A DNA stretch of 64,000 nt from Candidatus Nomurabacteria bacterium RIFCSPHIGHO2_12_FULL_42_19. Lineage in GTDB: Bacteria > Patescibacteriota > Minisyncoccia > Phycocordibacterales > UBA9973. This document shows, piece after piece, positions 1-64,000 of the stretch. The stretch lies in the NCBI GenBank assembly GCA_001786955.1, contig MFUM01000004.1:4457-68456 (forward strand). Reading direction: 5' to 3'. The translations under genes were made by a program, and so were the position numbers. Every line of letters begins with the position of its first letter. The first letter of the stretch is position 1. The notes under the pieces were generated by a model. It saw nothing but the letters and a program-made list of their open reading frames with translations, was not told where the DNA came from and ran no database searches.

Positions 1-431
1 AGCTGGCCGCGAAAATCGGAAATATACGGCAGGCGGTCCCGGTCAAGCACATTAACAAATATTATGACTTTGCCCGGCCCGAAAATGTCGGACGGCAGGA
101 AACGGATACTGCCCCAGTCAATAAGCAGGCGCAGGTCGGATTCATGCTGCTGGCTGAAACCGCGGATAGAGGAGCCGTCAAAGGTCAGATTATTCGCCGA
201 GCCAAGCAGAAATTTTTTATCATAATCAAGCATATGAAAGCGGCCTTCCAGGTCCGTAAAGCAAAGCGTCACCGCCTTGATTCGTTTTTCTTTTTGCAGG
301 TATGCGCGATATTCTTTTTCAAGTTCCGCCGAGCTGGCCTTCTCCGCTCTATCTTGAGCGCGCAGGTTCATGGCCTCAAGCTCCCCGTAAGGAATTTCCA
401 AAAAGTTTTTCAATGCTTTATTATTTTCCAT
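1..431 (-). CDS. glnA: glutamine synthetase, N-terminal part (continues beyond window start)
   Basis: Own minus-strand translation from ATG 431-429: MENNKALKNF...CFTDLEGRFHMLDYDKKF...LTFDGSSIRGFSQQHESDLRLLIDW. FDGSSIRGF and ESD are typical of the GS N-terminal domain. Absent from the ORF track because it runs off the edge. Confidence 0.7.
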   Translation of the reverse strand, partial: MENNKALKNFLEIPYGELEAMNLRAQDRAEKASSAELEKEYRAYLQKEKRIKAVTLCFTDLEGRFHMLDYDKKFLLGSANNLTFDGSSIRGFSQQHESDLRLLIDWGSIRFLPSDIFGPGKVIIFVNVLDRDRLPYISDFRGQ

Positions 432-477
432 TGATTTTGCAAAATCACGTCGCGCAAACTCAATTAAAGCGCGACGC
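432..477 (-). promoter_or_regulatory. two-hairpin leader motif, copy L1, abutting the glnA ATG
   Basis: Perfect 16-bp palindrome TGATTTTGCAAAATCA (432-447). GC hairpin CGTCGCGC (448-455) / GCGCGACG (469-476). Same architecture at 4339-4418, 12259-12303 and 63274-63325. Confidence 0.55.
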
Positions 478-592
478 TCTTTTATATTAATTTAATAAAT
501 ATTTAATATAATTAAATACTAAATTAAACTAATTATATACTATTTTTATATAATAGCTGTGGATAACCCCTCACATACGTGCACGTGAGGGG

Positions 593-676
593 AAAATAAA
601 CAAAACCCCGCCTTACGGCGGGGTTTTGCGGCACATATACTGTCTATATAAAAATGTGAGAACACCTCACACTCAC
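593..676 (-). ncRNA. candidate short transcript or leader (promoter + hairpin + intrinsic terminator)
   Basis: Lies downstream of the minus-strand promoter TTGCAA-17-TGcTATACT. Hairpin TGTGAG/CTCACA (655-671), then CCCCGCC/GGCGGGG stem and a U-run. No homology identified. Confidence 0.3.
602..627 (-). terminator. intrinsic terminator hairpin (A-run/T-run flanked, bidirectional shape)
   Basis: aaaaCCCCGCCttacGGCGGGGtttt. A second hairpin CCCCTCAC...GTGAGGGG follows at 567-592. Confidence 0.55.
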
Positions 677-682
677 AAAAAG

Positions 683-711
683 AGTATAGCATACTTGTCA
701 GAAAATTGCAA
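683..711 (-). promoter_or_regulatory. sigma70-like promoter TTGCAA-17-TGcTATACT (minus strand)
   Basis: -35 at 711-706 and -10 at 688-683, read on the minus strand. The -35 hexamer is palindromic and shared with the rnpB promoter. Confidence 0.45.
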
Positions 712-734
712 GTAAAAAGCAAATAGTGTAGAAT
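706..734 (+). promoter_or_regulatory. sigma70-like promoter TTGCAA-17-TAGAAT for rnpB
   Basis: -35 at 706-711, 17-nt spacer, -10 at 729-734. The P1 stem of RNase P RNA starts 7 nt downstream. Confidence 0.6.
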
Positions 735-740
735 ATCGGG

Positions 741-1141
741 GCAGGCATCGGGTAGCTACCCAGCTCCACTTTCAATACTGAAAGTAAAATTAGGTAAAAA
801 ATAGGTTGCTTATTTTACACAAAGTGATGAAATTGATTGAGTGTTGAAAGTGGGGCTGGGAGGAAAGTCCGAACACAGACCAGTTTAGTCTAGGAAAGTA
901 GAGGGTAACGCCCTCCCATAGCGATATGGAGTTGCGAACAGAAACGACCCGGTTAAGTCCGGCTGAAACGGCTAAATACTTACTCCTGTGCAAGATCGTG
1001 TCCAGCCCCACTTTTCAAAAAGTGGAGCTGGGAGAATCGCTTGAGCCTATCAGTAATGACGGGCCTAGATAAATTGCTATCCCTCTCGTATGCTTAATCG
1101 CATGTAAGGGGCACAGAATTCGGCTTATAGATGCCTGCAAA
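741..1141 (+). ncRNA. rnpB: RNase P RNA (bacterial)
   Basis: Universal P4 strands GGAGGAAAGTCCGAACAC and ACAGAATTCGGCTTATAG. Terminal P1 pairing GCAGGCATC (741-749) / GATGCCTGC (1130-1138). GGTAACGCC element present. Own promoter and terminator. Confidence 0.85.
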
Positions 1142-1151
1142 AAAACGAGAG

Positions 1152-1176
1152 TCCCCCGCCCAAAGCGGGGGATTTT
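1152..1176 (+). terminator. intrinsic terminator after rnpB (bidirectional; also ends the DUF192 gene)
   Basis: TCCCCCGCccaaaGCGGGGGAtttt. Confidence 0.7.
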
Positions 1177-1179
1177 CTA

Positions 1180-1647
1180 TTAATATACAAATAAAACCCT
1201 GTCCCCTTCCTTTAAATTATTTTTATCTGAAAATCCGGCATTAATCTCCAAAATATATTTCGCATTAATATCCGGTCCAAAAGTTTCCGGATAGGACTCT
1301 GGCCACGCGTCTTTTTTTATATATATCACTTTCATATCTTCAGTAATCCAAACGATGTCTATTGGAAAATTCATTCCCTTCATCCAAAAATAATATTTGC
1401 CGGGATGTTCAAAAACAAACAGCATACCCTCGTTTGTTTTTAATTCATTCCGTCCTCCGAGACCTTTTTGCCGTTCGGCGTCAGTCAAAGCCAAATCAAC
1501 TTTAATATTGGCCCCCGTCAATCTCACATACTTTATATTTTCCGGACTAAGGTTCTTGACAGGCTGATTGATTAGAAAAAATCCTATTACAAAAAAAACA
1601 ATAACCAAGGCGAAGCTAGAGAAAGAAGAAATATTTTTTTTATTCAT
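1180..1647 (-). CDS. DUF192 domain protein with N-terminal membrane anchor
   Basis: GLGGRNEL..GMLFVF......FWMKGMNFPIDIVW pattern typical of DUF192. Confidence 0.75.
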   Translation of the reverse strand: MNKKNISSFSSFALVIVFFVIGFFLINQPVKNLSPENIKYVRLTGANIKVDLALTDAERQKGLGGRNELKTNEGMLFVFEHPGKYYFWMKGMNFPIDIVWITEDMKVIYIKKDAWPESYPETFGPDINAKYILEINAGFSDKNNLKEGDRVLFVY

Positions 1648-1656
1648 AATTCAGGG

Positions 1657-3060
1657 CTATTTAGGATCTCCGTTCCAGCCGAAAAGTTTCCCAATAGAAT
1701 CCGCGCTCTCGCGTTTGCGGGCGATTTTAATCATCCCGTCCCGGGCAATAATTTTTAGCGGTGTCGCCAGAAGACAATGATGCGAAGCCAGGCCGTCTTG
1801 ATACGCACCGGTATCCAAGACCGCCACAAACTGGTCCTGGTTGTCATGAAGCTTCGGCAAAAGAATATAATTTCCCCCAGCTGTGTATTTATCATCTGAA
1901 TCGCAAGTGCTCCCCGCTAGCCAGGTTGTTTTCAGGGCGCCATGCATATTGTTTGCCGGAATGACGTGGAACTTTTGGTGTATAGCCCAAGTATCCTTAA
2001 TGTCGTTCATAAAAGATCCGTCAATAATATACCAGGCTTTGGCATTCGCTTTCGGTATAAATTTTTTGGAAAGCACTTTGTAAATCGTCATTTCTGCCGG
2101 AGCCACGATGTATTGCCCCCACTCTACTATAAGATTTGGATGCCTGATTCCCGCTTTGTCTGATAAATTTTTAAGTATTTTGATAATCTTACTGGAAACT
2201 CCTTTAGCGGTATAAAATTTTTTCTTTTCATAAGGAATGCCAAATCCGCCGCCAATGTCCAGCGTATCAAGCGAAGGATGGATTTTTTGCAATTGTATAT
2301 ACATACTAAAAGCATGCTTTATGCCGTTTAAAATACTTTTTTGTGTTTTAATCTGCGACCCCAGATGGTAATGCATCACTTTAAGGTTTTTCATTTTGTT
2401 TAATTCAAGAGCATCTTTTTCTGAAAGTCCGAAACGGTCAAATTTTTTATCCCAATGCGAATCGGTTTTAATATTCAAATCTATCCGAGCTCCGATGTCG
2501 CCTTTATATTTTGAAAGCCTTTCAATTTCATCCAGACTTTCTATAATCGGCACAATATTCATACCTTTAGCGCGAAGTTCTTCTATTAAATCCAAATACT
2601 GGTCGGTTTTCGGGCCGTTGCAAAGTACGCGGATTTTGCTGTTGAATTTCTCTCCTTCCCAAAGTTTCTTTACAATCCAAAGCTCGTTGGCGGATGTCGC
2701 TTCCAGATTGGCGCCCTCGGAAAGGAGTGAAAGGATAAATTCCTTATTTTGATTCACTTTCATTGGATAGTGATAGAAAAATTTCCCCCGATAGCCGTAT
2801 ATTTTCATATAGGCTTGAAAATAGCCAATCAAGTCTTTTAATCTGTCTTCAATGATAAAAGGGAAAATTACCTGCAGTGGCGTGCCATATTTATACGCCA
2901 GGTCGCTTAAATTATAAATGTGATGGCCTTCAGTGGCTGTCAGTTCGCCGTCCTTATTGACACCGAAAAACTGGGTGTTGAATTCATCCGCTCCGAGCTT
3001 CCAAAATTTCTTCCAATTTTTCTGCGGTCTTTTGGGCTTTTTGGGTTTTTTCTTCGGCAT
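1657..3060 (-). CDS. speA: PLP-dependent fold-III decarboxylase, arginine decarboxylase-like
   Basis: YPMKVNQ, HLGSQI, LDIGGGFGIPY and GSTCDSDD motifs resemble biosynthetic arginine decarboxylase. Lys-rich N-terminus. Confidence 0.6.
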   Translation of the reverse strand: MPKKKPKKPKRPQKNWKKFWKLGADEFNTQFFGVNKDGELTATEGHHIYNLSDLAYKYGTPLQVIFPFIIEDRLKDLIGYFQAYMKIYGYRGKFFYHYPMKVNQNKEFILSLLSEGANLEATSANELWIVKKLWEGEKFNSKIRVLCNGPKTDQYLDLIEELRAKGMNIVPIIESLDEIERLSKYKGDIGARIDLNIKTDSHWDKKFDRFGLSEKDALELNKMKNLKVMHYHLGSQIKTQKSILNGIKHAFSMYIQLQKIHPSLDTLDIGGGFGIPYEKKKFYTAKGVSSKIIKILKNLSDKAGIRHPNLIVEWGQYIVAPAEMTIYKVLSKKFIPKANAKAWYIIDGSFMNDIKDTWAIHQKFHVIPANNMHGALKTTWLAGSTCDSDDKYTAGGNYILLPKLHDNQDQFVAVLDTGAYQDGLASHHCLLATPLKIIARDGMIKIARKRESADSIGKLFGWNGDPK

Positions 3061-3100
3061 CTAAGTAAAAATAATTATAGCAAGTGCTGATAAAATGTAA

Positions 3101-3130
3101 ACCCCCACATCTATATATAAGTGTGGGGGT
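3101..3130 (-). terminator. intrinsic terminator after tgt
   Basis: ACCCCCACAt...GTGTGGGGGT hairpin followed by a U-rich tract on the minus strand. Confidence 0.6.
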
Positions 3131-3138
3131 AAAGGATT

Positions 3139-4338
3139 TTAGGATTTTAAATACCCTTTTAAAAATTCCTTCTTGAATTCAAAGAAGTTGTCGTCCAGGA
3201 TTGACTGCCGGATTTTTTTAACTAAATTAATAATGAAATACAAATTATGTATTGAAGCAAGAGTTGCGGCCAGTATTTCTTTACCATGAAAGAGATGGGC
3301 GAGGTAAGCGCGGGAATAGTTCGCGCATAAATAGCATTTACAATTCTCTTCAACCGCATTAAAGTCATTTTTATATTTAGCATTCATTATATTTATTTTC
3401 CCATTTTTGGTATAGAGTGAGCCATTGCGGGCATTGCGCGTCGGCGCAACGCAATCAAACAAATCCACGCCGTTTTCTATGCCCATAAACAAATCCTCCG
3501 GCTCGCCGATGCCGAGCAGATGCCGAGGCTTTTCTTCCGGCAATATTTCATTTACCCATCGGACCGCTGTCTGCATATCTTCCTTGGCAAAAGAGCCGCC
3601 GATACCAAAACCGTCAAAATCTAAACTCTTTAGAAAGTTTGCCGATTTTTTTCGGAGCGTTTCGTCTCTTCCGCCTTGCACAATACCGAACAATGCAATG
3701 TTGTTTTTTTTATTTAATTTATCATGTTCTTCTAAACTTCTTTTTGCCCAATTATGAGTTCGTTCCAACGCCTCTGTCTGATATCTAAAATCTTCCGCCG
3801 GGCTGGTGCACTCGTCAAAAGCAAAAATTATATCTGCGCCCAGGTTGTGCTGGATTTGGATTGATTTTTCCGGAGTGATGTAATGGATGCTGCCGTCCAA
3901 GTGCGATTTAAAAGAAACCCCGTCCTGTCCGATTTTAGCCAAACGAGGAGCACCAGAGTCATCAAAGCGTTCCGGAATCAACAAGGACGAATCGGTAATT
4001 TTTGTGATTTTAGAAACCTGCTTACCATAAGCTGCGCCCAGGGAAAAAACCTGAAAGCCGCCGGAATCGGTAATTATAGGGCTATTCCAATTCATAAATT
4101 TATGCAGACCGCCCGCTTTGGCTACCAACTCATCACCAGGCTGTAAATATAAATGATAGGTATTGGCTAAAATTACTTCAGCTCCCAGATCCCTAGCCTG
4201 CTCGGGGGTCAGAGCTTTCACGCTGGCTTTCGTGCCGACCGGCACAAAAGCCGGAGTCTGAATAACTCCATGCGCTGTAGTGATGACTCCCACCCTTCCT
4301 AAACAATTTTCCAATTTTTTCTCTATTTTGAAATGCAT
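3139..4338 (-). CDS. tgt: queuine tRNA-ribosyltransferase (tRNA-guanine transglycosylase)
   Basis: TPAFVPVGT, ILANTYHL, TDSGGFQVFSL, FAFDECT, LFGIVQGG and a CxCxxC zinc site (CKCYLC). Confidence 0.9.
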   Translation of the reverse strand: MHFKIEKKLENCLGRVGVITTAHGVIQTPAFVPVGTKASVKALTPEQARDLGAEVILANTYHLYLQPGDELVAKAGGLHKFMNWNSPIITDSGGFQVFSLGAAYGKQVSKITKITDSSLLIPERFDDSGAPRLAKIGQDGVSFKSHLDGSIHYITPEKSIQIQHNLGADIIFAFDECTSPAEDFRYQTEALERTHNWAKRSLEEHDKLNKKNNIALFGIVQGGRDETLRKKSANFLKSLDFDGFGIGGSFAKEDMQTAVRWVNEILPEEKPRHLLGIGEPEDLFMGIENGVDLFDCVAPTRNARNGSLYTKNGKINIMNAKYKNDFNAVEENCKCYLCANYSRAYLAHLFHGKEILAATLASIHNLYFIINLVKKIRQSILDDNFFEFKKEFLKGYLKS

Positions 4339-4418
4339 TGATTTTGCGAAATCACGTCACGCAAGTTAATTCTGATGAATTATGTCGTGTTCTCCTTTAA
4401 AACACGACCGGCGCGACG
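4339..4418 (-). promoter_or_regulatory. two-hairpin leader motif, copy L2, abutting the tgt ATG (with an extra internal hairpin)
   Basis: TGATTTTGCGAAATCA (4339-4354). CGTCACGC (4355-4362) pairs with GCGCGACG (4411-4418). Inserted hairpin GTCGTGTT/AACACGAC at 4384-4408. Confidence 0.5.
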
Positions 4419-4421
4419 CTT

Positions 4422-5252
4422 CTATATTTCCACTTCCACGAATTTTAACTCCTGAATATTGACCGGGCTGGAAAGCAACGCTTTGGCAAAAGGATTGCGT
4501 GGGTCAGAGATTATCTTTTCAACAACAGCCAAAAGCAGAGAATTAATGCCGGGCAAAACCACCTGATCTCCTTTTTGCAAGATAAAATCTTTAGGCATTG
4601 TCATTTCAAAATTTCCCCCGCCCCGCCCGACAACTTCCATAAAAACATCCCCGCCTGCGTGAGCAGACCGACCCGCAATTATAGCCTGCGTTCTTTCTCC
4701 TGCATTTGAAAACAAAATTACTTTGGAAGAATTGTCATAAGCAAGGCTCACGCGCCCAATCGGCACATTACCTAGGGCAAAAACTATATTCCCCGTTTTT
4801 ACTCCCCTGTTCGTGCCCGTATCAATGATAAGCGTATCATAAGGAGATTGATTCGGTTTGGACAAAATAGCGGATAAAATCATCTTAACCTTTTCGTTTT
4901 TCCCTGCCTTGCCGACAGGCAGACGTCCTAAAATTTCCTTGATTTTTAAATTCTCATCCAAAATAGAATTGTAATTCGCTGTTCTTGCTTCTTGTTCGTT
5001 CAGTCTCAATTTCAAATCTTCATTTTCCCAAAGAAGAGATTTTTTGGAATAAAAATAGGAACCGGCATCTGATAATTTTCCATTTATGTTATTTCCTAAA
5101 ATTAAAACCGGGCGGAAAAGCCATCCGCTCATATAGGACAGCCCGTTAAAAATTCCCGTTCTGAAATAAAATAAAACAATCAAAACAAAAGCGCTAAGCG
5201 CAATATTTAAAAATTTTTTTCTTTTATTTTTTTTATCTAGGAGGTAGCTCAT
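4422..5252 (-). CDS. mreC: rod shape-determining protein MreC
   Basis: N-terminal TM, coiled coil and beta-rich C-terminus, immediately after mreB. The ATG at 5252 is preferred over the TTG at 5264. Confidence 0.7.
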   Translation of the reverse strand: MSYLLDKKNKRKKFLNIALSAFVLIVLFYFRTGIFNGLSYMSGWLFRPVLILGNNINGKLSDAGSYFYSKKSLLWENEDLKLRLNEQEARTANYNSILDENLKIKEILGRLPVGKAGKNEKVKMILSAILSKPNQSPYDTLIIDTGTNRGVKTGNIVFALGNVPIGRVSLAYDNSSKVILFSNAGERTQAIIAGRSAHAGGDVFMEVVGRGGGNFEMTMPKDFILQKGDQVVLPGINSLLLAVVEKIISDPRNPFAKALLSSPVNIQELKFVEVEI

Positions 5253-6279
5253 CTTGGTTGCCAATCAGAATTTCTTTATAAAGAGGAAGATTGTCCAGAA
5301 TTACCCCCGTCCCGCGAGCCACGGCCGAGAGCGGATCTTCCACTACATAAACCGGAATTTTAAGAACTCTTTGTAAAAGCTGGTCAAGCCCCGGAAGCAA
5401 AGCCCCGCCGCCGGACAAAGTAATCCCCCGATGCATTATGTCGGATAAAATTTCCGGCGGTGTCGTTTCCAGCATGTCTTTCACGCCTTCTACCAGACTT
5501 TTGATTGAAGATGAAAGCGCTTCACGAATATCGGAATCCGTCACCACTACTTCGCGCGGCAATCCGGTAAGAAGGTCCCGTCCGTGGACTTCTGTTTCCA
5601 TGTATTCTCCCTGGACAACGGAACCGATGGCAATCTTGACCATCTCGGCTGTCCGCTCTCCAATCAGTATTTTAAATTCATCGCGCATATAAGTGATAAT
5701 GTCATTATTCAGCCGGTCGCCGGCTATTTTCAGATTTTTTGACTTGACGATTCCGCCCAAGGAAATTACCGCAACATCTGTCGTTCCGCCGCCGACGTCT
5801 ATAATCATGGAACCAACGGGGTCTTTGATTGGAAGCCGGATGCCGATGGCGGCCGCCATCGGTTCTTCTACCAGGAAAACTTCCCTGGCGCCGGCGGAGC
5901 GCGCCGCATCGTAGACTGCCCGCGTTTCAACGTTAGTCGTGCCGGATGGCACGCCGACCAGGACTCTCGGCCGCGCCAACTTTTTGGACATTTTGTCGGC
6001 TTTGTTTATCAGATAGGAGAGCATTTCTTCGGTTACTTCAAAATCGGAAATAACGCCATCCACCAGCGGACGGATAGCTTTGATGTGCCCGGGAGTGCGC
6101 CCGAGCATTTCTTTGGCCTGCACGCCAACTGCCAGGATTTGATTGGTTTTGATGTTGACTGCCACGACTGAAGGCTCGTTGATTACGATACCGTGGCCTT
6201 TCAAATACACCAAGGTATTGGAAGTGCCCAGATCTATGCCGATGTCGTTGGAGATTAATTTGTAGAATTTTTCAAACAT
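5233..6279 (-). CDS. mreB: rod shape-determining actin-like protein MreB
   Basis: DLGTSNTLVY, DVGGGTTDVAVISLGG and LSGGGALL motifs. Confidence 0.95.
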   Translation of the reverse strand: MFEKFYKLISNDIGIDLGTSNTLVYLKGHGIVINEPSVVAVNIKTNQILAVGVQAKEMLGRTPGHIKAIRPLVDGVISDFEVTEEMLSYLINKADKMSKKLARPRVLVGVPSGTTNVETRAVYDAARSAGAREVFLVEEPMAAAIGIRLPIKDPVGSMIIDVGGGTTDVAVISLGGIVKSKNLKIAGDRLNNDIITYMRDEFKILIGERTAEMVKIAIGSVVQGEYMETEVHGRDLLTGLPREVVVTDSDIREALSSSIKSLVEGVKDMLETTPPEILSDIMHRGITLSGGGALLPGLDQLLQRVLKIPVYVVEDPLSAVARGTGVILDNLPLYKEILIGNQDELPPR

Positions 6280-6281
6280 AA

Positions 6282-6323
6282 TTAAGAACGGTTCTTAAGA
6301 AGTTTCCCCAAGAACCGTTCTTG
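6282..6323. repeat. two copies of the palindrome AAGAACsGTTCTT
   Basis: TTAAGAACGGTTCTTAA (6282-6298) and CAAGAACCGTTCTTG (6309-6323). Third copy at 49213-49225. Confidence 0.6.
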
Positions 6324-7551
6324 TTAATTCTTCTAAAGAAACAATTTTTCCTTTCTCTTCAGCACGTTTTTTTAATTCTATTCCTTTTTCTTTTATACTC
6401 CGTAGAGATACAACCGCGCGAAATGGTATTCCAAGTAAATCCGCATCAGAAAACTTTTCTCCAGCCGATATGTTCATTCGGTCATCGAACAGGACTTCAA
6501 TACCCGCTTTCGATAAGCTTTTATAAACTCTATCAGCTTCTGCCGAAGTTGTTTCATCGTCCCCAAGCGCAAGCAAATGCACCTGAAATGGCGCTATAGA
6601 TTCCGGCCAAATTATACCTTTATCGTCGGCCAGAACCTCTACCACCGTGCCCAAGAGACGCCCCAGCCCTATGCCATAACAACCCATTAAAACAGGGTGT
6701 TTTTCCCCTTTTTCGTCTGTAAAGGATAAATCAAACGGCGCTGAGTATTTTGTTTTTAAGTCAAAAATATTCCCAACCTCAATAGCTCTTTGCTCGACTA
6801 ATTTTTCCTTTTTCAGATTAAGCTGGTTTAAAATCTCATCACTTAAAACCTCCTTATTCACGGCAACACCGCTCGCTTCATCAACATAGATAACATCTTC
6901 GCCCACGGGAGTAATGGTTTGAAATTCATGCGAATATTTTGCAAAAGTCCCGCCTGAAGCGAAAGTCATATAAGTCAGGTGCCCAATACCGACTCTGGAA
7001 AAAATAGTTTTATAAGCATCTTGCATTTTGCTGTAAAAATTTTCAAAGTCCCCAGCCGAAGTGTGAAAAGAATACATGTCTTTCATGATAAATTCCCTAC
7101 CACGCAACATTCCGGACTTGGCGCGAAGTTCCATTCTAAACTTATTTTGAATTTGATAAATATAGAGCGGAAAATCTTTATGCGAGGAAATATAATTTTT
7201 TAAAATTGGAACAACTATTTCTTCATGGGTGGGTCCCAGGGCAACTTCCCGACCGGAAGAATCTCCGACTTTGTATAAATCATCCATTGCCTGCCACCGG
7301 CCGGTTTTTTCCCAATTTTCTTTCGGCTGCATTGTGGACATCAGGACTTCCTGCCCACCGACTTTATCCATCTCTTCCCTGATTATATTTTCAATTTTCC
7401 TTAAAACCCGAAGCCCCAGCGGCAGGTAGCTATAAACTCCGGCCATTTCTTTGTGAACAAAACCCCCGCGAATAAGCAATTCGGCGTTTCTGGAAACTTC
7501 ATCCGCCGGACTCTCTTTTCTGGTCCTGGTAAAAAGCTTAGATTGTCTCAT
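6295..7551 (-). CDS. proS: prolyl-tRNA synthetase, short form apparently lacking the INS editing domain
   Basis: MRQSKLFTRTRKESPADEVSRNAELLIRGG N-terminus, class II motifs and a C-terminal anticodon-binding domain. About 418 aa. Confidence 0.9.
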   Translation of the reverse strand: MRQSKLFTRTRKESPADEVSRNAELLIRGGFVHKEMAGVYSYLPLGLRVLRKIENIIREEMDKVGGQEVLMSTMQPKENWEKTGRWQAMDDLYKVGDSSGREVALGPTHEEIVVPILKNYISSHKDFPLYIYQIQNKFRMELRAKSGMLRGREFIMKDMYSFHTSAGDFENFYSKMQDAYKTIFSRVGIGHLTYMTFASGGTFAKYSHEFQTITPVGEDVIYVDEASGVAVNKEVLSDEILNQLNLKKEKLVEQRAIEVGNIFDLKTKYSAPFDLSFTDEKGEKHPVLMGCYGIGLGRLLGTVVEVLADDKGIIWPESIAPFQVHLLALGDDETTSAEADRVYKSLSKAGIEVLFDDRMNISAGEKFSDADLLGIPFRAVVSLRSIKEKGIELKKRAEEKGKIVSLEELTRTVLGETS

Positions 7552-7631
7552 GCTGTTAATCATACTTGCATCTTACCCGAAAAAAGTCTTTTGGTCAAAG
7601 CAAAAACTCTTCCATAAAATAGAAGAAAAAT

Positions 7632-7660
7632 TTGCAAAAAAGAGAGTTTTCTGCTATATT
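7632..7660 (+). promoter_or_regulatory. promoter TTGCAA-17-TGcTATATT, 6 nt before the rpsB ATG (leaderless-type)
   Basis: -35 at 7632-7637, -10 at 7655-7660, ATG at 7667. Confidence 0.55.
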
Positions 7661-7666
7661 ATTCGT

Positions 7667-8392
7667 ATGCAAAAAACAGATATTAGGAAAGATTCAGATA
7701 CAATAATAGAAAAAATGTTCAAAGCCGGAGCGCATTACGGCTACAGCAAGACCAGAAGACACCCTTCTGTTTCTTCGTATATATACGCCACAAAAAATAA
7801 CGGAGACATCATAAATCTTGAAAAAACAGGTGTGATGCTGGATGAAGCCGTGAAATTTGTAAAAAACCTGGGAGCTCAGGGTAAAGTTGTCCTTTTCGTC
7901 GGCACAAAACCTGAAGCCAAAGAAACAATCAAAAATGTTGCGGAATCCCTGAATATGCCCTACGTCATGGAAAGATGGATAGGGGGCACCCTCTCTAATT
8001 TCATAGAGATAAAAAAAAGGATTGCCGAACTGGAAAATTACCATAAAGACAGCCTTGAGGGCGGACTGGATAAGTACACAAAAAAAGAACGAGTGATAAT
8101 GGCTAAAAAAATAGAAAAACTCACAAGATATTATTCCGGACTGATTGGCTTAAAAAAAACTCCGGATGCTTTATTTATTATAGACGGAAAAGCGGAGCAT
8201 ATTGCCCTAACTGAGGCAAAAAAAGGAAATGTGCCTATCGTTGCTTTGGTAAACTCTGATTCAAATATTAAAGGTATTGATTATCCGATTATTGCCAATG
8301 ATTCCGGAATTCCATCCATCAAATTTTTTGCCGCCGCTATTGCCGATGCTTATAGAGAAGGTCAAAATTCCGCGCCGGTTAAAACATTTTAA
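7667..8392 (+). CDS. rpsB: 30S ribosomal protein S2
   Basis: MFKAGAHYGYSKTRRHP and VLFVGTK motifs. The start at 7667 fits the promoter; the 7550 extension looks spurious. Confidence 0.9.
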   Translation: MQKTDIRKDSDTIIEKMFKAGAHYGYSKTRRHPSVSSYIYATKNNGDIINLEKTGVMLDEAVKFVKNLGAQGKVVLFVGTKPEAKETIKNVAESLNMPYVMERWIGGTLSNFIEIKKRIAELENYHKDSLEGGLDKYTKKERVIMAKKIEKLTRYYSGLIGLKKTPDALFIIDGKAEHIALTEAKKGNVPIVALVNSDSNIKGIDYPIIANDSGIPSIKFFAAAIADAYREGQNSAPVKTF

Positions 8393-8398
8393 ATCCAC

Positions 8399-9214
8399 AT
8401 GTCTATTCAAATCACCACAGAGCAAATAAAAGGGCTCCGCGATATGACTGGCATTTCGGTAATGCAATGTAAGCGCGCCTTGGAAGAAGCCGAAGGCGAT
8501 ATAAAAAAAGCGCTGGCTATCTTAAAAAAAACAAGCTCGGATATTGCGCTTAAAAAAGTTAATCGTGAAGTTAAAGACGGAAAAGTTTGCATTAAAACAG
8601 GAAACCTGCCTCCTGCCCGCGCAGGCGGGGCGCAGGCAGGTAAAAAAGCAGTCTTGGTGTCTTTGCGCTGTGAGACCGATTTTGTCGCCAGAAATGAAGA
8701 CTTCGCTAAGCTGCTGGAAAATCTTGCGGAAAAAGCGATAAAAGTCGGAGTAGAAGAAATGAAAAAGGAGGCCAAAGACATGATTGATGCTATAATCCAG
8801 AAAACCGGAGAAAATATCCAGCTTGGCGACACATATGAAGTAAATGGAGGTATTTTGGGAAATTACGTGCATAATAATAAGACTGGAGTTATCGTAAGCT
8901 TGACAGGGGGTGATGCGGAACTTGCAAAAGATATAGCCATGCACATAACTGCCATGAAGCCGGAATATATTTCGCAAGACGAAATAACAGAAGATGCCAG
9001 AAAAATAATGAAAGAAATTTTCGAAAAAGAAATAGCCAGTATGGACAAGCCTGCGGAAATAAAAGAGAAAATGCTTCTCGGAAAAATGGCGGCCTATTTC
9101 AAAGAAAAAACCCTGCTTGACCAGGCATTCATAAAAAACGGGGAAGAAACAGTGGGCCAGCTCCTGGAAAAAGCCAAGGCAAAAATAAAAGAAGTAAAAG
9201 CTTGCTTAATATAA
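8399..9214 (+). CDS. tsf: elongation factor Ts
   Basis: LRDMTGISVMQCKRALEEAEGDIKKA (UBA-like N-terminus), CETDFVARNEDF, HITAMKPEY. Confidence 0.9.
   Translation: MSIQITTEQIKGLRDMTGISVMQCKRALEEAEGDIKKALAILKKTSSDIALKKVNREVKDGKVCIKTGNLPPARAGGAQAGKKAVLVSLRCETDFVARNEDFAKLLENLAEKAIKVGVEEMKKEAKDMIDAIIQKTGENIQLGDTYEVNGGILGNYVHNNKTGVIVSLTGGDAELAKDIAMHITAMKPEYISQDEITEDARKIMKEIFEKEIASMDKPAEIKEKMLLGKMAAYFKEKTLLDQAFIKNGEETVGQLLEKAKAKIKEVKACLI
8605..8640. repeat. family B GC-rich palindromic insert (in frame in tsf)
   Basis: CCTGCCTCCTGCCCGCGCAGGCGGGGCGCAGGCAGG encodes LPPARAGGAQAG. It shares the GCGCAGGCAGG core with 35110-35131, 39984-40020 and 49558-49585. Confidence 0.7.
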
Positions 9215-9224
9215 GAATTAAAAT

Positions 9225-9626
9225 ATGTATTTTCTTTTAATTTTATTTTTTACATCGCTTCTCGGAATCATTTTTATGATCGGGAAAAAGTTGGTTTTAC
9301 TGAAAAACGGGCAGATATTGAGCAGAGAAGAAACTTTTTTAAAAGCCCCTTATTTGGAAGAATGGAAGCATTTGACCGTTAAAAACATAAAAAAGCACGG
9401 TTATACGGGGCTCGTAGCCACAATCAGACTCTATGTCCGATCTTCCAATCTTTTAAAAAATAAATATCAAGAAGTAAAAATTAGAATAAAAAATGTGCGC
9501 GAAAAGAGCCAAAACGGCGGCTTATCAGAAAAAAAGGAAGCCAGTAAGTTTTTAAAAATGATTTCGGAATACAAACATAAAATCAGAGAAATAAAGCATA
9601 AAATACACGAGGAAGAAAATTTGTAA
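9225..9626 (+). CDS. hypothetical membrane-anchored Lys-rich protein
   Basis: Single N-terminal TM helix and a charged tail. No family recognised. Confidence 0.4.
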   Translation: MYFLLILFFTSLLGIIFMIGKKLVLLKNGQILSREETFLKAPYLEEWKHLTVKNIKKHGYTGLVATIRLYVRSSNLLKNKYQEVKIRIKNVREKSQNGGLSEKKEASKFLKMISEYKHKIREIKHKIHEEENL

Positions 9627-9658
9627 ATGTGTTAGTATATTGAAGTTAAAATAATATT

Positions 9659-9731
9659 GCCGGCATAGCTCAGTTGGTAGAGCACTTCTTTTGTAAAGAA
9701 GATGTCCGGGGTTCGATCCCTCGTGCCGGCT
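9659..9731 (+). tRNA. tRNA-Thr (anticodon UGU)
   Basis: Manual cloverleaf: acceptor GCCGGCA/TGCCGGC, anticodon stem CTTCT/AGAAG, loop TTTGTAA, T-loop TTCGATC. Confidence 0.9.
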
Positions 9732-9741
9732 CAATAGATAA

Positions 9742-10431
9742 TTAAGGACTTGTTTTATTGTTCCCTGCGGATGTTGTTCCCTGAAGCTTGAAAGATTCCC
9801 TGACCCGGGATGAAAGCTCGTCTATGTCATGGAAACCGGTCAATACATCATCGTCAATCACCAGCGCCGGAAGCACAGTATCTTTTATCTTGTAAATTTG
9901 CAGCATGGATTTTACAGCTGAAAGGTCGGTACTATAATCAAAAGAATAAACGCGAAGCTCCGGATATTCCGTGCGCAGGCTTGAAAGCACTAGACTTTCC
10001 CGCTCACACAAGCCGCAATTTGCCGCTGTTGTATAAAAATAAAGAATAAATGCGGATTTTACCCCGCAGCGCGCGGAAATCTTTTTTGCCAGCAGATAAT
10101 CCTTAATCTGCAGCAATGAATAATATTTTTTCAAATAAGACACCTCATCCGTAGCGCCTAAATTTTTTTGGCTCCATTCCAGCTTATTGCCCAATTCGCC
10201 AAGCTCGTCAGAAAATACTGAATCGGAAATATTCTTGCAAGAAAGTTCGGAAAGCAGGGAAAATTGGGTTTCCGAGGAAAGAATATCTATGGCTATTTTA
10301 TCTTGAATCGCTTTCAGTTGATTGATTTTTTGACTGCCAAAATAATTGCTGAGATAGCTGGCACTGGCGAAAAGACCCACGGTAATCAAAAACACGATTA
10401 AATATTTTTTCCAGTCAATATTATTATCCAT
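9742..10431 (-). CDS. membrane-anchored thioredoxin-fold protein (CGLC motif)
   Basis: N-terminal TM and a C-terminal domain with a CxxC (CGLC) motif. Confidence 0.45.
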   Translation of the reverse strand: MDNNIDWKKYLIVFLITVGLFASASYLSNYFGSQKINQLKAIQDKIAIDILSSETQFSLLSELSCKNISDSVFSDELGELGNKLEWSQKNLGATDEVSYLKKYYSLLQIKDYLLAKKISARCGVKSAFILYFYTTAANCGLCERESLVLSSLRTEYPELRVYSFDYSTDLSAVKSMLQIYKIKDTVLPALVIDDDVLTGFHDIDELSSRVRESFKLQGTTSAGNNKTSP

Positions 10432-10435
10432 ATAT

Positions 10436-11686
10436 TTATCTCCAAGTCGGTTTTTTGGATAAAATGGTATTGTAAACTCCTTTTATAAGCCAAAATGGAG
10501 CGATAATGCTAAAAACGGGAAAGAAATAAAGCATATTAAGGGAAAAAAGAGTTTTCTCTTCGGTCATTTTCCGCCCAAAAATTATTGCAAAAATTACCAA
10601 AAAATATATGACGAACACAAGAAACATAAAAGACCGGGTATTTATAAAAAAGGTATCAAAATAAAGACTTTTGATGGAGAAATAGAATCCGATAGTATTC
10701 AAAACTATAATCTTTGAATATAAAAAATTTCCCAAGTTATATATAATCTGGCCGAAAAGGTAGCTGACCGAAAAAATGGAGATAATTCCCATAGGCAGGG
10801 TAAAAGTGGCGAAATTACCGTATTTTTTTCTGAATAAAACATCGCGGTAATCAATCGTGTTATTTATAAAACCATAAATCCAGCGCACTCTTTGGCGGTA
10901 AAGCTTTCCGATTGTCGGCGGCGTATTGGTATAAACATACGCATCATTGCAATGCTCTATTTTATAGCGATTTTTCTGCATGCGATAAGCAATTTCCATA
11001 TCTTCCGTGTTGTGGCCATGGCGATATGGTCCTAGTTCATCAAATACTCTTTTCCTGAAAATTGTCAGAGGTCCCGGAGTTACATTGATAGCTCCCAAAA
11101 AACCGAGCATCTTTTTAAGATAAACTCCCATATTGTACTCGGCTTTCTGCGCGTATTGGATAAAGTTTTTCGGATTATGCACAATCACTGAGGGGGCTAC
11201 AGCCATGATACTGGGATTTTTTTCAAAATAACCCATAATTCGGACAAGCGACTCCGGATCTGTCACGGAATCCGCATCAAGACAGCCAAAAAAATCAGTC
11301 TCTAGATTTTCCAGTCCCAGATTCAGCGCGGTATATTTTCCCCCATTTTTCTTGTAAAAAACTTTTATGTTGGGATATCCCGAAAATTTATTTATTACAT
11401 TCCAAGTGCCGTCGGTAGACCCGTCATCCACGAGAAAGATTTGAATCCTATCTTGGGGGTAATTCAAATCAAGCAGAGAGCGTACTGTTTTATAGACAGT
11501 TTTTTCTTCGTTCCAGCAAGGCACGGTAATCGTCACCTTTGGATAAAAGCTGAGCTTAATTTTTTCATTTCTTTTTCTGGTGACTATCTTTTTCCTGTTC
11601 TCAAAAAAAGTGACGAAAAAAAAGACCTGCACGTAAACAGAAAAAAAGACCAAGATATAAAATATAACATCCGAAATTGAAGTCAT
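10436..11686 (-). CDS. family 2 glycosyltransferase, processive type with C-terminal TM helices
   Basis: DDGSTDGT, CLDADS, TEDMEIAY and QRVRW (QxxRW) motifs. Confidence 0.85.
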   Translation of the reverse strand: MTSISDVIFYILVFFSVYVQVFFFVTFFENRKKIVTRKRNEKIKLSFYPKVTITVPCWNEEKTVYKTVRSLLDLNYPQDRIQIFLVDDGSTDGTWNVINKFSGYPNIKVFYKKNGGKYTALNLGLENLETDFFGCLDADSVTDPESLVRIMGYFEKNPSIMAVAPSVIVHNPKNFIQYAQKAEYNMGVYLKKMLGFLGAINVTPGPLTIFRKRVFDELGPYRHGHNTEDMEIAYRMQKNRYKIEHCNDAYVYTNTPPTIGKLYRQRVRWIYGFINNTIDYRDVLFRKKYGNFATFTLPMGIISIFSVSYLFGQIIYNLGNFLYSKIIVLNTIGFYFSIKSLYFDTFFINTRSFMFLVFVIYFLVIFAIIFGRKMTEEKTLFSLNMLYFFPVFSIIAPFWLIKGVYNTILSKKPTWR

Positions 11687-11726
11687 GCGCTTACTGCCAA
11701 TATAGCATTTTAGAAGTTAGATGTAA

Positions 11727-11796
11727 ACCCGTCACACTTACTTTTATGACACAACTAAATTAAATTATTACATATCGTTAAAGTAAGTGTGCGGGT
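11727..11796 (-). terminator. long hairpin (17-18 bp stem) downstream of the DUF378 gene
   Basis: ACCCGtCACACTTACTTT (11727-11744) pairs with AAAGTAAGTGTGCGGGT (11780-11796). Confidence 0.4.
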
Positions 11797-11813
11797 AAAT
11801 GAAAAAACAAAAA

Positions 11814-12107
11814 TTACATTTTCTTGTCCATACCCCCCGCTTCACAAGAAGCACAAGCTTCCATGCATTTCTTGCACCTGCAGCCAAAAATCTTCATAAC
11901 TGCGGCGAGACCCACAAGAACATAGACGACTCCTTCAGCAACCGGCCAAGAGCCGAGAAGTAGATTGACAACATTCCAATTGCTGCCATTGCCCATCAAC
12001 AATGCCACGCCTACCAAACCCCAATTCAAGCCTCCTATAATCAATAAGGGCTTCCTGACTTTCCTTACAACACACCCACTTTTACAACAACCTTTTCCAT
12101 TACACAT
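11814..12107 (-). CDS. DUF378-like membrane protein with Cys-rich N- and C-terminal tails
   Basis: Core LLIIGGLNWGLVGV...YVLVGLAAV resembles DUF378. Tails are MCNGKGCCKSGC and CRCKKCMEACASCE. Confidence 0.55.
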   Translation of the reverse strand: MCNGKGCCKSGCVVRKVRKPLLIIGGLNWGLVGVALLMGNGSNWNVVNLLLGSWPVAEGVVYVLVGLAAVMKIFGCRCKKCMEACASCEAGGMDKKM

Positions 12108-12121
12108 ATATTTTTCTTAAA

Positions 12122-12170
12122 TTAATCCCAACGCTCTCGGGTCGGGACTCCGACTTTACATCGGGGTTAA
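12122..12170 (-). repeat. family F hairpin element, intergenic copy (5' UTR side of the DUF378 gene)
   Basis: The minus strand reads TTAACCCCGATGTAAAGTCGGAGTCCCGACCCGAGAGCGTTGGGATTAA. The 17-mer AGTCGGAGTCCCGACCC is identical to gyrB 36541-36557. Confidence 0.6.
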
Positions 12171-12258
12171 TAAAAAAGACCTTTATGTTAATACAGTTAT
12201 TATATCATATTCTTAAAATATGCTACAATGGTATATTACAAGTTAAATAGCAGAAGAA

Positions 12259-12303
12259 GTCGCGCTTCAATGGACAATTGCGCGACACGATTCTGCAGAA
12301 TCG
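12259..12303 (+). promoter_or_regulatory. two-hairpin leader motif, copy L3, 4 nt before the dsbA-like ATG
   Basis: GTCGCGC (12259-12265) / GCGCGAC (12280-12286), then the palindrome GATTCTGCAGAATC (12289-12302). An upstream TGcTACAAT is a possible -10. Confidence 0.55.
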
Positions 12304-12307
12304 AAAT

Positions 12308-12991
12308 ATGCAAAACAATGACCAAAAACCGATAGCCGGGGCAATCCTTATCGTAGGGGTTCTCATCGCCGGAGCAATTCTGTTAAAAGACAGCAAGGCG
12401 CCAATAGTAAATGCACCAGCTGCAAACAATGAAAAAAATCCGACAACCGGAAGACCGGTCTCATCGGCTGACCATATAATAGGAAGCCTGAATGCAAGAT
12501 TAGTTATAGTAGAATATTCGGATCTTGAATGTCCGTTTTGCAAAGTATTTCACGACACAATGCATAAAGTGGTAGATAACAGCAACGGCAAGGTTGCTTG
12601 GGTGTTTAGGCATTACCCGATTCCCCAACTTCATTCAAAAGCTTTTCGCGAAGCCGAGGCCACGGAATGCGCTTGGGAGCAGGGCGAAAATGACGCTTTT
12701 TGGAAATATACAGACAGGTTGTTTGAGATTACTCCATCCAATAACGGCCTGGATGCGGCTTTACTGCCTGAGATTGCCGAATATGCCGGATTGAATGTCG
12801 CGTCTTTTAATGATTGTCTGGTTAGCGGAAAATTCACAAATAAAGTTCAAGCTGATATTGATGATGGAATCAAGGCAGGCGTAAATGGAACCCCGTCTTC
12901 TTTCATCCTGCAAAAGGGTTCCCGCGTTGATACTATCCCGGGTGCCCAGCCGTATGAATCGGTGATGCAAAGATTAAGCGAGATAAAATAA
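12308..12991 (+). CDS. DsbA-family thiol:disulfide oxidoreductase, membrane anchored
   Basis: The CPFC active site follows EYSDLE, and GVNGTPSF is DsbA-like. The ATG at 12308 is preferred because it follows the leader motif. Confidence 0.75.
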   Translation: MQNNDQKPIAGAILIVGVLIAGAILLKDSKAPIVNAPAANNEKNPTTGRPVSSADHIIGSLNARLVIVEYSDLECPFCKVFHDTMHKVVDNSNGKVAWVFRHYPIPQLHSKAFREAEATECAWEQGENDAFWKYTDRLFEITPSNNGLDAALLPEIAEYAGLNVASFNDCLVSGKFTNKVQADIDDGIKAGVNGTPSSFILQKGSRVDTIPGAQPYESVMQRLSEIK

Positions 12992-12997
12992 ATAAAA

Positions 12998-14206
12998 CTA
13001 GTCAAAATAATTTTTCAGACGGGAAATTTTGTCGTGTTGGCGAAGTTTTTCGTGAACCTTGGCTTCAATTTGGCGAATACGCTCGCGGGTAACACCGAAT
13101 TCTTCCCCTACTCTTTCCAGCGTATGCTGAATGCCGTCAAGCAGGCCATAGCGCATTTCAAGAATTTTCCGCTCTTTCGGGTTAAGTTCATCCAAAACTT
13201 CGCGAATCTGGTCGGAGAGAATCCGGCGGGAAGATTCCTGGTCGGGACGCAAGATTTTATCGTCCGGAATAAAGTTTTCCAGGGTTGACTTGTCGTCATC
13301 GTCCCCCACCGGCTGTTCCAGGGATACAGTCTCCTGGCTGATATTTTCAATAACATGGATTTTTTCAACCGGGATGCCCATCTCGGTCGCAATTTCTTCG
13401 GCTAGCGGTTCCCGGCCTAAATCCTGGCTGAGCCTCCGGTGTGTCTGCTTATATTTGGAAATTGTTTCCACCATATGCACCGGTATGCGAATAGTTCTGC
13501 TCTGATCAGCCAAGGCACGGGTAATGGATTGGCGAATCCACCAAGTAGCGTAAGTAGAAAATTTATATCCTTTGGTCCAATCAAATTTTTCCACCGCCTT
13601 GAACAAGCCCAAATTCCCCTCCTGAATCAGGTCAAGCAGAGTTAAATTCGCGCTCCGGCCGACGTATTTTTTTGCGATTGAAACCACCAGACGCAAATTA
13701 GCGCGGGCCAATAAATTCTTTGCTTCCATATCCCCGCGCTCGATGCGCTTGGCAAGATCCTTCTCGTCACCCGCACGAATGAGAGGATATTGCCCTATTT
13801 CTTTCAGATACATTTGAATTGAATCATGCAAGCTTGATTTATTTAAATCTTTATCATTAAGGTCAAGGTCGAGATTAAGCAAATTTCCGCCTTCCAACAC
13901 ATCAATCGAGGCTGCAGAAAATTTCTCATAAAGCTCGTCTAAAAACAAAATATTGTTTTCGATGTCCGGAAAAGTTTTTAATATCTCGTCATAAGTGATA
14001 AACCCGCGCTTTCTTCCTTTTTCTATAAGAATATTTGCCAAATGAGCTAGGTTTTCGGCTTTCTTTTCAGCATAAGATAATTTTTTGGTTTTCGGGGCTT
14101 TTTTAACTATTTTACGGGGCTTTTTTTTGATTTTTTTTACCTTTTTGCTTTTTCTCTTTTTCGCAACTTTCGCTTTTTTATTTAATTTTCTGTTTTTCTT
14201 TTTCAT
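12998..14206 (-). CDS. rpoD: RNA polymerase sigma factor RpoD (sigma-70) with a Lys-rich N-terminus
   Basis: Regions 2-4 present: [31 protein letters not shown]. Confidence 0.95.
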
Positions 14207-14213
14207 TAATTTT

Positions 14214-15950
14214 TTATTTACGATTATTTTTAATATTCTCTTTTTTCTTATTCAATTCATTTATTTCCTTCAAAATCTTTTTACCTATTTCCTCATTAGA
14301 CGTTTGTCTTAATTCCAGCATTTTCTTGCTTAACTCTTCATTAATATTTTCTTCTTCAAGATTCAGAAACATCTCCGTTATGCTATTTTCTAATTTTTCG
14401 TTGTTCGTATAAAATACTTCTGCTTCGAATATAAGATCTTGTTTGACAACTTCATACTTTTTATAAACTTCTCCTAATTTTTCAAAAATTGCCTTAAAGT
14501 CTATAGCGGACGTTGGACGTCCGAGTTCCGGACGTCCAACGTCCGCTAAGCTTTGCTGCCAAAGAGCGATGCCCAAGAGTTTTCGCTCTATGTAATCTTT
14601 TCTGTACATCTTGGTTAAGCTCTCTCCCGCTTCCTTAATTTCTTCTTTTTCATATCTGAACTCTTGCTCAATTTTTTTTAAATCATCCTGTAATGCATTT
14701 TGAGATATGCCCGAAAGGTCGCTAATCTTTTTTATAAAATGCATTTTTTCTATCGAGCTTTCGAGCGCATTTACAAACGGTAATATTGTGCCTTTTATTT
14801 CCCTACCGGCCTTACGGGTGTCATTGCTATAATTTTTTAAAACTTTACTTAAAAGAAATTCTATAACGTGTTTAGAGTTTTTAATGGCTTCGCGCCAGGC
14901 ATCCGAACCCGTCTTCCCAATCAAATCCGCCGGATCGACACCATCAGGCATATCCACCACTTTTACATCCATCCCCAAAGAAAGAGCGATTTTGCCGGCA
15001 CGAATGGTCGCACTTGCCCCCGCCTTATCAGCATCAAAAGCAAGCACTAGATTCTCCGATAGGCGCCGCACCAGTCCTAAATTGCTTACAACATTTTCTT
15101 TTGAAACAGTAGAATCCGATAAAGCTGTGCCGGATGTCGCGATTGTGTTTTTATATCCCGCTTGATGCGATAATATCAAATCCATCTGACCTTCCACTAA
15201 AACAGAGAAGTTGTTCTTGCGGATGGAATCCTTAGCCTTATCAATTCCGTAAAGCACCGCATTTTTGCTGAAAATGGGCGTCTCGGGAGAGTTTAAATAT
15301 TTCGGTTCTCCTTCCCCTGTAATTCTTCCCGAAAACGCTATAACTCTTCCGCTTGAATCATTCATGGGAAACATAATTCTATTGCGAAAACGATCATAGT
15401 ATCCTTTCTCCGTTTTTTTAATTAGCCCGGCACGCTCTATTTCTAAATCACTAAAACCTGTCAACTTCAAGTGTTCATAAAGCGTCCGCCAGTCATCCTT
15501 CGCAAATCCAATACCAAAATCTTTGATTGTTTTTTCGCTCAGTCCTCGAGATTTTAAATATTCTATTTGTTTCGTTTCTAAGTTAGAAATAAAGAACTTC
15601 TCTGCTTTCTCCATCGCCCTGTATAATTTTTCTTTTTCGCTTTCCGCTTCTTTCATTTCTTTGCTGTAAGCCTTAAGAGGCACTCCGGCCCTATCTGCAA
15701 GAAGTTTTAATGCGCCTTTAAAATCAAGCCCTTCAAATTCCTCGACAAAGGTAAAAATATCACCCGACGCCCCGCAGCCAAAACAGTAATAAGTGCCGCG
15801 GTCGGGAGAAATGAAAAACGAAGGGGTTTTTTCATTGTGGAACGGGCATTTCGCCTTCAGGTTTACGCCTGTCTTCTCGAGCTTTATATAGGAAGAGACT
15901 ACTTCTTCAATCGATAGCCTCTCCTTAATTTTTTGTACGGGGGAATTCAT
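14214..15950 (-). CDS. dnaG: DNA primase
   Basis: Zinc finger [11 protein letters not shown]...CFGCG and a TOPRIM domain ([16 protein letters not shown]). Confidence 0.95.
14506..14546. repeat. family D perfect 18-bp inverted repeat, in frame in dnaG
   Basis: GCGGACGTTGGACGTCCG-agttc-CGGACGTCCAACGTCCGC encodes [14 protein letters not shown]. Confidence 0.7.
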
Positions 15951-16044
15951 GAATCTTTATCTTTGGTTGTTTTTAAAATTTTCATAAATAAGCTTATAAA
16001 TTATAGATAATCTGGGTTTGATATACATGTTTCTAATAACTGCC

Positions 16045-16072
16045 TTGACACATATTTCATATTTGCTATACT
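16045..16072 (+). promoter_or_regulatory. near-consensus promoter TTGACA-16-TGcTATACT facing the 3' end of the MazF-like gene
   Basis: -35 at 16045-16050, extended -10 at 16064-16072. A terminator lies about 30 nt downstream. Confidence 0.45.
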
Positions 16073-16100
16073 TCGGTAGTAAATGGCTTCGGCCTCCGAG

Positions 16101-16128
16101 AAACCCCCGCAAGGGGGTTTCGTCTTTT
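16101..16128. terminator. bidirectional intrinsic terminator
   Basis: aaaCCCCCgcaaGGGGGtttcgtctttt. Confidence 0.65.
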
Positions 16129-16513
16129 ATGGAAGAATATTATGTATTTTCTTAATTATCGTACCAAAGTCATTCTCTTTTATCATACCAATTTTTCTTG
16201 AAAGCCTTCTACTATCCAAAAGTCTTATCTGTGATAAAATACCGGCATAAGTCTTTCCACTGAACTCATATTGGTGATAATAGTTATTGTTTTTCTTGGA
16301 GCTTGTTAATGGTATCGCTAAAAATATACTGTTATTGAATTTTCTAATAATAAGGATAGGTCTTTCAAATAATTCATTTTTCCCATCTTCTTCATAACCT
16401 ATATTTTTACCAAGTGAACAAAACCATATTTCTCTTTCGTGGAAAAAGACATTAGATTTCTTGGTTGATAAACTTTTTTTTAATTTATTCCAATCGTCAT
16501 ATTCTTTTTCCAT
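16127..16513 (-). CDS. PemK/MazF-family toxin-like protein, with no adjacent antitoxin ORF
   Basis: EREIWFCSLGKNIGYEEDGKNELFERPILIIRKFN...AIPLTS...IRLLDSRRL matches the MazF/PemK fold pattern. The ATG at 16513 avoids overlap with rpoC. Confidence 0.6.
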   Translation of the reverse strand: MEKEYDDWNKLKKSLSTKKSNVFFHEREIWFCSLGKNIGYEEDGKNELFERPILIIRKFNNSIFLAIPLTSSKKNNNYYHQYEFSGKTYAGILSQIRLLDSRRLSRKIGMIKENDFGTIIKKIHNILP

Positions 16514-16520
16514 ATTTTTA

Positions 16521-19500
16521 TTATTCTTTTTTAGAAACAACTTCTCTATTTTTAAATCCGGTTCCGGCCGGAATCAGTCGTCCAATAATGACATTTTCTT
16601 TAAGCCCCCGCAGAAAATCCACTCCGCCTTTAATGGCATTTTCAATCAGGACGCGATTGGTGTTTTGGAATGAAGCGGCCGAGAGCCAGCTCTTGGTGCG
16701 GAGTGATACTTCGGTAATGCCGAGCACTACTGTTTCGGCTTTTGCTTCTTTTCCGTTTAAGTCGGCGACTCTTTGATTTTCTTCTATAAAGGCCGTATTC
16801 TCAACGATATCGCCGATTGAAAAATTAGTTTCACCTGCATCTTTTATTTTTCGCCGAGAAAACATCTGACGAATAATTATTTCCGTATGCTTTCTGGATA
16901 TTGAGGCACTTTGAAGCTCATAAACTTTGTTTATTTCAGTAATGATATATTCTTCAACCAATTCTTTATTGCCCAATTTAAACATTTCGGCAATATCGGC
17001 CGATCCATCGGTCAAAAGCTGTCCTTTTTTTACCTGCTCCCCTATTTTTACGATTGGCATTCTACGGAAAGCCACAGTGTATTCCATCTCGTTTTTCTTG
17101 CCGTCAACCTTGCTGTCAGATAGAATTTTAATTATTTTCTCTTTCCCGTCTTTAGCTTTGATTTCTATTATCTCGCCATCGGTCTCGGAAATAACTGCGG
17201 GATTTTTTGGAATCCTTCTTTCAAATATTTCCTCAACACGCGGCAGACCGGTCGTGATATCGGTTCCCGCCACGCCTCCGGCATGAAAGGTGCGAAGCGT
17301 AAGCTGCGTGCCGGGCTCACCGATAGCTTGAGCCGCGATAATGCCGACAGCCTCGCCTTGTTCCACCAGATGATTGCGCCCCAAATCAAGCCCGTAACAC
17401 ATCACGCAAAGACCGTGCACCGTTTTGCACGTAAGCGGAGAACGGACGAATACTTCCGCAAAACCCGCTCCTTCAATATTGTATGCTTCTTCTTTGGTAA
17501 TCAAAAATCCTTTCTTGTAGATGACCTTGCCGTTTTTGTCTTTAAGGTCGCCTGCGAGTATGCGTCCCCGGATGTTTTTTGAAAGCGGAATTTCAATTCC
17601 GGAAATATTTTCCCTGGTAACTATTTTTCCTTCTTTCGTGCCGCAATCCTCTTCGGTAATCACAACATCCTGCGCCACATCCACCAATCTTCGAGTCAAA
17701 TACCCGGCTTTCGCGGTGTTAAGCGCCGTGTCGGAAGCGCCTTTTCTGGCGCCATGAGTGATAACGAAATATTCAATCGGGGAAAGTCCTTCTTGATAGC
17801 AAGGAATAATCGGAAATTCCAGTGTCTTGCCCTGGTTATTTTGAATAAGACCAATCATGCCTATCATTTGTACTAGAGAACTCATCGTACCGCGGGCTCC
17901 GGAAGTAACCAAGTCAAAGGTAGAGCCATTCTGGTCAAGAGTGCCTGGCAGGACTTTTTCCAAATCTCTCTTGGTATGGGTCCAGATTTCAATAATTTTC
18001 TGGTATTTTTCTTCTTCGGAAAGCAAACCTTCGCTCCATTGGGCCAATACTGCTTCTTCCAGTTTTTTACCTTGTTCTATAATCTTCGGCTTTAAGGGAG
18101 AAACCTCCACATTGTCCAATCCCCAAGTAGTGCCGGAAACTGTCGAGTATTTGAAGCCGAATTCCTTGATTTTATCCAGAATAGGAGGAGTATTGTCCAC
18201 GCCGCAGTGTATGATAAGCTCGTCCAAGAGCGAGGATAATCTTTTTTGGTTCATTTCATCGTTCACGTAGGTAAAATCGTTAGGCAAAATGCTGTTGAAA
18301 AGAAGTTTCCCCACAGAGGTCTCAAAAATTCCCCCGTCAAACTTTCTATATTTGTGCGTATCGGTCGCGAGAACTTTTATTTTGGCGCGCAGAGACACAA
18401 CTCCGTAATCATGGGCGGTAATAGCGGTATTCGGACTGGAAAAATATTTTCCTTCTCCTTTTTCCCCATCGACAGATTTGGTCATCCAATAAGCCCCTAG
18501 GACAATATCCCGGCTTGAATGTACTATCGGGTCTCCATTTTGCGGCTTGAGCAGGTTTTTATTGGCTGCCATTAATTCTCTGGCTTCCCATTGCGCTTCC
18601 TCAAGAAGCGGAACATAGACAGCCATCTGGTCTCCATCGAAGTCAGCGTTGAAAGCCTGGCAAACCAGGGGATGCACCTGAATAGCGTTGCCTTCAATTA
18701 AAATCGGATTAAAAGCCTGAATACCCAAGCGATGCAGGGTCGGCGCGCGGTTGAGCAGCACATATTTTCCCTGAATGACTTCTTCCAACATCGCCCAGAC
18801 TTCTCCGGTCCTCTCTTCTATAAGCTTGTTGGCTCCGCGGATATTGAATGCAAGTTCCGCCTGTAGAATTTTTGAAATTACGAATGGCCGGAAAAGCTCG
18901 AGCGCCATATGCTTCGGCAATCCGCATTGGTTGAGCTTGAGCTGGGGACCGACGACGATAACCGAGCGTCCCGAATAGTCTACGCGCTTTCCCAGCAAAT
19001 TCTGGCGAAAGAGGCCTTGTTTTGACTTTAGATTATCCGACAGGGATTTCAAGGGGCGTTTTTGGGACTGACTCATCGCCGCCGAATCGTTCTGCTTGGC
19101 AATCGAGTTGTCAATCAATGCGTCAACGGCTTCCTGAATGATTCTTTTTTCGTTTCGTAAAATTACATCCGGGGCATTAATTTCTTTCAATTTTTTCAAG
19201 CGATTGTTTCTATTTATCACCCGGCGATAAAGATCGTTCAAATCGGAAGTTGCGTGCCTGCCCCCGTCGAGAGCCACCATCGGGCGAAGTACCGGCGGAA
19301 TAACCGGAATAACCGTTAGAAACATCCATTCCGGCCTGATTCCCGCGTAAGTCATCGCGCGGATAAGGGAGAGCCTTTTTTGCAGTTTTTCTTTTTCAGC
19401 CGCGCTCGCTTTTTCCGCCATCTTCTCCGTGAGATGTTTTAATTTGTTTAAATCAAGATTCTTAAAAATAGAATAAATCGCCTCGGCACCGATATTGGCT

Positions 19501-20129
19501 TCAAAACAAGTACCGTATTTCAAAGAGTAATGATGGAAGGAAATTTCGTTCAATACTTTACCTTCGTAAATTTCTCCGATTTCTTTCTTGGTGATGGAAA
19601 GCAAAGTTTTCAGCTTCTCGCGGATGTCGTCATCAGCCGAATTTTTTAATTTGGTTTTATATTCCTTGTCCAGACCCGACAGAATATTTTCTTTTTCCTC
19701 TTCGTGAACCTTGGTAATGATATATCCGGCAAAATAGATTACTTTTTCAAGATCGGAAACGGAAATATTCAGGAGAATGCTCATGCGGGAAGGCACTCCG
19801 CGCAGAAACCAAATATGCGAGACCGGAGTGGAGAGCTCAATGTGTCCCATGCGCTCCCGGCGCACGATAGAGCGCGTAACTTCGACTCCGCATTTTTCGC
19901 AAATGATGTCTTTGTAGCGAATTCGGCGGTATTTTCCGCAGTAACATTCATAATCTTTTTCCGGTCCGAAGATTTTCTCATCAAAAAGGCCTCCGCGCTC
20001 GGACCGTCCGGTGCGGTAATTTATTGTTTCCGGTTTGGTAACTTCCCCAAAAGACCATTCTTTTATCTGCTCCGGAGACGCGAGCCGGAGCGCGATGCGG
20101 TCAAATTCAGTTGTGTTGAGAGTTTTCAT
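16521..20129 (-). CDS. rpoC: DNA-directed RNA polymerase subunit beta'
   Basis: NADFDGDQM catalytic motif, zinc-binding CxCGK, and [14 protein letters not shown]. Confidence 0.97.
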
Positions 20130-20135
20130 ATTTTT

Positions 20136-23100
20136 TTATTTATCTCCGGATTTTTTTAAATCGACATCAAGCGCAAGACCTCGCAGATAATTCAAGAGCA
20201 CATTGAAGGACGCGGGAGAATTTGGCGGCCTAATTTTTTCATTTTTGATAATGGAATCAAATGTCTGAGAACGGCCTAAGATATCGTCGGATTTGATGGT
20301 AAGCATTTCGCGCAAAGTATAAGCCGCGCCATAGCCTTCAAGCGCCCAGACTTCCATTTCTCCGAATCTCTGTCCCCCGCCCTGAGCTTTTCCGCCCAAA
20401 GGCTGCTGAGTAATAAGCGAATAAGGTCCGATGGAACGCATGTGAATCTTGTCTTCCACCATGTGGTGCAATTTGAGCATATACATATAGCCCACAGCCA
20501 CATCCTGCTGGAAAGCCTCTCCGGTACGGCCGTCAAAAAGTTTTAATTTCCCATTCTCCGGCAACCCGGCTTTAATCAATTCTTCTTTTATTTCTTCATG
20601 CCGCGCCCCCAAGAATGGCGGAACAATAGCCTGATAGCCGAGACTGTTGGCAGCCATGCCTAAGTGCATTTCCAAAATCTGCCCCAAATTCATGCGGGAA
20701 GGAACGCCGAGTGGAGTCAGGATAATATCAATCGGGGTTCCGTCTTCCGCGTAAGGCATGTCTTCTTCGGGAAGAATGGTTGAAATGACTCCTTTATTCC
20801 CGTGCCTTCCGGAAAGCTTGTCCCCGACTGAAATATTCCTGATCTGCGCGACTTCAACCACGATTTTTTTGATGATTCCGGCTTCAAGCGCATGCCCTAA
20901 ATCACGGGAGAAAATCTTTACGCCAATAATGCGCCCGCGCTTGCCATGTTCCATACGGAGCGACGTATCTTTCACGTCGCGCGCTTTCTCGGCAAAAATT
21001 GAACGAAGGAGCCGCTCTTCCGGGGTAAGCTCGGTCTCGCCTTTGGGGGTAATCTTGCCAACCAAAATATCATTTTCCCGGACTTCCGCGCCGATGCGGA
21101 CAATGCCGTCTTCGTCGAGATCTTTCAATTTTAATTCGCCGACATTCGGTATGTCGCGGGTGGTTATTTCGGGCCCGAGCTTGGTATCGCGGACCACGCA
21201 GGTAAATTCTTCAACATAAACGGAAGTGAATTTGCTATTTTTAACCAGGCGCTCGGAAACAATTATCGCGTCTTCGTAGTTGGATCCGGACCAGGACAAA
21301 AAAGCCACAAAAATATTTTGCCCGAGAGAAATCTGCCCATTTACCGTGCTGCTGGTATCTGCCAATATATCGCCTTTCTTCACTTTATCGCCTACGTTCG
21401 GGAGTGGGCGTTGATGAAAGACTGCAAAATTGTTATTTCTCAGAAAATTAATCAAGTTGTAAATTTTTTCTGTTTTTCCCTTGACGACTATTTTTTTTGC
21501 ATCTAAATAAGAAACAACCCCGTCTTCCAGGCAGATAACCAGCCGGCCTGAATCGCGCGAGGCCGATTCTTCAACGCCGGTTGCTACAAGTGGAGCCTCC
21601 GGAAGAACGCAGGGCACAGCCTGTTTCTGCATATTGGATCCCATCAGGGCACGGTTCGCGTTATTGTGTTCTAGAAATGGAATCATTGAGGTCGCGATAG
21701 AGAAAGCCTGGTTGGGGGCAACGTCGATAAAATCAATCTGGTCGCGGGAAACTCGTCCTGGTTCGGTTTTAATTCTGGCTTCCACTTTTTCCTCGGTTAT
21801 TTTCCCATTTTCGTCATAAGGAATTCCGGCGTGCGCGATGTTGTACTTTTCTTCTTCCAGCGCGTTCAAATACACAATCTCGCTGGTAATCTTCCCGTTT
21901 TTAACTTTTGCATAAGGGGTTTCAATAATTCCGAAATCATTTATTTTGGCATAGGTGGAAAGATGAAGAATAAGCCCGATGTTCGGGCCTTCCGGAGTAT
22001 GAATCGGACAGACTCTTCCGTAGTGCGAAGGATGCACATCGCGCACCTCCAGTCCGGCGCGCTCACGAGTAAGACCTCCGGGTCCCAGGGCGGAGAGAGT
22101 GCGCAAATGCTCTATTTCATAAAGTACATTTTCCTGCGCCATGAATTGCGAAAGCTGGTTAGTGGTAAAAAATTCCTTGATGCGGGCCTGTAGCGGCCGC
22201 TGGTTGATAATCTGAATCGGCATTGCCGTGTCAACGTCAATAATGGACATGCGGTCTTGAATATTCCTTTTAATCTGCATCATGCCGGTGCGCACTTTTT
22301 GCTGAAGTATTTCTCCGACAAAACGCACGCGTCTCTGGCCTAAATGATCTATGTCGTCGGCTTTTGCTCCGGGAGTATTGTTTAAAATAATGATATTAGA
22401 AATTACGGTCACTAAATCTTCCTTGGAAATAGTTCGGCGGGCGAGTTCCATTTCGTCCATCGATTTTAGAAAACGCTGATTAAATCTGAACCGTCCAACC
22501 GGGGAAAGGTCATAACGTTCCGCGGTAAACAAGGAATTGATAAATTCTTTGGCATTGTCAGCGGTTGCCATGTCGCCGTCCCGGAGACGCTTGTAGATTT
22601 CAATATATGCATCATTCAAGCTTCCTTCTTTATCTTTGGAAAGAGAATCTTTAATAGTTTTTTCCGCAACAGAATTTTTCTCAAATGCTTTTAGAATCAT
22701 TTCGTTCGTTTCATAACCCATAGTGCGCAAAAACGTTGTCGCAGGAAATTTTCTCTTTTTGTCTATTCTTATATAAATTCCCCCATCCGCTTCCGATTCT
22801 ATTTCAATCCAAACTCCGCGAGCCGGAATAATTTTTGCGCCGAAATATTTTTGACCCTTGCTTTCAGATTCGGTGAAAAAAACTCCGAAGGACCGTGCGA
22901 GTTGCGGCACGATAACGCGCTCTACTCCGTTTATAATGAAAGTCCCGTGCGAAGTCATCAAAGGAAGCTCTGACATGAAAATCTCCTGCTCTTTAACAGT
23001 ACCTAAAATTTTATTGGTCAGTCGGACCCGCGCTTTAAGCAATCCTTGATGGGAAAGCTTGTTTATTTTAGAATTATTTTCGTCGGATTTGGACTCACTA

Positions 23101-23303
23101 AGAGAAAAAGAAGTGAATTCCAGTTGAAACTTTTTTCCGGAGTAATCTGCGATTGGAGAAAATTCTTTAAAAACTTCCCCGATACCCTGTTCAATCAGCC
23201 ATTTGAAACTTTTTAACTGAGCTTCAATCAAATTCGGAAATTCCACCAAGGGTTTTTTGTATCTGGAAAAGTACTTTTTGGGACGCTTTGTTTCTACGTG
23301 CAT
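20136..23303 (-). CDS. rpoB: DNA-directed RNA polymerase subunit beta
   Basis: Conserved RpoB blocks GRHGNKGV, NLGQILE and GGQRFGEMEVWALE. The ATG at 23303 is preferred over the TTG at 23318. Confidence 0.97.
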   Translation of the reverse strand: MHVETKRPKKYFSRYKKPLVEFPNLIEAQLKSFKWLIEQGIGEVFKEFSPIADYSGKKFQLEFTSFSLSESKSDENNSKINKLSHQGLLKARVRLTNKILGTVKEQEIFMSELPLMTSHGTFIINGVERVIVPQLARSFGVFFTESESKGQKYFGAKIIPARGVWIEIESEADGGIYIRIDKKRKFPATTFLRTMGYETNEMILKAFEKNSVAEKTIKDSLSKDKEGSLNDAYIEIYKRLRDGDMATADNAKEFINSLFTAERYDLSPVGRFRFNQRFLKSMDEMELARRTISKEDLVTVISNIIILNNTPGAKADDIDHLGQRRVRFVGEILQQKVRTGMMQIKRNIQDRMSIIDVDTAMPIQIINQRPLQARIKEFFTTNQLSQFMAQENVLYEIEHLRTLSALGPGGLTRERAGLEVRDVHPSHYGRVCPIHTPEGPNIGLILHLSTYAKINDFGIIETPYAKVKNGKITSEIVYLNALEEEKYNIAHAGIPYDENGKITEEKVEARIKTEPGRVSRDQIDFIDVAPNQAFSIATSMIPFLEHNNANRALMGSNMQKQAVPCVLPEAPLVATGVEESASRDSGRLVICLEDGVVSYLDAKKIVVKGKTEKIYNLINFLRNNNFAVFHQRPLPNVGDKVKKGDILADTSSTVNGQISLGQNIFVAFLSWSGSNYEDAIIVSERLVKNSKFTSVYVEEFTCVVRDTKLGPEITTRDIPNVGELKLKDLDEDGIVRIGAEVRENDILVGKITPKGETELTPEERLLRSIFAEKARDVKDTSLRMEHGKRGRIIGVKIFSRDLGHALEAGIIKKIVVEVAQIRNISVGDKLSGRHGNKGVISTILPEEDMPYAEDGTPIDIILTPLGVPSRMNLGQILEMHLGMAANSLGYQAIVPPFLGARHEEIKEELIKAGLPENGKLKLFDGRTGEAFQQDVAVGYMYMLKLHHMVEDKIHMRSIGPYSLITQQPLGGKAQGGGQRFGEMEVWALEGYGAAYTLREMLTIKSDDILGRSQTFDSIIKNEKIRPPNSPASFNVLLNYLRGLALDVDLKKSGDK

Positions 23304-23501
23304 ATTGATTGAGTCCAAATAAAAGAAAATAAACGAAAGAAAAACATACGAGGAAATGCTTTTCTCTAGCTTCTTTAGATTTATTTAGATATGATTAAGT
23401 TAAAACCTTGTAATATATACACAGGATTGCATCCGATACTCAATCAATGAATCTCAGCCACCTTACTCCTTTTCAACTTTTTTGTCAACTAAAACTGGGG
23501 A

Positions 23502-24236
23502 TTATCTATTTTTCTTCCATTCCTCTATTTTTTTGTGGTTTCCAGAGAGTAAAACTTTCGGAACTTTGTAATTTTTATTCTTATATTTTAAAACTTCCGG
23601 GCGGGTGTAAACTTCACTACTAGAGACTCGTTCTTCTTCTAGTGATTCATATTTACCCAAAACCCTGGGAATCTGGCGAGAAATTGAGTCTATTAAAACC
23701 ATCGCCGGTAATTCGCCTCCGGTTAAGACATAATCCCCTATTGAAATATCTTCTGCCTTAAATATCTTTTTGACCCGCATATCTATGCCTTCATAACGGC
23801 CGGAAATCAAAATAATATCGGTGTATTTTTTTACGGAATTTTTTGCATATGCCGTATTAAATTTTTTACCGGATGGAGAAAAATTTATTATTTTAATTCT
23901 AGAGCGTTTAGAAAGTGTTCTTGCGAATGGTTGACGTTGCGTAGTAGGAAATCCTGAGCGAGAACACTTTCTAAGAGCGTATTCAATAGCCTTTAGCATC
24001 GGCTCGGCTCTCATCACCATTCCCGGCCCTCCGCCGTAAGGCTTATCATCTACCGGGCGATACCCATTGTCTTTAACCCTCCTCCGCTTAAAAGCTTCGG
24101 ACGGGCGAGTAAAATCCCGCGGATTGTAAAATTTCACTTCTATCAGCTTGTTCTTCAGAGCCCGTCCGACAATAGACTCATTTAGGTATGAACTGAACAT
24201 TTCTGGGAATATGGTAATAATGTGAAATTTAATCAT
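23502..24236 (-). CDS. trmD: tRNA (guanine37-N1)-methyltransferase
   Basis: ITIFPEMF, YGGGPGMVM, GRYEGID, IGDYVLTGGELPA. Confidence 0.9.
   Translation of the reverse strand: MIKFHIITIFPEMFSSYLNESIVGRALKNKLIEVKFYNPRDFTRPSEAFKRRRVKDNGYRPVDDKPYGGGPGMVMRAEPMLKAIEYALRKCSRSGFPTTQRQPFARTLSKRSRIKIINFSPSGKKFNTAYAKNSVKKYTDIILISGRYEGIDMRVKKIFKAEDISIGDYVLTGGELPAMVLIDSISRQIPRVLGKYESLEEERVSSSEVYTRPEVLKYKNKNYKVPKVLLSGNHKKIEEWKKNR
23908..23974. repeat. family E hairpin element, in frame in trmD
   Basis: 14-bp inverted repeat TTAGAAAGTGTTCT / AGAACACTTTCTAA around the core TGCGAATGGTTGACGTTGCGTAGTAGGAAATCCTGAGCG. Flanked by the direct repeat AGAGCGT. Sister copy at 38708-38769. Confidence 0.7.
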
Positions 24237-24250
24237 AAAAAATTGCTTTG

Positions 24251-24277
24251 CCCGTCCGTAGCTTTAGCGAAGGAGGG
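24251..24277. repeat. family G hairpin element, intergenic copy
   Basis: The reverse complement CCCTCCTTCGCTAAAGCTACGGACGGG is similar to CCCGCCTTCGCTAAAGCTTCGGCGG at 59673-59697. Confidence 0.5.
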
Positions 24278-24312
24278 TAATTATATGAAAACGCATTTTT
24301 ATATTATATTAC

Positions 24313-24337
24313 AAAACCCCGCTTTAGGCGGGGTTTT
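24313..24337 (-). terminator. intrinsic terminator after the KH-domain gene (bidirectional shape)
   Basis: aaaaCCCCGCtttagGCGGGGtttt. Confidence 0.7.
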
Positions 24338-24347
24338 GTTTCAAAAA

Positions 24348-24689
24348 CTAGATTCCCTTAAGGTCTTCCATTGCTTGGTCCACAGTCTTGAGCGTTGGGG
24401 CGGAACTCATTGATCCCGCGGGTCTCTCGGGTCTCATACTCCCCGCCGGTTCGTTGATTTTCAGATTCACACGGGCATTGTTCTTCATGCCAATAATGCG
24501 GAGCAAGGTGCGGATAGCCTTCGCAGTATTACCCATCCTTCCGATAATCTTGCCCATGTCGGCAGGATTTACGGTAAGACTGATGAGCACACCCATTTCA
24601 TCCACCGTGCGATCGATTTTTACATCGTTCGGATTGTCTACGAGAGCTTTTACTACATACTCTAGAAATATCTTGTCGGCTTCTTCCAT
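24348..24689 (-). CDS. KH-domain RNA-binding protein (YlqC/UPF0109-like) with a repeat-containing tail
   Basis: GKIIGRMGNTAKAIRTLL KH motif, in the rpsP-trmD operon context. The tail carries a PAGSM duplication. Confidence 0.8.
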   Translation of the reverse strand: MEEADKIFLEYVVKALVDNPNDVKIDRTVDEMGVLISLTVNPADMGKIIGRMGNTAKAIRTLLRIIGMKNNARVNLKINEPAGSMRPERPAGSMSSAPTLKTVDQAMEDLKGI

Positions 24690-24771
24690 ATGTGTTTCAG
24701 AATTTTATATTTTTAATCTAACTTTGCAGTGTTACGACCTGACATGCTGCCATACCTGTAATTATACGAAA

Positions 24772-25080
24772 TTATTTTTTCATTTTCAACTCCTTTCTCT
24801 TTAGTGTCGGCTTCTTTTTCGGCAGCACATTAACTTTTTTCCCTTCAATGACCTTGTCGTGCACCAAGAAATTATGCATCGTGTCAGAACATTTCGCGCC
24901 TTGGGAAATCCAATACTTTATCCGGTCAGCTATCAAGTTTTTCTCCCCGGCTTTTGGATTATAGGTGCCGAGTATTTCCAAAAACTTTCCACTCTTGGTG
25001 CTATTTTTTGAATCGGTCAAAACAGCCCGAAATGACGGATCATTTTTCCTGCCTATTCTCTGAAGCCTTATCTTTAACAT
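24772..25080 (-). CDS. rpsP: 30S ribosomal protein S16
   Basis: MLKIRLQRIGRKNDPSFRAVLTDS N-terminus. Confidence 0.9.
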   Translation of the reverse strand: MLKIRLQRIGRKNDPSFRAVLTDSKNSTKSGKFLEILGTYNPKAGEKNLIADRIKYWISQGAKCSDTMHNFLVHDKVIEGKKVNVLPKKKPTLKRKELKMKK

Positions 25081-25109
25081 GCAGTGAGTCTAACATAAAT
25101 TATATAAAA

Positions 25110-25138
25110 TGCAATCCGCCCCTATTTTATGCTATATT
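25110..25138 (+). promoter_or_regulatory. promoter TGCAAT-17-TGcTATATT, 7 nt before the rnr ATG (leaderless-type)
   Basis: -10 at 25133-25138, ATG at 25146. Confidence 0.45.
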
Positions 25139-25145
25139 TAAAAGA

Positions 25146-27167
25146 ATGAAGGAATCTAAAAACAAATTGCAAGGTATTATTTCCATCTCTTCAAAAGGCA
25201 CAGGCTATGTGGCAACCGGAGAAGTGAAGAATAAGGGCCAGGACCCGGAAATTGATTTCCAGCATTTAAATACCGCCCTGCACGGAGATATGGTAGAGAT
25301 AATCTTGCACCCGAAAGGTAAAAATCGCCAAACTGCTGAAGTTTCAAAAATAATATCGCGCGCAAAAATGAATTTCGCGGGAGTTCTGGAAGAAGAAAAC
25401 AAAATGTTCTTCCTGAAACCGGACGATACAAAAATGTATACAGATATTCTAATCCCAACCAAGTTTTTAAATAATGCGAAAGTTGGACAAAAGGTTTTTG
25501 TGGAAATAATTTCATGGAAAGATCCCCACAAGGCTCCGGAAGGAAAAGTAATAAAAGTTTTAGGCCGTCCGGGAGACAATGATACTGAAATGGAAAGTAT
25601 TGCGATAGAAAAAGGCTTTGATGCGAAACTTCCGCATAAAGTGGAAGAAGAAGCAAGGAAAATAAAGCAAAACGGCATTAAAGAAACCGACTATGCCGGA
25701 CGCAGAGATTTTCGCAAAACCCTGACCTTCACTATTGACCCCTCGGATGCGAAAGATTTTGATGATGCGATATCTTTCAGATTCCTCCCCTCCTTAAATA
25801 AGGAGGGGGCAGGGGGTGGTAATTCAAAAGACCACCCCGCCTCCGGCACCCCTCCTAAAAAAGGAGGGGAAGAGCAATATGAAGTCGGCATACACATCGC
25901 CGATGTCTCGCATTATGTAAAAATCGGCAGTGCTTTAGATGAAGAAGCGCGAGAAAGAGGAACTTCGGTATATTTGGTAGATAGGACGATACCAATGCTG
26001 CCGGAAACGCTTTCTAATGATTTGTGCTCTCTGGTGCCAAATAAAGACCGGCTTACTATGAGCGCAGTATTTATCATAGATAAAAATGCTCATGTAAAAA
26101 GCAAATGGTTCGGGCGCACGGTTATACATTCAAAAAAAAGATTTACTTACGAAGAAGCCGAGGAGTTAATAAAAAAATCCGCTGCGCCGTTCCATAAAGA
26201 ACTTTTTATCTTGAACAGCTTGGCAAAAAAATTAACCGGGGAAAGATTTGCGCAGGGCGCAATATCGCTTGACCAGGAAGAAGTAAAATTTGTTTTGGAT
26301 AAAAATGGAGTGCCGTTGAAAGTAATAAAAAAAGAGCGCGGCGATTCAAACAGGCTGATTGAGGAATTTATGCTCCTGGCAAATAAAAAAGTGGCGGAGG
26401 TCTTGTCTCCAAAAAATATAAAGGGTGTGAAAGATGAAGGCGTATCCATATACCGAGTGCACGATCTGCCGAGTAAGGAAAAAATGGCCGATCTGGCGTT
26501 TTTTTTGCGAAGTTTGGGACATAGAGTCTCCTTGCAGAACGGCCTTATCCCGACATATGAAATAAATAAGCTTCTAGAGAGTTTGGCCGGCAAAAATGAA
26601 GAAGATACGGTGCATCGCGCAGTTATCCGTTCTATGGCTAAAGCGCTTTATTCCACCAAAAATATCGGGCATTACGGTCTGGCTTTTCAATATTATACTC
26701 ACTTCACTTCCCCGATTAGGCGCTATCCGGACATCATGGTGCACAGACTTCTGGAAAAATTCCTCTCTGGCAAAAAAATAAAAAAGGAGGATTTAAAAGA
26801 GAAATTAATCGAATATGAAAAAATCGCCCTAAATGCATCCGAACAGGAAAAACGCGCCGCAGATGCCGAACGAGCTTCCATAAAATATAAACAAGTGGAA
26901 TATATGTCCAGATATCTGGGAAAAAGCTTCGACGGGGTAATCAGCGGGATAACCGAGTGGGGCATGTATGTGGAAGAACTAGAGACAAAATGCGAAGGTT
27001 TGGTGCGGGTACGTGATATGAATGACGATTTTTATATTTTCAATGAAAAAAAATTGGAATTAACCGGACAAAAAAAGAAAAAAAAGTACAGGCTCGGCGG
27101 CCGTGTCAAAATAAAAGTAAAATCGGTTGATTTGGAGAGAAAAACGATAGATTATATATTGACATGA
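25146..27167 (+). CDS. rnr: ribonuclease R
   Basis: RNB domain motifs (TIDPSDAKDFDDAIS, HIADVSHYV, YSTKNIGHYGLA..YTHFTSPIRRYPD) and a C-terminal S1 domain. The 24954 extension is rejected. Confidence 0.9.
   Translation: MKESKNKLQGIISISSKGTGYVATGEVKNKGQDPEIDFQHLNTALHGDMVEIILHPKGKNRQTAEVSKIISRAKMNFAGVLEEENKMFFLKPDDTKMYTDILIPTKFLNNAKVGQKVFVEIISWKDPHKAPEGKVIKVLGRPGDNDTEMESIAIEKGFDAKLPHKVEEEARKIKQNGIKETDYAGRRDFRKTLTFTIDPSDAKDFDDAISFRFLPSLNKEGAGGGNSKDHPASGTPPKKGGEEQYEVGIHIADVSHYVKIGSALDEEARERGTSVYLVDRTIPMLPETLSNDLCSLVPNKDRLTMSAVFIIDKNAHVKSKWFGRTVIHSKKRFTYEEAEELIKKSAAPFHKELFILNSLAKKLTGERFAQGAISLDQEEVKFVLDKNGVPLKVIKKERGDSNRLIEEFMLLANKKVAEVLSPKNIKGVKDEGVSIYRVHDLPSKEKMADLAFFLRSLGHRVSLQNGLIPTYEINKLLESLAGKNEEDTVHRAVIRSMAKALYSTKNIGHYGLAFQYYTHFTSPIRRYPDIMVHRLLEKFLSGKKIKKEDLKEKLIEYEKIALNASEQEKRAADAERASIKYKQVEYMSRYLGKSFDGVISGITEWGMYVEELETKCEGLVRVRDMNDDFYIFNEKKLELTGQKKKKKYRLGGRVKIKVKSVDLERKTIDYILT
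25784..25870 (+). repeat. family A element (modules Y then X), in frame in rnr
   Basis: CCTCCCCTCCTTaaatAAGGAGGGGGCAGGGGGTGGTaattcaaaagACCACCCCGCCTCCGGCACCCCTCCTaaaaaAGGAGGGG. A 30-nt stretch is identical to pheS 40782-40826. Confidence 0.8.
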
Positions 27168-29068
27168 ACTTTGTTTTTAATTCAAAAATAAAATTGTGGA
27201 AATGGATTTTAGCCGCTATTTTTGTAGGATTTTTTTTGACGTCATTATTTTTTAAAAATACGGAAAAAGAAGGAATATTCCGGCCGCAAAATAATAAAGC
27301 TTCGGTAATACAACTTATCGCCCCGGAACCAAAAACAATAAAACCCCGGTATTTTTACGTCAATAAAGACGCAAACGGACAACCTAAAGTCTCCGCCACG
27401 GCATATTTGGTCGGTGATTTGAATACCGGAGAAGTCGTTTTGGCAAAAAATCAAGACCAGAAATTCCCGATTGCTTCCATATCCAAGCTGATGACGGCAC
27501 TTGTTGCTAGAAAAATAACAACTTTGGACGATACGGCGCGGGTAAGCAAAACAGCTTTGGCAACTTACGGCAAAAACGGCGAATTAAGGTTGGGAGAAAA
27601 AATAAAAATCGCCGACCTGATATATCCTCTTCTTTTGGAATCAAGCAATGATGCGGCGGAAGTACTCGCCCTGCATTTTGACAGAAATAATTTTATTTCA
27701 AAAATGAACCAGGAGGCGGAAAAATTAAAGATGTCCGGAACGTTATACGAAGATCCGAGTGGGCTTTCTCCCAATAACCAGTCGACCGCTTCCGACATAT
27801 TTAAGTTGACAGGATATTTGATGCAGCAACAGCCGGATCTGCTGAAAATCACGACAAAACGAAGTTATTCCGATAAAAAACATTCTTGGTCAAATATCAG
27901 CCAGTTTCTGGGCAAAGACGGTTATTTGGGAGGAAAAAGCGGATATACGGATGAAGCGAAACAAACAGCTGTTTCTATTTTTTCTTTGCCTCTCGGGGAA
28001 AATAGCTACCGCCCTGTTGCTATTGCCTTATTGCAAAGCTCTGACCGCTACAAAGACGTAGAAAATATCCTAAATTATCTGAAGAAAAACATATACTACG
28101 GGGGAGAAGCAGATGCAAATACCAATTGGGTGCAGGAAAAAATCGGAGTGCCGGATATTAAAGATCCTAATTTTATAACTATTGTTTTCGCCGGCGACGT
28201 AATGCTTGGACGCGGAGTCCGAAATTCAGTTATAAAAAATTTCAATAATGATTATTCCGCGCTGTTTGGAAAATCAAAAGAACTGTCGGAATTATTAAAA
28301 AAATCCGATATTGTTTTTGCTAATTTGGAAGGTACCGCTTCGGACCAGGGCATTGACCAGAAAAATTTATATTCTTTTAGAATGGACCCGGCCGTCATTC
28401 CGGCCTTAAGGGGCGCGGGCATCAGCATTTTATCTATGGCTAATAACCATATTGCGGACTGGGGACGCCTGGCATATATTGATACGCTTTCGCGCTTGAA
28501 AGAAAATGAAATACTCTACACCGGTGGAGGAAATAATAAAACAGAAGCCGAAACGCCGGCAGTTATTGAAAAATACGGAATGAAAATCGGTTTTCTCGGT
28601 TTCTCCGATAAAGGACCGGACTATATGGCGGCAGACGCCGATAAAGCAGGCGTTCTTCTGGCCAACGATCCGGATTTTGATGAAATAGTTAAAAAAGCCA
28701 GCGCCAAAGTTGACTATTTGATAGTTTCGTTTCACTTCGGTGATGAATACCAGGCGAAGCATAATGCCAGGCAGGAATATTTAGCGCACAGGGCGGTTGA
28801 TGACGGCGCGAAAATTATTATTGGAAACCATCCGCATGTCATAGAAGATACGGAAGTTTATAAAAACAGCTTCATCGCCTACTCGCTCGGCAACTTTATC
28901 TTTGACCAGTCTTGGAGCAAGGACACGATGAAAGGCATGCTTCTGGAAATTAAATTAAACAGAGACGGTTCTATGACAGTCAAGAAAAATATTGTCCAAT
29001 TAAATTCCGCTTTCCAGCCGGATAAAATAATTAAAGGCAAAGAGGAGAAAGTGATTTTCGGGAAGTAA
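27164..29068 (+). CDS. fusion protein: D-alanyl-D-alanine carboxypeptidase (S11, SxxK) + CapA/PGA_cap metallophosphatase-like domain
   Basis: N-terminal half: IASISKLMT, ESSNDAA, KSGYT. C-terminal half: FAGDVMLGRG, NLEG, MANNHIADWG, FHFGDEY, GNHPHV, YSLGNFIFDQ. The ATGA overlap with the rnr stop suggests coupling. Confidence 0.75.
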   Translation: MNFVFNSKIKLWKWILAAIFVGFFLTSLFFKNTEKEGIFRPQNNKASVIQLIAPEPKTIKPRYFYVNKDANGQPKVSATAYLVGDLNTGEVVLAKNQDQKFPIASISKLMTALVARKITTLDDTARVSKTALATYGKNGELRLGEKIKIADLIYPLLLESSNDAAEVLALHFDRNNFISKMNQEAEKLKMSGTLYEDPSGLSPNNQSTASDIFKLTGYLMQQQPDLLKITTKRSYSDKKHSWSNISQFLGKDGYLGGKSGYTDEAKQTAVSIFSLPLGENSYRPVAIALLQSSDRYKDVENILNYLKKNIYYGGEADANTNWVQEKIGVPDIKDPNFITIVFAGDVMLGRGVRNSVIKNFNNDYSALFGKSKELSELLKKSDIVFANLEGTASDQGIDQKNLYSFRMDPAVIPALRGAGISILSMANNHIADWGRLAYIDTLSRLKENEILYTGGGNNKTEAETPAVIEKYGMKIGFLGFSDKGPDYMAADADKAGVLLANDPDFDEIVKKASAKVDYLIVSFHFGDEYQAKHNARQEYLAHRAVDDGAKIIIGNHPHVIEDTEVYKNSFIAYSLGNFIFDQSWSKDTMKGMLLEIKLNRDGSMTVKKNIVQLNSAFQPDKIIKGKEEKVIFGK

Positions 29069-29100
29069 AAACAATTGAAATAGATAAAACTAATTAATTT

Positions 29101-31374
29101 TTATTTCGCAATTTGAGTAGCTTCTTCGAATTTTACCGAGAGAAGTTTGGAAGCTTCGTTGGAGCCGATGGTGACGCCGTAAAGAATTCCGGCTCTGGAC
29201 ATCGTTTCGCGGTTGTGGGTAACGACGATAAGCTGGGATTGCTTGGAGAGCTTCTCCAGCATATCCCCGTATTTTCGGGAGTTTGCTTCATCCAGCGCCG
29301 CATCCGTTTCGTCCAGCACCAAAAAAGGCGGCGGATTGACTTGCGACATAGCGAAAAGAAGGGCAATGGAAGTAAGCGACCTTTCTCCCCCGGAGAAAGC
29401 GTGAAGTTCCTTGACTTTCTTGCGCGGCAAAGAGACATTGATTTCTATTCCTTTTTCAATAACGATGTTCTCATCATCTTCTGATTCCCCCATTTCATCG
29501 TCATCTTCATTGATTTCATCAACTTTTTTCTTCTTAGTTTCAATAATAGAAATAGATCCGTGTCCGCCGCCAAACATTAATGAAAAGAATTCTTGAAACT
29601 CTACGTTGATTTTTTTGACACCTTCCTTGAATTCCGTATCTATTTTTTCCTTCAAATCAGCAATAAGTATAACCAGAGATTCAATGCTTTTGGATAAATC
29701 TTCCATTTCTTTCGTTAAAAATTGATCCCGCCCGGAAACTTCTTTATATTCCTTTATCAATTCCGCTCCGTTGCCCAGGCCCGTATCTTCTAATTTTATT
29801 TTTATGCGCTCAATTTTTTTCTTTTGGTCTTCTTGGTTATGCAATTCCCCGTTGTTTTCAATTTTATAGTCCTTATAAGAAAAAACTTCCCGTCCAATCA
29901 GGATTTCCCCTTCTTTTATCTCATTTTCAAAAGATTCGGCCCTATTTTTCAAATTCCCTTCTTTGATAGCCACAAGTTCCAGAGCGGAAGACAATTCTTG
30001 TTGTCTGACTCTCCAGGCAAATTTCTCCCGTTCAAGATCGCGTAAGGCCTCCATTTCCTTGTTTATTTCTTGTTTCAGTATCTCTATTGATTTGGCAATT
30101 TCTTTTTCTTTGCTTTCAATCCCTTTCATTTCTTCCAAGATTGCCTGCTGGGTTTTTTTTAGTTTTTCAATTTCTAAATTGTGGCTGGATTCATCCTTGT
30201 CATTTTGAGAGAATTTTTTCAAAATATTCTTAATACTCTCCAAAACGGGCCTAATCTCCTCAATACTTTCTTTTAAAAAAGCCAAATCTATAGAATTATT
30301 TATCTCACTGATTATGGCTTTGATTTCTTCCTGTGAAATTTCTATAAATAGGGATTTCTGTTCTTTCCTGCGTTCTTCCATTTCAACCATTCCCTCTATC
30401 CGCCCAAGCTTGCGTTCTATTTCACTTTTTACTCCGCGAAGGGAGTTGAGGCCTTCCTCAATTTTTCTCAATTCTTCTATTTTACCCCCACCCATCCTCC
30501 CCCTTATTAAGGGGGAGGTGTCAGAATGACGGAGGGGGTCGTTGTTTTCAACAATAGAAATTTTACCAGTTACATTTTTAAGTTCATTTGAAAGCTTGTT
30601 CCTTTCAGATGATAAATCGGCTTTCTCTTTCTCCAAAAAGATGCTTTCTTTCTTCAGATATTCCCCGTAAAGAGCCGTCAGCTCTGTTTGCATTTCTTTT
30701 GTTTTTTCAAATTTTTCCACCTGTTTCTTGAGAAAGTTAAGATGTGGGGCATTTTCCCGCCGCATTAAGGAAACCTCTTTCATGTTTTCATTCGTCCGTT
30801 CAAGTTTTCTCTCGCTTTCTTTTATCTTATATTGATAAATTTTAAGTCCCAAGGCATCTTCTACCATTTCTTTTTTTTCTCTTGCATTGGCGCTCAAAAT
30901 CCTGTCTGTCTCGCCCTGAGAAATAATGTGATGCCCGGAAGAACCTATGTTGACCGAGGCCAGCAAATTGTGAATATCCTTCAGTCTGACTTCTGTGCCA
31001 TTTAAAATATATTTATTCAACCCATCGGAAAAAACCTCGCGGGAAATTGAAATAACATCATAATTCAAATTAATATTCTCTCCCCCGTCATTGGAAAGCT
31101 TGAAAATTTTGTCGGAATTATTGAAATAGATGGTGACGGACGCCCGTGAGGCTTTTGGCAGATTTTTAGAACCTTTAAAAATGAGATCCGAACCGCCTTT
31201 TCCGCGCATGGATTTCATGGATTGTTCGCCCAAAACAAAGCGGATGGATTCCACCACATTGGATTTTCCGGATCCGTTCGGGCCGACAATGGAAACAATG
31301 GGATTTTCAAACTCTAAAACAGTTTTTTGGGCAAAAGACTTAAAACCATTTAGCTGGAGTGTTTTGAGCCGCAT
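29101..31374 (-). CDS. smc: SMC-like chromosome segregation ATPase, short (757 aa), no recognisable hinge
   Basis: Walker A GPNGSGKSN, signature LSGGERSL and Walker B LVLDETDAALD. The middle is coiled-coil. Confidence 0.8.
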   Translation of the reverse strand: MRLKTLQLNGFKSFAQKTVLEFENPIVSIVGPNGSGKSNVVESIRFVLGEQSMKSMRGKGGSDLIFKGSKNLPKASRASVTIYFNNSDKIFKLSNDGGENINLNYDVISISREVFSDGLNKYILNGTEVRLKDIHNLLASVNIGSSGHHIISQGETDRILSANAREKKEMVEDALGLKIYQYKIKESERKLERTNENMKEVSLMRRENAPHLNFLKKQVEKFEKTKEMQTELTALYGEYLKKESIFLEKEKADLSSERNKLSNELKNVTGKISIVENNDPLRHSDTSPLIRGRMGGGKIEELRKIEEGLNSLRGVKSEIERKLGRIEGMVEMEERRKEQKSLFIEISQEEIKAIISEINNSIDLAFLKESIEEIRPVLESIKNILKKFSQNDKDESSHNLEIEKLKKTQQAILEEMKGIESKEKEIAKSIEILKQEINKEMEALRDLEREKFAWRVRQQELSSALELVAIKEGNLKNRAESFENEIKEGEILIGREVFSYKDYKIENNGELHNQEDQKKKIERIKIKLEDTGLGNGAELIKEYKEVSGRDQFLTKEMEDLSKSIESLVILIADLKEKIDTEFKEGVKKINVEFQEFFSLMFGGGHGSISIIETKKKKVDEINEDDDEMGESEDDENIVIEKGIEINVSLPRKKVKELHAFSGGERSLTSIALLFAMSQVNPPPFLVLDETDAALDEANSRKYGDMLEKLSKQSQLIVVTHNRETMSRAGILYGVTIGSNEASKLLSVKFEEATQIAK
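30484..30540 (-). repeat. family A module X copy, in frame in smc
   Basis: The coding strand GACCCCCTCCGTCATTCTGACACCTCCCCCTTAATAAGGGGGAGGATGGGTGGGGG encodes DPLRHSDTSPLIRGRMGGG. Confidence 0.65.
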
Positions 31375-31381
31375 ATTATTT

Positions 31382-32110
31382 TTAATCCAGCCAATTTTTT
31401 ATTTTTAATGCGGCTTCAGCCGCTTTCTGTTCGGCTTCTTGTTTTGATTTGCCCTTGCCCTCGGCAATCAAGTCCGGTCCGAAATAAATACCCACGGTAA
31501 AATGCTTGTCGTGGTCCGGGCCCGACTGATGCAAAACCTTATAGGCGGGAGTAACCAACACGAATTCCTGCGCTTTTTCCTGCACCAGGGACTTTGCATC
31601 GCGCCAAAGTTTTTTATTTACTATTTCTTCTGTCTTGGGCAGAAGAGTTTCAGCCACGAATTTATCTGCCGCATCATATCCTCTATCCAGATACATAGCT
31701 CCGACAAATGCCTCATAAGTATTCGCCAAAATATATTGCCTGGCTTTGCCGTAATCTTTGGCTTCGCCTTTGGACAAAAGTAAATAGTCGTTCATTCCTA
31801 TTTTTAAAGCAATTTCAGAAATAATAACGGCATTCACAAGAGCGGAACGAAGCGCGGTCAATTCTCCTTCCGTATAGTGCGGATATTTTTTATAAAGAAA
31901 ATCGGTGACAATGAGCTCGAGCACGGCATCGCCTAAAAATTCCAAACGTTCATTGTGGGAAAGAGAAGCCGCCGGATTTTCGTTTATATAAGAACGGTGC
32001 GTAAAAGCCTGTTTAAGCAAATCCTTATTCTTAAAAATTACTTTTATTTTTTTCTCAAAATTTGAAAAATGTGTCATGTTATCTGTTTGTTTTTTGTGAA
32101 ATAATTTCAA
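31382..32110 (-). CDS. rnc: ribonuclease III
   Basis: [13 protein letters not shown] signature and a C-terminal dsRBD (GPDHDKHF...[13 protein letters not shown]). Confidence 0.9.
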
Positions 32111-33041
32111 CCGCCTTGCTAATTAACGGGATAATGTCGTTATAAATACGGAGTTCCGGGATTGCGGAAAGCTCAAACCATCTTGCCCCATCCAGTCCGC
32201 CGGATTTTTCCAAGGCAAGTTCTCTGTATTCGCTCTTGGCTAAAAAATAAACCACCTTTTTCAGGCTTTTTCCTTTTTCTGGATGCGTTGCCACATATTC
32301 GTTTTCCCCCAATTTTTCTTCCATTTTAATATCAAGCCCGATTTCTTCCTTTATTTCTCTGATTGTCGCTTCTTCTTCGTTTTCTCCCTTTTCAATACTG
32401 CCCTTGGAAATAGTCCAATAGCCGAAAACATCATGCACTAATGCAAAAAAGACTTTGTTATTCTTTTTCGCATAAACAAGCGCTCCGCCTTTTTTCTCAA
32501 CTGGCAATTTTGCAGTATCCGGCACTTCTTCGTGTTTTTTCTTTCTGCTGACTTGTTCTTTTCCGGGCTCGCCTATTTCTTTATAAACCGCGCCTAAGAC
32601 GCCGTTGACGAATTTACCGGAATTCTCTCCGCCGAAAGTTTTTGCCAGTTCTATCGCTTCATTGATAGCCACTTTCGGAGGCACTTCCTTCCTGTCGCCA
32701 AAAAGGAGCTCCGTTAGGCCGATTCTCAGAATATTCCTGTCAACAACAGAAATCTTATCTATCGGCCAATCAGGCGCGGCCTTTTCTATGATTTCGTCAA
32801 TCATTGCGCGCTTCTTTAACACTTTATCCATAAGCGAGAACACAAAAACATCATCCTCCAACCCTGGGGCAAATTCTTTTAAATTTCTTTTGAGAATATT
32901 ATTTATCTCTCCGGAAATATCGGAATTGCTGATTTTCTTATCATCGGACCCGCCTGCGCTCGACTGTGGCGAGGCGAGCAGGAAATCCCACTCAAAAAGC
33001 GTCTGAAGAACTATTGATCTGGAAAGGTGCCTATTTGCCAT
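32079..33041 (-). CDS. nusB: NusB - NUDIX hydrolase fusion protein
   Basis: The N-terminal NusB fold ([13 protein letters not shown]...[27 protein letters not shown]) is followed by a Nudix box [23 protein letters not shown]. Confidence 0.8.
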
Positions 33042-33075
33042 AAAATAATGAACGGGGTGAACAATTTGTCAATTC

Positions 33076-33133
33076 ACCTCACCCCCGACCCCTCTCCTTA
33101 TCAAGGAGAGGGGTGCCAAAGGCGGGGTGAGGT
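33076..33133 (-). repeat. family A module Y-like nested hairpin, intergenic (between rpmF and nusB)
   Basis: Outer stem ACCTCACCCC/GGGGTGAGGT. Inner stem CCCCTCTCC-ttatcaa-GGAGAGGGG. Confidence 0.65.
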
Positions 33134-33357
33134 TATTTCTCCGCTTTTTTTGCTTTTGCTTTCTTTTGTCTCTTTTCCGTCTTTTTGACTAAATCCAAAA
33201 TCTTTTTCCCGCGGTAAAAACCGCAAGATGAGCACACTGTATGGCGTCTTTTTAGGGCTTTACAATTTTCACACTTGGAAAAACTCGTAGTTTCCAAGGC
33301 GTGGTGCGAGCGACGGTTTTTTGTATGCGATTTTGTATGCCTCATTCGTACTACCAT
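33133..33357 (-). CDS. rpmF: 50S ribosomal protein L32
   Basis: MRHTKSHTKNRRSHHAL and CxxC...CxxC (CENC, CSSCG). Confidence 0.9.
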   Translation of the reverse strand: MVVRMRHTKSHTKNRRSHHALETTSFSKCENCKALKRRHTVCSSCGFYRGKKILDLVKKTEKRQKKAKAKKAEK

Positions 33358-33432
33358 AATGAATACATCCTAGCATATTAAGGCCGAAAAGCAATTTTCA
33401 TATTGAAAATAATATGTTATTATAAACGAATT

Positions 33433-35208
33433 ATGGAAAAGACTGAAAAACTAGGCAATTTAAGGCATACTCTGGCTCACCTGCTCGCATCGGCCATCGG
33501 AGAGATTTATAAATTTGATAAAATCAAACTTACCCTCGGTCCGGCCATAGATAATGGCTTTTATTATGATATTGATTTTTGCGGCGAAAAAATGACCGAT
33601 GCGGATTTGAAAAAAATTGAAGATAAAATGCGGAAAAATTTGCCTAAATGGACAGAATGGGAACATAAAGAAATAAGCAAGGACGAAGCGTTAGAATTTT
33701 TCAAAAACGAATACAAGGCGGAATTAATAAATGAAATCGCCCTACGCGGAGAGAAAATTACTACTTATACTTGCGGAGGATTTACTGATTTATGCCGTGG
33801 TGGACACTTGGCGCATCCGTCTAAAGAAATAGATCCGGATTCTTTCAAGCTGGACCGCGTGGCCGGCGCTTACTGGCGAGGAGATGAGAAGAACAAAATG
33901 CTCACCCGAATTTACGGATTGGCTTTTGAGACCAAAGAAGAACTGGATGCATATTTAACACAAAGAGAGGAAGCAGAAAAAAGAGACCATCGAAAGCTCG
34001 GACAAGAGCTTGATATTTTTATTTTTGATGACGATGTCGGCCCGGGACTTCCGCTTTGGTTGCCAAATGGCGCCGTGATTATTGAAGAACTGGAAAAATT
34101 AGCAAAAGAAACGGAAGAAAAAGCCGGATATGTTCGTGTGCGCACTCCCCATATTGCCAAAGAATCAATGTATAAAAAAAGCGGGCATTTGCCTTATTAT
34201 GCAGACAGCATGTATTCGCCGATGGACTGTGAAGGAGAAAATTACTATCTCAAAGCGATGAATTGCCCGCACCATCATAAAATTTTTGCCGCGCGGCCAA
34301 AAAGCTATCGTGATTTGCCCCTGCGGCTTGCCGAATATGGCACAGTCTATCGTTATGAAAAATCCGGAGAACTTTTCGGGCTTATGCGCGTACGCTCCCT
34401 CTCAATGAATGACGCGCATATTTATTGTTCGGAAAAACAATTCGCGAATGAATTTCGCGCAGTTAATGAAATGTATCTTAAATATTTTAAAATTTTCGGA
34501 GTTGAAAAGTATATAATGCGATTCTCTACCCATGATCCGAAAGAACTTGGAAAAAAATATGTGGACGAACCGGAGCTCTGGCTGAAAACGGAAAAAATGG
34601 TCCGTGATGTTCTGATTGAATCAAAAATTCCATATGTTGAGGTGCCGAATGAAGCGGCTTTTTATGGGCCAAAAATAGATGTGCAAGTCTGGAGTGCTAT
34701 TGGGAAAGAGTTTACTCTGGCCACCAACCAGGTTGATTTTGCAGTGCCTAAGCGTTTTGATTTAACATTCACAAATAAAGAAGGCAAGGCAGAAACTCCG
34801 CTTTGTATCCATCGTGCGCCGCTCGGCACCCATGAAAGATTTATCGGCTTCTTGATTGAGCATTATGCCGGCATCTTCCCTCTTTGGCTCTCGCCAGTGC
34901 AGGTAAAAGTAATTCCTGTCCGCACAAATCATAATGAATATGCGAAGCAGATTTTTGAATTATTAAAAGAAAATAACATCCGTGCGGAATTGGATGATAG
35001 CGATGAAAACCTCGGCACAAAAGTCCGCGATGCAAAAAATAAAAAAATGCCTTACTGGATAGTCATCGGCGACAAAGAAATAGAAGCAAAAAAAGTAACT
35101 CTTGAATCCCGCCTGCCTGCGCAGGCAGGCGACGCTGGACAATTAGGACAAATTTCAAAAGAAGAACTCGTCGCAAAACTTGTGGCCGAGGTCAAAATTA
35201 AAATATAA
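33433..35208 (+). CDS. thrS: threonyl-tRNA synthetase lacking the N-terminal TGS domain
   Basis: Starts at the editing-domain HTLAHLL motif. Class II core and a C-terminal anticodon-binding domain. TATAAA lies 6 nt before the ATG at 33433. Confidence 0.93.
   Translation: MEKTEKLGNLRHTLAHLLASAIGEIYKFDKIKLTLGPAIDNGFYYDIDFCGEKMTDADLKKIEDKMRKNLPKWTEWEHKEISKDEALEFFKNEYKAELINEIALRGEKITTYTCGGFTDLCRGGHLAHPSKEIDPDSFKLDRVAGAYWRGDEKNKMLTRIYGLAFETKEELDAYLTQREEAEKRDHRKLGQELDIFIFDDDVGPGLPLWLPNGAVIIEELEKLAKETEEKAGYVRVRTPHIAKESMYKKSGHLPYYADSMYSPMDCEGENYYLKAMNCPHHHKIFAARPKSYRDLPLRLAEYGTVYRYEKSGELFGLMRVRSLSMNDAHIYCSEKQFANEFRAVNEMYLKYFKIFGVEKYIMRFSTHDPKELGKKYVDEPELWLKTEKMVRDVLIESKIPYVEVPNEAAFYGPKIDVQVWSAIGKEFTLATNQVDFAVPKRFDLTFTNKEGKAETPLCIHRAPLGTHERFIGFLIEHYAGIFPLWLSPVQVKVIPVRTNHNEYAKQIFELLKENNIRAELDDSDENLGTKVRDAKNKKMPYWIVIGDKEIEAKKVTLESRLPAQAGDAGQLGQISKEELVAKLVAEVKIKI
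35110..35131. repeat. family B perfect 22-bp palindrome, in frame in thrS
   Basis: CGCCTGCCTGCGCAGGCAGGCG encodes RLPAQAGD. Confidence 0.7.
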
Positions 35209-35217
35209 ACCCCCAAC

Positions 35218-35430
35218 CTAAAGTTCAAGTACCTCTTTCACAATTTGGTGTGCAACGATTTGAGCTTGTTTTCTACCCAACGCAGGAGTCATCTCCTCAA
35301 TTGCCTTTGCAATCAAAGAATCTCTTTCCTCTGGTTTGCTATCTGTCCTTTTAAGCCCCGTCATTAGCTCTACTCGCGCATCACGCAATCGCAAGTCTGG
35401 TGATTTTTGGTTTAGATCTGATTCTCTCAT
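35218..35430 (-). CDS. hypothetical 70-aa protein
   Basis: ORF only. A 25-nt segment (SKPEER region) resembles the 3' part of the neighbouring doc gene. Confidence 0.3.
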   Translation of the reverse strand: MRESDLNQKSPDLRLRDARVELMTGLKRTDSKPEERDSLIAKAIEEMTPALGRKQAQIVAHQIVKEVLEL

Positions 35431-35480
35431 TTTATATAAACTATTAAGCTAATAATGATCTAATCATACAAGTTAAGAAC

Positions 35481-35513
35481 TTATATATCAATCTCCGCCA
35501 GCTTGGCGTTGGA
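35481..35513 (-). pseudogene. displaced duplicate of the gyrB 3' end ([10 protein letters not shown]-stop)
   Basis: The minus strand tcc aac gcc aag ctg gcg gag att gat ata taa encodes the same 10 residues as the true gyrB end (36292-36324). A 14-nt core is identical. Confidence 0.7.
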
Positions 35514-35957
35514 TTATTTTGTTGCATCGTAATCTTCAATATTCTCTTCAATAAAAGAATTTATTATATTCATAATATTATGTCTTTCTTCTGGTTTGCT
35601 TTCAGCAACTTTACAGGCAAATTGATAGATATCTTGGTTGGGAGTAGAGAGCCATTTGCCATTTTGAACAAGAAAAAATAGCAGTGTTGTAACTGCAATT
35701 CTTTTATTGCCGTTTTGAAAGGGGTGATTTTTTACCATCAAATAAAAGAGTATTGCTGATTTCCCGATAAGGCCTTCGTATAAACTTTTTCTATCAAAAG
35801 TTTGAAATGGTGTTGCAATACAACTTTCCAATTTATCTGGAAAACGCGTTTCAAAGTCAGGAATTGGTTCATTCCATTCCATAAATTCCTTGGCGAGTTG
35901 AAAAGCGATATATTCCACATCTGCCAGATTAATACGTTTAATCGTTTGACGTGCCAT
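35514..35957 (-). CDS. doc: Doc (death-on-curing, Fic-fold) toxin
   Basis: HPFQNGNKRIAV matches the Fic/Doc motif HxFx(D/N)(A/G)NKR. Confidence 0.85.
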   Translation of the reverse strand: MARQTIKRINLADVEYIAFQLAKEFMEWNEPIPDFETRFPDKLESCIATPFQTFDRKSLYEGLIGKSAILFYLMVKNHPFQNGNKRIAVTTLLFFLVQNGKWLSTPNQDIYQFACKVAESKPEERHNIMNIINSFIEENIEDYDATK

Positions 35958-35967
35958 AAAATTTTAA

Positions 35968-36252
35968 TTATTCTTTTCCGAGTTTTCGCAATGCGGGACC
36001 ATATTTCTTTACCACACGCTTAACAACATCTTCTATATCCTTTTTGCGACGATCTGGCACAAAAACGCCTAAAATGGTCTCATATTCTTCTCTTGGAATA
36101 ATATAATTTCTTCCAATTTTTTCAGCATGTATTTGGCCTGACCGAATCTTCTTAAAAATAGCAACTCTGGAAACACCAAGAAGTTTCGCTATTTCCGGCG
36201 CAGAAAAGTACTTTTTGCTCTCTCCTTCAAAAATATGCTTATTTTTCAACAT
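35968..36252 (-). CDS. excisionase-type HTH DNA-binding protein, putative antitoxin of Doc
   Basis: SAPEIAKLLGVSRVAIFKKIRSGQIHAEKIG helix-turn-helix. Lies 10 nt upstream of doc. Confidence 0.65.
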   Translation of the reverse strand: MLKNKHIFEGESKKYFSAPEIAKLLGVSRVAIFKKIRSGQIHAEKIGRNYIIPREEYETILGVFVPDRRKKDIEDVVKRVVKKYGPALRKLGKE

Positions 36253-36290
36253 ATATATAGGTTAACATATGTTAACTCATAAATCAATGG
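36253..36290 (-). promoter_or_regulatory. putative cassette promoter with a palindromic operator
   Basis: TTGATT (36287-36282)-17-TAACCT (36264-36259), 6 nt before the ATG. The perfect 16-bp palindrome GTTAACATATGTTAAC (36261-36276) overlaps the -10. Confidence 0.35.
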
Positions 36291-36291
36291 G

Positions 36292-38397
<2,106 letters not shown>

Positions 38398-38412
38398 CTA
38401 TTATAGCAAATT

Positions 38413-40269
38413 TTACCGCACTTGCCAACCATTATTCTCCTTGATTTTATTGGTTATTTGAGTCATAACTGCATTTATTTCCGCATCTGTAAGAGTCCTA
38501 TCAAAAGACTGGAAAACTACCCTAAAAGCATAAGAGATTTTATCGTCCTTTTTAAACTCATCAAAGAGTTCCGGGCCACGAATTGCAAGACTTCCGGCAT
38601 TATTTTTTATAATTTTTTCTACATCTTTACTTTTAACTCCCTCCGGCACCCAGACGGCAATATCGCGTGCGATAAAAGGAAACAAGGACCACATCTTAAA
38701 AGCTCCGCCTGTGTGCTTTTGCGAACGGTGACGTTGCGAAGCAGGATATTCCTGAGCAAAAGCATCAGGCGAGGCTGATTTACAAAATTCTTCAAGACTC
38801 ATTTCTTTTACTTCTTTTTTATTTCCATAAGCCACATTCATTTCTTCCCCGCTCTTTTTAAACACCGTTCCAATTTCAAAAATTTTTATTTCGTCCATCC
38901 CCAACAAAGGCACGTTGAGTTGGTTTAATTTCAAACTTTCCTTCAGTCCGTCAGTCAGATTCGTCCGCAAAAATTTTTTATCCGAAGCGCTCTGCATCAC
39001 TTCCACTTCCCCACTATTACAAAAAGTATAAGTCATTACTTCACTATATCCTTCGCCGAGCAATTTATTTCTCGCCCAGGAAATCTTCGCATAAGTTTCA
39101 TTTACTTTTGTTTTAAAATTAATTTTTGGTATTTTTCCTTTTACTTTGTCATAGCCAATAATCCTTCCGATTTCTTCTGCCATATCTTCCTCAATTACTA
39201 AATCAAGCCGCATCGGTGGCACGGTGATTACGTATTCTTCTCCCCCTGCTAAGGGGGAGTGCCCATCGGGCGAGGGGGTCTTTGTATATTCAAAGTTATA
39301 TCTTTTCAAAATATCTTCCACTTGAGACACAGAAATGTCCAAACCAAGAATTTTTGAAATTTTTTCCACCGAGAAAGAAAGCTTTCTGATCTCCTGTTTT
39401 TGGGGATAGACATCGACAATGTTTTCAAAAATAGCTTCCGGACACATTTCTAAAATAAGCGCCGATAATTCCAGCATAGCGTGCGGGCCAAGTTCCGGAG
39501 ATAAATCGTTTTCAAAGCGCTTGCGTGCGTCCGTAAATATATTCAAAGCCTGCGCGGTTTTTCTTACGGAAGTTGGATTAAAATTAGCAACTTCCAGAAT
39601 TATATCTTTTGTATTATTATCTACTTCCGCAATTTTCCCGCCCTTGATGCCAGCAATGGCTAAGACATTCTTATCGTCCGAAATGACCATATTTGAAGAT
39701 TTGAACTTTATTTCTTTATTGTCCAGGGTGGTCATCTCCTCGCCGTCTTTACCGTTTCGGACAATTATGTCGCCCTGTATTTTATCCAAATCAAAAGCAT
39801 GTGCGGGCTGACCGCAATCAAACATCACAATATTCGCCGCATCTACCACATTATTTATGCTTCTCTGCCCTATTGACTCCAGATGCTTTATGACCCATTC
39901 CGGACTGGTGCCAATTTTAATATTCTTTACAATTCTCCCCATATATCTTCTACATTTATCTGATTGGACATCAATTTTTAATTCTGCCTGCCCCGCCGGA
40001 GCCTTGGGCGCAGGCGGGGGAATTTTATACTTCGGAGCAGGATCAACATACTTTATATTTAAAAGTGAAGCGAGTTCACGCGCCACGCCCTGGTGGCTAA
40101 GTAAATCATGCGCGCGGTTTGGCAAGATTTTCAAATCAAAAATATTATCATCCCCTTTTTTCTCTAAACTCTCAACTTCACAAAGATGGTAATTAAAAAC
40201 ATCCACAAATTTTTCTGCATCAGGTGCTTCCGGTATATACCATTTGAGCCAATTGTAAGAAATCAACAT
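38413..40269 (-). CDS. pheT: phenylalanyl-tRNA synthetase beta subunit (short form)
   Basis: B3/4, B5 and FDX-ACB-like C-terminal regions. Directly downstream of pheS. Confidence 0.9.
   Translation of the reverse strand: MLISYNWLKWYIPEAPDAEKFVDVFNYHLCEVESLEKKGDDNIFDLKILPNRAHDLLSHQGVARELASLLNIKYVDPAPKYKIPPPAPKAPAGQAELKIDVQSDKCRRYMGRIVKNIKIGTSPEWVIKHLESIGQRSINNVVDAANIVMFDCGQPAHAFDLDKIQGDIIVRNGKDGEEMTTLDNKEIKFKSSNMVISDDKNVLAIAGIKGGKIAEVDNNTKDIILEVANFNPTSVRKTAQALNIFTDARKRFENDLSPELGPHAMLELSALILEMCPEAIFENIVDVYPQKQEIRKLSFSVEKISKILGLDISVSQVEDILKRYNFEYTKTPSPDGHSPLAGGEEYVITVPPMRLDLVIEEDMAEEIGRIIGYDKVKGKIPKINFKTKVNETYAKISWARNKLLGEGYSEVMTYTFCNSGEVEVMQSASDKKFLRTNLTDGLKESLKLNQLNVPLLGMDEIKIFEIGTVFKKSGEEMNVAYGNKKEVKEMSLEEFCKSASPDAFAQEYPASQRHRSQKHTGGAFKMWSLFPFIARDIAVWVPEGVKSKDVEKIIKNNAGSLAIRGPELFDEFKKDDKISYAFRVVFQSFDRTLTDAEINAVMTQITNKIKENNGWQVR
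38708..38769. repeat. family E hairpin element, in frame in pheT
   Basis: TGCTTTTGC / GCAAAAGCA arms around the core TGCGAACGGTGACGTTGCGAAGCAGGATATTCCTGAGC. Compare trmD 23908-23974. Confidence 0.65.
39237..39280 (-). repeat. family A module X copy, in frame in pheT
   Basis: The coding strand GACCCCCTCGCCCGATGGGCACTCCCCCTTAGCAGGGGGAGAAG encodes TPSPDGHSPLAGGEE. Confidence 0.65.
39984..40020. repeat. family B-like GC-rich insert, in frame in pheT
   Basis: CTGCCTGCCCCGCCggagccttgggcgcaGGCGGGGG encodes PPPAPKAPAGQAE. Confidence 0.55.
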
Positions 40270-40280
40270 AAATTAAGTTA

Positions 40281-41072
40281 TTAAAACTGATTGAGGCGTA
40301 AATCTCCCTGATAAAAAAGTCTAACATCCGGAATACCCCATTTAATCATAGCAATACGGTCCAATCCTCCGCCGAAAGCAAAACCTTGGTATTTTTTAGG
40401 GTCCAAGCCGCAATTTTTGAGTACATTTGGGTGTAAAACACCTGAACCCATCATCTCAAGCCACTTCCCTTTGAACTTGGCGAAAACTTCCAGAGATGGT
40501 TCGGTAAAAGGGAAAAAACTGGGGCGAAATTCTACCTCCACATCATCACTCAACATTTTTTTGTAAAAATGGGTTAATACGCCCTTCAAATCAGCAAGGG
40601 AAACATTTTCTCCCACCATTGCTCCGTCTATCTGATAAAATTGCATTTCGTGCGTTGCATCCGTAGCTTCGTTGCGGAAAACTTTTCCGATGGAAATAAA
40701 AGCGGCTGGCAATCTGCCGTCTTTGCCCGCTTGCTCAATCGCGCGGGCGGTTACGGTCGTCGTATGTGTTCGCAACACAGATTTTGAATTACCACCCCCT
40801 GCCCCCTCCTTATCAAGGCGGGGAGGATTCTTTTCTCCTCCTGCCTGAGGAGGAGTGCCCGAAGGACGAGGTGGTTCTTTTATCCAAAATGTATCCTGCA
40901 TATCCAGCGCCGGATGGTCTTTCGAAAAATTCAAGGCGTAAAAGTTATACCAGTCGCTCTCCAGCTCCGGCCCGGTCGCGATTTCAAAACCAAGCTCCGA
41001 AAAAGCCCGATAAGCCTCCTCGGCTAACAGAGAAAGCGGATGTATTGTGCCCTTTTTTATGTCTTCGTTCAT
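40281..41072 (-). CDS. pheS: phenylalanyl-tRNA synthetase alpha subunit (catalytic core only)
   Basis: Class II motifs (LRTHTT, FRNEATDATH, GFAFGGGLDRIAM). The N-terminal coiled coil is absent. Confidence 0.9.
   Translation of the reverse strand: MNEDIKKGTIHPLSLLAEEAYRAFSELGFEIATGPELESDWYNFYALNFSKDHPALDMQDTFWIKEPPRPSGTPPQAGGEKNPPRLDKEGAGGGNSKSVLRTHTTTVTARAIEQAGKDGRLPAAFISIGKVFRNEATDATHEMQFYQIDGAMVGENVSLADLKGVLTHFYKKMLSDDVEVEFRPSFFPFTEPSLEVFAKFKGKWLEMMGSGVLHPNVLKNCGLDPKKYQGFAFGGGLDRIAMIKWGIPDVRLFYQGDLRLNQF
40782..40875 (-). repeat. family A element (modules X then Y), in frame in pheS
   Basis: The coding strand ACCACCTCGTCCTTCGGGCACTCCTCCTCAGGCAGGAGGAGAAAAGAATCCTCCCCGCCTTGATAAGGAGGGGGCAGGGGGTGGTAATTCAAAA encodes PPRPSGTPPQAGGEKNPPRLDKEGAGGGNSK. 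Confidence 0.8.
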
Positions 41073-41075
41073 TGA

Positions 41076-41297
41076 TTAATGATGCGGGTGAATGGAGCCA
41101 TCATGTCCTAATTTATATTCAACCGTTTTGCCATTAACATGAGCAGAAAAAACACCACTTTGATGATTTTCAACATGTTTAAATAATTGATCTCTTAGCT
41201 CATCACTCATGCCTGCTAGGGCAGCATACGCGTGAGGGTGATTAGTAGCGTTAATATCATGCTCACCTATTTTTAGTCTTACATTTTCGTCTGACAT
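41076..41297 (-). CDS. hypothetical His-rich 73-aa protein
   Basis: ORF ending 4 nt upstream of pheS. No family recognised. Confidence 0.35.
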   Translation of the reverse strand: MSDENVRLKIGEHDINATNHPHAYAALAGMSDELRDQLFKHVENHQSGVFSAHVNGKTVEYKLGHDGSIHPHH

Positions 41298-41358
41298 ATA
41301 TTTAATAAAAATTAACTTATAATAAACAGATTATACCAAAAAATACCTATTTTACCAG

Positions 41359-44256
41359 TCATTTTTTCTTATAAATTTCTGCCATCCGGCAGTATTCGCA
41401 TTCGGTATTTTTGCCGTAAGAATTGTAGCGGCACTCCCGCTCCAACCAACGTCCGTTTTTCACCGACTCATCGTAATCAGCAATATCTTTTTTTAGCAGT
41501 CTAATTTCTTTTTCGGTGATTATTCTCTCATAAAAACTTTCTTTTTCATCTTTCGCTTCTAGAAATTCTAGCCGGCTTTCACTGACACTTACTTTCCACT
41601 CGGGGCTTTGATTAATTAAAAAAGAATACATCGCAAGCTGCCGTAAATTTCCACTCATCCTTCCTTCTTCGTCAAGCTTCTCAATTTCGAACTTTTTTCT
41701 TACTCCTCCGGTCTTAAAGTCCGTCACCCGCACCTCTTTGCCGTTTAAGTTTTCAATAAGGTCGATTTTCCCGTAAATCTTCAGGTGCGGATAATCGTTG
41801 TCTTTTATGGCAATGCTTTCTTCGGTCTTGCGGCTGAATTTTATTTCTTTCAGGCGGTTCTCTGTCCAGGATAAAACTACGCTTAAAATTTCTTTTCCTA
41901 TTCGCATACGTTCTCTGGAATCTTCAAACTCCCGCTTCAAAACCTCTTCGGTAACGATATCCTCGACTTCGCCCGGAGTTGGAATATTTTTCATCTTCAA
42001 AATCCTGTCTATTGACGCATGGACGGCAATACCGAATTCCAAAACTTCAATTTTATCTTTAGGCAGCTGCAATAAATTTTCAAAATACCATTTCCACGGG
42101 CATTCAAAGAAATTATTAAGCAACGAGACAGAAACATACCTGTCTTTGTATTTGTCTTTCACCAGCTTCGCCAGATGTGAAAGGTTCGTATTTTTATGAA
42201 TTTTTTTCTTTAGGGCCTGAGCCTTCTCTTTTTTAAAGACTTGGGGAGGCAAATCCGCTATAACCCTAGCAAGCTCCTGACTTCCTCCTTTCAAAGATTC
42301 TTTGGAATAAGAAAGGGTGCAGAATCTTTTGGCCCGGGTTATGGCCACATAGAGTTTGCGTTTTATGGCATCTATGTCTCGTTCTTCAACCCCCTCCGCT
42401 ATACTCTCGGATAATGTAAAGCCCATATGCCTGCCACCCACCAGTGATTTCTCATCCATGTGCGCAATCCAAACATAATCGAATTCCAACCCCTTCGAAG
42501 AATGCATAGTAAGAACTTTCACCCCCTCAGAAGAAGTAGTGAGAATTGGTATATGTTCATTATAAAATTCCAATTTTTCCAAATACGAAACGAACTGTGT
42601 GAATGTGATGTTGGGATTCTTTTCTTCTTCCCGAATCAAAAGTCCTAAAACGGTATCTAAAATTTCTTTGCCTGAAATAATTTTTTTCTCCCTGTTTTCG
42701 TTCTCAAATAGTTCTTGTCCGATTATTTGAATTAATGATTTCAAATCATTATCTTTAGAATCATCTTTCCATTTAATAAGTTCCCTAATCCACTTCTCTA
42801 CATTATTGTCAGCGGAAAAAAGAGTCGGAACTTTTTCGGAGATTTTTTCGAAAGAAAATTCTCGCATATTTTGAGAAACTATAAAAGCATGAGCCGAAAG
42901 TGGTTCGATGCCTGATATCTTGTCAAAAAAAGACAGGGCTAGAGACGTAATATCTCCATTATTAATTATTTTCAAAACTCGGATGAGTGCCTGCGTTTCC
43001 TCCTGGTCGAAAAGGCTTAGAGCTTCAAGGGTTCCGACTGGCACTCCCCCTTCATGTAATAATTCAAGTGCTCTGCGGACTTGTCTGTTCTTTGGCACCA
43101 GTATCGCGCAATCGTTAGAGTTTATCCCCTTTTTTATTTTTTCTTTTATATCAATTAAGGCGGCATAAATTTCCTCTTCCGGATTATCGGCCTCAAATAG
43201 TCTTATTATATGTTTTTCTTTATTTTGGCTTTTCAGTTTCTGGTCGGATAATACACTTTGCAGGAGTGCATGAGAAGCATCCAAGATCACCTGCGTAGAG
43301 CGATAATTGTCTACCAAGGTGATAAGCTTGGCGTCCGGAAATGTCTTCTTGAAACCGGCAAAGTATTCTATCGAAGCTCCGCTAAATCCATAAATGAGCT
43401 GCCTATCGTCGCCGACCACAAAAATGTCCGGCCTTTCAACAGCAGCCCAAACGCTGGTTAAAAATTCATTTTGCACGCGGGAAGAATCCTGATGCTCGTC
43501 TATGAGAATATACAAATATCTTTCTCGGATGAGTGAAGCGGCTTCATTGGAAACTTCCACAATCTTTAACAGAGATTCCAAAATGTCGTCATAATCCAAC
43601 ACATTTTTTTCCTTCTTTTTTTTCTCATATAAATCAATAAATATAATAACCTCCTTGGTCCGTTCCAGGCTTTCACTTCTTTTGGCGTCTTTTTTAAATT
43701 TGCTTTCGCCCAAATCTGCAACTTCTTTATCGATGCTCTTTGAAAATTCTTTGAGTGTTATACGCCCCCTTTTTAAAAGTGAGATGAGAGACTTTAGGTC
43801 TTGAAAATACCGCATAGGATTACCCCGCGGGCGAAGGTATTCCCAATCATTGTCCCGTAATATTTGGTCGAAAAATATCGCCCGGTCGGTGTCTTCCAAA
43901 AGTTTCGGCGCTGCCGTGAGCCTAAGAACCTTAAAATGTTCTTCTATTATTTTCATACCAAAGCTATGGAAGGTAAAAATATTTACTTTTTCTCCCGATT
44001 TACCGATATAACGATTCAAGCGCTCTTTCATGGCATCCACTCCGGAATTTGTAAAAGTGAGACATAAAATCCCGTCTGCCTTGATGTCGGTTTTCTGTAA
44101 GATATTAGCAATGCGAAGCGCCAGAATCTGCGTTTTGCCCGTCCCGGGGCCTGCCACCACCATTACCGGACCGTCTATAGTGTCCACGGCCTCTTTTTGA
44201 GCCTTGTTTAGATTTTTATATTTCTCGCCAAAAACATCACTATCGCCCATAGACAC
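41359..44256 (-). CDS. UvrD/PcrA-type helicase fused to a C-terminal PD-(D/E)XK (RecB/Cas4-like) nuclease with a Cys cluster
   Basis: Walker A GPGTGKT, DEHQDS, and helicase motifs through VAITRAK. C-terminus: FECPWKWY...GKIDLIE..VTDFKTG...QLAMY...CRYNSYGKNTECEYC. Confidence 0.8.
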   Translation of the reverse strand: MSMGDSDVFGEKYKNLNKAQKEAVDTIDGPVMVVAGPGTGKTQILALRIANILQKTDIKADGILCLTFTNSGVDAMKERLNRYIGKSGEKVNIFTFHSFGMKIIEEHFKVLRLTAAPKLLEDTDRAIFFDQILRDNDWEYLRPRGNPMRYFQDLKSLISLLKRGRITLKEFSKSIDKEVADLGESKFKKDAKRSESLERTKEVIIFIDLYEKKKKEKNVLDYDDILESLLKIVEVSNEAASLIRERYLYILIDEHQDSSRVQNEFLTSVWAAVERPDIFVVGDDRQLIYGFSGASIEYFAGFKKTFPDAKLITLVDNYRSTQVILDASHALLQSVLSDQKLKSQNKEKHIIRLFEADNPEEEIYAALIDIKEKIKKGINSNDCAILVPKNRQVRRALELLHEGGVPVGTLEALSLFDQEETQALIRVLKIINNGDITSLALSFFDKISGIEPLSAHAFIVSQNMREFSFEKISEKVPTLFSADNNVEKWIRELIKWKDDSKDNDLKSLIQIIGQELFENENREKKIISGKEILDTVLGLLIREEEKNPNITFTQFVSYLEKLEFYNEHIPILTTSSEGVKVLTMHSSKGLEFDYVWIAHMDEKSLVGGRHMGFTLSESIAEGVEERDIDAIKRKLYVAITRAKRFCTLSYSKESLKGGSQELARVIADLPPQVFKKEKAQALKKKIHKNTNLSHLAKLVKDKYKDRYVSVSLLNNFFECPWKWYFENLLQLPKDKIEVLEFGIAVHASIDRILKMKNIPTPGEVEDIVTEEVLKREFEDSRERMRIGKEILSVVLSWTENRLKEIKFSRKTEESIAIKDNDYPHLKIYGKIDLIENLNGKEVRVTDFKTGGVRKKFEIEKLDEEGRMSGNLRQLAMYSFLINQSPEWKVSVSESRLEFLEAKDEKESFYERIITEKEIRLLKKDIADYDESVKNGRWLERECRYNSYGKNTECEYCRMAEIYKKK

Positions 44257-44366
44257 ATTTTAACACCTTAAGAGACTTTCTCCATCTGCATTATATAACC
44301 AAATTATGTGTCAAATAAACGGTAAAATGCTTTCTTTTTATTGGAAATAATGTAAATTAGAGACAA

Positions 44367-44392
44367 GGAGGATTCGCATAGCGGTCTAGTGC
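44367..44392 (+). pseudogene. 5' fragment (acceptor + D arm) duplicate of tRNA-Ser(GGA)
   Basis: GGAGGATTCGCATAGCGGTCTAGTGC matches GGAGGGTTCGCATAGCGGTCTAGTGC at 44452-44477 (25/26). CTTGGAAAGCG is also repeated (44408-44418 and 44483-44493). No T arm. Confidence 0.6.
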
Positions 44393-44451
44393 CGAAGGAA
44401 ATATAGACTTGGAAAGCGCTTTTTTGTTTGTTAGTATTTGAATTGAAAAAT

Positions 44452-44536
44452 GGAGGGTTCGCATAGCGGTCTAGTGCGCACGCTTGGAAAGCGTGTGTGG
44501 AGCAATCCACCAGGAGTTCGAATCTCCTACCCTCCG
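44452..44536 (+). tRNA. tRNA-Ser (anticodon GGA), long variable arm
   Basis: Manual cloverleaf: acceptor GGAGGGT/ACCCTCC, anticodon stem CACGC/GCGTG, loop TTGGAAA, T-loop TTCGAAT, discriminator G. Confidence 0.9.
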
Positions 44537-44561
44537 CCTTCGATTGCCGAAAATAATTTAT

Positions 44562-44783
44562 TTAGGCGGGGATATCTATTCGCTCTGATCGGTCTTCTTG
44601 ATCGGCTTTTTGTCTGGCACGAACAACTTCTTCCATGTGAGTAAGTTCCGTCCTGGCCTGCGTTTCATTTTTGCCTTGCGTCATAAGTTTTTTCATCTCT
44701 TCCTCCCATTCTTCCGGAAGATATTTAAAGCCAGAACCTTGATAACCCGAATTATTTAAATTTTTTGGTTTTTCTATTTTCAT
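44562..44783 (-). CDS. hypothetical charged 73-aa protein
   Basis: ORF only. Confidence 0.3.
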   Translation of the reverse strand: MKIEKPKNLNNSGYQGSGFKYLPEEWEEEMKKLMTQGKNETQARTELTHMEEVVRARQKADQEDRSERIDIPA

Positions 44784-44818
44784 AAATTTATTTACTTTTT
44801 ACACCTCTAATAAAGGCA

Positions 44819-47014
44819 TTATAACATACTTAAAAATTCTTTCTCGCTTAATATTTTTACACCCAGCTTTTCGGCAACTTTAAGCTTGGAGCCCGGGTCC
44901 GCTCCGGCTACGATATAGGAAGTATTTTTTGAGACGGAACCCGCGACTTTCCCTCCGAGAGCCAGGATTCTTTCTTTAGCAATTTCTCGGGACATTTGGG
45001 AAAGCGTCCCGGTCAAAACGAAATGTAATTCGGTAAATTTGTCGGCTTTCTTTTTTTCCGCTCTTTCCACGATTACGCCATTTCTTTGCAATTTTTTTAT
45101 GAAATTCAAATTATTTTTATTATTAAAAAAATCATAAACGCTTTTTGATACAGCCGGGCCGATGTTTTCTATACTATCTATCTCAGCAAGGACTCCCCTT
45201 GCTGAAGTTATTAATTTTTCCAGAGTGCCAAAGTGTAGCGCTAAATCTCTTGCTGTTTCCTCCCCCACATGCAGGATTCCGAGCGCCCACAGAAAGCGTG
45301 AAAAAGGGATTTTCTTTTTATTTTTTATTTCATTGATTATGTTTTCCGCCGATTTTTCCCCAAAGCGTTCCAGGAGCGCTATATCTTCTTTTTTAAGGGT
45401 GAAAATGTCGGCTGCGTCGGTAATGAGCCCTTCGTCCTTGAATCTTCTCAGTATTTTCGGGCCTAATTCATAAATTTCAAAGACAGAAACAAAATGCTCT
45501 AAATACCTTTCGTTTTTTGCCGGGCATTTAGGATTGCTGCAATAATGAGCGACAGAGATATTCTCCAGCTCGCAAGATTTCTGAGTCGCGTAAGTCCCAC
45601 CCGGTACCCCGGGAAGGGTCAAGCGCGAAGAAATCTCGTGAGCCGAAGAATCCCCCATCTTTTTCTTCCTAACTTTTCCTCCGCAGGCCGGGCATTTGTC
45701 CGGCATTTTGAATTTTTTTTCTTTGCCTGTCCGCATCCGAATCAGCACCTCCACTACTTTCGGTATCACATCGCCGGCTTTTTCTATCACGACCGTATCC
45801 CCGATACGCAAATCAAGGCGCTCTATCTGGTCCATATTATGGAGAGTAGCCTTGGACACCCGGGAACCCGCCACCAGCGTCGGCTCAAAAAGAGCGAGCG
45901 GTGTCAATACACCGGTACGCCCGACATTTACCTTTATATCCTTTACTATTGTTGTCGCTCTTTCCGCCGGATATTTGAATGCCACCATAAAGCGCGGCGC
46001 CTTGCCGACCACCCCTAGTGTCTCCTGTAATTTCAAATCGTCCACCGAGACAACGACGCCGTCCGTGCCGTAGAGAAAATCGGGCCTGATTTTTTCAAAT
46101 TTCTTTATGAAAGTAAACACTTCATTCATATTAGCGCACAGAGCCTCCAATTTCTCAACTTTAAATCCAATCCTGCGGAGCATTTGATGTTTTTCGGAGT
46201 GGGTTTGCATAGCCGAATCATGAATTTTCTGAGTCGCGTAAGTCCCACCCCGTACTCGGGGAAGGGTCAAGCGCGAAGAAAATTCATGATTCGGCGTAGC
46301 CTCGGCTATATCGTAAGCAAAAAAATCCAATTCCCTTTTGGCGGCTAATTTTGGATCCAGCTGCCGCAAACTTCCTGCCGCGGCATTTCGGGTATTGGCA
46401 AAAAGGGGTTTTCCTTTTTTCTCATTTTCTTTATTCAATTTAACGAGCATTTCTTTGCTCAAAAGCGCTTCTCCGCGGATTTCCAGGTGCGGAAGGTATG
46501 GTTTTTGGAGAAGAAGTGGAATTGAATGTATGGTTTTGAGATTTTGGGTTATGTCTTCCCCAATTAATCCGTCTCCTCTCGTTGCGCCGCGCATAAACTT
46601 GCCATTTTCATAAACAAGCGAAACTGCCAACCCGTCAAACTTGACTTCGCAAAAATAATTAAATTTCGCGCGCGCAGGTAAAAGCTTTTTGATTCTTGTT
46701 TCCCACTCATATAATTCTGTCTCACTAAAAGCATCATTAAGAGAAAGCATGCGGGTTTTGTGCTGAACTTTTACAAATTTATTAAGCGGTTTGCCGGCTA
46801 CTCTGTTTTCCGGAGCATTTAAATCGTTAAATTCGGGGTATTTTTTCAAAAGCTCTTTAAGCTCGTGAGTGAGAGAATCGTAAACATCGTCGGTTACACC
46901 GGGGGCGTTTTGGGTATGATATAAATCACGCAAACGCGCGATTTCTTTTCGTAATTTTTTTACCCGCTTGGATTCGGCGAGGCTGGTTCTTTTTTTATCT
47001 TCCACCTCTTTCAT
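44819..47014 (-). CDS. ligA: NAD-dependent DNA ligase
   Basis: Adenylation motif CEVKFDGLA, OB fold, Zn finger CPACG...CSNPKCPAK, HhH and BRCT domains. About 60 aa longer than usual because of two inserts. Confidence 0.95.
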   Translation of the reverse strand: MKEVEDKKRTSLAESKRVKKLRKEIARLRDLYHTQNAPGVTDDVYDSLTHELKELLKKYPEFNDLNAPENRVAGKPLNKFVKVQHKTRMLSLNDAFSETELYEWETRIKKLLPARAKFNYFCEVKFDGLAVSLVYENGKFMRGATRGDGLIGEDITQNLKTIHSIPLLLQKPYLPHLEIRGEALLSKEMLVKLNKENEKKGKPLFANTRNAAAGSLRQLDPKLAAKRELDFFAYDIAEATPNHEFSSRLTLPRVRGGTYATQKIHDSAMQTHSEKHQMLRRIGFKVEKLEALCANMNEVFTFIKKFEKIRPDFLYGTDGVVVSVDDLKLQETLGVVGKAPRFMVAFKYPAERATTIVKDIKVNVGRTGVLTPLALFEPTLVAGSRVSKATLHNMDQIERLDLRIGDTVVIEKAGDVIPKVVEVLIRMRTGKEKKFKMPDKCPACGGKVRKKKMGDSSAHEISSRLTLPGVPGGTYATQKSCELENISVAHYCSNPKCPAKNERYLEHFVSVFEIYELGPKILRRFKDEGLITDAADIFTLKKEDIALLERFGEKSAENIINEIKNKKKIPFSRFLWALGILHVGEETARDLALHFGTLEKLITSARGVLAEIDSIENIGPAVSKSVYDFFNNKNNLNFIKKLQRNGVIVERAEKKKADKFTELHFVLTGTLSQMSREIAKERILALGGKVAGSVSKNTSYIVAGADPGSKLKVAEKLGVKILSEKEFLSML
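45568..45642 (-). repeat. family C hairpin element copy 1, in frame in the ligA Zn finger (75 nt)
   Basis: Outer arms GCTCGCAAGATTTC/GAAATCTCGTGAGC. Core TTCTGAGTCGCGTAAGTCCCACCCGGTACCCCGGGAAGGGTCAAGCGCGAAGAAA. Confidence 0.8.
46212..46295 (-). repeat. family C hairpin element copy 2, in frame in the ligA adenylation region (84 nt)
   Basis: Perfect 17-bp arms GCCGAATCATGAATTTT/AAAATTCATGATTCGGC. The core differs from copy 1 at 3 positions. Confidence 0.8.
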
Positions 47015-47017
47015 ATA

Positions 47018-47509
47018 TTAATAAGATACTCTGATTTCACGTTCAATGCGATTCGGATTAGAGGGTAAACATCCGGAATCGCCAATATTATATCCCTTTG
47101 AGGTAACTGTCGTGATTATTGACGGTGCTTTAGTGATATTATCTTTAAAAACAGTCACATTGGCACAACCAAGCTCGCTATTACCCAGTCTGGAAACGAC
47201 AAAATTCCAGGATGGGAAAATGCCATTCAGGGTAATATTGCCACCGAGACACTGCACTGTGCCTGATCCTCCGCTCTGCACGAAAGAATTACTGGAAGGT
47301 TTGTCATTGTTGAGTGCGCATTCGGCGCCGGTATCAGCGGCAAAAAAAGCTTCATTGGTGTCTTTGGCGGAAGTGCCAAATCTGATTTCTTTCAAAGCAA
47401 TATTAGCAACACCCAGAGCGATGGCTAAAAGAATACTTGAAAGAGTAACTGCAAAAAGTATTACAAATCCCCTATTTTTTTTTATTTTTTTTATAATCAT
47501 TGCGTCCAA
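47018..47509 (-). CDS. pilus-cluster protein with a hydrophobic N-terminal segment (PilX-like?)
   Basis: NRGFVILFAVTLSSILLAIALGV N-terminus. Last gene of the pilin operon. Confidence 0.4.
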   Translation of the reverse strand: MDAMIIKKIKKNRGFVILFAVTLSSILLAIALGVANIALKEIRFGTSAKDTNEAFFAADTGAECALNNDKPSSNSFVQSGGSGTVQCLGGNITLNGIFPSWNFVVSRLGNSELGCANVTVFKDNITKAPSIITTVTSKGYNIGDSGCLPSNPNRIEREIRVSY

Positions 47510-47955
47510 TTAAATAAATTTTCTGAAAAAGTTATGCTGTAATTCCCTGAACCTTGAGTCCAGGAAACGGTTGAGAAAATTTTAACTTCCTCCGAATTTA
47601 CTATAGTTTTTTGAATTGTGCGGCTAAAACTAGAATCGGCAGGAGAGGAAGGAGTTATGTCGGCTATGTTGGCATCTCTGAAATTACTCCAATTTTTTCC
47701 TGTCGTTTCGGTATATAAAACATAAGTGTCACGCACATTCCTGGCATACTCGATGCCTTCTTGGGTCAAATAGGCGGCAATTATTTTCTTTTTGGCATAA
47801 TTGGTATCGGCAATTCCCTGAGACAAAATTATCAGCAGGCCTAAAATTGACACGGAGAAAATGGAAACAGCAACAAGCGTCTCTATTAAAGTGAATCCCC
47901 TCGGCAAGTTTGGAACTTTTTGATTTTTATTTTTTTGTTTAAAAAAATTTCTCAT
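47497..47955 (-). CDS. prepilin-type N-terminal cleavage/methylation domain protein (minor pilin)
   Basis: GFTLIETLVAVSIFSV class III signal. Confidence 0.7.
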   Translation of the reverse strand: MRNFFKQKNKNQKVPNLPRGFTLIETLVAVSIFSVSILGLLIILSQGIADTNYAKKKIIAAYLTQEGIEYARNVRDTYVLYTETTGKNWSNFRDANIADITPSSPADSSFSRTIQKTIVNSEEVKIFSTVSWTQGSGNYSITFSENLFNWTQ

Positions 47956-47959
47956 AATT

Positions 47960-48607
47960 TTAAATATCTATCAGTCTTTGGGACACTGAAGTCTGCAGAG
48001 AAAAGGGCGTGGCAACATTTTTAAAAGTTATCGTTCCAGTCAGTTTGATAGTAATAAAAGGTTGCTGCTGGTCGCCGGGAGGAGAAGTATAATTAGGGGG
48101 TTCGGCGCCCAATACTGAAAATCCGGAAACCGCCGAATCAATTACAACTTCGTCGGGAGTCAGTTGGATAAAATTAGATGCGCTATAAGGACCCGCCGTT
48201 GATTTGAAAATCTTGCCGCTGTCCAGATAGTAAATCCATTGATCGTCGTGATTAATCGGATCGCCGTCTGCAGCAGTAGAATCGCCATCGGCAGATTCAA
48301 AGGCTATGGCCCAGCCATTTATGCAACTCTTTGGAACGCTCACAATCGGAGAAGTAGTAGAAGGAATCGTGTCTCCGGCTGTAAAACAGTGATAATTATA
48401 TCCTGTTCTTAAATTTCTGGACATATCTTCCAGAATAAAACTTAAATTGTCTATTATTGAGCGCATGCTTTGCGATTTTTGGTGAAGCAGGTTGGCATTC
48501 AGGAGAGCGCCCATGCCGGCCATAATAATAATTATAAAAATAGACACGGCAATCATTGTTTCAATTATCGTATAACCGCCTTTAATTTTAAAATCTTTTT
48601 TAAGCAT
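47960..48607 (-). CDS. prepilin-type N-terminal cleavage/methylation domain protein (minor pilin)
   Basis: GGYTIIETMIAVSIFIII class III signal. Confidence 0.7.
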   Translation of the reverse strand: MLKKDFKIKGGYTIIETMIAVSIFIIIIMAGMGALLNANLLHQKSQSMRSIIDNLSFILEDMSRNLRTGYNYHCFTAGDTIPSTTSPIVSVPKSCINGWAIAFESADGDSTAADGDPINHDDQWIYYLDSGKIFKSTAGPYSASNFIQLTPDEVVIDSAVSGFSVLGAEPPNYTSPPGDQQQPFITIKLTGTITFKNVATPFSLQTSVSQRLIDI

Positions 48608-48608
48608 A

Positions 48609-49202
48609 TTAATTTATCTGCACTCTGCCGGAAGGGTATAATTTAATTACAGCCGTCATTGATTGGGGTGATTTAATGGTAATTTGAATATAATCAAAAT
48701 TATTAGTTAATGTTGTACCACTTGAATCTTTAAAAATTGCGCCGGAATCTGTCCGTTTAAAAATAATAGATAGGGGGCTAATTGGAACACTCGGAACACA
48801 AGCAACACCGGTGCATCTGTCTATTCCAAATATGTAATTATTTTTTTGAATATCTATAGTGTTTAATGCTTCTCCGGCTTCGTAACCATTAAGATTATTA
48901 AAATCAGCAAAATAAATAAAACTTTTATTATTACTGAGGTCAAAATAAGTTCCATAAGACGGCTTCCAGGGCGAAACGGTTGGCGCCTGGGTCGGCAATA
49001 AGCCGGATAGGGATGATTTCTGCGCCTGAACGATTTGCAAAGCAATATCGCTGGCAAGATTTTTTATGTCAACTTTTGCCTGAAAACCCCCGTAGTTAAA
49101 CATCACAATAGAAGACATGGCCGAAAAAATGCTCAGAACAACAATGAGTTCTACATAACTCATTCCCGCATTTGTTCTATTTTTTTTGTTTAATTTTTTC
49201 AT
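48609..49202 (-). CDS. prepilin-type N-terminal cleavage/methylation domain protein (minor pilin)
   Basis: AGMSYVELIVVLSIFSA class III signal. Confidence 0.65.
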   Translation of the reverse strand: MKKLNKKNRTNAGMSYVELIVVLSIFSAMSSIVMFNYGGFQAKVDIKNLASDIALQIVQAQKSSLSGLLPTQAPTVSPWKPSYGTYFDLSNNKSFIYFADFNNLNGYEAGEALNTIDIQKNNYIFGIDRCTGVACVPSVPISPLSIIFKRTDSGAIFKDSSGTTLTNNFDYIQITIKSPQSMTAVIKLYPSGRVQIN

Positions 49203-49212
49203 TTTTTAAAGA

Positions 49213-49225
49213 AAGAACCGTTCTT
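49213..49225. repeat. third copy of the palindrome AAGAACCGTTCTT
   Basis: Lies 11-23 nt upstream of the minor pilin ATG (49202). Compare 6282-6323. Confidence 0.5.
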
Positions 49226-49238
49226 GCTTAAAACTTGC

Positions 49239-50063
49239 CTAAAAAAGACGCAATTCAAAAAGAAACGCCAAGAGCGCGCCTAAAACCAGATATGGAGCAA
49301 AGGGAATTTCGCTTTTTATTCCGTATTTTTTAGAAAAAACAACAAGAGAAAGACCGACAATGGCCCCAAGCCAGAAAGCGACCACAAGGCCGGAGAATGC
49401 GCGCGCGAGCCCAAGCAGCCATCCCAAGCCGACTGCCAGTTTGGCATCCCCCAGCCCCATCCAAGTTCCGGAAGACACGAGCCAAAATAAATAAAAAGGT
49501 AAAGCAATCAAGAAGCCGGACAAAAATTCCAAAATTGAAGGCATGTGCGGATAAAAACCTGCCTGCGCCCAGCCTGCGCTGGCAGAAGACAGGCCAGAAT
49601 TGTTAAAAAAGAATAAGCCGATAAAACCAAGAGCGCCTAAGGCAAAAGCGAGCGAGTCGGGGATTATTTTATGCCGGAGGTCGTAGACGGCAATAACCAC
49701 CAGAAGCGCGAATATCGCGGCATAATAAGCATAAGCGATAATAAATGCGGGAGTAAAAAAACTAAACTGTCCGCCCAGGGCGGAAAACTTTAAAAAGAGC
49801 GCCGCAAAAATCAGGCCGGTCGCCAGCTCGACCAAAGGATAGGAAATTGAGATTCTTGTTTTGCAGGTTCGGCATCTACCTCCCAAAACAAAAAAACTTG
49901 CGAGCGGGACAAGCTCATACCAGCAAAGAGTATTCTGACAGGACATACAGGCGCTTCTCCCGCCGAAGGATCTCTCGGTGTTCAGCCGGGCAATGACAAC
50001 ATTTAAAAAACTTCCGATAATCAGGCCAAAAAAAAAGAAAATAATTGTAACTACAATGATCAT
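49239..50063 (-). CDS. pilD: prepilin peptidase (A24 family)
   Basis: N-terminal Cys motif CMSC...CRTC and a catalytic Asp context (GLGDAKL). Confidence 0.9.
   Translation of the reverse strand: MIIVVTIIFFFFGLIIGSFLNVVIARLNTERSFGGRSACMSCQNTLCWYELVPLASFFVLGGRCRTCKTRISISYPLVELATGLIFAALFLKFSALGGQFSFFTPAFIIAYAYYAAIFALLVVIAVYDLRHKIIPDSLAFALGALGFIGLFFFNNSGLSSASAGWAQAGFYPHMPSILEFLSGFLIALPFYLFWLVSSGTWMGLGDAKLAVGLGWLLGLARAFSGLVVAFWLGAIVGLSLVVFSKKYGIKSEIPFAPYLVLGALLAFLFELRLF
49558..49585. repeat. family B GC-rich insert, in frame in pilD
   Basis: CCTGCCTGCGCCCAGCCTGCGCTGGCAG. pilD peptide SASAGWAQAG. Confidence 0.55.
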
Positions 50064-50084
50064 ATTAATTAAAACTATCCGTAA

Positions 50085-50543
50085 TTAATCACAAATCGGG
50101 CCGGAAATATTACCTATTTCCCCTTTGGCGTTGCCTTGAGAATCAATACACCAATAATTGAAATTTCCTTCTTTGCTTTTTAGTAAAGCCGAAACCACAT
50201 AGGCTGAGGGATTAGCAGCACAGGTTGGCATTGTCCCGCCACTTTGTTTTTGCGCTTCCAGTATCGCTGCCCAAATTACAGTATTGCTAAATGGCGTACC
50301 GGCAGTCTGAGCGCAAGGTCCGATACTATGAGAATCAGTCCCATAAGCATTCGGAATATTATTCAAATACAACAACTCCGTTTGCTGCATTACGGTCCTA
50401 AGATTTGTTTTAACTCCGGCATTTGCCCCTTTGGCTCTTGAAGCGGAAGTGGAAGTTAGTATTACTCCGGTCAAAATAGCAATAATCGCGACAACGACCA
50501 ATAATTCAATTAACGTGAAACCTCGTTTAAAATTAGTTTTCAT
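50085..50543 (-). CDS. type IV pilin (second paralogue)
   Basis: [24 protein letters not shown]. The ATG at 50543 is preferred over the upstream extension. Confidence 0.8.
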   Translation of the reverse strand: MKTNFKRGFTLIELLVVVAIIAILTGVILTSTSASRAKGANAGVKTNLRTVMQQTELLYLNNIPNAYGTDSHSIGPCAQTAGTPFSNTVIWAAILEAQKQSGGTMPTCAANPSAYVVSALLKSKEGNFNYWCIDSQGNAKGEIGNISGPICD

Positions 50544-50604
50544 AAATTTATCTTTCCTATTAAAAGGACTTTCTAATCCATTTATTATACCAAACCAAAC
50601 AAGC

Positions 50605-50641
50605 AAAAACCACCCTGAGTTTTCTTGGAGGGTGGTTTTTG
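50605..50641 (-). terminator. strong intrinsic terminator after the first pilin gene (bidirectional shape)
   Basis: aaaaACCACCCTgagttttcttggAGGGTGGTtttt. Confidence 0.7.
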
Positions 50642-50665
50642 TTTGTTGTAATCTTTAAACAGATG

Positions 50666-51112
50666 TTATGAACATACGCCAACTGTTGGTACGGTGTTAT
50701 AGGCCTTTACCCATCCAGAGTTATCTACGCACCATGTTCCAGTGCCTTTTAACGCAGGAACACTCATAGACCACTTTTGTCCACTTGAACCAACAGAACA
50801 AGATGCGGTGCTGCCAGATTGAGTATTAACTTGAACAATTGCTGCTGCAATAACAGGATCAGCAAACATACCAGTAGCTGTGGTACATGCGGTAGCGCCA
50901 AAATCAGAAGCAGCATATTTATTACCACCAGTGACACTATCATAATAAAGTTCTGCTTGTGCACGAACATTTGCCATATTCGCTTTTACCGCCGCATCCG
51001 CGCCCTTGGAACGCGCCGAGTTCAATGATGCAAGCACGACTGATGCCAATATGCCGATAATCGCCACGACCACCAAAAGTTCAATTAACGTGAAACCTTT
51101 ATTCATTTTCAT
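50666..51112 (-). CDS. pilA: type IV major pilin
   Basis: [30 protein letters not shown] class III signal and N-terminal helix. Confidence 0.85.
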
Positions 51113-51163
51113 AATCTTAATTTCTAAACTAAATTAATAATAATTAATAATGCAATTTCGACT

Positions 51164-51190
51164 CCCGCCTGCTCCCATAGGGCGGGCAGG
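51164..51190. repeat. family B-like hairpin, intergenic between pilC and pilA
   Basis: CCCGCCtgctcccatagGGCGGGcagg. Confidence 0.45.
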
Positions 51191-51241
51191 TATTTTTAAT
51201 ACGTTCATTATAACATATATGCAAAAAAGTTATCCACACCC

Positions 51242-52450
51242 CTAACTTATCCCTCCCGCTAGATTGTAAATAGGCATTAATACGGAAACCAAAAGTACAC
51301 CTACTCCCAAGCCCAAGACCACAATCATTACAGGCTCTATCATGCCGACTAATGTATCAACCGCATCGTCCACTTCCCGCTTATAAAAATCGGTCAGAGT
51401 TTTTAAAATAGCGCCGAGAGAGCCTGTTTCTTCGCCGACTAAGACCATTTGCACCATAATTCCGGGTATTTGTTCTCCGTGCTTTTCAAGCGCCGCCGAG
51501 AAAGCCAATCCTGATTTTACTCCGTCTGCCACTTCTGCCAGCAGGTTTTTATATACCAGACTGCCTACGACTTGCCCGGTAATGTCTATTGCCCGAACTA
51601 TCGGGACACCCGACAGAAGCATAGTGTTCAAATTGTCCGTTATTCTGGAAAGATAAAGTTTTTTATATAAATTGCCTACAACCGGAGTGGAAAGACGCAA
51701 ACCATCAAGATATACTTTCCCTCTCTCCGTAGAAGCCAGCCGCCAAACCCAGATTCCTAAAAGCACGAGAAAAATCAGCGCAAAAAGACCGTAGTGAACA
51801 AAAAAATTAGAAACGGCAATCACTATTTTAGTATAAAAAGGCACGGCTTGGCCGGAATCCAGAATAATTGTGGAAAGTTTCGGGATTACAATCACGAACA
51901 TCAAACTCATCACGATAAAAAAGGTGGCAATAACAAAAGCCGGGTAAATAAGCGCGTTCCTGGTCTTGGAAGTAAGGGCGTATTGGCGATCCAGGTAGTC
52001 TGCCAAATGCAAAAACGTTTGGTTGAGTTTTCCCGTCTCTTCACCCACCTTAACCATATTTATATAAAAATCGGAAAAAACATCCGGATGATGGGAGAGA
52101 GAGCCAGAAATGGAAACCCCCGCCTGAAGATCGTCGCCAACTTGGGTAAGCTTATGCCCAAGAAGTTTGTTTTCGGTGTTCGCCGCAAGCATCGTAAAAG
52201 CTTTCAAGGCAGAAACCTGCGCTTCAAATAAAGTGGAAATCTGGCGTGAAAGAATCACTATGTCTTTCGGCTTTACTCTTTCAAAAAAGGAAAGCTGGAA
52301 AATCGATTTATTTTCTCCCTCTTCTTTGATAGAAATAACAACCAAGCCCCTGCGCTGAAGCCCGCTTATTGCTATGTCGCGGTTAGGCGCATCAATTTCT
52401 CCCTCTTTGTTTATACCCTTATCATCTATTGCCTTGTATTTAAATAACAT
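51242..52450 (-). CDS. pilC: type IV pilus platform protein PilC (GspF family)
   Basis: Two T2SS-F repeats and three TM segments. Confidence 0.9.
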   Translation of the reverse strand: MLFKYKAIDDKGINKEGEIDAPNRDIAISGLQRRGLVVISIKEEGENKSIFQLSFFERVKPKDIVILSRQISTLFEAQVSALKAFTMLAANTENKLLGHKLTQVGDDLQAGVSISGSLSHHPDVFSDFYINMVKVGEETGKLNQTFLHLADYLDRQYALTSKTRNALIYPAFVIATFFIVMSLMFVIVIPKLSTIILDSGQAVPFYTKIVIAVSNFFVHYGLFALIFLVLLGIWVWRLASTERGKVYLDGLRLSTPVVGNLYKKLYLSRITDNLNTMLLSGVPIVRAIDITGQVVGSLVYKNLLAEVADGVKSGLAFSAALEKHGEQIPGIMVQMVLVGEETGSLGAILKTLTDFYKREVDDAVDTLVGMIEPVMIVVLGLGVGVLLVSVLMPIYNLAGGIS

Positions 52451-52473
52451 AGAAATTTAAATTAACTTTTTGA

Positions 52474-52516
52474 CCACAGGTCGGACCTGTGGGTTTCCCA
52501 TAGGTCTGATCTGTGG
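52474..52516. repeat. two tandem 19-bp palindromes between pilT and pilC
   Basis: CCACAGGTCgGACCTGTGG (52474-52492) and CCATAGGTCtGATCTGTGG (52498-52516). Confidence 0.55.
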
Positions 52517-52521
52517 TCCTA

Positions 52522-53580
52522 TTATATCAAGCGCTCAAGCCCTTTTGGATTAAGCGAATATTGATAAGCGTTATCTATGGAAATTTCCCCGGCGCGCACA
52601 AGCTCTATCAATGAATGATTCAAATCCACCATTCCGGATTCCATTCCCGTTTCAATAACCACATCTATTTCGTGCGTGCGTTTTTCGCGGATTAAGTTGG
52701 CAACCGCATTATTATTCAAAAGAAGCTCATAAGCCGGAATAAGCCCGCCCGCAATTCTGGGAATAAGCCTCTGGGAAAAAATACCGAGCAGGCTGGCTGC
52801 AAGCTGGGCGCGGATTTGGTCCTGCTGGTCGCCCGGAAAAGAGTCAATTATCCTGTCAATGGTCTGGGAGGCGTTATTGGTATGTAGGGTTGAAAGCACG
52901 AGATGCCCCGTCTCAGCCGCCGTTACAGCGGTTGCAATGGTTTCCGGATTGCGCATCTCACCTACCATTATTACGTTCATATCTTCGCGAAAAGCCGATT
53001 TTAGCGCCGTATGAAAATCTTTCGTATCAATACCGACTTCACGCTGACTAACAATAGATTTGTCGGGCGTGTATACATGTTCAATCGGATCTTCTATGGT
53101 TATTATATTACGCGCTTGTTCATTGTTAATTACATTAATCATTGCCGATAAAGTGGTTGACTTGCCTTGTCCGACAGGACCAACAACCAGAAAAAAACCC
53201 TGTTTCTTGCGGGCTAAATCGGCCAAAATGGGAGGCAGACGCAATTCTGTCATAGTCTGAACTTTAGGCACTAGTCTGAAAACTATATTAATCAAGCCTT
53301 TTTGGTAAAAGGCATTGCCGCGCAGTCTCGCTTTGCCGCGAAAATCATAAGAAAAATCGGCTTCTTGGTTTTCCTTAAATCTGTCAATTTTTTCTTTTTC
53401 CAGTATTTCGCCCAAAAATCCCAACATATCTTCTTGGGTCAAGACCGGATGCTTGGCAAGAAAAATAAGTTCTCCGGATACGCGGATAGCCGGCGCGCGC
53501 CCGGCGCCCAAATGCAAATCCGAGCCATTTTCGTGAATAACATTCAAAACAAGTTCTTCAAGTTCTTTTTTATAATCCAT
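52522..53580 (-). CDS. pilT: twitching motility ATPase PilT
   Basis: GPVGQGKSTT, ITIEDPIE and TGHLVLSTLHTNNA, in 352 aa. Confidence 0.9.
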   Translation of the reverse strand: MDYKKELEELVLNVIHENGSDLHLGAGRAPAIRVSGELIFLAKHPVLTQEDMLGFLGEILEKEKIDRFKENQEADFSYDFRGKARLRGNAFYQKGLINIVFRLVPKVQTMTELRLPPILADLARKKQGFFLVVGPVGQGKSTTLSAMINVINNEQARNIITIEDPIEHVYTPDKSIVSQREVGIDTKDFHTALKSAFREDMNVIMVGEMRNPETIATAVTAAETGHLVLSTLHTNNASQTIDRIIDSFPGDQQDQIRAQLAASLLGIFSQRLIPRIAGGLIPAYELLLNNNAVANLIREKRTHEIDVVIETGMESGMVDLNHSLIELVRAGEISIDNAYQYSLNPKGLERLI

Positions 53581-53586
53581 GATTTT

Positions 53587-53988
53587 TTATTTTGGAATAA
53601 TAACTTTTTTTTCTAAAATTTTTATCACTTGGTCAATTACTTCTGCCGGAGTAGAATTCGCCTTCACGATATATCCGGCTACTCCCAGCCGATTGCCTTC
53701 GTCAATATCTGATTGCTGGCTTTTATTGGATAAAACTATTTTCAAGCAATTCGGACACAATTTTTGCATATTTATTTTCGCCAGCATCTCAAAACCGTCC
53801 ATCTCCGGCATAATGATATCCATCAGCATGACATCAGGGCTTAATCCGCCTTTAAGTTTTTCTAGAGCCTGTCCGCCGCTTGGCGCCGTATAAACCTCAA
53901 AATTATTTTGGCTGAATTTAAGCGCATACATATCCAAAAGAAAGCTATCGTCATCAACTATTAAAATTTTTCTTTTTTCGCCTTCCAT
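53587..53988 (-). CDS. single-domain response regulator (receiver only)
   Basis: KILIVDDD...LMDIIMPEMDG...VLSNK receiver motifs. ATG at 53988. Confidence 0.8.
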   Translation of the reverse strand: MEGEKRKILIVDDDSFLLDMYALKFSQNNFEVYTAPSGGQALEKLKGGLSPDVMLMDIIMPEMDGFEMLAKINMQKLCPNCLKIVLSNKSQQSDIDEGNRLGVAGYIVKANSTPAEVIDQVIKILEKKVIIPK

Positions 53989-54065
53989 ATAATATTCCTT
54001 CTTTAAGCCAACATCCCCAATTATACTATAAAACAGCCACCAAGAGAAATTCATTGTTGCACATT

Positions 54066-55808
54066 CTATTCGCTCTCATTGCTGAAATTGTAGACTTCCG
54101 TGAAAGGAATTATGCCTTGCAGGGACTTTAACATGGCATCTTCTCTCATCATCAGCATTCCTTTACTGCGGGCCAATTTGTAAATTGCCGCATTGGTGGG
54201 ATTTTTCAGTATTATAGCCTGCATTTCCTTGTCAATTTTAAACATTTCAAAAACAGCAATACGGCCGCGTGTTCCGGAAGGACATTCGGGAGACGGTACG
54301 GTATCGTACATCTTGTCGCCTATTTTCGGCTTGAATTCAGCCGGTAAATCTTTCATTTGCTCTTCAATCTGCATCCTGACGCTTTGATCCATCGGCATCT
54401 CTTTGCGTGAAGACGGAAAGGTCATCCGAGCCAGACGCTGGGCAATAGAAACAATCAATGTCGGCGCAATCAAATATGGGTCAACTCCCATGTCCACAAG
54501 GCGAGGGACCGCGCCAATCGCGTTATTGGTATGAAGCGTAGAGAGCACGAGGTGTCCGGTCAAAGCCGCCTGAATCGCGAGCTGGGCCGTCTCCTTGTCG
54601 CGGATTTCTCCAACCATGATTATGTCCGGGTCCTGGCGCAGGATTGAACGAAGTCCTGAAGCAAACGTATAGCCAATCTCGGGCATCATTTGCGACTGAT
54701 TAATATCCGGCATATGATACTCCACCGGATCCTCCAAAGACACAATATTGCTTTTTTCCTTATCCAGCTCATTCATCATTGAATACAGAGTAGTTGATTT
54801 TCCGGATCCTGTCGGGCCGGTAATCAGGATAAGCCCATACGGCTTTTTTATCGCTTCTCTGATTATGTTCAGATTTGTTTCCGATAGGCCTAATTGGTCC
54901 AGCGGCTTGACTCCTTTTTCGGAATCCAGAATACGCATGACAACTTTTTCGCCATAATATGCCGGCATGGTGGAAACGCGAAAATCAATCTTGCGCCCGT
55001 CAATATTAGCGCTAAAAGACCCGTCTTGAGGCTTACGTTTCTCGTCCAATCGCAGCTTGGAAAGAATTTTTATACGCGCTACAATCCCGCCATAAACATT
55101 CGGCGGCAATACTATTGTGGTATGAAGCGCGCCATCCACCCGAAAACGTACTTTTACTTTTTCCCCCGTGTATTCAATGTGTATATCCGAAGCGCCTCCT
55201 TCAATGGCGTTGCGAAGTATGACGGCGACAATTTTTATAACCGGCGCGTCTTCCACTATTTTTGCTTCTTCGCCCGGTTTTATATTTTTAATTTCTTTGC
55301 TTAAATTTTCCTCGCTCAAGCTTTTAACATTGGCCATCTCCTCCTGACTCAATTCTTTAAGAGCTTCTTCAACTTGGCTTCCTATGCCCTTGTAAGTTTC
55401 CATAATGCCTTCATAATCGCTTTTGGAAATAAGAAAAATTTTGAAGGGAATGCCGATTTTGGTGGAAATAAACTGCAACGCATCCATCGCCTGTATATTT
55501 TCCGGGTCCATTACTCCCACTTCCAATACTCCGTCTTTCAACTCAATCGGGGCAAAATGATAATGGGTCGCCGAGTCTTCCGAAATATATTTCAGGGCAT
55601 CAAAAGATGTTTCTGCCGGATTTATATTTTTCACCGGTATGCCCAAATATTCTCCTTTTAGTTCAAGAATTTTTTCTTCCGGAACGCCGGACTCAATCAG
55701 CACTTCGTCAACATCACCGTCATAATCCCGGCTTGCACGGCTTTTAATCTCGCTTATTTGGCCTTCTTTGATTACGCCTCTTTTAGCTAATTCTTCTAAA
55801 AAGCTCAT
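54066..55808 (-). CDS. pilB: type IV pilus assembly ATPase PilB (GspE family)
   Basis: GPTGSGKSTT, the Asp and His boxes, and the tetracysteine-position region. Confidence 0.9.
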   Translation of the reverse strand: MSFLEELAKRGVIKEGQISEIKSRASRDYDGDVDEVLIESGVPEEKILELKGEYLGIPVKNINPAETSFDALKYISEDSATHYHFAPIELKDGVLEVGVMDPENIQAMDALQFISTKIGIPFKIFLISKSDYEGIMETYKGIGSQVEEALKELSQEEMANVKSLSEENLSKEIKNIKPGEEAKIVEDAPVIKIVAVILRNAIEGGASDIHIEYTGEKVKVRFRVDGALHTTIVLPPNVYGGIVARIKILSKLRLDEKRKPQDGSFSANIDGRKIDFRVSTMPAYYGEKVVMRILDSEKGVKPLDQLGLSETNLNIIREAIKKPYGLILITGPTGSGKSTTLYSMMNELDKEKSNIVSLEDPVEYHMPDINQSQMMPEIGYTFASGLRSILRQDPDIIMVGEIRDKETAQLAIQAALTGHLVLSTLHTNNAIGAVPRLVDMGVDPYLIAPTLIVSIAQRLARMTFPSSRKEMPMDQSVRMQIEEQMKDLPAEFKPKIGDKMYDTVPSPECPSGTRGRIAVFEMFKIDKEMQAIILKNPTNAAIYKLARSKGMLMMREDAMLKSLQGIIPFTEVYNFSNESE

Positions 55809-55817
55809 AAATTAAAA

Positions 55818-56243
55818 TTAAGGAACGATTGGCGTCTGATTGTTTGGGATCGTATTTGGAACATTTGAGACATCGAGAGGCGCGGATATATTTTCAGCGC
55901 CAAATTGGGCAAAAGGATTTGGTCTGCCTTCGGTGCCATCCGGTATAAGATTTATTGGAGTATCGTGTAAATTAATAAACGCCGGATCGGAAAAAACAGC
56001 ATCATTCAATTTTATATTCTTGACATTCAATAGCAAGGTAAGAAAATCCCTGGCAACCAAAGAGGTCGGGTTTTGAATATTTATATCCGCAGGTAAATTA
56101 TTCGCGTCCGGCAATGAAGTATTGGAAGGCGATAAAACCAAACTACCTTGATCGGGGGATGATTTTATGAAAAAAACATAAATCAAAACAAAAATCCCGG
56201 CGATTATTACAAATATTATGATGTTTCTGATTTTGGGAATCAT
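55818..56243 (-). CDS. hypothetical membrane-anchored pilus-cluster protein
   Basis: N-terminal TM and a Pro/Asn-rich ectodomain. Confidence 0.4.
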   Translation of the reverse strand: MIPKIRNIIIFVIIAGIFVLIYVFFIKSSPDQGSLVLSPSNTSLPDANNLPADINIQNPTSLVARDFLTLLLNVKNIKLNDAVFSDPAFINLHDTPINLIPDGTEGRPNPFAQFGAENISAPLDVSNVPNTIPNNQTPIVP

Positions 56244-56244
56244 T

Positions 56245-56850
56245 TTAATTTTTTAGCCAATAAGTTCTAATGTGAAAATTATATTTGTAAACTTCGGAAG
56301 AAGAAGCCGATTTTGTATTGATGTTCACGCCCGTATCGGATGAAAAGGCAATTGATGATATGTCCACAATCCTGAGATTACTTTCCAGGTTCTTGGTAAA
56401 ATTAATAAAATTATGATAAGTTCCCGATGTGGAAAATTCCAAATCAAAAATTCCATAATCCTTGTGCGCCGGCTTGGCAATTCCGCCCTGGACCACCGCT
56501 GTTGTTGTAGTCGCCACGGCATTTGTATCCGTTGTGTTATATTTTACATCTTTCAAAACCATTCCATAAGGCGACGCCATTTGTTCTATTTCAAGAATCA
56601 GACGGATATTGTCAACATTCTCAGGCAGGAGTTTTTTAATTTTTATTAAATTTTCCGGATCAACAGCATTGTATTTGGCGGTCAATTTATCCCGTTCGTT
56701 TTCAAGCATTTTAGAATTGTCAAGCGCTTCATTATAAGCTGTGGCCTGGATTTTTAATGCGGACACATCTTCATAAAGGGGATTAGCAAATACGAAAAAG
56801 ACAGAGACTGCGATTCCTATCAAGATAATTGGCATGATAAATCTCATCAT
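56245..56850 (-). CDS. pilO: PilO-like pilus biogenesis protein
   Basis: N-terminal TM plus coiled coil, in the position after the pilN-like gene. Confidence 0.5.
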   Translation of the reverse strand: MMRFIMPIILIGIAVSVFFVFANPLYEDVSALKIQATAYNEALDNSKMLENERDKLTAKYNAVDPENLIKIKKLLPENVDNIRLILEIEQMASPYGMVLKDVKYNTTDTNAVATTTTAVVQGGIAKPAHKDYGIFDLEFSTSGTYHNFINFTKNLESNLRIVDISSIAFSSDTGVNINTKSASSSEVYKYNFHIRTYWLKN

Positions 56851-56856
56851 AAAAAT

Positions 56857-57447
56857 TTAACTCTGGAGTGTCTGTTTATAATTGACAAAACTCGGATCGA
56901 CCGAAAATTCCAAATCAAAAAGAACACTGCCTTTGTCGTCCAGGGTTAGGTTGGAAAAAATAGGATCAATCAAATTTTTATTTTTAGCGAACAAGTCAGA
57001 TTGAAGCGCCACCGAACTATAGCCGATTGCCTGTCCGGATATTTTAATGCTTATCCTGGTATTTTTATCCGTTTCAAGATTATAGCCGAATTTGGTATAG
57101 CGGATGGTTTTCATGGTAATGCTATCCAGCGTATTGAAAACGGGAGTAATGGCAATATGTTTGGATAAAATTTCGCTTGCTGCGCGCAGACGCCTGTCTA
57201 AAGTTTGCAATTCGGTTATTTTAGAAGGCTCAAAACGATTTTTGGCCAAGTTAAGGGTGTTCTCCATTTTCGTAATGTTTTTTATTACGATTCCTTTATA
57301 AAAATAAAGGCCTCCGGTTGCTAAAAGCACGGCGAATAAAACAAAAATAGAAGCAATAAGCAAAATACCGACAGGCCGCGCGGAAACAGCGCGCTCCCTG
57401 ACTATGGGTTTTTTGGGTATAAATGATGTTTGAAAATTTTGATCCAT
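56857..57447 (-). CDS. pilN: PilN-like pilus biogenesis protein
   Basis: Short cytoplasmic N-terminus, single TM and coiled coil. Follows pilM. Confidence 0.5.
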   Translation of the reverse strand: MDQNFQTSFIPKKPIVRERAVSARPVGILLIASIFVLFAVLLATGGLYFYKGIVIKNITKMENTLNLAKNRFEPSKITELQTLDRRLRAASEILSKHIAITPVFNTLDSITMKTIRYTKFGYNLETDKNTRISIKISGQAIGYSSVALQSDLFAKNKNLIDPIFSNLTLDDKGSVLFDLEFSVDPSFVNYKQTLQS

Positions 57448-57474
57448 CTTCTTTTCCTTGCTTTATTATCGCAC

Positions 57475-58602
57475 TTATTGTAATTTTCGCAATGCCAAAC
57501 CCAAGGCAACCGCGAATTCAGGGCCCATAGTTTCAAGAACTTTTTCCAGAAACGCCGGCGCACTTACCTTGGAAAAAGGACGGCCAATTTCTATTTCCGC
57601 CCGGAAATTATTTACCGCCACCTCTTTCAGTCCTTTCAAAAGGGACCCGCCACCGGTAAATATTACCTTGCTGATAGTCCGATTATACTTCTTTTCGTAT
57701 CCCAACAACACATTATTAATCTCGGAAAAGATATAATCAATATGAACTTTAATAATATCAGCCAAGCTTTTTTCTGCCGGGTTTCCAAAAAGGCCGAATT
57801 CCTTCTTTATTTTTTCCGCTTCCGAAAAAGAAATGCTCAAAGACTTGGAAATGGAATTGGAAATGTCCGCTCCTCCCCTGTCTATCGTGTGATAACCCTT
57901 AACCATGCCGAATTCAACGATAGAAAGCTTGGTATGCGACGCGCCGAAATCTATCAGTAAAACCGGGGAAAGCTCGTGTTCAAAGTTTGCCCGGATGGAA
58001 GAAAATATTTCAATCTCAAAAAAAGAAGCCGAGAGACTGCACTGGGAAACAATTGAACGGTACTTGGCAACCGCATCGTTTTGCGTGGCGACGACCAGCA
58101 CGTTTATCTTGTCTGCCGGCTGGGGCGGCAAATCGGCATTGTTCGCTTCCTCAAAAGAAGCTTCTCTTTTCGGCAATATGAAATAATCAATGGAAACCTC
58201 GGTAATCGGCACCGGGATATATTTGCGGGCTTCGGTAGGAATAATCGCGGCTATTTCGGCGTCTTGTATCTGAGCCGGGAGCTCAATGGTAAAAATCAGG
58301 CTTGATTGAACCGGAATGGAAAGGGCTGGAGAGGCGCCGGTCACGCCGGATTGCTTGAGAACTTCCTGCAGAGCCAGCACGATTTTTTCAATGGGAAGAT
58401 TGGTAACGCGCCCTGCATCAAGATCGGCGTAAGGACCAAGCGCTATCGCTCCATAAGTTTCAAGTACTGCTTTGCCTCCTTTTCTTTTAATTTCAACCAC
58501 CTTAATCGCCGAAGAACCGATGTCAACACCAACAGCGCTGTTTCCATCGCTGCCCTGAAGCCTGCTGAAACTTGAAAAAAGATTTTTTAATAAATTATTC
58601 AT
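57475..58602 (-). CDS. pilM: type IV pilus assembly protein PilM (actin-like ATPase fold)
   Basis: VGVDIGSSAIKVVE, DFGASHT and FTGGGSLLKGL. Confidence 0.85.
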   Translation of the reverse strand: MNNLLKNLFSSFSRLQGSDGNSAVGVDIGSSAIKVVEIKRKGGKAVLETYGAIALGPYADLDAGRVTNLPIEKIVLALQEVLKQSGVTGASPALSIPVQSSLIFTIELPAQIQDAEIAAIIPTEARKYIPVPITEVSIDYFILPKREASFEEANNADLPPQPADKINVLVVATQNDAVAKYRSIVSQCSLSASFFEIEIFSSIRANFEHELSPVLLIDFGASHTKLSIVEFGMVKGYHTIDRGGADISNSISKSLSISFSEAEKIKKEFGLFGNPAEKSLADIIKVHIDYIFSEINNVLLGYEKKYNRTISKVIFTGGGSLLKGLKEVAVNNFRAEIEIGRPFSKVSAPAFLEKVLETMGPEFAVALGLALRKLQ

Positions 58603-58641
58603 CCTTAATTTATGCTAAAATACCCCTTAAGTATAACATAT

Positions 58642-59292
58642 ATGAGTTTTTTAAACACCATATTAGGCATAGTTTTTCCCGTAAAATGCATATTGTGCGG
58701 CAAAACCGGGGTGGATTTATGCCTTGAATGCCTTAAAGACGCTCCGGCAGCCGAACGCGAGAGCGCAAGATGGATTTTCCCCCTTTATGATTATCGCCAC
58801 CCGGGCATCAAAAAGGCATTATGGTTCCTAAAATATAAAGGCAGGAAAAGATTGGCGGACGTTTTTGCGGAAATTATTTATGGCAGGATTTTGGAAGAAT
58901 TGTCCGATTTGTCCGTAATGGAAAACTTTAACAATGCTATTTTGGTCCCGATTCCCCTTTCGCCGAAAAGATACCGCGAACGGGGATTTAATCAGGCAGA
59001 ATTAATTTGCAAAAAGCTTATTGAGATAGATCAAGATGAAAATTTCAGATTGGAAGAAAATGTCTTGATAAAAATAAAAAATACCGAGCACCAGGTGCGT
59101 ATACAGGATCGGCGCGCCAGGTTAAAAAATCTAATTGGCTCGTTTGCGGTAAAAAATGAAGCATTGGTAAAAAATAAAAATATAATCCTGATAGACGATG
59201 TCACGACCACCGGCGCGACCTTAAACGAAGCGCGGAAAACTTTAAAGCAGGCGGGCGCACGAAAAATAATTGCTTTCACGATTGCGCATTAA
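58642..59292 (+). CDS. comF: ComF family phosphoribosyltransferase-domain protein
   Basis: N-terminal CxxC...CxxC and a C-terminal PRT motif ILIDDVTTTGATL. Confidence 0.8.
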   Translation: MSFLNTILGIVFPVKCILCGKTGVDLCLECLKDAPAAERESARWIFPLYDYRHPGIKKALWFLKYKGRKRLADVFAEIIYGRILEELSDLSVMENFNNAILVPIPLSPKRYRERGFNQAELICKKLIEIDQDENFRLEENVLIKIKNTEHQVRIQDRRARLKNLIGSFAVKNEALVKNKNIILIDDVTTTGATLNEARKTLKQAGARKIIAFTIAH

Positions 59293-59330
59293 GACATCTA
59301 TTTAAAAAATTTTATATTCTCATATTTTAT

Positions 59331-59339
59331 TGCTATAAT
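59331..59339 (+). promoter_or_regulatory. extended -10 TGcTATAAT, 7 nt before the ATG at 59347 (leaderless-type)
   Basis: The track start at 59338 lies inside the -10 hexamer. Confidence 0.45.
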
Positions 59340-59346
59340 GATTTTC

Positions 59347-60564
59347 ATGAAACACTGCAAGGATTGCGAGCCGGCGCAGGAGAGCCATTTCGTGGCATAT
59401 ACTTCCGTTGTTCTGAGCTGGATAGACGAGCCGTTTTTCGACCTGATGGAAAGAATTTTCAAAAATATCGCCGAGACGTTGGCGGATGAAATTACCCTGC
59501 CTTTTTTTAAATTAATGGTTTTTTTAAAGCTCGGGCATTGGAGCGACAAGCCTGACGGCAAAGATACTTGGCGCACGAAGTGCTTCTGGGAAGAAGCGGA
59601 ACGGCGCGGGATAAAGATGCGCGAATTCCATTTGGGCCCTATTAAAGACGCTTTCATCGCGGAATATAAAGGCCCGCCTTCGCTAAAGCTTCGGCGGACA
59701 AGCAAAACAATACTCTTTGACGGTCTGCCCCGCCCCGGTTTTAAAGAATCCCCGGCGCTCAAATGGATGGACAATAAAGGCATAATGAAAGTAAAATTCC
59801 TGAAAGAAGGCTTGCCAATCGCGAATGGCGGAGTGGCTTTTACTAAAAGAGGCGCATTAAAAATTTTTAATAGCATAGCAAAACCGGTTATCACTAAGCC
59901 GAATCTAGGTTCCAGGAGCCGACACACGATGATACACATAAATACCGGAGAAGGCCTGATTGCCGGCTTTAAAAAAGCGAAAAAGTTGTCTCCGCTTGTC
60001 GTGATTGAAGAAGAATTGCGCGGATATTTATTCAGAGGCACTTTAATCGGCGGGAAATTAGCCGGAGTGGTCCGGCGCGACCAACCGGAAGTCACCGGCG
60101 ATGGCATGCATACTTTGAAGGAATTAATGGAAGAAGAAAATAAAAGACCGGAACGCAACGGCCCGATTTTTCATAAAATAATCGTGGATAAAGAAATGGA
60201 AATAGAATTAAAAAGAGAAAATATAACCATGGATGATGTTCCGGAAACGGGAAAAGTCGTGACTTTTTCCCAAAAGACAAGCCGGAGCTGCGGCGGGACC
60301 ACGACTGAAGTTACGGACATTGTGCATCTCGAGAATGTGGAAATGCTGGAGCATGTTGCCAGATTTTTGGACGACCCGCTCATCGGTGTAGATTTTATAA
60401 TTGAAGATATTACCAAGTCGTGGAAAGAAGAACAGCATTGCGGAATAATTGAATGCAACAGCTTGCCTTTCATAGATTTGCACCACTATCCTCTTTTTGG
60501 GAAACCGAACAATGTCGCCGGCAAGCTTTGGGATTTGGTATTGCCGGAATCAAAAATAGATTAA
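59347..60564 (+). CDS. stand-alone ATP-grasp protein resembling the N-terminal module of cyanophycin synthetase
   Basis: PVITKPNLGSRSRH, VVIEEELRGYLFR, VTGDGMHTLKELMEEEN..RPE, and GGTTTEVTD..H.EN...IGVDFI..D all resemble the CphA ATP-grasp domain. No Mur-ligase part. Confidence 0.6.
   Translation: MKHCKDCEPAQESHFVAYTSVVLSWIDEPFFDLMERIFKNIAETLADEITLPFFKLMVFLKLGHWSDKPDGKDTWRTKCFWEEAERRGIKMREFHLGPIKDAFIAEYKGPPSLKLRRTSKTILFDGLPRPGFKESPALKWMDNKGIMKVKFLKEGLPIANGGVAFTKRGALKIFNSIAKPVITKPNLGSRSRHTMIHINTGEGLIAGFKKAKKLSPLVVIEEELRGYLFRGTLIGGKLAGVVRRDQPEVTGDGMHTLKELMEEENKRPERNGPIFHKIIVDKEMEIELKRENITMDDVPETGKVVTFSQKTSRSCGGTTTEVTDIVHLENVEMLEHVARFLDDPLIGVDFIIEDITKSWKEEQHCGIIECNSLPFIDLHHYPLFGKPNNVAGKLWDLVLPESKID
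59673..59697. repeat. family G hairpin element, in frame in the cphA-like gene
   Basis: CCCGCCTTCGCTAAAGCTTCGGCGG encodes PPSLKLRR. Confidence 0.5.
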
Positions 60565-61064
60565 ATTCGTTTTAGTGTTTCTATGGAAATCTCTGATTTA
60601 GGGTCAAAAGCGTCTGGATCCATTTTAAGATGCGATACATATTTTCTCTCAACAGCAAATTCGCCTAAGAATTTTAAAAAATCTTCTTTGGTTTCCCTCT
60701 CTCCTTTTTCCTCCAGGTGTTCAAGAGGATGCGCTTCCGGGGTAAATTCAAAATGCCCGCATATTTCTCCGTCTTTATAAACTCGTAAATGATACTGGTC
60801 TTGGAAATCCGTTAATTTCCTCCAGCTCAAAACTTGGTCCTCATCCACCCAAGCGATAAAGTGATTGCCGAAACCCCATTCATCGTGGAGATGCTGTTTA
60901 AGCCCTTCCAGAGTCTTTCCGGGCGTCAACCAGCCAATATGGTATTTTTGCCTGCCTTTCTTGTGCCAAATAAGACCGGCTTTTAAAAGAATTTTGCGAA
61001 AGGGCAGGAAAAAACTATATATAAAATCCCAAATTTTTTGCTTTAGTTTGTCTTCCGGAGTCAT
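60561..61064 (-). CDS. hypothetical protein (167 aa)
   Basis: ORF only. Confidence 0.4.
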   Translation of the reverse strand: MTPEDKLKQKIWDFIYSFFLPFRKILLKAGLIWHKKGRQKYHIGWLTPGKTLEGLKQHLHDEWGFGNHFIAWVDEDQVLSWRKLTDFQDQYHLRVYKDGEICGHFEFTPEAHPLEHLEEKGERETKEDFLKFLGEFAVERKYVSHLKMDPDAFDPKSEISIETLKRI

Positions 61065-61085
61065 AAAAACAATATAGCACGAAAA

Positions 61086-61487
61086 CTATTCGGTAGTCAC
61101 CCCGTCAAATTCCGGGCTATCGGCTTCTGCTTCGGCGCGAGTCGCCCGCATTACGCCGTCCTTGTGGTGCGCCGGGGAATAAATCGTGTAAAGTTTCAAG
61201 GCTTCGGTCTGTGAAATATTAACTACATTATGCTCCGCGCCAGCCGGCACGATGACCGCATCGCCGTCACCGACCGCGTATTCATTGCCGTCGATAAATA
61301 CCTTTCCTTCTCCTTTTTCAAAGCGGAAAAATTGGTCGTTGTCTTTGTGAATTTCAAGGCCGATTTCTTCGCCGGGCTTGAGGGCCATCAGCACAAGTTG
61401 GTTGTGCGCTCCGGTATATAAAACTTTCCGAAAATTATTATTTTCAAGAGTCAGTTTTTCTATATTATTTTTATATCCTTTTTTCAT
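61086..61487 (-). CDS. cupin domain protein
   Basis: GEEIGLEIH...GDAVIVPAGAEHNV two-motif cupin pattern. Confidence 0.75.
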   Translation of the reverse strand: MKKGYKNNIEKLTLENNNFRKVLYTGAHNQLVLMALKPGEEIGLEIHKDNDQFFRFEKGEGKVFIDGNEYAVGDGDAVIVPAGAEHNVVNISQTEALKLYTIYSPAHHKDGVMRATRAEAEADSPEFDGVTTE

Positions 61488-61553
61488 AAATATATTATAT
61501 CACTTTTTTAATTTTGGGCGGGACACTCGGATCGGCATGGCAGTCTGTTTATT

Positions 61554-62120
61554 TTAAAGATTTTTGCTCAACTGTTCTACAACCTTCCCTAACTCAATCC
61601 AAGATGTTTTACGCCCTCCGTTTTGTTCCAGCCAGGAGCTTTCCAAATCAATAAGTCGAACACTGTTTTTGCTTCCAAGAGATTTTTCAGGAACTACATA
61701 GAATAACCACTGTAAGGGATTTCGCTGATCACACGTTTTGTTGAAAATTCCATGCCACGCGAATATAAATAATTCGCAGAATCTTCCTTGTTCCTCAATC
61801 TGTTCATCTAGGTGATCTCGTTTAAAATAAGACGGTTTGTTTTTTATTTGTGTAGAAAAAGCGTGAATAGCTTTACTACGGGGCGTCCATAATTGTTTTG
61901 CCGCAGATTGTTTAAGCTGTATGCGAATCCGCTTTATTCCGTTGCCTTTCTGAAAATCCCACGGATGCCAACCTGCAGCCACCCACTCCCATGCAGGATC
62001 GGTGATGAAAAGTGCTTGCCATACCATAGCTTCTGCGTAACTGCCTCGCTCACGATTATCCATAATTTTTTGATTATAGAGATGGTCAATAAGTCTTTTT
62101 ATGATTTCTTTATTGGACAT
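61554..62120 (-). CDS. hypothetical protein, possibly PD-(D/E)XK-like
   Basis: GSYAE...WDF...IQLKQS spacing is reminiscent of restriction-endonuclease-fold motifs. Weak. Confidence 0.3.
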   Translation of the reverse strand: MSNKEIIKRLIDHLYNQKIMDNRERGSYAEAMVWQALFITDPAWEWVAAGWHPWDFQKGNGIKRIRIQLKQSAAKQLWTPRSKAIHAFSTQIKNKPSYFKRDHLDEQIEEQGRFCELFIFAWHGIFNKTCDQRNPLQWLFYVVPEKSLGSKNSVRLIDLESSWLEQNGGRKTSWIELGKVVEQLSKNL

Positions 62121-62148
62121 GTTTGGTTTAAGATTAAGGCAGCGGAGT

Positions 62149-62391
62149 CTACCGATAATAAATTAAATGCTTTTTTAAAAACGCTCGACCGGAGCCAGAT
62201 TTTAAATATTTTTCAAAATTAAAAGCCTTGTATTTGTCTTTTGTTGCAAAGTAAAAATCTAATTCCACTGGCAAACGAGTCGAGGTAGCGGGCACGTTAC
62301 CTTTTTTGTGTCTACTCAATCTGTCTTTCAAATTGTCAGTACAACCAATATAAAAACCATCTTTACATTTTAAACTGTACACATAATACAT
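62149..62391 (-). CDS. GIY-YIG nuclease superfamily protein (80 aa)
   Basis: YYVYSLKC.DGFYIGCTDNLKDRLSRH matches the GIY-YIG N-terminal motif. Confidence 0.8.
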   Translation of the reverse strand: MYYVYSLKCKDGFYIGCTDNLKDRLSRHKKGNVPATSTRLPVELDFYFATKDKYKAFNFEKYLKSGSGRAFLKKHLIYYR

Positions 62392-62476
62392 TGATAAAGT
62401 ATAACAGCGAAGGTCGCCTTCGCAAATCTCCTGGCGGATTTCATCACGCCGAAGGTTTGCTACTGCGAACCGAAGG

Positions 62477-62563
62477 CGGATGAGGTGGGATTCGAACCCA
62501 CGGTCCTTTTAAGGGGACGGCGGTTTAGTAAACCGCTACCTTAAACCACTCGGTCACTCATCC
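62477..62563 (-). tRNA. type II (long variable arm) Ser-like tRNA with anticodon ACU
   Basis: Manual fold: acceptor GGATGAG/CTCATCC, D stem ACC/GGT, anticodon stem GCGGT/ACCGC, loop TTACTAA, T arm GTGGG-TTCGAAT-CCCAC, discriminator G. Confidence 0.7.
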
Positions 62564-62568
62564 AATTT

Positions 62569-62596
62569 TTTATAATAACATAAGGGAGTATAGCAA
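62569..62596 (-). promoter_or_regulatory. promoter TTGCTA-16-TATAAA ending 5 nt before the tRNA(ACU) 5' end
   Basis: -35 at 62596-62591 and -10 at 62574-62569, read on the minus strand. Confidence 0.45.
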
Positions 62597-62610
62597 AAAA
62601 AATGGAAAAA

Positions 62611-62653
62611 TAGCATTAATATGCTAGAGTAATTACGTAATTGATTACGTAAT
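62611..62653. promoter_or_regulatory. cluster of palindromes between the divergent tRNA genes
   Basis: TAGCATtaatATGCTA (62611-62626), AATTACGTAATT (62631-62642) and ATTACGTAAT (62644-62653). Confidence 0.4.
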
Positions 62654-62661
62654 TAATTACA

Positions 62662-62677
62662 TAAAGGAGCCGTGTCT
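62662..62677 (+). repeat. 16-nt direct repeat of the tRNA-Ser(GCU) 5' end plus 4 upstream nt
   Basis: TAAAGGAGCCGTGTCT occurs at 62662-62677 and at 62797-62812. Confidence 0.7.
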
Positions 62678-62800
62678 ATGAAATATAAACTGCTTTATAT
62701 TTCATCTGTTTCGCCAAAGCGAATAGGATTATGCGCCAAAGGCGCAATCCTAAGGGAAGAGCCCGAGAGGGCGCGAAGACACGTGACTGAACGAAGTAAA

Positions 62801-62889
62801 GGAGCCGTGTCTGAGCGGTCTAAGGTACATCTTTGCTAAAGATGCAGGGGCTTTATACCCCCTCGCGAGTTCGAATCTCGCCGGCTCCG
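62801..62889 (+). tRNA. tRNA-Ser (anticodon GCU), long variable arm
   Basis: Manual cloverleaf: acceptor GGAGCCG/CGGCTCC, anticodon stem CATCT/AGATG, loop TTGCTAA, T-loop TTCGAAT, discriminator G. Confidence 0.9.
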
Positions 62890-62907
62890 CATTGGGAAAA
62901 TAAAATT

Positions 62908-63273
62908 TTAGGCTCTTTTCTTTTTTAAACTTTTAACTGCTTTGTTTGTAATTCCTTTCCACTCGCTTTTTAATTTTTTGGCTAGAGCTTTGATGTCTTT
63001 CTCATGTAATTTATACTGCTTGGCATAATTTTCGGTTACAACATCTACCGCTTTGTGATAAACAGGAGCGCTGACTTTTTTAGCCTTTTTAACTTCACTT
63101 ATTACCTCTTTCTTTATTTTATCCATCAAGACTTTCGCTTTCTTTTGATGCGCCTTAGCCTTAGGACCAAATAAATAATACGCTCCGGCACCAAGCGCCG
63201 CTACTCCCGCTCCCACTGCCGCCATTTCACCCCCCGACATCCCCTTTTTTTTATTTGTATTATTTTTTTTCAT
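62908..63273 (-). CDS. small Lys-rich protein with a Gly/Ala-rich N-terminal helix (YtxH-like?)
   Basis: GGEMAAVGAGVAALGAGAYYLFGPKA followed by a charged helical region. Confidence 0.4.
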   Translation of the reverse strand: MKKNNTNKKKGMSGGEMAAVGAGVAALGAGAYYLFGPKAKAHQKKAKVLMDKIKKEVISEVKKAKKVSAPVYHKAVDVVTENYAKQYKLHEKDIKALAKKLKSEWKGITNKAVKSLKKKRA

Positions 63274-63325
63274 TTGATTTGATTTTGCGAAATCATGCCG
63301 CGCAACCGTCCGTTTTAGCGTAGCG
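63274..63325 (-). promoter_or_regulatory. two-hairpin leader motif, copy L4, near the ATG of the YtxH-like gene
   Basis: TGATTTTGCGAAATCA (63280-63295). TGCCGCGC (63296-63303) partially pairs with GCGTAGCG (63318-63325). Confidence 0.45.
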
Positions 63326-63335
63326 TTAATAATTT

Positions 63336-63587
63336 TTAATCTTTTCGACTTTTTCTCTTTTTTCTAAAAAGAAAATTGAACACCGCGCTGTCCCTCACGT
63401 CTTCCAGCAATTCTTTCGTCGTATCACCCACATTGTCTATATTTTTTTCTATCTTGTCCATAATCCTTGAAAATGTGTTGGTGGCGCGGATAAGGTAAAA
63501 TAAAAATATCGCCGTTAAAATCCACAGCATAACAAAGCCGACGGATGATATAAAAAAGAAAACTTGTGATTGTAAAACGAGATCCAT
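63336..63587 (-). CDS. small membrane protein (DUF948-like)
   Basis: N-terminal TM followed by a charged helix (IDNVGDTTKELLEDV). Confidence 0.45.
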   Translation of the reverse strand: MDLVLQSQVFFFISSVGFVMLWILTAIFLFYLIRATNTFSRIMDKIEKNIDNVGDTTKELLEDVRDSAVFNFLFRKKRKSRKD

Positions 63588-63612
63588 AACTGCATTATAG
63601 TATATTTAGTTA

Positions 63613-63618
63613 TATAAT
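63613..63618 (+). promoter_or_regulatory. -10 TATAAT, 6 nt before the recG ATG (leaderless-type)
   Basis: ttaTATAATtcaaacATG. Confidence 0.4.
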
Positions 63619-63624
63619 TCAAAC

Positions 63625-64000
63625 ATGGAATTGAGCAACCAGTTAGAAATAAAATTCCGCCTGGATATAAATCAAAAGAAAGCTCTGCGTCGGCTGAAGA
63701 TTTTCTCGGTAGCCGATTTGCTGTTTCATTTCCCTGTCCGTTATAGCGATATCAGCGAAGTAAAAAAAATCGCGGAACTGATTCCGGGAGACATAGCAAC
63801 GGTATACGGTAAAGTTTCAAAACTGAAAACCAAAAAAGCTTTCCGCTCAAGAATACCGATGGCTGAGGGAGAGATTGAGGATTTGTCCGGAAAAATAAAA
63901 ATCATCTGGTTCAACCAGGCCTACCTCGCCAAGATGATTAAAAATGGCGAAAATGTAAAATTAACCGGAAAAATAACATTGGGGAAAAAAGGCATCTACC
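63625..64000 (+). CDS. recG: ATP-dependent DNA helicase RecG, N-terminal wedge domain (partial; runs past window end)
   Basis: Own translation: MELSNQLEIKFRLDINQKKALRRLKIFSVADLLFHFPVRYSD...GKIKIIWFNQAYLAKMIKNGENVKLTGK. This matches the typical RecG N-terminus. Confidence 0.8.
   Translation, partial: MELSNQLEIKFRLDINQKKALRRLKIFSVADLLFHFPVRYSDISEVKKIAELIPGDIATVYGKVSKLKTKKAFRSRIPMAEGEIEDLSGKIKIIWFNQAYLAKMIKNGENVKLTGKITLGKKGIY

What the first reader, a model, noticed from the sequence alone, without database searches (positions are those of the whole stretch)
38708..40020. pheT carries three unrelated hairpin inserts (families E, A-X and B) in one essential gene
Three separate GC-rich palindromic blocks lie within 1.3 kb of pheT, and all preserve the frame. 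The first, 38708-38769, belongs to family E (core TGCGAACGGTGACGTTGCGAAGCAGGATATTCCTGAGC, peptide region AFAQEYPASQRHRSQKH). The second, 39237-39280, belongs to family A module X (peptide TPSPDGHSPLAGGEE). The third, 39984-40020, is family B-like (peptide PPPAPKAPAGQAE). Each has a sister copy in another gene in this window. The density argues for an active or recently active population of elements and for strong filtering towards frame-preserving, stop-free insertions.
Basis: seen in the sequence. Interest (0 to 1): 0.7.

Follow-up and report, generated by a model that had tools for sequence, protein, structure and literature searches.

The report
In-frame palindromic mobile elements in pheT

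Summary
pheT (38413-40269, minus strand, 618 aa) carries three hairpin-forming blocks that keep the reading frame. Block E is wider than reported, a 76-nt Y-shaped palindrome at 38701-38776. Block AX is 39239-39279 and block B is 39984-40022.

Most orthologues lack them. The AX loop is empty in 46 of 53 related genomes and the B site in 45 of 53. In the rest, the same loops hold different, sequence-unrelated hairpin families.

Each block belongs to a dispersed DNA family:
- E recurs in trmD in this window, and in pheS, cca, ileS and a ychF-like gene elsewhere.
- AX is module X of the composite element in pheS, RNase R and SMC.
- B shares the core GCAGGCGGG, found 7 times against 0.38 expected.

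Some copies are read partly in other frames, so the similarity lies in the DNA, not the protein. Stems co-vary between copies while loops and ends stay conserved.

All three inserts map to coil or linker regions. No transposase, target-site duplication or within-species polymorphism was found.

Best reading: these are RPE-like selfish palindromic elements, kept only where they add a harmless in-frame peptide. The way they move is unknown. I found no description of this in candidate phyla radiation bacteria. I class it as a new variant of a known kind.

The parts
38413..40269 (-). pheT, phenylalanyl-tRNA synthetase beta subunit, 618 aa. This is the host gene. It is a reduced form lacking the B2 domain and about half of the B6/7 domain.
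   Evidence: ORF. Pfam B3_4, B5, CLM (profile positions 5-111 of 214) and FDX-ACB. Alignment to 2rhs_B.
38701..38776 (-). Family E element. It is a 76-nt Y-shaped palindrome with outer arms at 38701-38722 and 38756-38776 and two inner hairpins. It encodes SASPDAFAQEYPASQRHRSQKHTGGA in the linker before the FDX-ACB domain.
   Evidence: Fold has z = -4.55. Family copies. Stem covariation. Model pLDDT is below 50 over residues 500-530.
39239..39279 (-). AX element, which is module X of composite family A. It has an 8-bp GC stem at 39240-39259 plus a small second hairpin. It adds a net 33 nt (TPSPDGHSPLA) to a beta-hairpin loop of the B5 domain.
   Evidence: The loop is empty in 46 of 53 orthologues. 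It falls in an 11-residue gap against 2rhs_B. Family hits.
39984..40022 (-). B-type element with a 7-bp stem at 39991-40019. It encodes PPAPKAPAGQA in the linker between the N-terminal domain and B3_4. It is a diverged copy of the element at the same site in the nearest relatives (CCCGCCTCCGCTAAAGCTACGGCGGGCAAGCC).
   Evidence: Model pLDDT is below 50 over residues 77-97.
23910..23972 (-). In-window sister copy of family E inside trmD. The central core is conserved. The stem sequence differs but is still complementary, and part of it is read in another frame.
   Evidence: nhmmer E = 2e-11. Alignment. About 19 extra residues against E. coli TrmD 1p9p.
40782..40877 (-). Composite family A element (modules X-Y-tail) in pheS. 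It contains the in-window sister of the pheT AX block at 40833-40877.
   Evidence: (I2).
25783..25873 (+). Composite family A element in the RNase R gene, with module order Y-tail-X. A 32-nt stretch is 100% identical to the pheS copy.
   Evidence: I2, I9..
30487..30545 (-). X-type copy in the SMC gene. It is about 70% identical to the pheT AX block and is partly read in a different frame.
8597..8646 (+). B-type hairpin element in tsf (EF-Ts). It shares GCGCAGGCGGGG with pheT block B.
35101..35142 (+). B-type hairpin element in thrS, encoding RLPAQAGD.
51157..51193 (.). Intergenic B-type copy.

Best explanation
The three blocks are copies of small (about 35-95 nt), GC-rich, hairpin-forming repeat elements that have spread through Nomurabacteria genomes. 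They belong to three different families. They behave as selfish, non-autonomous mobile DNA.

Most insertions into genes would be lost. The survivors are those that keep the frame, lack stops, and add a short Pro/Gly/Ser/Ala-rich peptide to a surface loop or interdomain linker. PheT has at least ten such permissive positions, and this genome has three of them filled.

Shown here:
- hairpin structure of the blocks
- absence from most orthologues
- membership of dispersed DNA families with copies in unrelated genes and partly different frames
- repeated colonisation of the same loops by unrelated families
- covarying stems with conserved loops and ends
- depletion in ORFs relative to spacers

Inferred:
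- The inserts are translated.
- Movement goes through a folded single-stranded intermediate recognised by shape plus a few bases, using an enzyme supplied in trans and not yet identified.
- Stems are kept complementary by selection on pairing or by arm-to-arm correction.
For: Inserts, not ancestral sequence:
- The AX loop is empty in 46 of 53 genomes and the B site in 45 of 53.
- AX is an 11-residue gap against a solved PheRS beta.

DNA families rather than protein motifs:
- Family E occurs in pheT, trmD, pheS, cca, ileS and a ychF-like gene.
- The trmD and SMC copies are partly read in other frames.
- Family A has about 24 distinct sites in pheT, pheS, RNase R and other genes.

Independent arrivals:
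- The AX loop holds at least five unrelated families in seven genomes.
- The pheS loop is filled in 16 of 55 genomes by at least six families.
- Families are scattered across the PheT tree.

Elements younger or more constrained than the host gene:
- AX is 95% identical between the window and L018, against 68% for the CDS and 49% at third positions.
- E is 86% against 66% and 43%.
- 32 nt are identical between the pheS and RNase R copies.
- 52 of 53 core bases are shared with a cca copy on metagenome contig L082.

Structure maintained:
- 13 of 23 outer-stem pairs of family E change on both sides, and 0 of 500 shuffles reach the observed score; slid controls are much lower.
- Five 'family G' copies have perfect 20-21-bp stems carrying four different sequences.

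Selection filter:
- 0.063 hairpins per kb in ORFs against 0.446 in spacers.
- 78 of 80 pheT genes are in a single frame.
- All three inserts lie in coil with pLDDT below 50.
Against: - No transposase or RAYT-like gene was found in the 23 window proteins scanned.
- No target-site duplication was seen.
- The elements look like replacements of loop codons rather than clean insertions (41-nt element, net +33 nt), so a recombination or repair route is as likely as transposition.
- There is no presence/absence polymorphism within the species-level cluster, so present-day mobility is unproven.
- Stem covariation is not expected for ordinary terminal inverted repeats. It could mean a cis-acting function.
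- The structural model is weak (mean pLDDT 61).
Confidence: 0.7

Rival explanations
1. The hairpins are functional cis-acting nucleic-acid structures kept by selection. Possible roles are mRNA stabilisers or processing sites, translation pause sites at domain borders, or DNA-level signals for replication, recombination or uptake. Their spread would then be secondary.
For: Stems co-vary and in some families are perfect. Loops and ends are conserved while stems change. Two of the three pheT sites lie at domain borders. For family E the antisense strand folds 6-8 kcal/mol better and carries the wobble pairs, 25 A.C against 8 G.T cells on the sense strand.
Against: Most orthologues lack any hairpin at the AX and B sites and are presumably functional. 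Unrelated sequences occupy the same loops. There is no general strand asymmetry: 9 elements fold better on one strand and 8 on the other. There is no Rfam match. Domain-border placement is equally expected from tolerance of insertions.
Confidence: 0.15
2. The blocks arise locally and are not mobile. Template switching or fold-back repair at quasi-palindromes creates and perfects hairpins de novo in tolerant loops.
For: Perfect stems whose sequence differs between genomes. No target-site duplication. The apparent replacement of loop codons.
Against: The same 30-90-nt sequences recur in unrelated genes and genomes at 86-100% identity. The arms do not resemble the empty-site sequence.
Confidence: 0.06
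3. The blocks are lineage-specific protein adaptations of PheRS, selected for the peptide they encode.
For: One orientation and frame is used by nearly all family A and E copies, giving a conserved peptide.
Against: The peptides occur in unrelated enzymes. Distribution among close relatives is patchy. The trmD and SMC copies use partly different frames. The inserts lie in low-confidence coil.
Confidence: 0.04
4. The blocks are not translated. They are skipped by ribosome bypassing or cut out of the mRNA, or they are assembly artefacts.
For: GC-rich hairpins in genes of AT-rich yeast mitochondria are bypassed (byp elements; from my own knowledge). One pheT (L069) is frameshifted exactly at site E.
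Against: 78 of 80 pheT genes are open and in one frame through every insert. The two exceptions are a scaffold gap and a deletion near a contig end. The identical protein is found on 22 contigs from several sources.
Confidence: 0.03

Closest known systems
Rickettsia palindromic elements (RPEs; Ogata et al. 2000 and 2002, as summarised in PMC10969869)
   Same: Several families of palindromic repeats are inserted in frame into unrelated housekeeping genes. Copies use a constant orientation and frame, so each family encodes a conserved peptide. Insertions sit where the protein fold tolerates them. No transposase is known. The host has a reduced genome.
   Different: RPEs are about 100-150 bp; these elements are about 35-95 nt and are built from single hairpin modules. 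Here the elements are GC-rich islands in a 41% GC genome. The same loops are hit repeatedly by different families. Stems co-vary or are perfect. The host is a Patescibacteria/CPR lineage. Sequence similarity to RPEs could not be tested.
GC clusters of yeast mitochondria (PMC4478555) and double-hairpin elements of fungal mitochondria (the latter from my own knowledge)
   Same: Very short GC-rich hairpin elements that multiply in an AT-rich compact genome. They form several families, cluster or nest together, occasionally lie inside coding regions, and have no element-encoded enzyme.
   Different: They are organellar and mostly intergenic. Some have short characteristic flanking repeats, which were not seen here.
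REP/BIME elements mobilised by RAYT transposases (PMC3733652)
   Same: 20-40-nt imperfect palindromes that act as folded single strands. They combine into mosaics, as the X and Y modules do here. Structure is conserved more than sequence.
   Different: REPs are extragenic and carry a GTAG or CGTC head. Here 61% of the hairpins lie in ORFs, no consistent tetranucleotide head is present, and no RAYT gene was found in the sequence examined.
Bacterial MITEs that fuse in frame with genes (Coxiella QMITEs PMC5896051; review PMC10969869)
   Same: Non-autonomous repeats with inverted termini that sometimes extend or modify ORFs.
   Different: MITEs are usually longer than 100 bp. They have sequence-conserved terminal repeats matching a parent insertion sequence, and target-site duplications. 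None of these was found here.
Coding palindromes in Nematomorpha mitochondrial genes (PMC6649704)
   Same: Perfect or near-perfect inverted repeats embedded in functional protein-coding genes, with both arms translated.
   Different: Those repeats cover conserved protein regions, reach 284 bp and are not dispersed repeat families.

Membership tests
Rickettsia palindromic elements (RPE) | Dispersed families of palindromic repeats within one genome | tested here: met
   Families E, A (modules X and Y) and B have several copies each in the window and in related loci.
Rickettsia palindromic elements (RPE) | In-frame insertion into unrelated protein-coding genes, with constant orientation and frame | tested here: met
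   Host genes are pheT, pheS, trmD, RNase R, SMC, tsf, thrS, cca and ileS. Family A uses a single orientation and frame. The trmD and SMC copies are partial exceptions.
Rickettsia palindromic elements (RPE) | Element length of about 100-150 bp | tested here: not met
   The elements measure 76, 41 and about 39 nt. The composite A element is about 95 nt.
Rickettsia palindromic elements (RPE) | Sequence homology to RPE-1 to RPE-10 | not testable with these tools
   No RPE consensus sequences were available. Rfam has no matching model, and the Rfam scan returned only three tRNAs.
Rickettsia palindromic elements (RPE) | The insert is translated and lies on the protein surface | tested here: inconclusive
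   The ORF stays open in 78 of 80 genomes. The inserts lie in coil with pLDDT below 50, but the model has a mean pLDDT of only 61. No proteomic data were available.
MITE | Target-site duplication flanking the element | tested here: inconclusive
   Filled and empty sites from genomes about 70% identical show no consistent direct repeat. The elements appear to replace loop codons.
MITE | Sequence-conserved terminal inverted repeats matching a parent insertion sequence | tested here: not met
   The arms vary between copies with compensating changes. No insertion sequence or transposase was found in the 23 window proteins scanned.
REP/BIME with RAYT | Extragenic location | tested here: not met
   78 of 128 GC-rich hairpins lie inside long ORFs.
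REP/BIME with RAYT | Conserved GTAG or CGTC head and a linked RAYT (Y1 HUH transposase) gene | tested here: inconclusive
   Inspection of the aligned copies shows no consistent head tetranucleotide. The whole genome was not available.
Translational bypass (byp-like) elements | Insert length not constrained to multiples of three, and stops allowed in the insert | tested here: not met
   Every insert keeps the frame and is free of stops in 78 of 80 pheT genes.

The most novel reading that the evidence does not exclude
These may be a distinct class of ultra-small mobile hairpins. They would be recognised by shape plus a few loop and end bases, as a folded single strand, by an enzyme not yet identified. 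Their stems would be actively kept perfect inside coding sequence, by arm-to-arm correction or by selection. They would then act across Patescibacteria as a continuing source of new loops in essential proteins. If so, candidate phyla radiation genomes hold an undescribed transposition or repair mechanism, not merely relics like RPEs.
Probability: 0.3. Interest if true: 0.8.

Novelty: new variant of a known kind. Interest (0 to 1): 0.6.

Why it matters
Palindromic repeats translated inside essential genes were described as a peculiarity of Rickettsia. The title of Ogata et al. 2002, cited in PMC10969869, calls them "unique". Finding a denser, smaller and more diverse version in Nomurabacteria has three consequences.
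- The phenomenon arose independently in another reduced-genome lineage.
- It would account for much of the length variation in core candidate phyla radiation proteins: nearly all indels of six or more codons in PheT outside the linker are GC-rich hairpins.
- It warns annotators and phylogeneticists that such segments are not homologous protein sequence.

The repeated colonisation of the same loops gives a natural map of insertion-tolerant sites in conserved enzymes. The pattern of conserved loops with covarying or perfect stems points to a structure-dependent mechanism. That mechanism could be looked for in the many available genomes and in groundwater time-series metagenomes.

Tried and rejected
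- blastn-short of block E against the window found no copy longer than 11 nt. The trmD copy appeared only with a family profile.
- A split pheT in one ENA assembly (P0124 and P0126) looked like a possible break at the AX hairpin. It is a single AAA-to-TAA substitution upstream and is unrelated.
- Two apparent frame switches were examined. L076 is a run of N in a scaffold. L069 is a deletion of the site-E linker in an A-run near the contig end, and remains unresolved.
- Peptide-level searches for other hosts of family E failed. A 57-aa concatenated query found no candidates. A 30-aa window segment scored nothing among 1.84 billion representatives. These queries are too short, so the results are not evidence of absence.
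- Viral contigs hold no exact family A or E cores.
- There is no Rfam family at any block.
- No target-site duplication emerged from filled and empty pairs.
- Fold-back duplication of host sequence was rejected because the arms do not resemble the empty sites.
- A general sense/antisense folding asymmetry was rejected: 9 elements against 8.
- Four literature searches found no description of such elements in CPR or Patescibacteria. The library held is incomplete.
Full report
**Context.** The window has 41.4% GC. The finding lies in a 618-aa ORF on the minus strand (38413-40269). By Pfam this ORF is PheT: B3_4 at residues 105-276, B5 at 298-373, a partial CLM domain at 380-475 and FDX-ACB at 528-618. 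It is flanked by pheS (40281-41072) and gyrB (36292-38391). The identical protein is recorded from Candidatus Nomurabacteria MAGs, including GW2011_GWC2_41_8 and RIFCSP bins. Compared with solved PheRS beta chains of about 795 aa, it lacks the B2 domain and about 65 residues between the CLM and FDX-ACB domains.

**Checking the observation.**
- Block E is larger than stated. Arms 38701-38722 and 38756-38776 pair and enclose two small hairpins, giving a 76-nt Y-shaped fold. The sense strand folds at -32.3 kcal/mol with z = -4.55. The antisense strand folds at -38.4 kcal/mol. None of 200 shuffles does as well.
- Block AX has a perfect 8-bp stem next to a 4-bp hairpin (z = -2.54).
- Block B has a 7-bp stem and is barely better than GC-matched shuffles (z = -1.72). 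However, its core GCAGGCGGG occurs 7 times in the window against 0.38 expected.
- GC-rich perfect hairpins are about five times over-represented. There are 26 in the window against 2-12 in shuffles. There are 128 against 22-25 in the window plus 80 related loci.

**Are they inserts?** I collected 120 PheT orthologues at 64-74% identity, 592-646 aa long. I also fetched pheT with flanks from 80 species-level genomes. 53 complete genes were codon-aligned.
- The AX loop has the short form (for example FEYTENAGKFEI) in 46 of 53. The window carries a net 33 extra nucleotides there.
- Against Staphylococcus PheRS beta (2rhs_B), the AX peptide falls exactly in an 11-residue gap between two B5 strands.
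- Site B has the short form KYKIPESKPTKLKIE in 45 of 53.
- Site E lies in a linker that differs in almost every genome.
- An AlphaFold model of modest quality (mean pLDDT 61) puts all three inserts in coil with pLDDT below 50: residues 77-97, 336-342 and 500-530.

**They are DNA families, not protein motifs.**

*Family E.*
- A profile built from pheT copies finds a second copy in this window inside trmD, at 23910-23972 (E = 2e-11). There it adds about 19 residues relative to E. coli TrmD.
- The central 35 nt are conserved. The stem is a different but still complementary sequence. One-base indels put part of the copy in another reading frame.
- Elsewhere, family E sits in pheS (L038, L076), in the CCA-adding enzyme gene (L082, L087), in ileS (L085) and in a ychF-like gene (L086).
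- The L082 core differs from the window's pheT copy at 1 of 53 bases.

*Block AX.*
- It matches module X of the composite element in pheS (40833-40877). The stem change CTCCTCCT/AGGAGGAG to CTCCCCCT/AGGGGGAG is compensated.
- It also matches copies in RNase R and SMC.

*Family A (modules X and Y).*
- It has about 24 distinct sites in the data set. 22 are inside long ORFs, always in one orientation and frame.
- The pheS and RNase R copies share 32 identical bases, but the module order is permuted.

*Block B.*
- It is a diverged copy of the element found at the same site in the nearest relatives (CCCGCCTCCGCTAAAGCTACGGCGGGCAAGCC).
- That element has further copies in this window at 24256-24286 and 59664-59694.

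**Independent arrivals and hot spots.**
- The AX loop is filled in seven genomes by at least five unrelated sequences.
- The B site holds at least three families.
- The linker holds at least eight.
- One pheS loop is filled in 16 of 55 genomes by at least six families, including E and A.
- On a PheT tree built without the insert regions, each family is scattered.
- The elements are far more alike than their host genes. AX is 95% identical between the window and L018, against 68% for the CDS and 49% at third positions. E is 86% identical to L024, against 66% and 43%.
- Across the 53 genes, GC-rich hairpin segments (GC 0.5-0.78, against 0.377 for the gene) occur at ten or more positions of PheT. 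Three filled sites in one gene is therefore high but not exceptional.

**Structure is maintained.**
- For 15 family E copies, 13 of 23 outer-stem pairs show changes on both sides, and 80.6% of cells pair.
- None of 500 shuffles reaches the observed covariation score. Sliding the partner by 1-3 columns drops pairing to 31-49%. The copies are related, so this is suggestive rather than a formal probability.
- Another family, ACTTGG-N13-CCACTTGG-N13'-CCAAGT, has five copies with perfect 20-21-bp stems and four different N13 sequences. Two of these copies lie at the pheT AX loop.
- Conserved loops and ends with free but complementary stems is the pattern expected for recognition of a folded single strand. 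It is not the pattern of ordinary terminal inverted repeats. This step is inference.

**Selection filter.**
- GC-rich hairpins occur at 0.063 per kb in long ORFs and 0.446 per kb in spacers. The spacer figure is 0.259 per kb when terminator-like hairpins followed by a T-run are left out. Because the genomes are about 92% coding, 61% of the hairpins are still in ORFs.
- 78 of 80 pheT genes are open in one frame through all inserts. The exceptions are a scaffold gap and a linker deletion near a contig end.
- Being stop-free is partly a by-product of GC richness. All six frames of block B are open, and four of six for E and AX.
- The use of a single frame by families A and E suggests that the encoded peptide also matters.

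**Mechanism: what is missing.**
- No transposase was found among 23 window proteins. The host genes are ordinary housekeeping genes.
- A stand-alone 80-aa GIY-YIG protein (62149-62391) is the only nuclease-like candidate. Nothing links it to the elements.
- No target-site duplication was seen, and the elements appear to replace loop codons.
- All seven full-length members of the 90% protein cluster are 618 aa, so there is no evidence of movement within the species.
- There are no copies in viral contigs and no Rfam match.

**Comparison with known systems.**
- The closest parallel is the Rickettsia palindromic elements. These are several families inserted in frame in unrelated genes, in a constant frame, at tolerated sites, with no known enzyme (PMC10969869, citing Ogata 2000 and 2002).
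- The present elements are two to four times shorter, modular, GC-rich, repeatedly hit the same loops and have covarying stems. I therefore say they work like RPEs but do not file them as RPEs.
- They also resemble yeast mitochondrial GC clusters (PMC4478555). In being hairpin-based and mosaic they resemble REP/BIME elements (PMC3733652), but they are not extragenic.
- Nematomorpha coding palindromes (PMC6649704) show that perfect inverted repeats can coexist with protein function.
- Four literature searches found no account of this in candidate phyla radiation bacteria.

**Verdict.** The best explanation is selfish palindromic elements retained in permissive loops, with confidence 0.7. The main rival is a cis-acting structural function, at about 0.15. 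Novelty: a new variant of a known kind. Interest: 0.6.

Noticed in passing
window 412-457, 4319-4364, 63260-63305: A conserved motif of about 26-46 nt occurs three times. On the gene strand it reads TTGCGYGACGTGATTTYGCAAAATCA followed by ATG. Each copy lies directly upstream of and overlapping the start codon of a minus-strand gene (family D5). It contains a TTGCG/CGCAA inverted repeat and may be a shared operator or 5' leader structure. It shares TTTTGCGAA with family E but is not a copy of it.
   Followed up: partly
window 45578-45641 and 46226-46289: The NAD-dependent DNA ligase gene carries two in-frame copies, 91% identical, of another 64-nt element encoding SSRLTLPGVPGGTYATQK. One of them splits the adenylation domain hit into two stretches.
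   Followed up: partly
window 14504-14548: The primase gene dnaG contains a perfect palindrome with a 20-bp stem and a 5-nt loop (TAGCGGACGTTGGACGTCCG AGTTC CGGACGTCCAACGTCCGCTA). It is translated in frame as [14 protein letters not shown].
   Followed up: no
L008 10971-11012, L054 10988-11031, L062 7676-7719, L016 2325-2366, L072 876-917: A family of perfect 20-21-bp palindromes has conserved ends (ACTTGG/CCAAGT) and a conserved centre (CCACTTGG). The 13-nt inner stems are completely different in each copy but always complementary. The gyrB insert at window 36541-36580 looks related.
   Followed up: partly
window 40782-40877 versus 25783-25873: The two modules of the composite family A element occur in the order X-Y-tail in pheS and Y-tail-X in RNase R. 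The modules also occur singly in other genes. This suggests adjacent insertion of independent hairpin units, or a circular or tandem intermediate.
   Followed up: partly
window 38701-38776 and 23910-23972: For family E only, the strand antisense to the gene folds 6-8 kcal/mol better. Stem mismatches on the sense strand are mostly A.C (25) rather than G.T (8), so the wobble pairs sit on the antisense strand. Other families show no such bias.
   Followed up: partly
window 62149-62391: A stand-alone 80-aa GIY-YIG nuclease-domain protein is encoded next to a tRNA gene. No link to the hairpin elements was established.
   Followed up: no
L076 12082-15480: The gyrB orthologue in this related genome is 1132 aa instead of 699. 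It carries a large intein-like insertion that starts CFSGDT and ends VHNS.
   Followed up: no
L069 11440-11500: This pheT lacks the whole site-E linker and changes frame within an A-run (…GAATACAATAAATAAAAAATTCCAGATGTGG…), close to the contig end. It could be an assembly collapse at a palindrome or a real deletion.
   Followed up: partly
window 38413-40269: PheT of this lineage is about 180 residues shorter than solved bacterial PheRS beta chains. The B2 domain and part of the B6/7 domain are missing. The family E site lies where the missing B6/7 part would be.
   Followed up: partly
window 16127-16540 and 35514-36252: Two toxin-antitoxin-like loci are present: a MazF/PemK-like toxin, and a Fic/DOC protein with an adjacent HTH protein.
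   Followed up: no

Follow-up and report, generated by a model that had tools for sequence, protein, structure and literature searches.

A tail-to-tail pair of a small hairpin repeat lies in frame within pheS of a Candidate Phyla Radiation bacterium, and the same repeat unit brackets a DUF559 endonuclease gene in other bacterial phyla

The 94-base insert in the pheS gene of Candidatus Nomurabacteria bacterium RIFCSPHIGHO2_12_FULL_42_19 is a tail-to-tail pair of a small hairpin repeat that is scattered, in frame, through essential genes of this Candidate Phyla Radiation (CPR) bacterium. The same unit brackets a small DUF559 endonuclease gene in several other bacterial phyla, which may be the enzyme that moves it. 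Our analysis was centred on a 64,000-nt stretch of contig MFUM01000004.1 (hereafter, the window), and the loci and PheS proteins used for comparison are denoted by L and P numbers, respectively. A first-pass annotation of the window had described two modules, X and Y, occurring as X then Y inside pheS and, circularly permuted, as Y then X inside rnr. This observation proved correct, and all the features it described are present in the sequence.

The pheS gene (40281-41072, minus strand) encodes a phenylalanyl-tRNA synthetase alpha subunit of 263 aa reduced to its catalytic core. Its identity is supported by a Pfam PF01409 match on its cluster representative (P0001) and by PDB matches to PheS alpha chains (E 3.5e-61), and it aligns only to residues 97-342 of the Thermus thermophilus alpha chain, thus lacking the N-terminal extension. 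The coding strand of 40877-40779 reads GAACCACCTCGTCCTTCGGGCACTCCTCCTCAGGCAGGAGGAGAAAAGAATCCTCCCCGCCTTGATAAGGAGGGGGCAGGGGGTGGTAATTCAAAATCT, and the X-Y element at 40782-40875(-) is in frame, encoding the peptide EPPRPSGTPPQAGGEKNPPRLDKEGAGGGNSK (residues 66-97). Module X (40833-40876(-)) comprises arm A (ACCACC, 40870-40875), a second small hairpin, h3 (GTCC-ttc-GGGC, 40857-40867), which had been overlooked in the first-pass annotation, and hairpin H, CTCCTCCT-caggc-AGGAGGAG (40835-40855). Module Y (40782-40826(-)) comprises hairpin H, CCTCCCCGCCTT-gat-AAGGAGGGGG (40802-40826), a CA spacer, arm A' (GGGGGTGGT, 40791-40799) and the tail AATTCAAAA (40782-40790).

In rnr (RNase R), the element reads Y then X, TCCTCCCCTCCTTAAATAAGGAGGGGGCAGGGGGTGGTAATTCAAAAGACCACCCCGCCTCCGGCACCCCTCCTAAAAAAGGAGGGG (25786-25875), and the in-frame dimer (25785-25875(+)) encodes LPSLNKEGAGGGNSKDHPASGTPPKKGGEE. 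The perfect run shared by both genes is 32 nt long (25798-25829(+) against 40782-40813(-)) and not 30 nt as previously noted, and the 18-mer GGGGGTGGTAATTCAAAA occurs twice in the window, against 0.10 expected from shuffles. Module Y is about 94% identical between the two genes (44 of 47 positions, counted by hand) and module X about 68% identical (30 of 44 alignment columns), compared to the earlier estimates of about 93% and 65%. The described covariation of the X stem, from CCCTCCT/AGGAGGG in rnr to TCCTCCT/AGGAGGA in pheS, is real. In line with the proposed pairing, ACCACC...GGTGGT closes the pheS element in the RNA minimum-free-energy fold (-44.6 kcal/mol, z -3.2), while in rnr GGGGGTGG/CCACCCC forms the central hairpin (RNA -55.1 kcal/mol, z -6.5; the DNA fold shows four separate hairpins).

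The same family was also found at three further sites that had not been noticed before, so that the window holds seven units at five sites. A solitary X unit lies in frame in pheT (39238-39280(-)), where it encodes TPSPDGHSPLAGGEE. A single complete unit (A-h3-H-A') is located inside an SMC-like gene (30484-30541(-); RNA fold -35.9 kcal/mol, z -4.4), and another lies in the spacer between the nusB-NUDIX gene and rpmF (33070-33132(-); RNA fold -44.2 kcal/mol, z -6.8). The latter carries the variant CCCCTCTCC/GGAGAGGGG, also seen in an Acidobacteria-like contig (L118).

To describe the family formally, we first applied RNAalifold to a MAFFT alignment, but this recovered only h3, as loop-length variation misaligned hairpin H. 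We therefore employed a hand-specified structure and a covariance model (R1) built only from X copies. R1 scored the pheS X at 65.8 bits (E 5e-14), the rnr X at 55.4 bits (25830-25871(+)) and the pheT unit at 41 bits, detected the SMC-like unit with E 2.8e-4, and gave hits on both strands of the spacer unit. Further, R1 matched Y copies on the opposite strand, both in rnr (25785-25821(-), E 4e-4) and in pheS (40790-40825(+), E 2.6e-3). On the model alignment, 97.4% of cells pair and 9 of 12 pairs show double changes; none of 500 shuffles reached the observed values and slid controls were much lower, in support of hairpins that are maintained.

These results show that X and Y are not two different modules, since X is the reverse-complement orientation of the Y-type unit with the extra mini-hairpin h3. 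Indeed, in L014 and L146 the reverse complement of X reads hairpin-h3-GGGGTGGT-AATTC. The basic unit, of about 35-45 nt, is a hairpin with an 8-9 bp stem (CCCCTCCTT-loop-AAGGAGGGG), a short spacer that may hold h3, and the G-rich arm GGGGGTGGT, often followed by AATTC. X-Y and Y-X are therefore the two ways of pairing one unit in inverted orientation, as with the tail-to-tail and head-to-head REP dimers of Di Nocera et al. 2013 (PMC3733652): in Y-X the G-rich and C-rich arms meet in the centre, and in X-Y they lie on the outside. "Circular permutation" describes the arrangement correctly, but it is not the most basic account of it.

The earlier interpretation, namely that the permutation reflects either independent modular hairpins or an origin from a tandem or circular X-Y-X-Y form, was thus only partly supported. 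In its favour, X and Y are separable, as Y occurs alone at the orthologous rnr site in L002 and in the PheS protein P0047, while X occurs alone in pheT. A tandem X-Y-X-Y array also exists, directly downstream of a DUF559 gene in locus L078; a circular intermediate was not looked for, as no sequencing reads were included in the analysis. Two outcomes had been set in advance as fatal to the proposal, that X and Y would never co-occur elsewhere with their similarity limited to low-complexity G/C runs, or that pheS orthologues would universally carry the segment. Neither was observed, since X and Y co-occur at many sites in many genomes and 64 of 120 close PheS relatives lack any insert. The X-Y order is not special to pheS, as it recurs at the pheT C-terminus (L017, L015 and L099), in L008, in frame in cbiA of the cultivated bacterium Trichlorobacter lovleyi, and next to DUF559 genes. 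Y-X occurs in rnr, L003, L005, L006, L010, L012, L068 and L081 (four copies), among others, and across the metagenome hits the two orders are about equally common (17 against 18).

Next, we investigated how the repeat is distributed among genes and genomes. In a scan of species-representative genomes, the 20-mer GGGGCAGGGGGTGGTAATTC hit 14 contigs, ten of which are named Candidatus Nomurabacteria. In 11 of the 14 contigs, as well as in both window copies, the element lies in an ORF of at least 264 aa, always in one frame, and 16 low-GC metagenome or viral loci have at least 168 codons open in that frame. Every copy found inside a long ORF by these exact-motif scans uses one strand and one frame, although one or two other frames are often free of stop codons; hence, stop codons as the sole reason for single-frame use were partly rejected. 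A BLAST search of plasmids gave two hits, both informative, while that of phages gave none. A census of host genes at the protein level was unproductive, with a word-indexed search using a 48-aa Y-X-Y peptide giving one candidate and a phmmer search with the 32-aa pheS peptide against 1.84 billion representatives giving no hit. In Rfam 15, only tRNAs reached threshold in the window, the best hit on the element had an E value of 0.68, and nothing matched the ends of the DUF559 cassettes described below. Acido-Lenti-1 hits in L118 correspond to a different repeat that happens to lie on the same contig. We also considered a chromosome-polarity (KOPS) role, since the motif contains GGGCAGGG, but rejected it because the two window copies lie on opposite strands and follow gene orientation rather than replication orientation.

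The insert is polymorphic among relatives. Of the 120 PheS relatives, 64 are empty (DTFWIKNEKEKVLRTHT), six carry X-Y and one carries Y only. When the insert was masked, the nearest neighbours of each X-Y carrier (89-92% amino-acid identity) were empty, and carriers fell into at least four separate groups, indicating repeated gain. DNA alignment of six pheST operons, which did not include P0047 or P0003, showed clean filled and empty sites in both pheS and pheT. In pheT, the X unit of the window is 42/42 identical to that of L017, absent from L019, L020 and L021, and replaced by a different palindrome in L015. The same PheS loop is a hot spot, holding at least two unrelated long palindromes in other relatives, in L148 (-47.6 kcal/mol) and L149 (-38.6 kcal/mol), and one pheST operon has at least eight variable insertion sites from at least four palindrome families. 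With regard to target-site duplication, the filled and empty sites showed no consistent duplication, AAAAGA flanks X in the window's pheS only, and the insertion seems to replace about 3-4 codons rather than simply add, observations that do not settle the point either way.

At the nucleotide level, X-Y is 79-89% identical between genomes whose third codon positions are only 48-54% identical. The 42/42 identity of the pheT X, between genomes that are 71% identical overall, could however mean selection for a host function rather than recent insertion. At the protein level, the insert replaces the two residues between DSFYITD and LMRTHTS of PDB 2rhq_A, which form a β-hairpin turn, and AlphaFold2 predicts it as coil with low confidence (pLDDT 37-45) between strands 60-64 and 98-102.

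The unit occurs across phyla, in contigs with a GC content from 0.33 to 0.72, and it forms the inverted terminal repeats of a roughly 0.55-kb cassette encoding a DUF559 (Vsr-like PD-(D/E)XK) endonuclease. All seven DUF559 genes found in about 0.93 Mb of loci chosen only by an exact 19-mer lie directly between Y and X. Two further cassettes chosen by protein homology alone (L146, and L147 in a Calditrichia genome) have the same inverted repeats, and R1 scores their ends at 48-66 bits, as high as the pheS X itself. Further, 68 of 120 DUF559 homologues end in X-derived peptides, one of which is ...KPPRPSGTPPLKGGE, against PPRPSGTPPQAGGE in pheS; only Bacteroidota names were returned for the DUF559 proteins with X-like tails. 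The parent ORF is only a DUF559 nuclease domain (PF04480, E 1e-30; PDB 3HRL, E 7.5e-24), with weak matches to restriction and homing nuclease domains, and encodes no recognised transposase.

Taken together, we interpret the pheS insert, with considerable confidence, as a non-autonomous copy of a dispersed, GC-rich, selfish palindromic repeat of the REP / Rickettsia-palindromic-element kind, possibly mobilised by DUF559. In this view, the element landed in the turn of a β-hairpin of PheS, is open in the frame used and is presumably translated into a Gly/Pro/Ser-rich disordered loop that the enzyme tolerates, translation being inferred from the sequence alone. Y-X would be the DUF559 cassette with the gene deleted, in the manner of a MITE, X-Y would correspond to the abutted outer ends of successive units, and the DUF559 nuclease is proposed to make the breaks that copy or move the units. 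Membership of a repeat family, presence/absence polymorphism, hairpin covariation and the bracketing of DUF559 genes rest directly on our data, while mobility driven by the nuclease and the presence of a DUF559 gene in this organism do not. In fact, no DUF559 gene was found in the window or in about 310 kb of related CPR loci, so that the link to this organism is indirect. Moreover, a 120-aa PD-(D/E)XK nuclease is not a known transposase and probably cannot carry out strand transfer alone. DUF559 proteins flanked by near-identical units are only 33-41% identical to each other, which is unusual for a cognate enzyme-site pair, although picking loci by an exact 19-mer inflates the apparent DNA conservation. 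The use of one strand and one frame in genic copies, which stop codons alone do not explain, also speaks against this reading.

Other explanations appear less likely. The DUF559 gene might not be the mobiliser but a homing-type parasite that inserts into the centre of pre-existing Y-X palindromes, a multi-copy safe target, with the units spreading by some other route such as a host process or an unidentified transposase. This is in line with the position of the gene, always exactly where the short central spacer of a Y-X dimer would be, with the divergence of DUF559 proteins, with their absence from the unit-rich CPR loci examined, and with the existence of a characterised homing endonuclease family within the DUF559/Vsr clade (PMC3424549, Table 1; PMC9403480, citing Taylor et al. 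2011). However, the downstream unit overlaps the last ~15 codons and supplies the stop codon in most homologues, suggesting long co-evolution of the gene and its repeat rather than simple insertion, and no alternative mobilising gene was seen in any locus. We regard this alternative as unlikely.

Even less probable is that the element is kept in pheS and pheT for a host function at the RNA or DNA level, such as an mRNA stabiliser, a ribosome-pausing signal (the GGAGG/CCTCC arms mimic the Shine-Dalgarno and anti-Shine-Dalgarno sequences) or a gyrase or terminator-like site as proposed for E. coli REPs. Its slow evolution relative to synonymous sites, including the identity of the pheT X, its single orientation relative to transcription in genes, the exclusive frame use and the hairpin covariation would fit such a role. 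This contrasts with the absence of the insert from most close relatives, the unrelated palindromes in the same loop of others, the occurrence of the unit in both orientations in intergenic DNA of other phyla, its presence in many unrelated genes with no common pathway, and the lack of any matching Rfam family. A selected protein module, a Gly/Pro-rich loop recruited for PheRS function or interaction with the DNA palindromy being secondary, is very unlikely. Although all genic copies use the same peptide frame, encoding hydrophilic and flexible residues, conservation extends to third codon positions (the Gly codons GGG GGT GGT are fixed across genomes), the same DNA occurs in intergenic spacers and unrelated proteins, and the insert is absent from most orthologues and predicted to be disordered.

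In-frame palindromic repeats in essential genes have been a curiosity known mainly from Rickettsia. A second, independent case at high density in a CPR lineage suggests that this is a general consequence of gene-dense, reduced genomes; it accounts for some of the lineage-specific "insertions" in CPR proteins and warns that such segments are repeat DNA and not protein domains. Our literature searches, covering the sequence itself, DUF559 with repeats, Vsr with REP and intragenic repeats in CPR, found no description of this family. Since some REP-like families have no known mobilising enzyme, the consistent bracket around DUF559 genes in Bacteroidota, a Calditrichia genome and other unassigned contigs gives a testable candidate. 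More tentatively, the hairpin-plus-GGGGGTGGT unit and the DUF559 gene may form a previously undescribed, pan-bacterial mobile system in which a roughly 120-aa Vsr-like PD-(D/E)XK nuclease, rather than a tyrosine or DDE transposase, drives the spread of REP-like hairpins. This would give a function to a large domain family of unknown function, and would explain how small palindromes come to sit in frame inside essential genes of reduced genomes such as those of the CPR.

Among known systems, the Rickettsia palindromic elements (RPEs; Ogata et al. 2000, as summarised in PMC10969869 and PMC3733652) are likewise short palindromic repeats of a reduced-genome bacterium, inserted in frame into many unrelated housekeeping genes, translated in a conserved frame, apparently tolerated in surface regions and polymorphic between relatives. 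RPE-1 is about 100-150 bp, and the units described here are 35-45 nt (dimers 85-95 nt). Di Nocera et al. place the small RPEs in the CGTC-tagged superfamily, and the present units carry GGGGGTGGT/ACCACCCC instead. Length, base composition and end tag differ from the published descriptions, the RPE-1 to RPE-10 sequences themselves not having been compared and occurrence of the unit in Rickettsia not having been tested. RPEs are confined to Rickettsia and have no known associated gene, and the present unit is found across phyla.

REP/BIME/REPIN elements and their RAYT transposases (Di Nocera et al. 2013, PMC3733652; Bertels and Rainey 2011) share with our family a unit made of an imperfect hairpin plus a conserved unpaired tag, present in many dispersed copies as singlets, head-to-head and tail-to-tail dimers and clusters, occasional intragenic copies, mostly dimers encoding 20-30 residues, and a single-copy gene bracketed by inverted units, as in the REP-RAYT-REP "REPtron". 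However, the conserved single-stranded part is GCA-GGGGGTGGT(AATTC), or its complement ACCACCCC, with neither GTAG nor CGTC at either end, and in this lineage the copies are mostly inside genes rather than extragenic. The only gene found bracketed by the units is DUF559, a PD-(D/E)XK nuclease and not a Y1 (HUH) transposase; loci were not scanned with a RAYT profile, so a RAYT elsewhere in these genomes is not excluded. As in a MITE, Y-X looks like the terminal inverted repeats of a gene-carrying parent with the interior deleted, and the R1 scores of the cassette ends support repeats shared with such a parent, but no consistent target-site duplication was seen, the parent encodes no recognised transposase, and the "TIR" is itself a hairpin that also exists as a free-standing singlet. 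Finally, the flanked protein belongs to the same fold family as the Vsr-like / EDxHD homing endonucleases (I-Bth0305I family; PDB 3r3p and 3hrl, listed with DUF559 in PMC3424549). Known members sit in group I introns or inteins and target one specific gene, whereas here the gene is free-standing between hairpin repeats that also occur in many copies without it.

The window is about 41% GC and gene-dense, and comes from a Candidate Phyla Radiation (CPR) bacterium close to Candidatus Nomurabacteria; the motif hits and the PheS relatives recovered carry the name Candidatus Nomurabacteria or Patescibacteria/Paceibacterota. Here, pheS lies at 40281-41072 on the minus strand and encodes 263 aa, and is followed by pheT at 38413-40269. 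The first-pass annotation had described two hairpin modules, X and Y, arranged X then Y inside pheS and in the opposite order in rnr, and this observation was confirmed. The pheS coding strand reads arm A (ACCACC), a mini-hairpin h3 (GTCC-ttc-GGGC), a hairpin H (CTCCTCCT-caggc-AGGAGGAG), a linker (AAAAGAAT), a second hairpin H (CCTCCCCGCCTT-gat-AAGGAGGGGG), a spacer CA followed by arm A' (GGGGGTGGT), and a tail (AATTCAAAA), whereas the rnr element at 25785-25875 has the opposite order. The two elements share a 32-nt perfect run, and the 18-mer tail motif was seen twice, while 0.1 copies were expected from shuffled sequences. In line with the earlier description, the folds showed that the outer arms close the pheS element and that the same arms form the central hairpin in rnr.

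Further copies within the window showed that this is a repeat family and not a coincidence between two genes. A solitary X was found in pheT (39238-39280), a complete single unit in an SMC-like gene (30484-30541) and another complete single unit in the spacer at 33070-33132. A scan of one genome per species with GGGGCAGGGGGTGGTAATTC returned 14 contigs, 10 of them named Nomurabacteria. Counting the two window copies, 13 of the 16 sites lie in an ORF of at least 264 aa, and all 13 are on the same strand and in the same frame, giving ...PSL(I/N)KEGAGGGNSK...GTPPxKGGE. The commonest arrangement among these sites is Y-X.

Three results show that X is an inverted Y. Firstly, in the locus L014 and in L146, a cassette fetched by protein identity, the reverse complement of X reads H-TGC-h3-GGGGTGGT-AATTC, that is, a Y that still has h3. 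Further, a covariance model built from 13 X copies only finds Y copies on the opposite strand, with E values of 4e-4 for rnr, 2.6e-3 for pheS and down to 1e-6 for many others. Finally, some contigs (L030, L042 and L070) carry X as the exact reverse complement of Y. There is therefore one unit, and Y-X and X-Y are its two inverted-dimer forms, so that the interpretation of the first-pass annotation, namely a permutation of two modules suggesting either independent hairpins or an origin from a tandem or circular X-Y-X-Y form, was supported only in part. It had been proposed in advance that a lack of co-occurrence of X and Y elsewhere, with similarity limited to low-complexity G/C runs, would count against that interpretation, but X-Y is not peculiar to pheS: it recurs at the pheT C-terminus in three loci (L017, L015 and L099), in the locus L008, in frame in Trichlorobacter lovleyi cbiA (...EHRLPPLSLPEAGGESAWNLPSLDKEGPGVVDTVRIG...) and next to DUF559 genes. 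Among 108 confirmed metagenome sites, a regular-expression count gave 17 Y-X and 18 X-Y, and a tandem X-Y-X-Y exists in the locus L078.

The hairpins are maintained. On the model-derived alignment of 108 distinct rows, 97.4% of cells pair and 9 of 12 pairs show changes on both sides, in 83 cells; no shuffle out of 500 reached the observed pairing or covariation, and sliding the partners by 1-3 columns dropped pairing to 56-74%. Since the alignment is fitted to the model and includes palindromic sites read on both strands, these numbers lean towards the structure. However, the variants can also be seen directly, with H occurring as CCCCTCCT/AGGAGGGG, CTCCTCCT/AGGAGGAG, CTCCCCCT/AGGGGGAG and CCCCTCTCC/GGAGAGGGG, and h3 ranging from GCC/GGC to GCCAAAAAAA/TTTTTTTGGC and CTCCCGC/GCGGGAG.

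To determine whether pheS orthologues universally carry the segment, which had likewise been named as a possible refutation, we sorted the 120 closest PheS sequences by their state at this position. The short ancestral turn (DTFWIKNEKEKVLRTHT, 235 aa) was found in 64, short variants in 20, other long inserts in 29, X-Y in six and Y only in one. With the insert masked, the nearest neighbours of each X-Y carrier are empty alleles at 89-92% identity, and the carriers form at least four separate groups, although the neighbour-joining tree of a 235-aa protein is weak evidence on its own. Filled alleles lack the NEKEK codons, so the empty alleles are not derived from them by excision, and repeated gain at one site is the simplest reading. 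Two of the other long inserts (loci L148 and L149) are unrelated long palindromes with 19-20 bp arms. Alignment of pheST from six relatives showed at least eight variable sites occupied by at least four palindrome families and, in one case, Y variants at the same pheT site in two genomes.

Other palindromes were also observed in frame within the window. On the minus strand inside ligA (44819-47014), two copies of a different element of about 75 nt (64 nt at 91% identity) lie at 45570-45650 and 46218-46298 and encode SRLTLPGVPGGTYATQ and SRLTLPRVRGGTYATQ; both the inner stem (CCCGGGGTACCGGG against CCCCGAGTACGGGG) and the outer stems carry compensatory changes, and the RNA folds are -35.5 and -36.2 kcal/mol. 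Another GC-rich family, with CCTGCC...GGCAGG arms, occurs in tsf (8596-8650), thrS (35098-35149), pheT (39977-40030) and a prepilin peptidase gene (49555-49600). The tsf and peptidase copies are 89% complementary over 37 nt, and the pheT copy is present in the window, L017 and L020 but absent from L015, L019 and L021 (all relatives' loci). In addition, dnaG carries in frame a 41-nt palindrome, GCGGACGTTGGACGTCCG-agttc-CGGACGTCCAACGTCCGC (14506-14546, -41.6 kcal/mol), and gyrB carries a double hairpin (36518-36573), both of which look like further in-frame palindromic inserts. Outside this group, the conserved motif TTGCGYGRCRTGATTTYGCAAAATCAA, read on the minus strand at 412-457, 4319-4364 and 63260-63305, lies 0-6 nt upstream of the ATG of three unrelated genes (the ORF ending at 431, tgt at 4338 and the ORF at 63273); it contains the inverted repeat TTGCG...CGCAA and may be a shared operator or leader.

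We also compared the rate of change of the element with that of its hosts. Between the four genomes with DNA for both genes, X-Y is 79-89% identical, while core third codon positions are 48-54% identical and first plus second positions 80-85% identical. The pheT X is 42/42 identical between the window and L017, although the operons are 71% identical overall. Element divergence does not track host divergence: either the copies are younger than the species, or the sequence is constrained at the nucleotide level, where constraint could come from the machinery that copies the element or from a host function.

With regard to the effect on PheS, the phmmer alignment to PDB 2rhq_A breaks exactly at the insert, with query residues 67-98 replacing residues 109-110, between DSFYITD and LMRTHTS. 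Translation was not observed and is inferred from the open frame. An AlphaFold2 model (mean pLDDT 69, core mostly 80-94) places residues 65-97 in coil with pLDDT 37-45, between strands 60-64 and 98-102, which fits a tolerated excursion at a β-hairpin tip.

The unit is not confined to CPR bacteria. The 19-mer GGAGGGGGCAGGGGGTGGT was found in at least 118 metagenome loci and in three viral contigs; locus GC ranges from 0.33 to 0.72, and 108 of 122 distinct sites have the left arm of the hairpin in place. Cultivated examples are an intergenic Y-X on a Novosphingobium capsulatum plasmid and the T. lovleyi cbiA insert. One contig carrying the unit, L118, also carries several copies of the Rfam Acido-Lenti-1 RNA motif (RF01687, 39-46 bits; 348-392, 4688-4863 and 9625-9671), one pair of which flanks a CCCCTCTCCC/GGGAGAGGGG-TGCCAAAGGC-GGGGTGAGG unit that is nearly identical to the intergenic copy of the window at 33070-33132.

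In two of the loci, L100 and L082, a small ORF lies between a Y upstream and an X that overlaps its 3' end, and this ORF is DUF559 (PF04480, E 1e-30). A tblastn and HMM search of all DNA collected for the analysis (about 1 Mb) found seven DUF559 genes, all of them in loci chosen only by the 19-mer and all directly bracketed as Y-gene-X. Homologues of the L100 protein are mostly from Bacteroidota and, of 120, 68 end in X-derived peptides, including ...KPPRPSGTPPLKGGE, almost the pheS X peptide. Two cassettes fetched by protein identity alone, L146 and L147, have the same structure: ATTCCCCTCC-loop-GGAGGGG-h3-GGGGTGGT, about 70-90 nt, ATG...DUF559..., then ACCACCCC-h3-CCCCTCCTT-loop-AGGAGGGGAATAA. 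The X model, trained only on in-gene Nomurabacteria copies, scores these ends at 66.4, 63.5, 55.5 and 48.1 bits, compared to 65.8 for pheS X itself. The L147 cassette (2880-3410) is complete with its hairpin ends and sits in a Calditrichia genome (MAG BAAHFM010000081.1), between csm4 and csm5 of a type III-A CRISPR-Cas operon, a position that fits a recently inserted mobile cassette.

The DUF559 protein matches PDB 3HRL, an uncharacterised 'endonuclease-like protein' (E 7.5e-24). DUF559 proteins are listed as enriched 14-fold among genes overlapped by predicted inversions (Milman et al. 2023, PMC9881135), which fits inverted repeats at their ends; no paper describing the association with the unit was found. 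Tandem arrays of the unit were seen in L100 (1160-1350), L082 (2395-2510), L024, L128 and L136, namely four X copies at a 49-nt period after a DUF559 gene (L100), three at about 37 nt before one (L082), and arrays of half-units, (ATTCCCCTCCT)x3 followed by (GGGCAGGGGGTGGT)n, the latter suggesting slippage or repeated nicking at the unit. With respect to other nucleases, two LAGLIDADG homing endonuclease ORFs lie near the end of L017, a related Nomurabacteria contig (167-2293), presumably in rRNA introns, which shows that other selfish elements are present in the same lineage. In the window itself, an 80-aa ORF on the minus strand (62149-62391), which was not compared with Pfam, begins MYYVYSLKCKDGFYIGCTDNLKDRLSRHKKG, a GIY-YIG nuclease-like N-terminus, and lies 86 nt from a tRNA gene (62477-62563).

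Taken together, the analysis demonstrates a dispersed, polymorphic hairpin repeat family, its two dimer forms, its in-frame residence in permissive loops and its role as the inverted ends of a DUF559 cassette in other phyla. The mechanism, in contrast, is our inference: Y-X would be the cassette minus its gene, X-Y would be two outer ends abutted, as between successive units or after circularisation, and the DUF559 nuclease would supply the breaks that copy or move the units, with host repair doing the rest. Alternatively, the nuclease gene may be a homing parasite of pre-existing Y-X sites. Some results are not explained. No target-site duplication was seen, and no DUF559 gene is present in the CPR DNA examined. 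The DNA unit is more conserved than the protein (33-41% identity). Genic copies use a single frame even though other frames are often open, and, by our reading of the sequence, the diverged SMC copy enters in that frame but leaves in another, because its loop is 1 nt shorter.

The finding is real and more general than first proposed. As far as we could search, the family, its density inside essential CPR genes, its cross-phylum reach and its DUF559 bracket are new. The kind of element is, however, already known, since the permutation is the ordinary alternative dimer form of a REP/RPE-like repeat, as with the head-to-head and tail-to-tail REP dimers tabulated by Di Nocera et al. 2013 (PMC3733652).

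Follow-up and report, generated by a model that had tools for sequence, protein, structure and literature searches.

Hairpin elements with a conserved core and locus-specific arms are read in frame within the DNA ligase gene of a Nomurabacteria genome

The window, by which we mean the whole analysed stretch of 64,000 nucleotides of contig MFUM01000004.1 (Candidatus Nomurabacteria bacterium RIFCSPHIGHO2_12_FULL_42_19), carries a gene for the NAD-dependent DNA ligase LigA in which two related hairpin elements are embedded:

44819..47014, minus strand: ligA, NAD-dependent DNA ligase of 731 aa; ORF hosting both hairpin elements
45561..45650, minus strand: copy 1, whole hairpin according to its fold, in the zinc finger, where it separates the CPAC and CSNPKC cysteine pairs
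45578..45633, minus strand: conserved 56-nt core of copy 1 with short inner arms TTTCT/AGAAA, located by blastn-short of the core and by alignment A1
46212..46295, minus strand: copy 2, whole hairpin according to its fold, in a loop of the adenylation domain flanked by DFFAYD and THSEK
46226..46281, minus strand: conserved core of copy 2; by blastn-short 53/56 nt are identical to copy 1 (94.6% identity)

The encoded ligase contains Pfam adenylation, OB, HhH and BRCT domains, matches entries of the PDB with a best E-value of 6.6e-149 and has an identical counterpart in a public protein collection (P0001). Its four zinc cysteines are invariant, and the Pfam zinc-finger model covers just residues 488–499. 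In an alignment with E. coli LigA (2OWO), breaks fall exactly at residues 237–271 and 450–485, which places copy 2 within the adenylation domain and copy 1 between the cysteine pairs of the zinc finger, as the sequence-only reading had proposed. Reading of the ORF likewise bore out that both inserts are open and in frame, with 25 and 28 codons; copy 1 encodes the peptide ..DSSAHEISSRLTLPGVPGGTYATQKSCELEN.. The two sites are longer than empty orthologous sites by ∼85 nt (copy 1) and ∼72 nt (copy 2). In the AlphaFold model both inserts appear as loops without secondary structure (pLDDT <50) beside a confident adenylation domain, the mean pLDDT being only 69.7; the inserted peptides are predicted to be disordered loops.

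Searching the window with up to three mismatches allowed, we found the half-cores TTCTGAGTCGCGTAAGTCCCACCC and GGGAAGGGTCAAGCGCGAAGAAA exactly two times each, at a chance expectation of 0. The two cores (55–56 nt) differ at three positions, and these are the ones described before: two make up the swap of CCCGG/CCGGG versus CCCCG/CGGGG in the apical stem, the remaining one being in the loop. We could also reproduce that each copy has self-complementary outer arms bearing no relation to those of the other copy: the arms GCCGAATCATGAAT and ATTCATGATTCGGC of copy 2 pair perfectly, and the 14-nt outer arms of copy 1 contain one mismatch and one wobble. The coordinates proposed for copy 2 hold. Those of copy 1 (45568–45642) were right only in part, as its 3′ arm ends at 45643 instead of 45642 and pairing extends over 45561–45650, giving 22-nt arms with four differences, every one a transition. 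The fold energy of copy 1 is −53 kcal/mol. When both copies were folded as RNA on both strands, energies of −46 to −56 kcal/mol with z scores of −7.4 to −10.9 were obtained, and none of 200 shuffles was as stable. Simple intragenic duplication, which would have refuted the sequence-only reading, can be ruled out: the cores are 95% identical yet the arms share nothing, and the core is found at 69 other loci.

These loci come from a wider search for the core that had been set beforehand as a test. With a strict 22-base core pattern, which defines the family census, we found 72 metagenomic loci, at most three per contig; 69 of the 72 are not in ligA and 65 lie within ORFs of at least 100 aa. The host genes encode LeuRS, pol III δ′, an RluA-type pseudouridine synthase, an FAD oxidase, UvrA, UvrC, UvrD and a methyltransferase, and in total the core is present in at least 10 functionally unrelated types of host gene as well as at several intergenic sites; viral contigs carry zero core copies. 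Nearly all copies in genes are read through in frame: the length is a multiple of three and no stop is present in all ligA copies and in nearly all other genic copies. The outer arms are each copy's own across the core loci, and the same holds in independent families, so that the copy-specific arms noted in the ligA pair are a general property. The core shows a strong orientation bias (60/65; counted by site, ∼13 sense versus 1 antisense), and one peptide frame recurs at ∼11 of 13 independent core sites. Because the local majority strand carries nearly all of the host genes, gene-coupled and replication-coupled orientation cannot be separated. In seven flipped copies (L003, L028, L111, L112, L119, L130 and L141) the nucleotides of the core are kept, the peptide is different and the genes are intact; the constraint is on the nucleic acid and not on the peptide. 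A composite query of four open-frame peptides gave no match among 5.8 billion proteins, a result that is uninformative since the query also missed its own LigA, P0001. We found no account in the literature of such elements in CPR/Patescibacteria. The ligA hairpins are members of a large and apparently undescribed population of small palindromic mobile DNA lodged in frame in essential genes of Nomurabacteria-type ultra-small (CPR) bacteria.

The sequence-only reading had inferred conservation of the pairing and not of the sequence. In a 10-member alignment 94.9% of the cells are paired compared to 30–47% in slid controls, and both partners had changed in 25 of the 38 pairs, compared to 3–5 in the controls; 0 of 500 shuffles reached the observed values. 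This agrees well with the inference. For the arms we used an ungapped scan that scores G·T and A·C equally, as a wobble count on MFE structures proved unsuitable (too restrictive with 15 hairpins, and biased to G·U). The scan yielded 1473 Watson–Crick positions, 17 G·T, 31 A·C and 21 transversions, with perfect arms in 33 of 79 cases. Imperfect arm positions hence show no preference for G·U on the sense strand, indicating that pairing is kept at the level of DNA. The earlier proposal of ‘selection on, or a mechanism dependent on, the hairpin’ therefore stands for a hairpin-dependent mechanism acting on DNA; selection on an mRNA hairpin is not supported by the spectrum of arm mismatches. Rfam 15 gave no match in the window at gathering thresholds, and only weak matches, none of them over either hairpin, at E up to 10 in the region 45500–46350. 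Hammerhead, twister and bulge-helix-bulge motifs were considered by eye and dropped.

In related species the corresponding ligA loops hold elements of the same anatomy with other cores. The zinc-finger loop is filled in 75 of 120 ligA orthologues, and an element interrupts the zinc finger in over half of the Nomurabacteria LigA proteins sampled; many orthologues are without any insert at those loops. Strong hairpins, located by inverted-repeat seeding, reach a density in ligA that is ∼3.8 times that of its flanks, and all 59 of those in ligA are read through in long ORFs, compared to 65 of 118 outside ligA. One genome carries an independent family in several of its genes (L007, L008 and L024). 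Further elements are present in the window itself:

38701..38776, minus strand: second-family element in PheT (..SPDAFAQEYPASQRHRSQKHTG..), in frame, with a core and its own arms
23904..23978, minus strand: second copy of the PheT-element family, with different arms, in a 253-aa ORF
25775..25884, plus strand: GC-rich double-hairpin element (cluster 5), read through in a 771-aa ORF
14491..14559, minus strand: perfect 19-bp palindrome without a core, in a 580-aa ORF that reads through it

The double-hairpin element has relatives in other genes of other genomes, and the core-less palindrome may be the footprint or the precursor of an element.

It had been suggested that insertion duplicates the flank in inverted orientation, and for this we obtained moderate support. 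A regression over 46 sites gave an extra length of 0.92 (±0.09) × core + 0.92 (±0.38) × arm; the error of the arm coefficient is wide, and many sites share common ancestry, which makes the effective sample smaller. In the empty/occupied pairs L037/L072 and L039/L001 the 5′ arm pre-exists in the empty site, and a match to host sequence is more frequent for the 5′ arm than for the 3′ arm (22 versus 10). The empty site L058 carries a small palindromic footprint, in the middle of which the insertion point lies. At the junctions we observed no target duplication of fixed length and only microhomology of 2–7 nt, with 2–4 nt at the empty/occupied junctions of ligA. Flanking repeats mostly measure 0–3 nt, as in controls, and reach 5–7 nt at two or three sites only: direct repeats of this size surround the hairpin at the HolB site and at the LeuRS site (L136, L114), where they resemble a target-site duplication and both arms look imported. 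The outermost 10 nt of 70 copies show neither a consensus nor a conserved terminal inverted repeat. No transposase-like gene was found beside the intergenic copies, for which only short flanks (up to 10 kb) were available.

By type of element, the closest known relatives of the ligA hairpins are the Rickettsia palindromic elements (RPEs). RPEs have also been reported in Wolbachia and in Methanocaldococcus jannaschii. Accounts of them are said to have been given by Ogata et al. in 2000 and 2002. They lie in frame in conserved housekeeping genes, have intergenic copies too and move by an unknown route (PMC10969869; PMC2229807). Like RPEs, the elements described here are short repeated palindromic DNA forming a long stem-loop, are dispersed over reduced genomes in genic as well as intergenic copies and are inserted in frame into intact, conserved housekeeping ORFs, where they encode a family-specific peptide. 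However, RPEs measure 105–146 bp and include a 12-bp terminal inverted repeat that belongs to the element (PMC2229807), and this element-wide conservation is not met: only the central ∼55-nt core is conserved, and the outer arms of 10–25 nt are locus-specific. Further differences are that the core families are many and compete for the same protein loops, that cores flip in place, and that the host is a CPR lineage instead of an alphaproteobacterium. The Correia/NEMIS, ERIC, RUP and YPAL/RU-2 MITEs are likewise small non-autonomous repeats, transcribed into long stem-loops and some of them located in genes with open frames (PMC2229807); in contrast to our elements they bear family-wide terminal inverted repeats and mostly target-site duplications, often with TA ends. 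With the RAYT-mobilised REPs and REPINs the elements share a hairpin as the unit that is recognised and copied, and many copies per genome. REPs are extragenic, 20–40 bp long and marked by GTAG or CGTC tags (PMC3733652), whereas the present elements are mostly intragenic, in frame and without these tags. Translational bypass as in T4 gene 60 or the yeast mitochondrial byps was discarded, as a non-translatable gap would be expected and both ligA copies are open and in frame.

Taken together, we consider it probable that the two hairpins belong to a single family of palindromic mobile elements, small and non-autonomous, that spreads by template switching, without a transposase, in genes of Nomurabacteria/Paceibacteria (CPR). 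The moving unit is a GC-rich core of ∼55–65 nt with short inner arms, and each copy is set in outer arms that pair with each other and are specific to the locus. As the element is retained in the gene with the frame kept and without a stop, it is almost certainly translated, as an additional loop of 25–30 residues predicted to lie at the surface where the protein tolerates it; translation is inferred from frame conservation only, and there are no transcript or peptide data. Tolerant places in LigA are the zinc-finger loop and the adenylation-domain loop. Spread and maintenance, we infer, would be brought about by DNA polymerase switching templates at hairpins in replication. A nascent strand would copy the core from another copy, fold back on the inner arms and then copy part of the host flank in reverse, so that the outer arm would be an inverted copy of host sequence. 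Later arm-to-arm switches could keep the arms matched and thus mimic compensatory evolution, an occasional switch could invert the core between the arms, and slippage deletions could take out cores and leave small palindromic footprints. Such removal of cores would help to explain why the same loops are occupied repeatedly by different core families. When the template is switched between the arms of an inverted repeat, the arms become homogenised and the spacer is inverted (PMC8604942); perfect hairpin stems can be created and maintained in this way (PMC8794818). Quasipalindromes are described to undergo these events, with apparent compensatory changes, in coding DNA as well (PMC8604942; PMC8794818; PMC7202029), but this is documented for local repeats and not for the copying of a 55-nt core between distant loci; the extension is our inference, and no intermediate or polymorphic allele of the transposition step was seen. 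Core flips at fixed sites, matched arms and variable junction microhomology fit template switching better than a transposase. The sense-orientation and one-frame bias would not be expected if template switching were purely neutral, and the better conservation of the core than of the arms across species could point to a trans-acting protein that recognises the core.

Such a protein is central to another explanation, which we regard as unlikely without dismissing it: a MITE- or REPIN-like element could be moved in trans by a core-recognising enzyme (a transposase, a Y1/HUH RAYT-type enzyme or an IS110-type recombinase), with the arms arising as by-products of short palindromic targets or of target duplications of variable length. 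Conservation is much higher in the core, unpaired bases of its internal loop included, than in the arms (∼65% versus ∼17% invariant columns in alignment A1), which would suit this explanation, as would the orientation bias, the direct repeats at the LeuRS and HolB sites and the palindromic empty site L058 with its central insertion point; target duplications of 3–26 bp have been reported for YPAL/RU-2 (PMC2229807). However, a conserved terminal inverted repeat and a duplication of fixed length are both missing, the ligA pairs show microhomology only, the viral contigs are without copies and no transposase-like gene accompanies the intergenic copies within the short flanks available.

Much less credible is a structure selected by the host, either as an mRNA hairpin tuning translation, folding or stability or as a DNA structure used by the cell, in place of selfish DNA. 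The same core recurs in unrelated genes and in intergenic DNA, many orthologues are insert-free at the same loops, flipped copies survive in intact genes, sense-strand G·U is not favoured and no Rfam family matches, although the very stable hairpins (z −7 to −11), the strong covariation, the commoner sense orientation and the high density of strong hairpins in ligA would all be in line with host selection. The least plausible possibility is an intervening sequence that is lost before the protein is made, be it as a mini-intron or ribozyme, by RNase III excision and religation or by ribosomal bypassing. The long perfect stem juxtaposes the flanks in the geometry of such mechanisms, and the element is mostly sense-oriented. 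Yet removal would free the insert from frame and stop constraints, which are obeyed nearly throughout and by flipped copies too; no ribozyme or intron family matched at E up to 10, and the take-off and landing codons plus stop that bypassing needs are not present.

More tentatively, and with less than even confidence, we extend the template-switch reading to CPR bacteria: they may harbour an undescribed kind of transposase-free mobile DNA whose cores are copied between coding loops by template switching, whose stems are made from host sequence, and which flips and leaves footprints. If this is true, such elements would make a major contribution, continuing today, to how essential proteins vary in length. 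To our knowledge, selfish palindromic DNA that essential proteins tolerate had hardly been known outside Rickettsia and was regarded as a curiosity; in the present case it appears at much higher density and diversity, and in a major radiation of uncultured bacteria. The combination of a conserved core with locally built arms points to a replication-based movement without a dedicated enzyme. For annotators and structure predictors the elements are a caution about 25–30-residue junk loops; an example is the partial Pfam zinc-finger match of this LigA. They also provide natural experiments on the insertion load tolerated by a zinc finger or by aminoacyl-tRNA synthetases, and would help to explain the variation of surface-loop length in CPR proteins.

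The minus strand of the window encodes a NAD-dependent DNA ligase (ligA) with adenylation, OB, HhH and BRCT domains (Pfam). Two in-frame hairpin segments had been described in this gene by the sequence-only reading, and both were recovered: copy 1 lies in the zinc-finger loop, copy 2 in a loop of the adenylation domain. Each half of their common core matches twice in the 64 kb with 3 mismatches allowed (0 expected by chance). As claimed, the two cores differ at three positions, two of which form a compensatory apical-stem swap and the third of which lies in the loop, and the outer arms lack similarity between copies and are self-complementary within each pair. For copy 1 the pairing of the arms stood; the 3′ arm end needed correction, from 45642 to 45643. 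Its 14-nt arms contain one mismatch and one wobble.

ligA and its surroundings in the window
44452–44536: tRNA, downstream of ligA
44819–47014, minus strand: ligA, 731 aa
45561–45650: reach of the copy 1 pairing
47018–48607: type IV pilin/pseudopilin-like gene block (N_methyl motif, prepilin peptidase, T2SS E/F), upstream of ligA

For both strands of both copies, fold energies were −46 to −56 kcal/mol and z-scores ranged from −7.4 to −10.9. The elements have a GC content of 52–59% versus 41% for the window, four of six reading frames are open through the core, and the alignment with E. coli LigA is interrupted exactly at both hairpin sites. Rfam contained no family matching the hairpins. The synteny of pilin block and ligA is kept across related genomes, including the related loci L001 to L003. 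Directly downstream of ligA, many related genomes carry a conserved structured sequence (cluster 4 from our clustering of related loci, 10 members; among others at L007:12252, L011:12162, L027:12476, L030:12047, L053:12032 and L066:12746).

LigA relatives (n = 120, 70–79% identity, annotated as Nomurabacteria, Paceibacteria or Minisyncoccia) range from 667 to 784 aa, and their alignment shows a few insertion hotspots. Inserts were found between the zinc-finger cysteine pairs, the copy 1 site, in 75/120 proteins, and 21–45 additional residues at the copy 2 site (loop DFFAYD to xxHSxK) in 48/120. This set may be somewhat insert-enriched because the query itself has inserts; in 80 species-representative genomes, retrieved separately, an inverted repeat was present at the Zn site in 32/80 and at the second site in 27/69. 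At the DNA level all occupied ligA sites are hairpins (−53 to −63 kcal/mol), with no folding at empty sites. The inserts encode many peptide families: the window family (ISSRFTLPGVPGGTYATQK) occurs at the Zn site of at least 10 orthologues, and two orthologues encode the opposite-strand peptide (SE.RKSHPV..EGSS.KK). In the related loci L007 and L008 the zinc-finger loop holds two different hairpin elements in tandem, with cysteine-pair spacings of up to 65–73 residues.

All families examined share one anatomy, a conserved central core with short inner arms, flanked by locus-specific, almost perfectly complementary outer arms of 10–25 nt. Orthologous sites have homologous arms that have diverged, with changes matched on both sides. 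In a 10-member alignment 94.9% of paired cells were complementary, compared to 30–47% with slid partners, and 25 of 38 pairs had changed on both sides (3–5 with slid partners); none of 500 shuffles reached these values. The earlier proposal that pairing rather than sequence is conserved is thus borne out. Invariant columns make up ∼65% of the core versus ∼17% of the arms. Flipped copies, in which the core is inverted in place, keep the core nucleotides although the peptide differs, indicating constraint on the nucleic acid and not on the peptide. Selection on an mRNA hairpin would favor G.U pairs on the sense strand; with G.T and A.C mismatches scored alike in 79 in-ORF hairpins, the arms contained 1473 Watson-Crick positions, 17 G.T (wobble if mRNA), 31 A.C and 21 transversions, and 33 hairpins had perfect arms. 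The expected sense-strand preference is absent from these hairpins, which speaks against mRNA selection and for pairing being maintained in the DNA.

Members of the ligA core family are mobile. In the ligA-centred loci the core was seen in ligA only; a 22-base pattern taken from invariant core columns matched 72 metagenomic loci, up to 3 per contig, of which 69 are not in ligA and 65 lie within ORFs of ≥100 aa. Host genes by Pfam are leucyl-tRNA synthetase (LeuRS), DNA polymerase III delta′, RluA-type pseudouridine synthase, FAD-linked oxidase (2 sites), UvrA, UvrC (2 sites), UvrD and a methyltransferase. A few copies are intergenic, and a search of viral contigs yielded 0 copies. Counting distinct host contexts ourselves, we arrived at ∼13–14 independent sites; at ∼13 of these the core is sense to the host gene, and ∼11 of the ∼13 use one frame (..NSSGLTLPGVPGGTHTVQNSS..). 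The site of every flipped copy is also known in unflipped form. Separately, the LeuRS of four metagenomic loci (L114, L116, L136 and L156) carries a NUDIX domain after the editing domain, an unusual fusion with no relation to hairpins.

Further hairpins and structures in the window
527–670: strong structure in non-coding DNA near the window start (−52 kcal/mol)
751–868: strong structure in non-coding DNA near the window start (−46 kcal/mol)
14491–14559: core-less perfect 19-bp palindrome (AGCGGACGTTGGACGTCCG / gaact / CGGACGTCCAACGTCCGCT), read through in a 580-aa ORF
23904–23978: second hairpin family, in frame in a 253-aa ORF, own arms
25771–25885: GC-rich double hairpin inside a 771-aa ORF, the element itself at 25775–25884
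33061–33148: GC-rich hairpin (ACCTCACCCC...GGGGTGAGGT), probably intergenic
38701–38776: second hairpin family, in frame in PheT, own arms

The two structures near the window start had no Rfam match at gathering thresholds. The second family has the core ..CTCAGGAWTWTCCT..CGCAACGTCA..TTCGCAA.., and in PheT its site, directly ahead of MWSLFPF, is filled by differing families in 11/11 orthologues examined. By clustering, one independent family is shared by ligA, PheT and other genes within the same genome (L007, L008 and L024), and relatives of the double hairpin occur in further genomes, where they sit in other genes (cluster 5). Core-less palindromes similar to that of the window occur in the ligA hotspots of L056, L041 and L017; they may be element footprints or precursors.

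Occupied and empty sites bear on how the arms arise. The length gained at the two sites in ligA fits 0.92(±0.09) × core + 0.92(±0.38) × arm (n = 46), which corresponds to new DNA of about one arm length for each hairpin. In the close empty/occupied pair L037/L072 the 5′ arm sequence pre-exists in L037, and L072 gains the core and a 3′ inverted copy. Similarly, TTGCCAG (Leu-Pro), present at the empty site of L039, lies within the 5′ arm of L001, and the 5′ arm of L024 is conserved GGNVEK coding sequence. In L058 only an 8-bp palindrome of arm remnants is left, which we read as a deletion footprint. Over 33 occupied sites the 5′ arm matched empty-site sequence more closely in 22 cases and the 3′ arm in 10 (Wilcoxon p = 0.048; Zn site alone, 17 versus 5), although these tests are less independent than the numbers suggest because sites share ancestry. 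Neither a conserved terminal sequence nor a fixed-length target duplication was found across copies. Junctions in ligA show microhomology of 2–4 nt, those in LeuRS and HolB direct repeats of 5–7 nt, and both arms may have been imported at the latter sites.

Several observations bear on mechanism: the conserved core moves, the arms are built locally and evolve in concert, cores invert in place, deletions leave footprints, microhomology at the junctions varies, and the arms adhere strictly to Watson-Crick pairing. During replication, template switching from one inverted-repeat arm to the other is an established process that homogenizes arms and inverts spacers, also in coding DNA (PMC8604942); perfect stems can both arise and be kept up in this way (PMC8794818). 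We infer that template switching extends to core spread between loci: the nascent strand would copy the core from another copy via the shared inner arms and would then fold back, copying the host flank in reverse, so that both element spread and locus-specific arms would result. The main rival, a trans-acting recombinase recognizing the core, is kept viable by the strong core conservation, the direct repeats at two sites and the orientation bias; the orientation cannot be assigned to gene or replication because host genes are nearly always encoded on the strand that carries most of the neighbouring genes.

For the protein, an AlphaFold2 model of LigA from a 46-sequence alignment (moderate, mean pLDDT 69.7) places the inserts (residues 242–267 and 453–488) at pLDDT <50 without secondary structure, projecting from a confidently predicted adenylation domain (blocks of 85–95). 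The zinc cysteines C441, C444, C492 and C497 are invariant with or without insert. The reading frame is kept in the ligA copies and nearly all other genic copies, which argues for translation and against excision; we infer that the segments are translated.

Rickettsia palindromic elements (RPEs), repeated palindromes that interrupt conserved genes in frame and whose insertion the proteins tolerate (PMC10969869, PMC2229807), are the closest known kind. The ligA-type elements share their stem-loop, dispersal and in-frame insertion but lack element-wide conservation including terminal repeats, and do not meet the hallmarks of classical MITEs. A full-text literature search, with most subscription journals outside its scope, did not turn up any account of elements of this kind in CPR/Patescibacteria. 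In 1.53 Mb of related loci, the density of strong hairpins (≤ −40 kcal/mol) is 0.34 per kb in ligA versus 0.087 per kb elsewhere, and 65 of 118 outside ligA are read through in ORFs of ≥150 aa. By extrapolation, a genome of ∼1 Mb would carry on the order of 100 strong hairpins.
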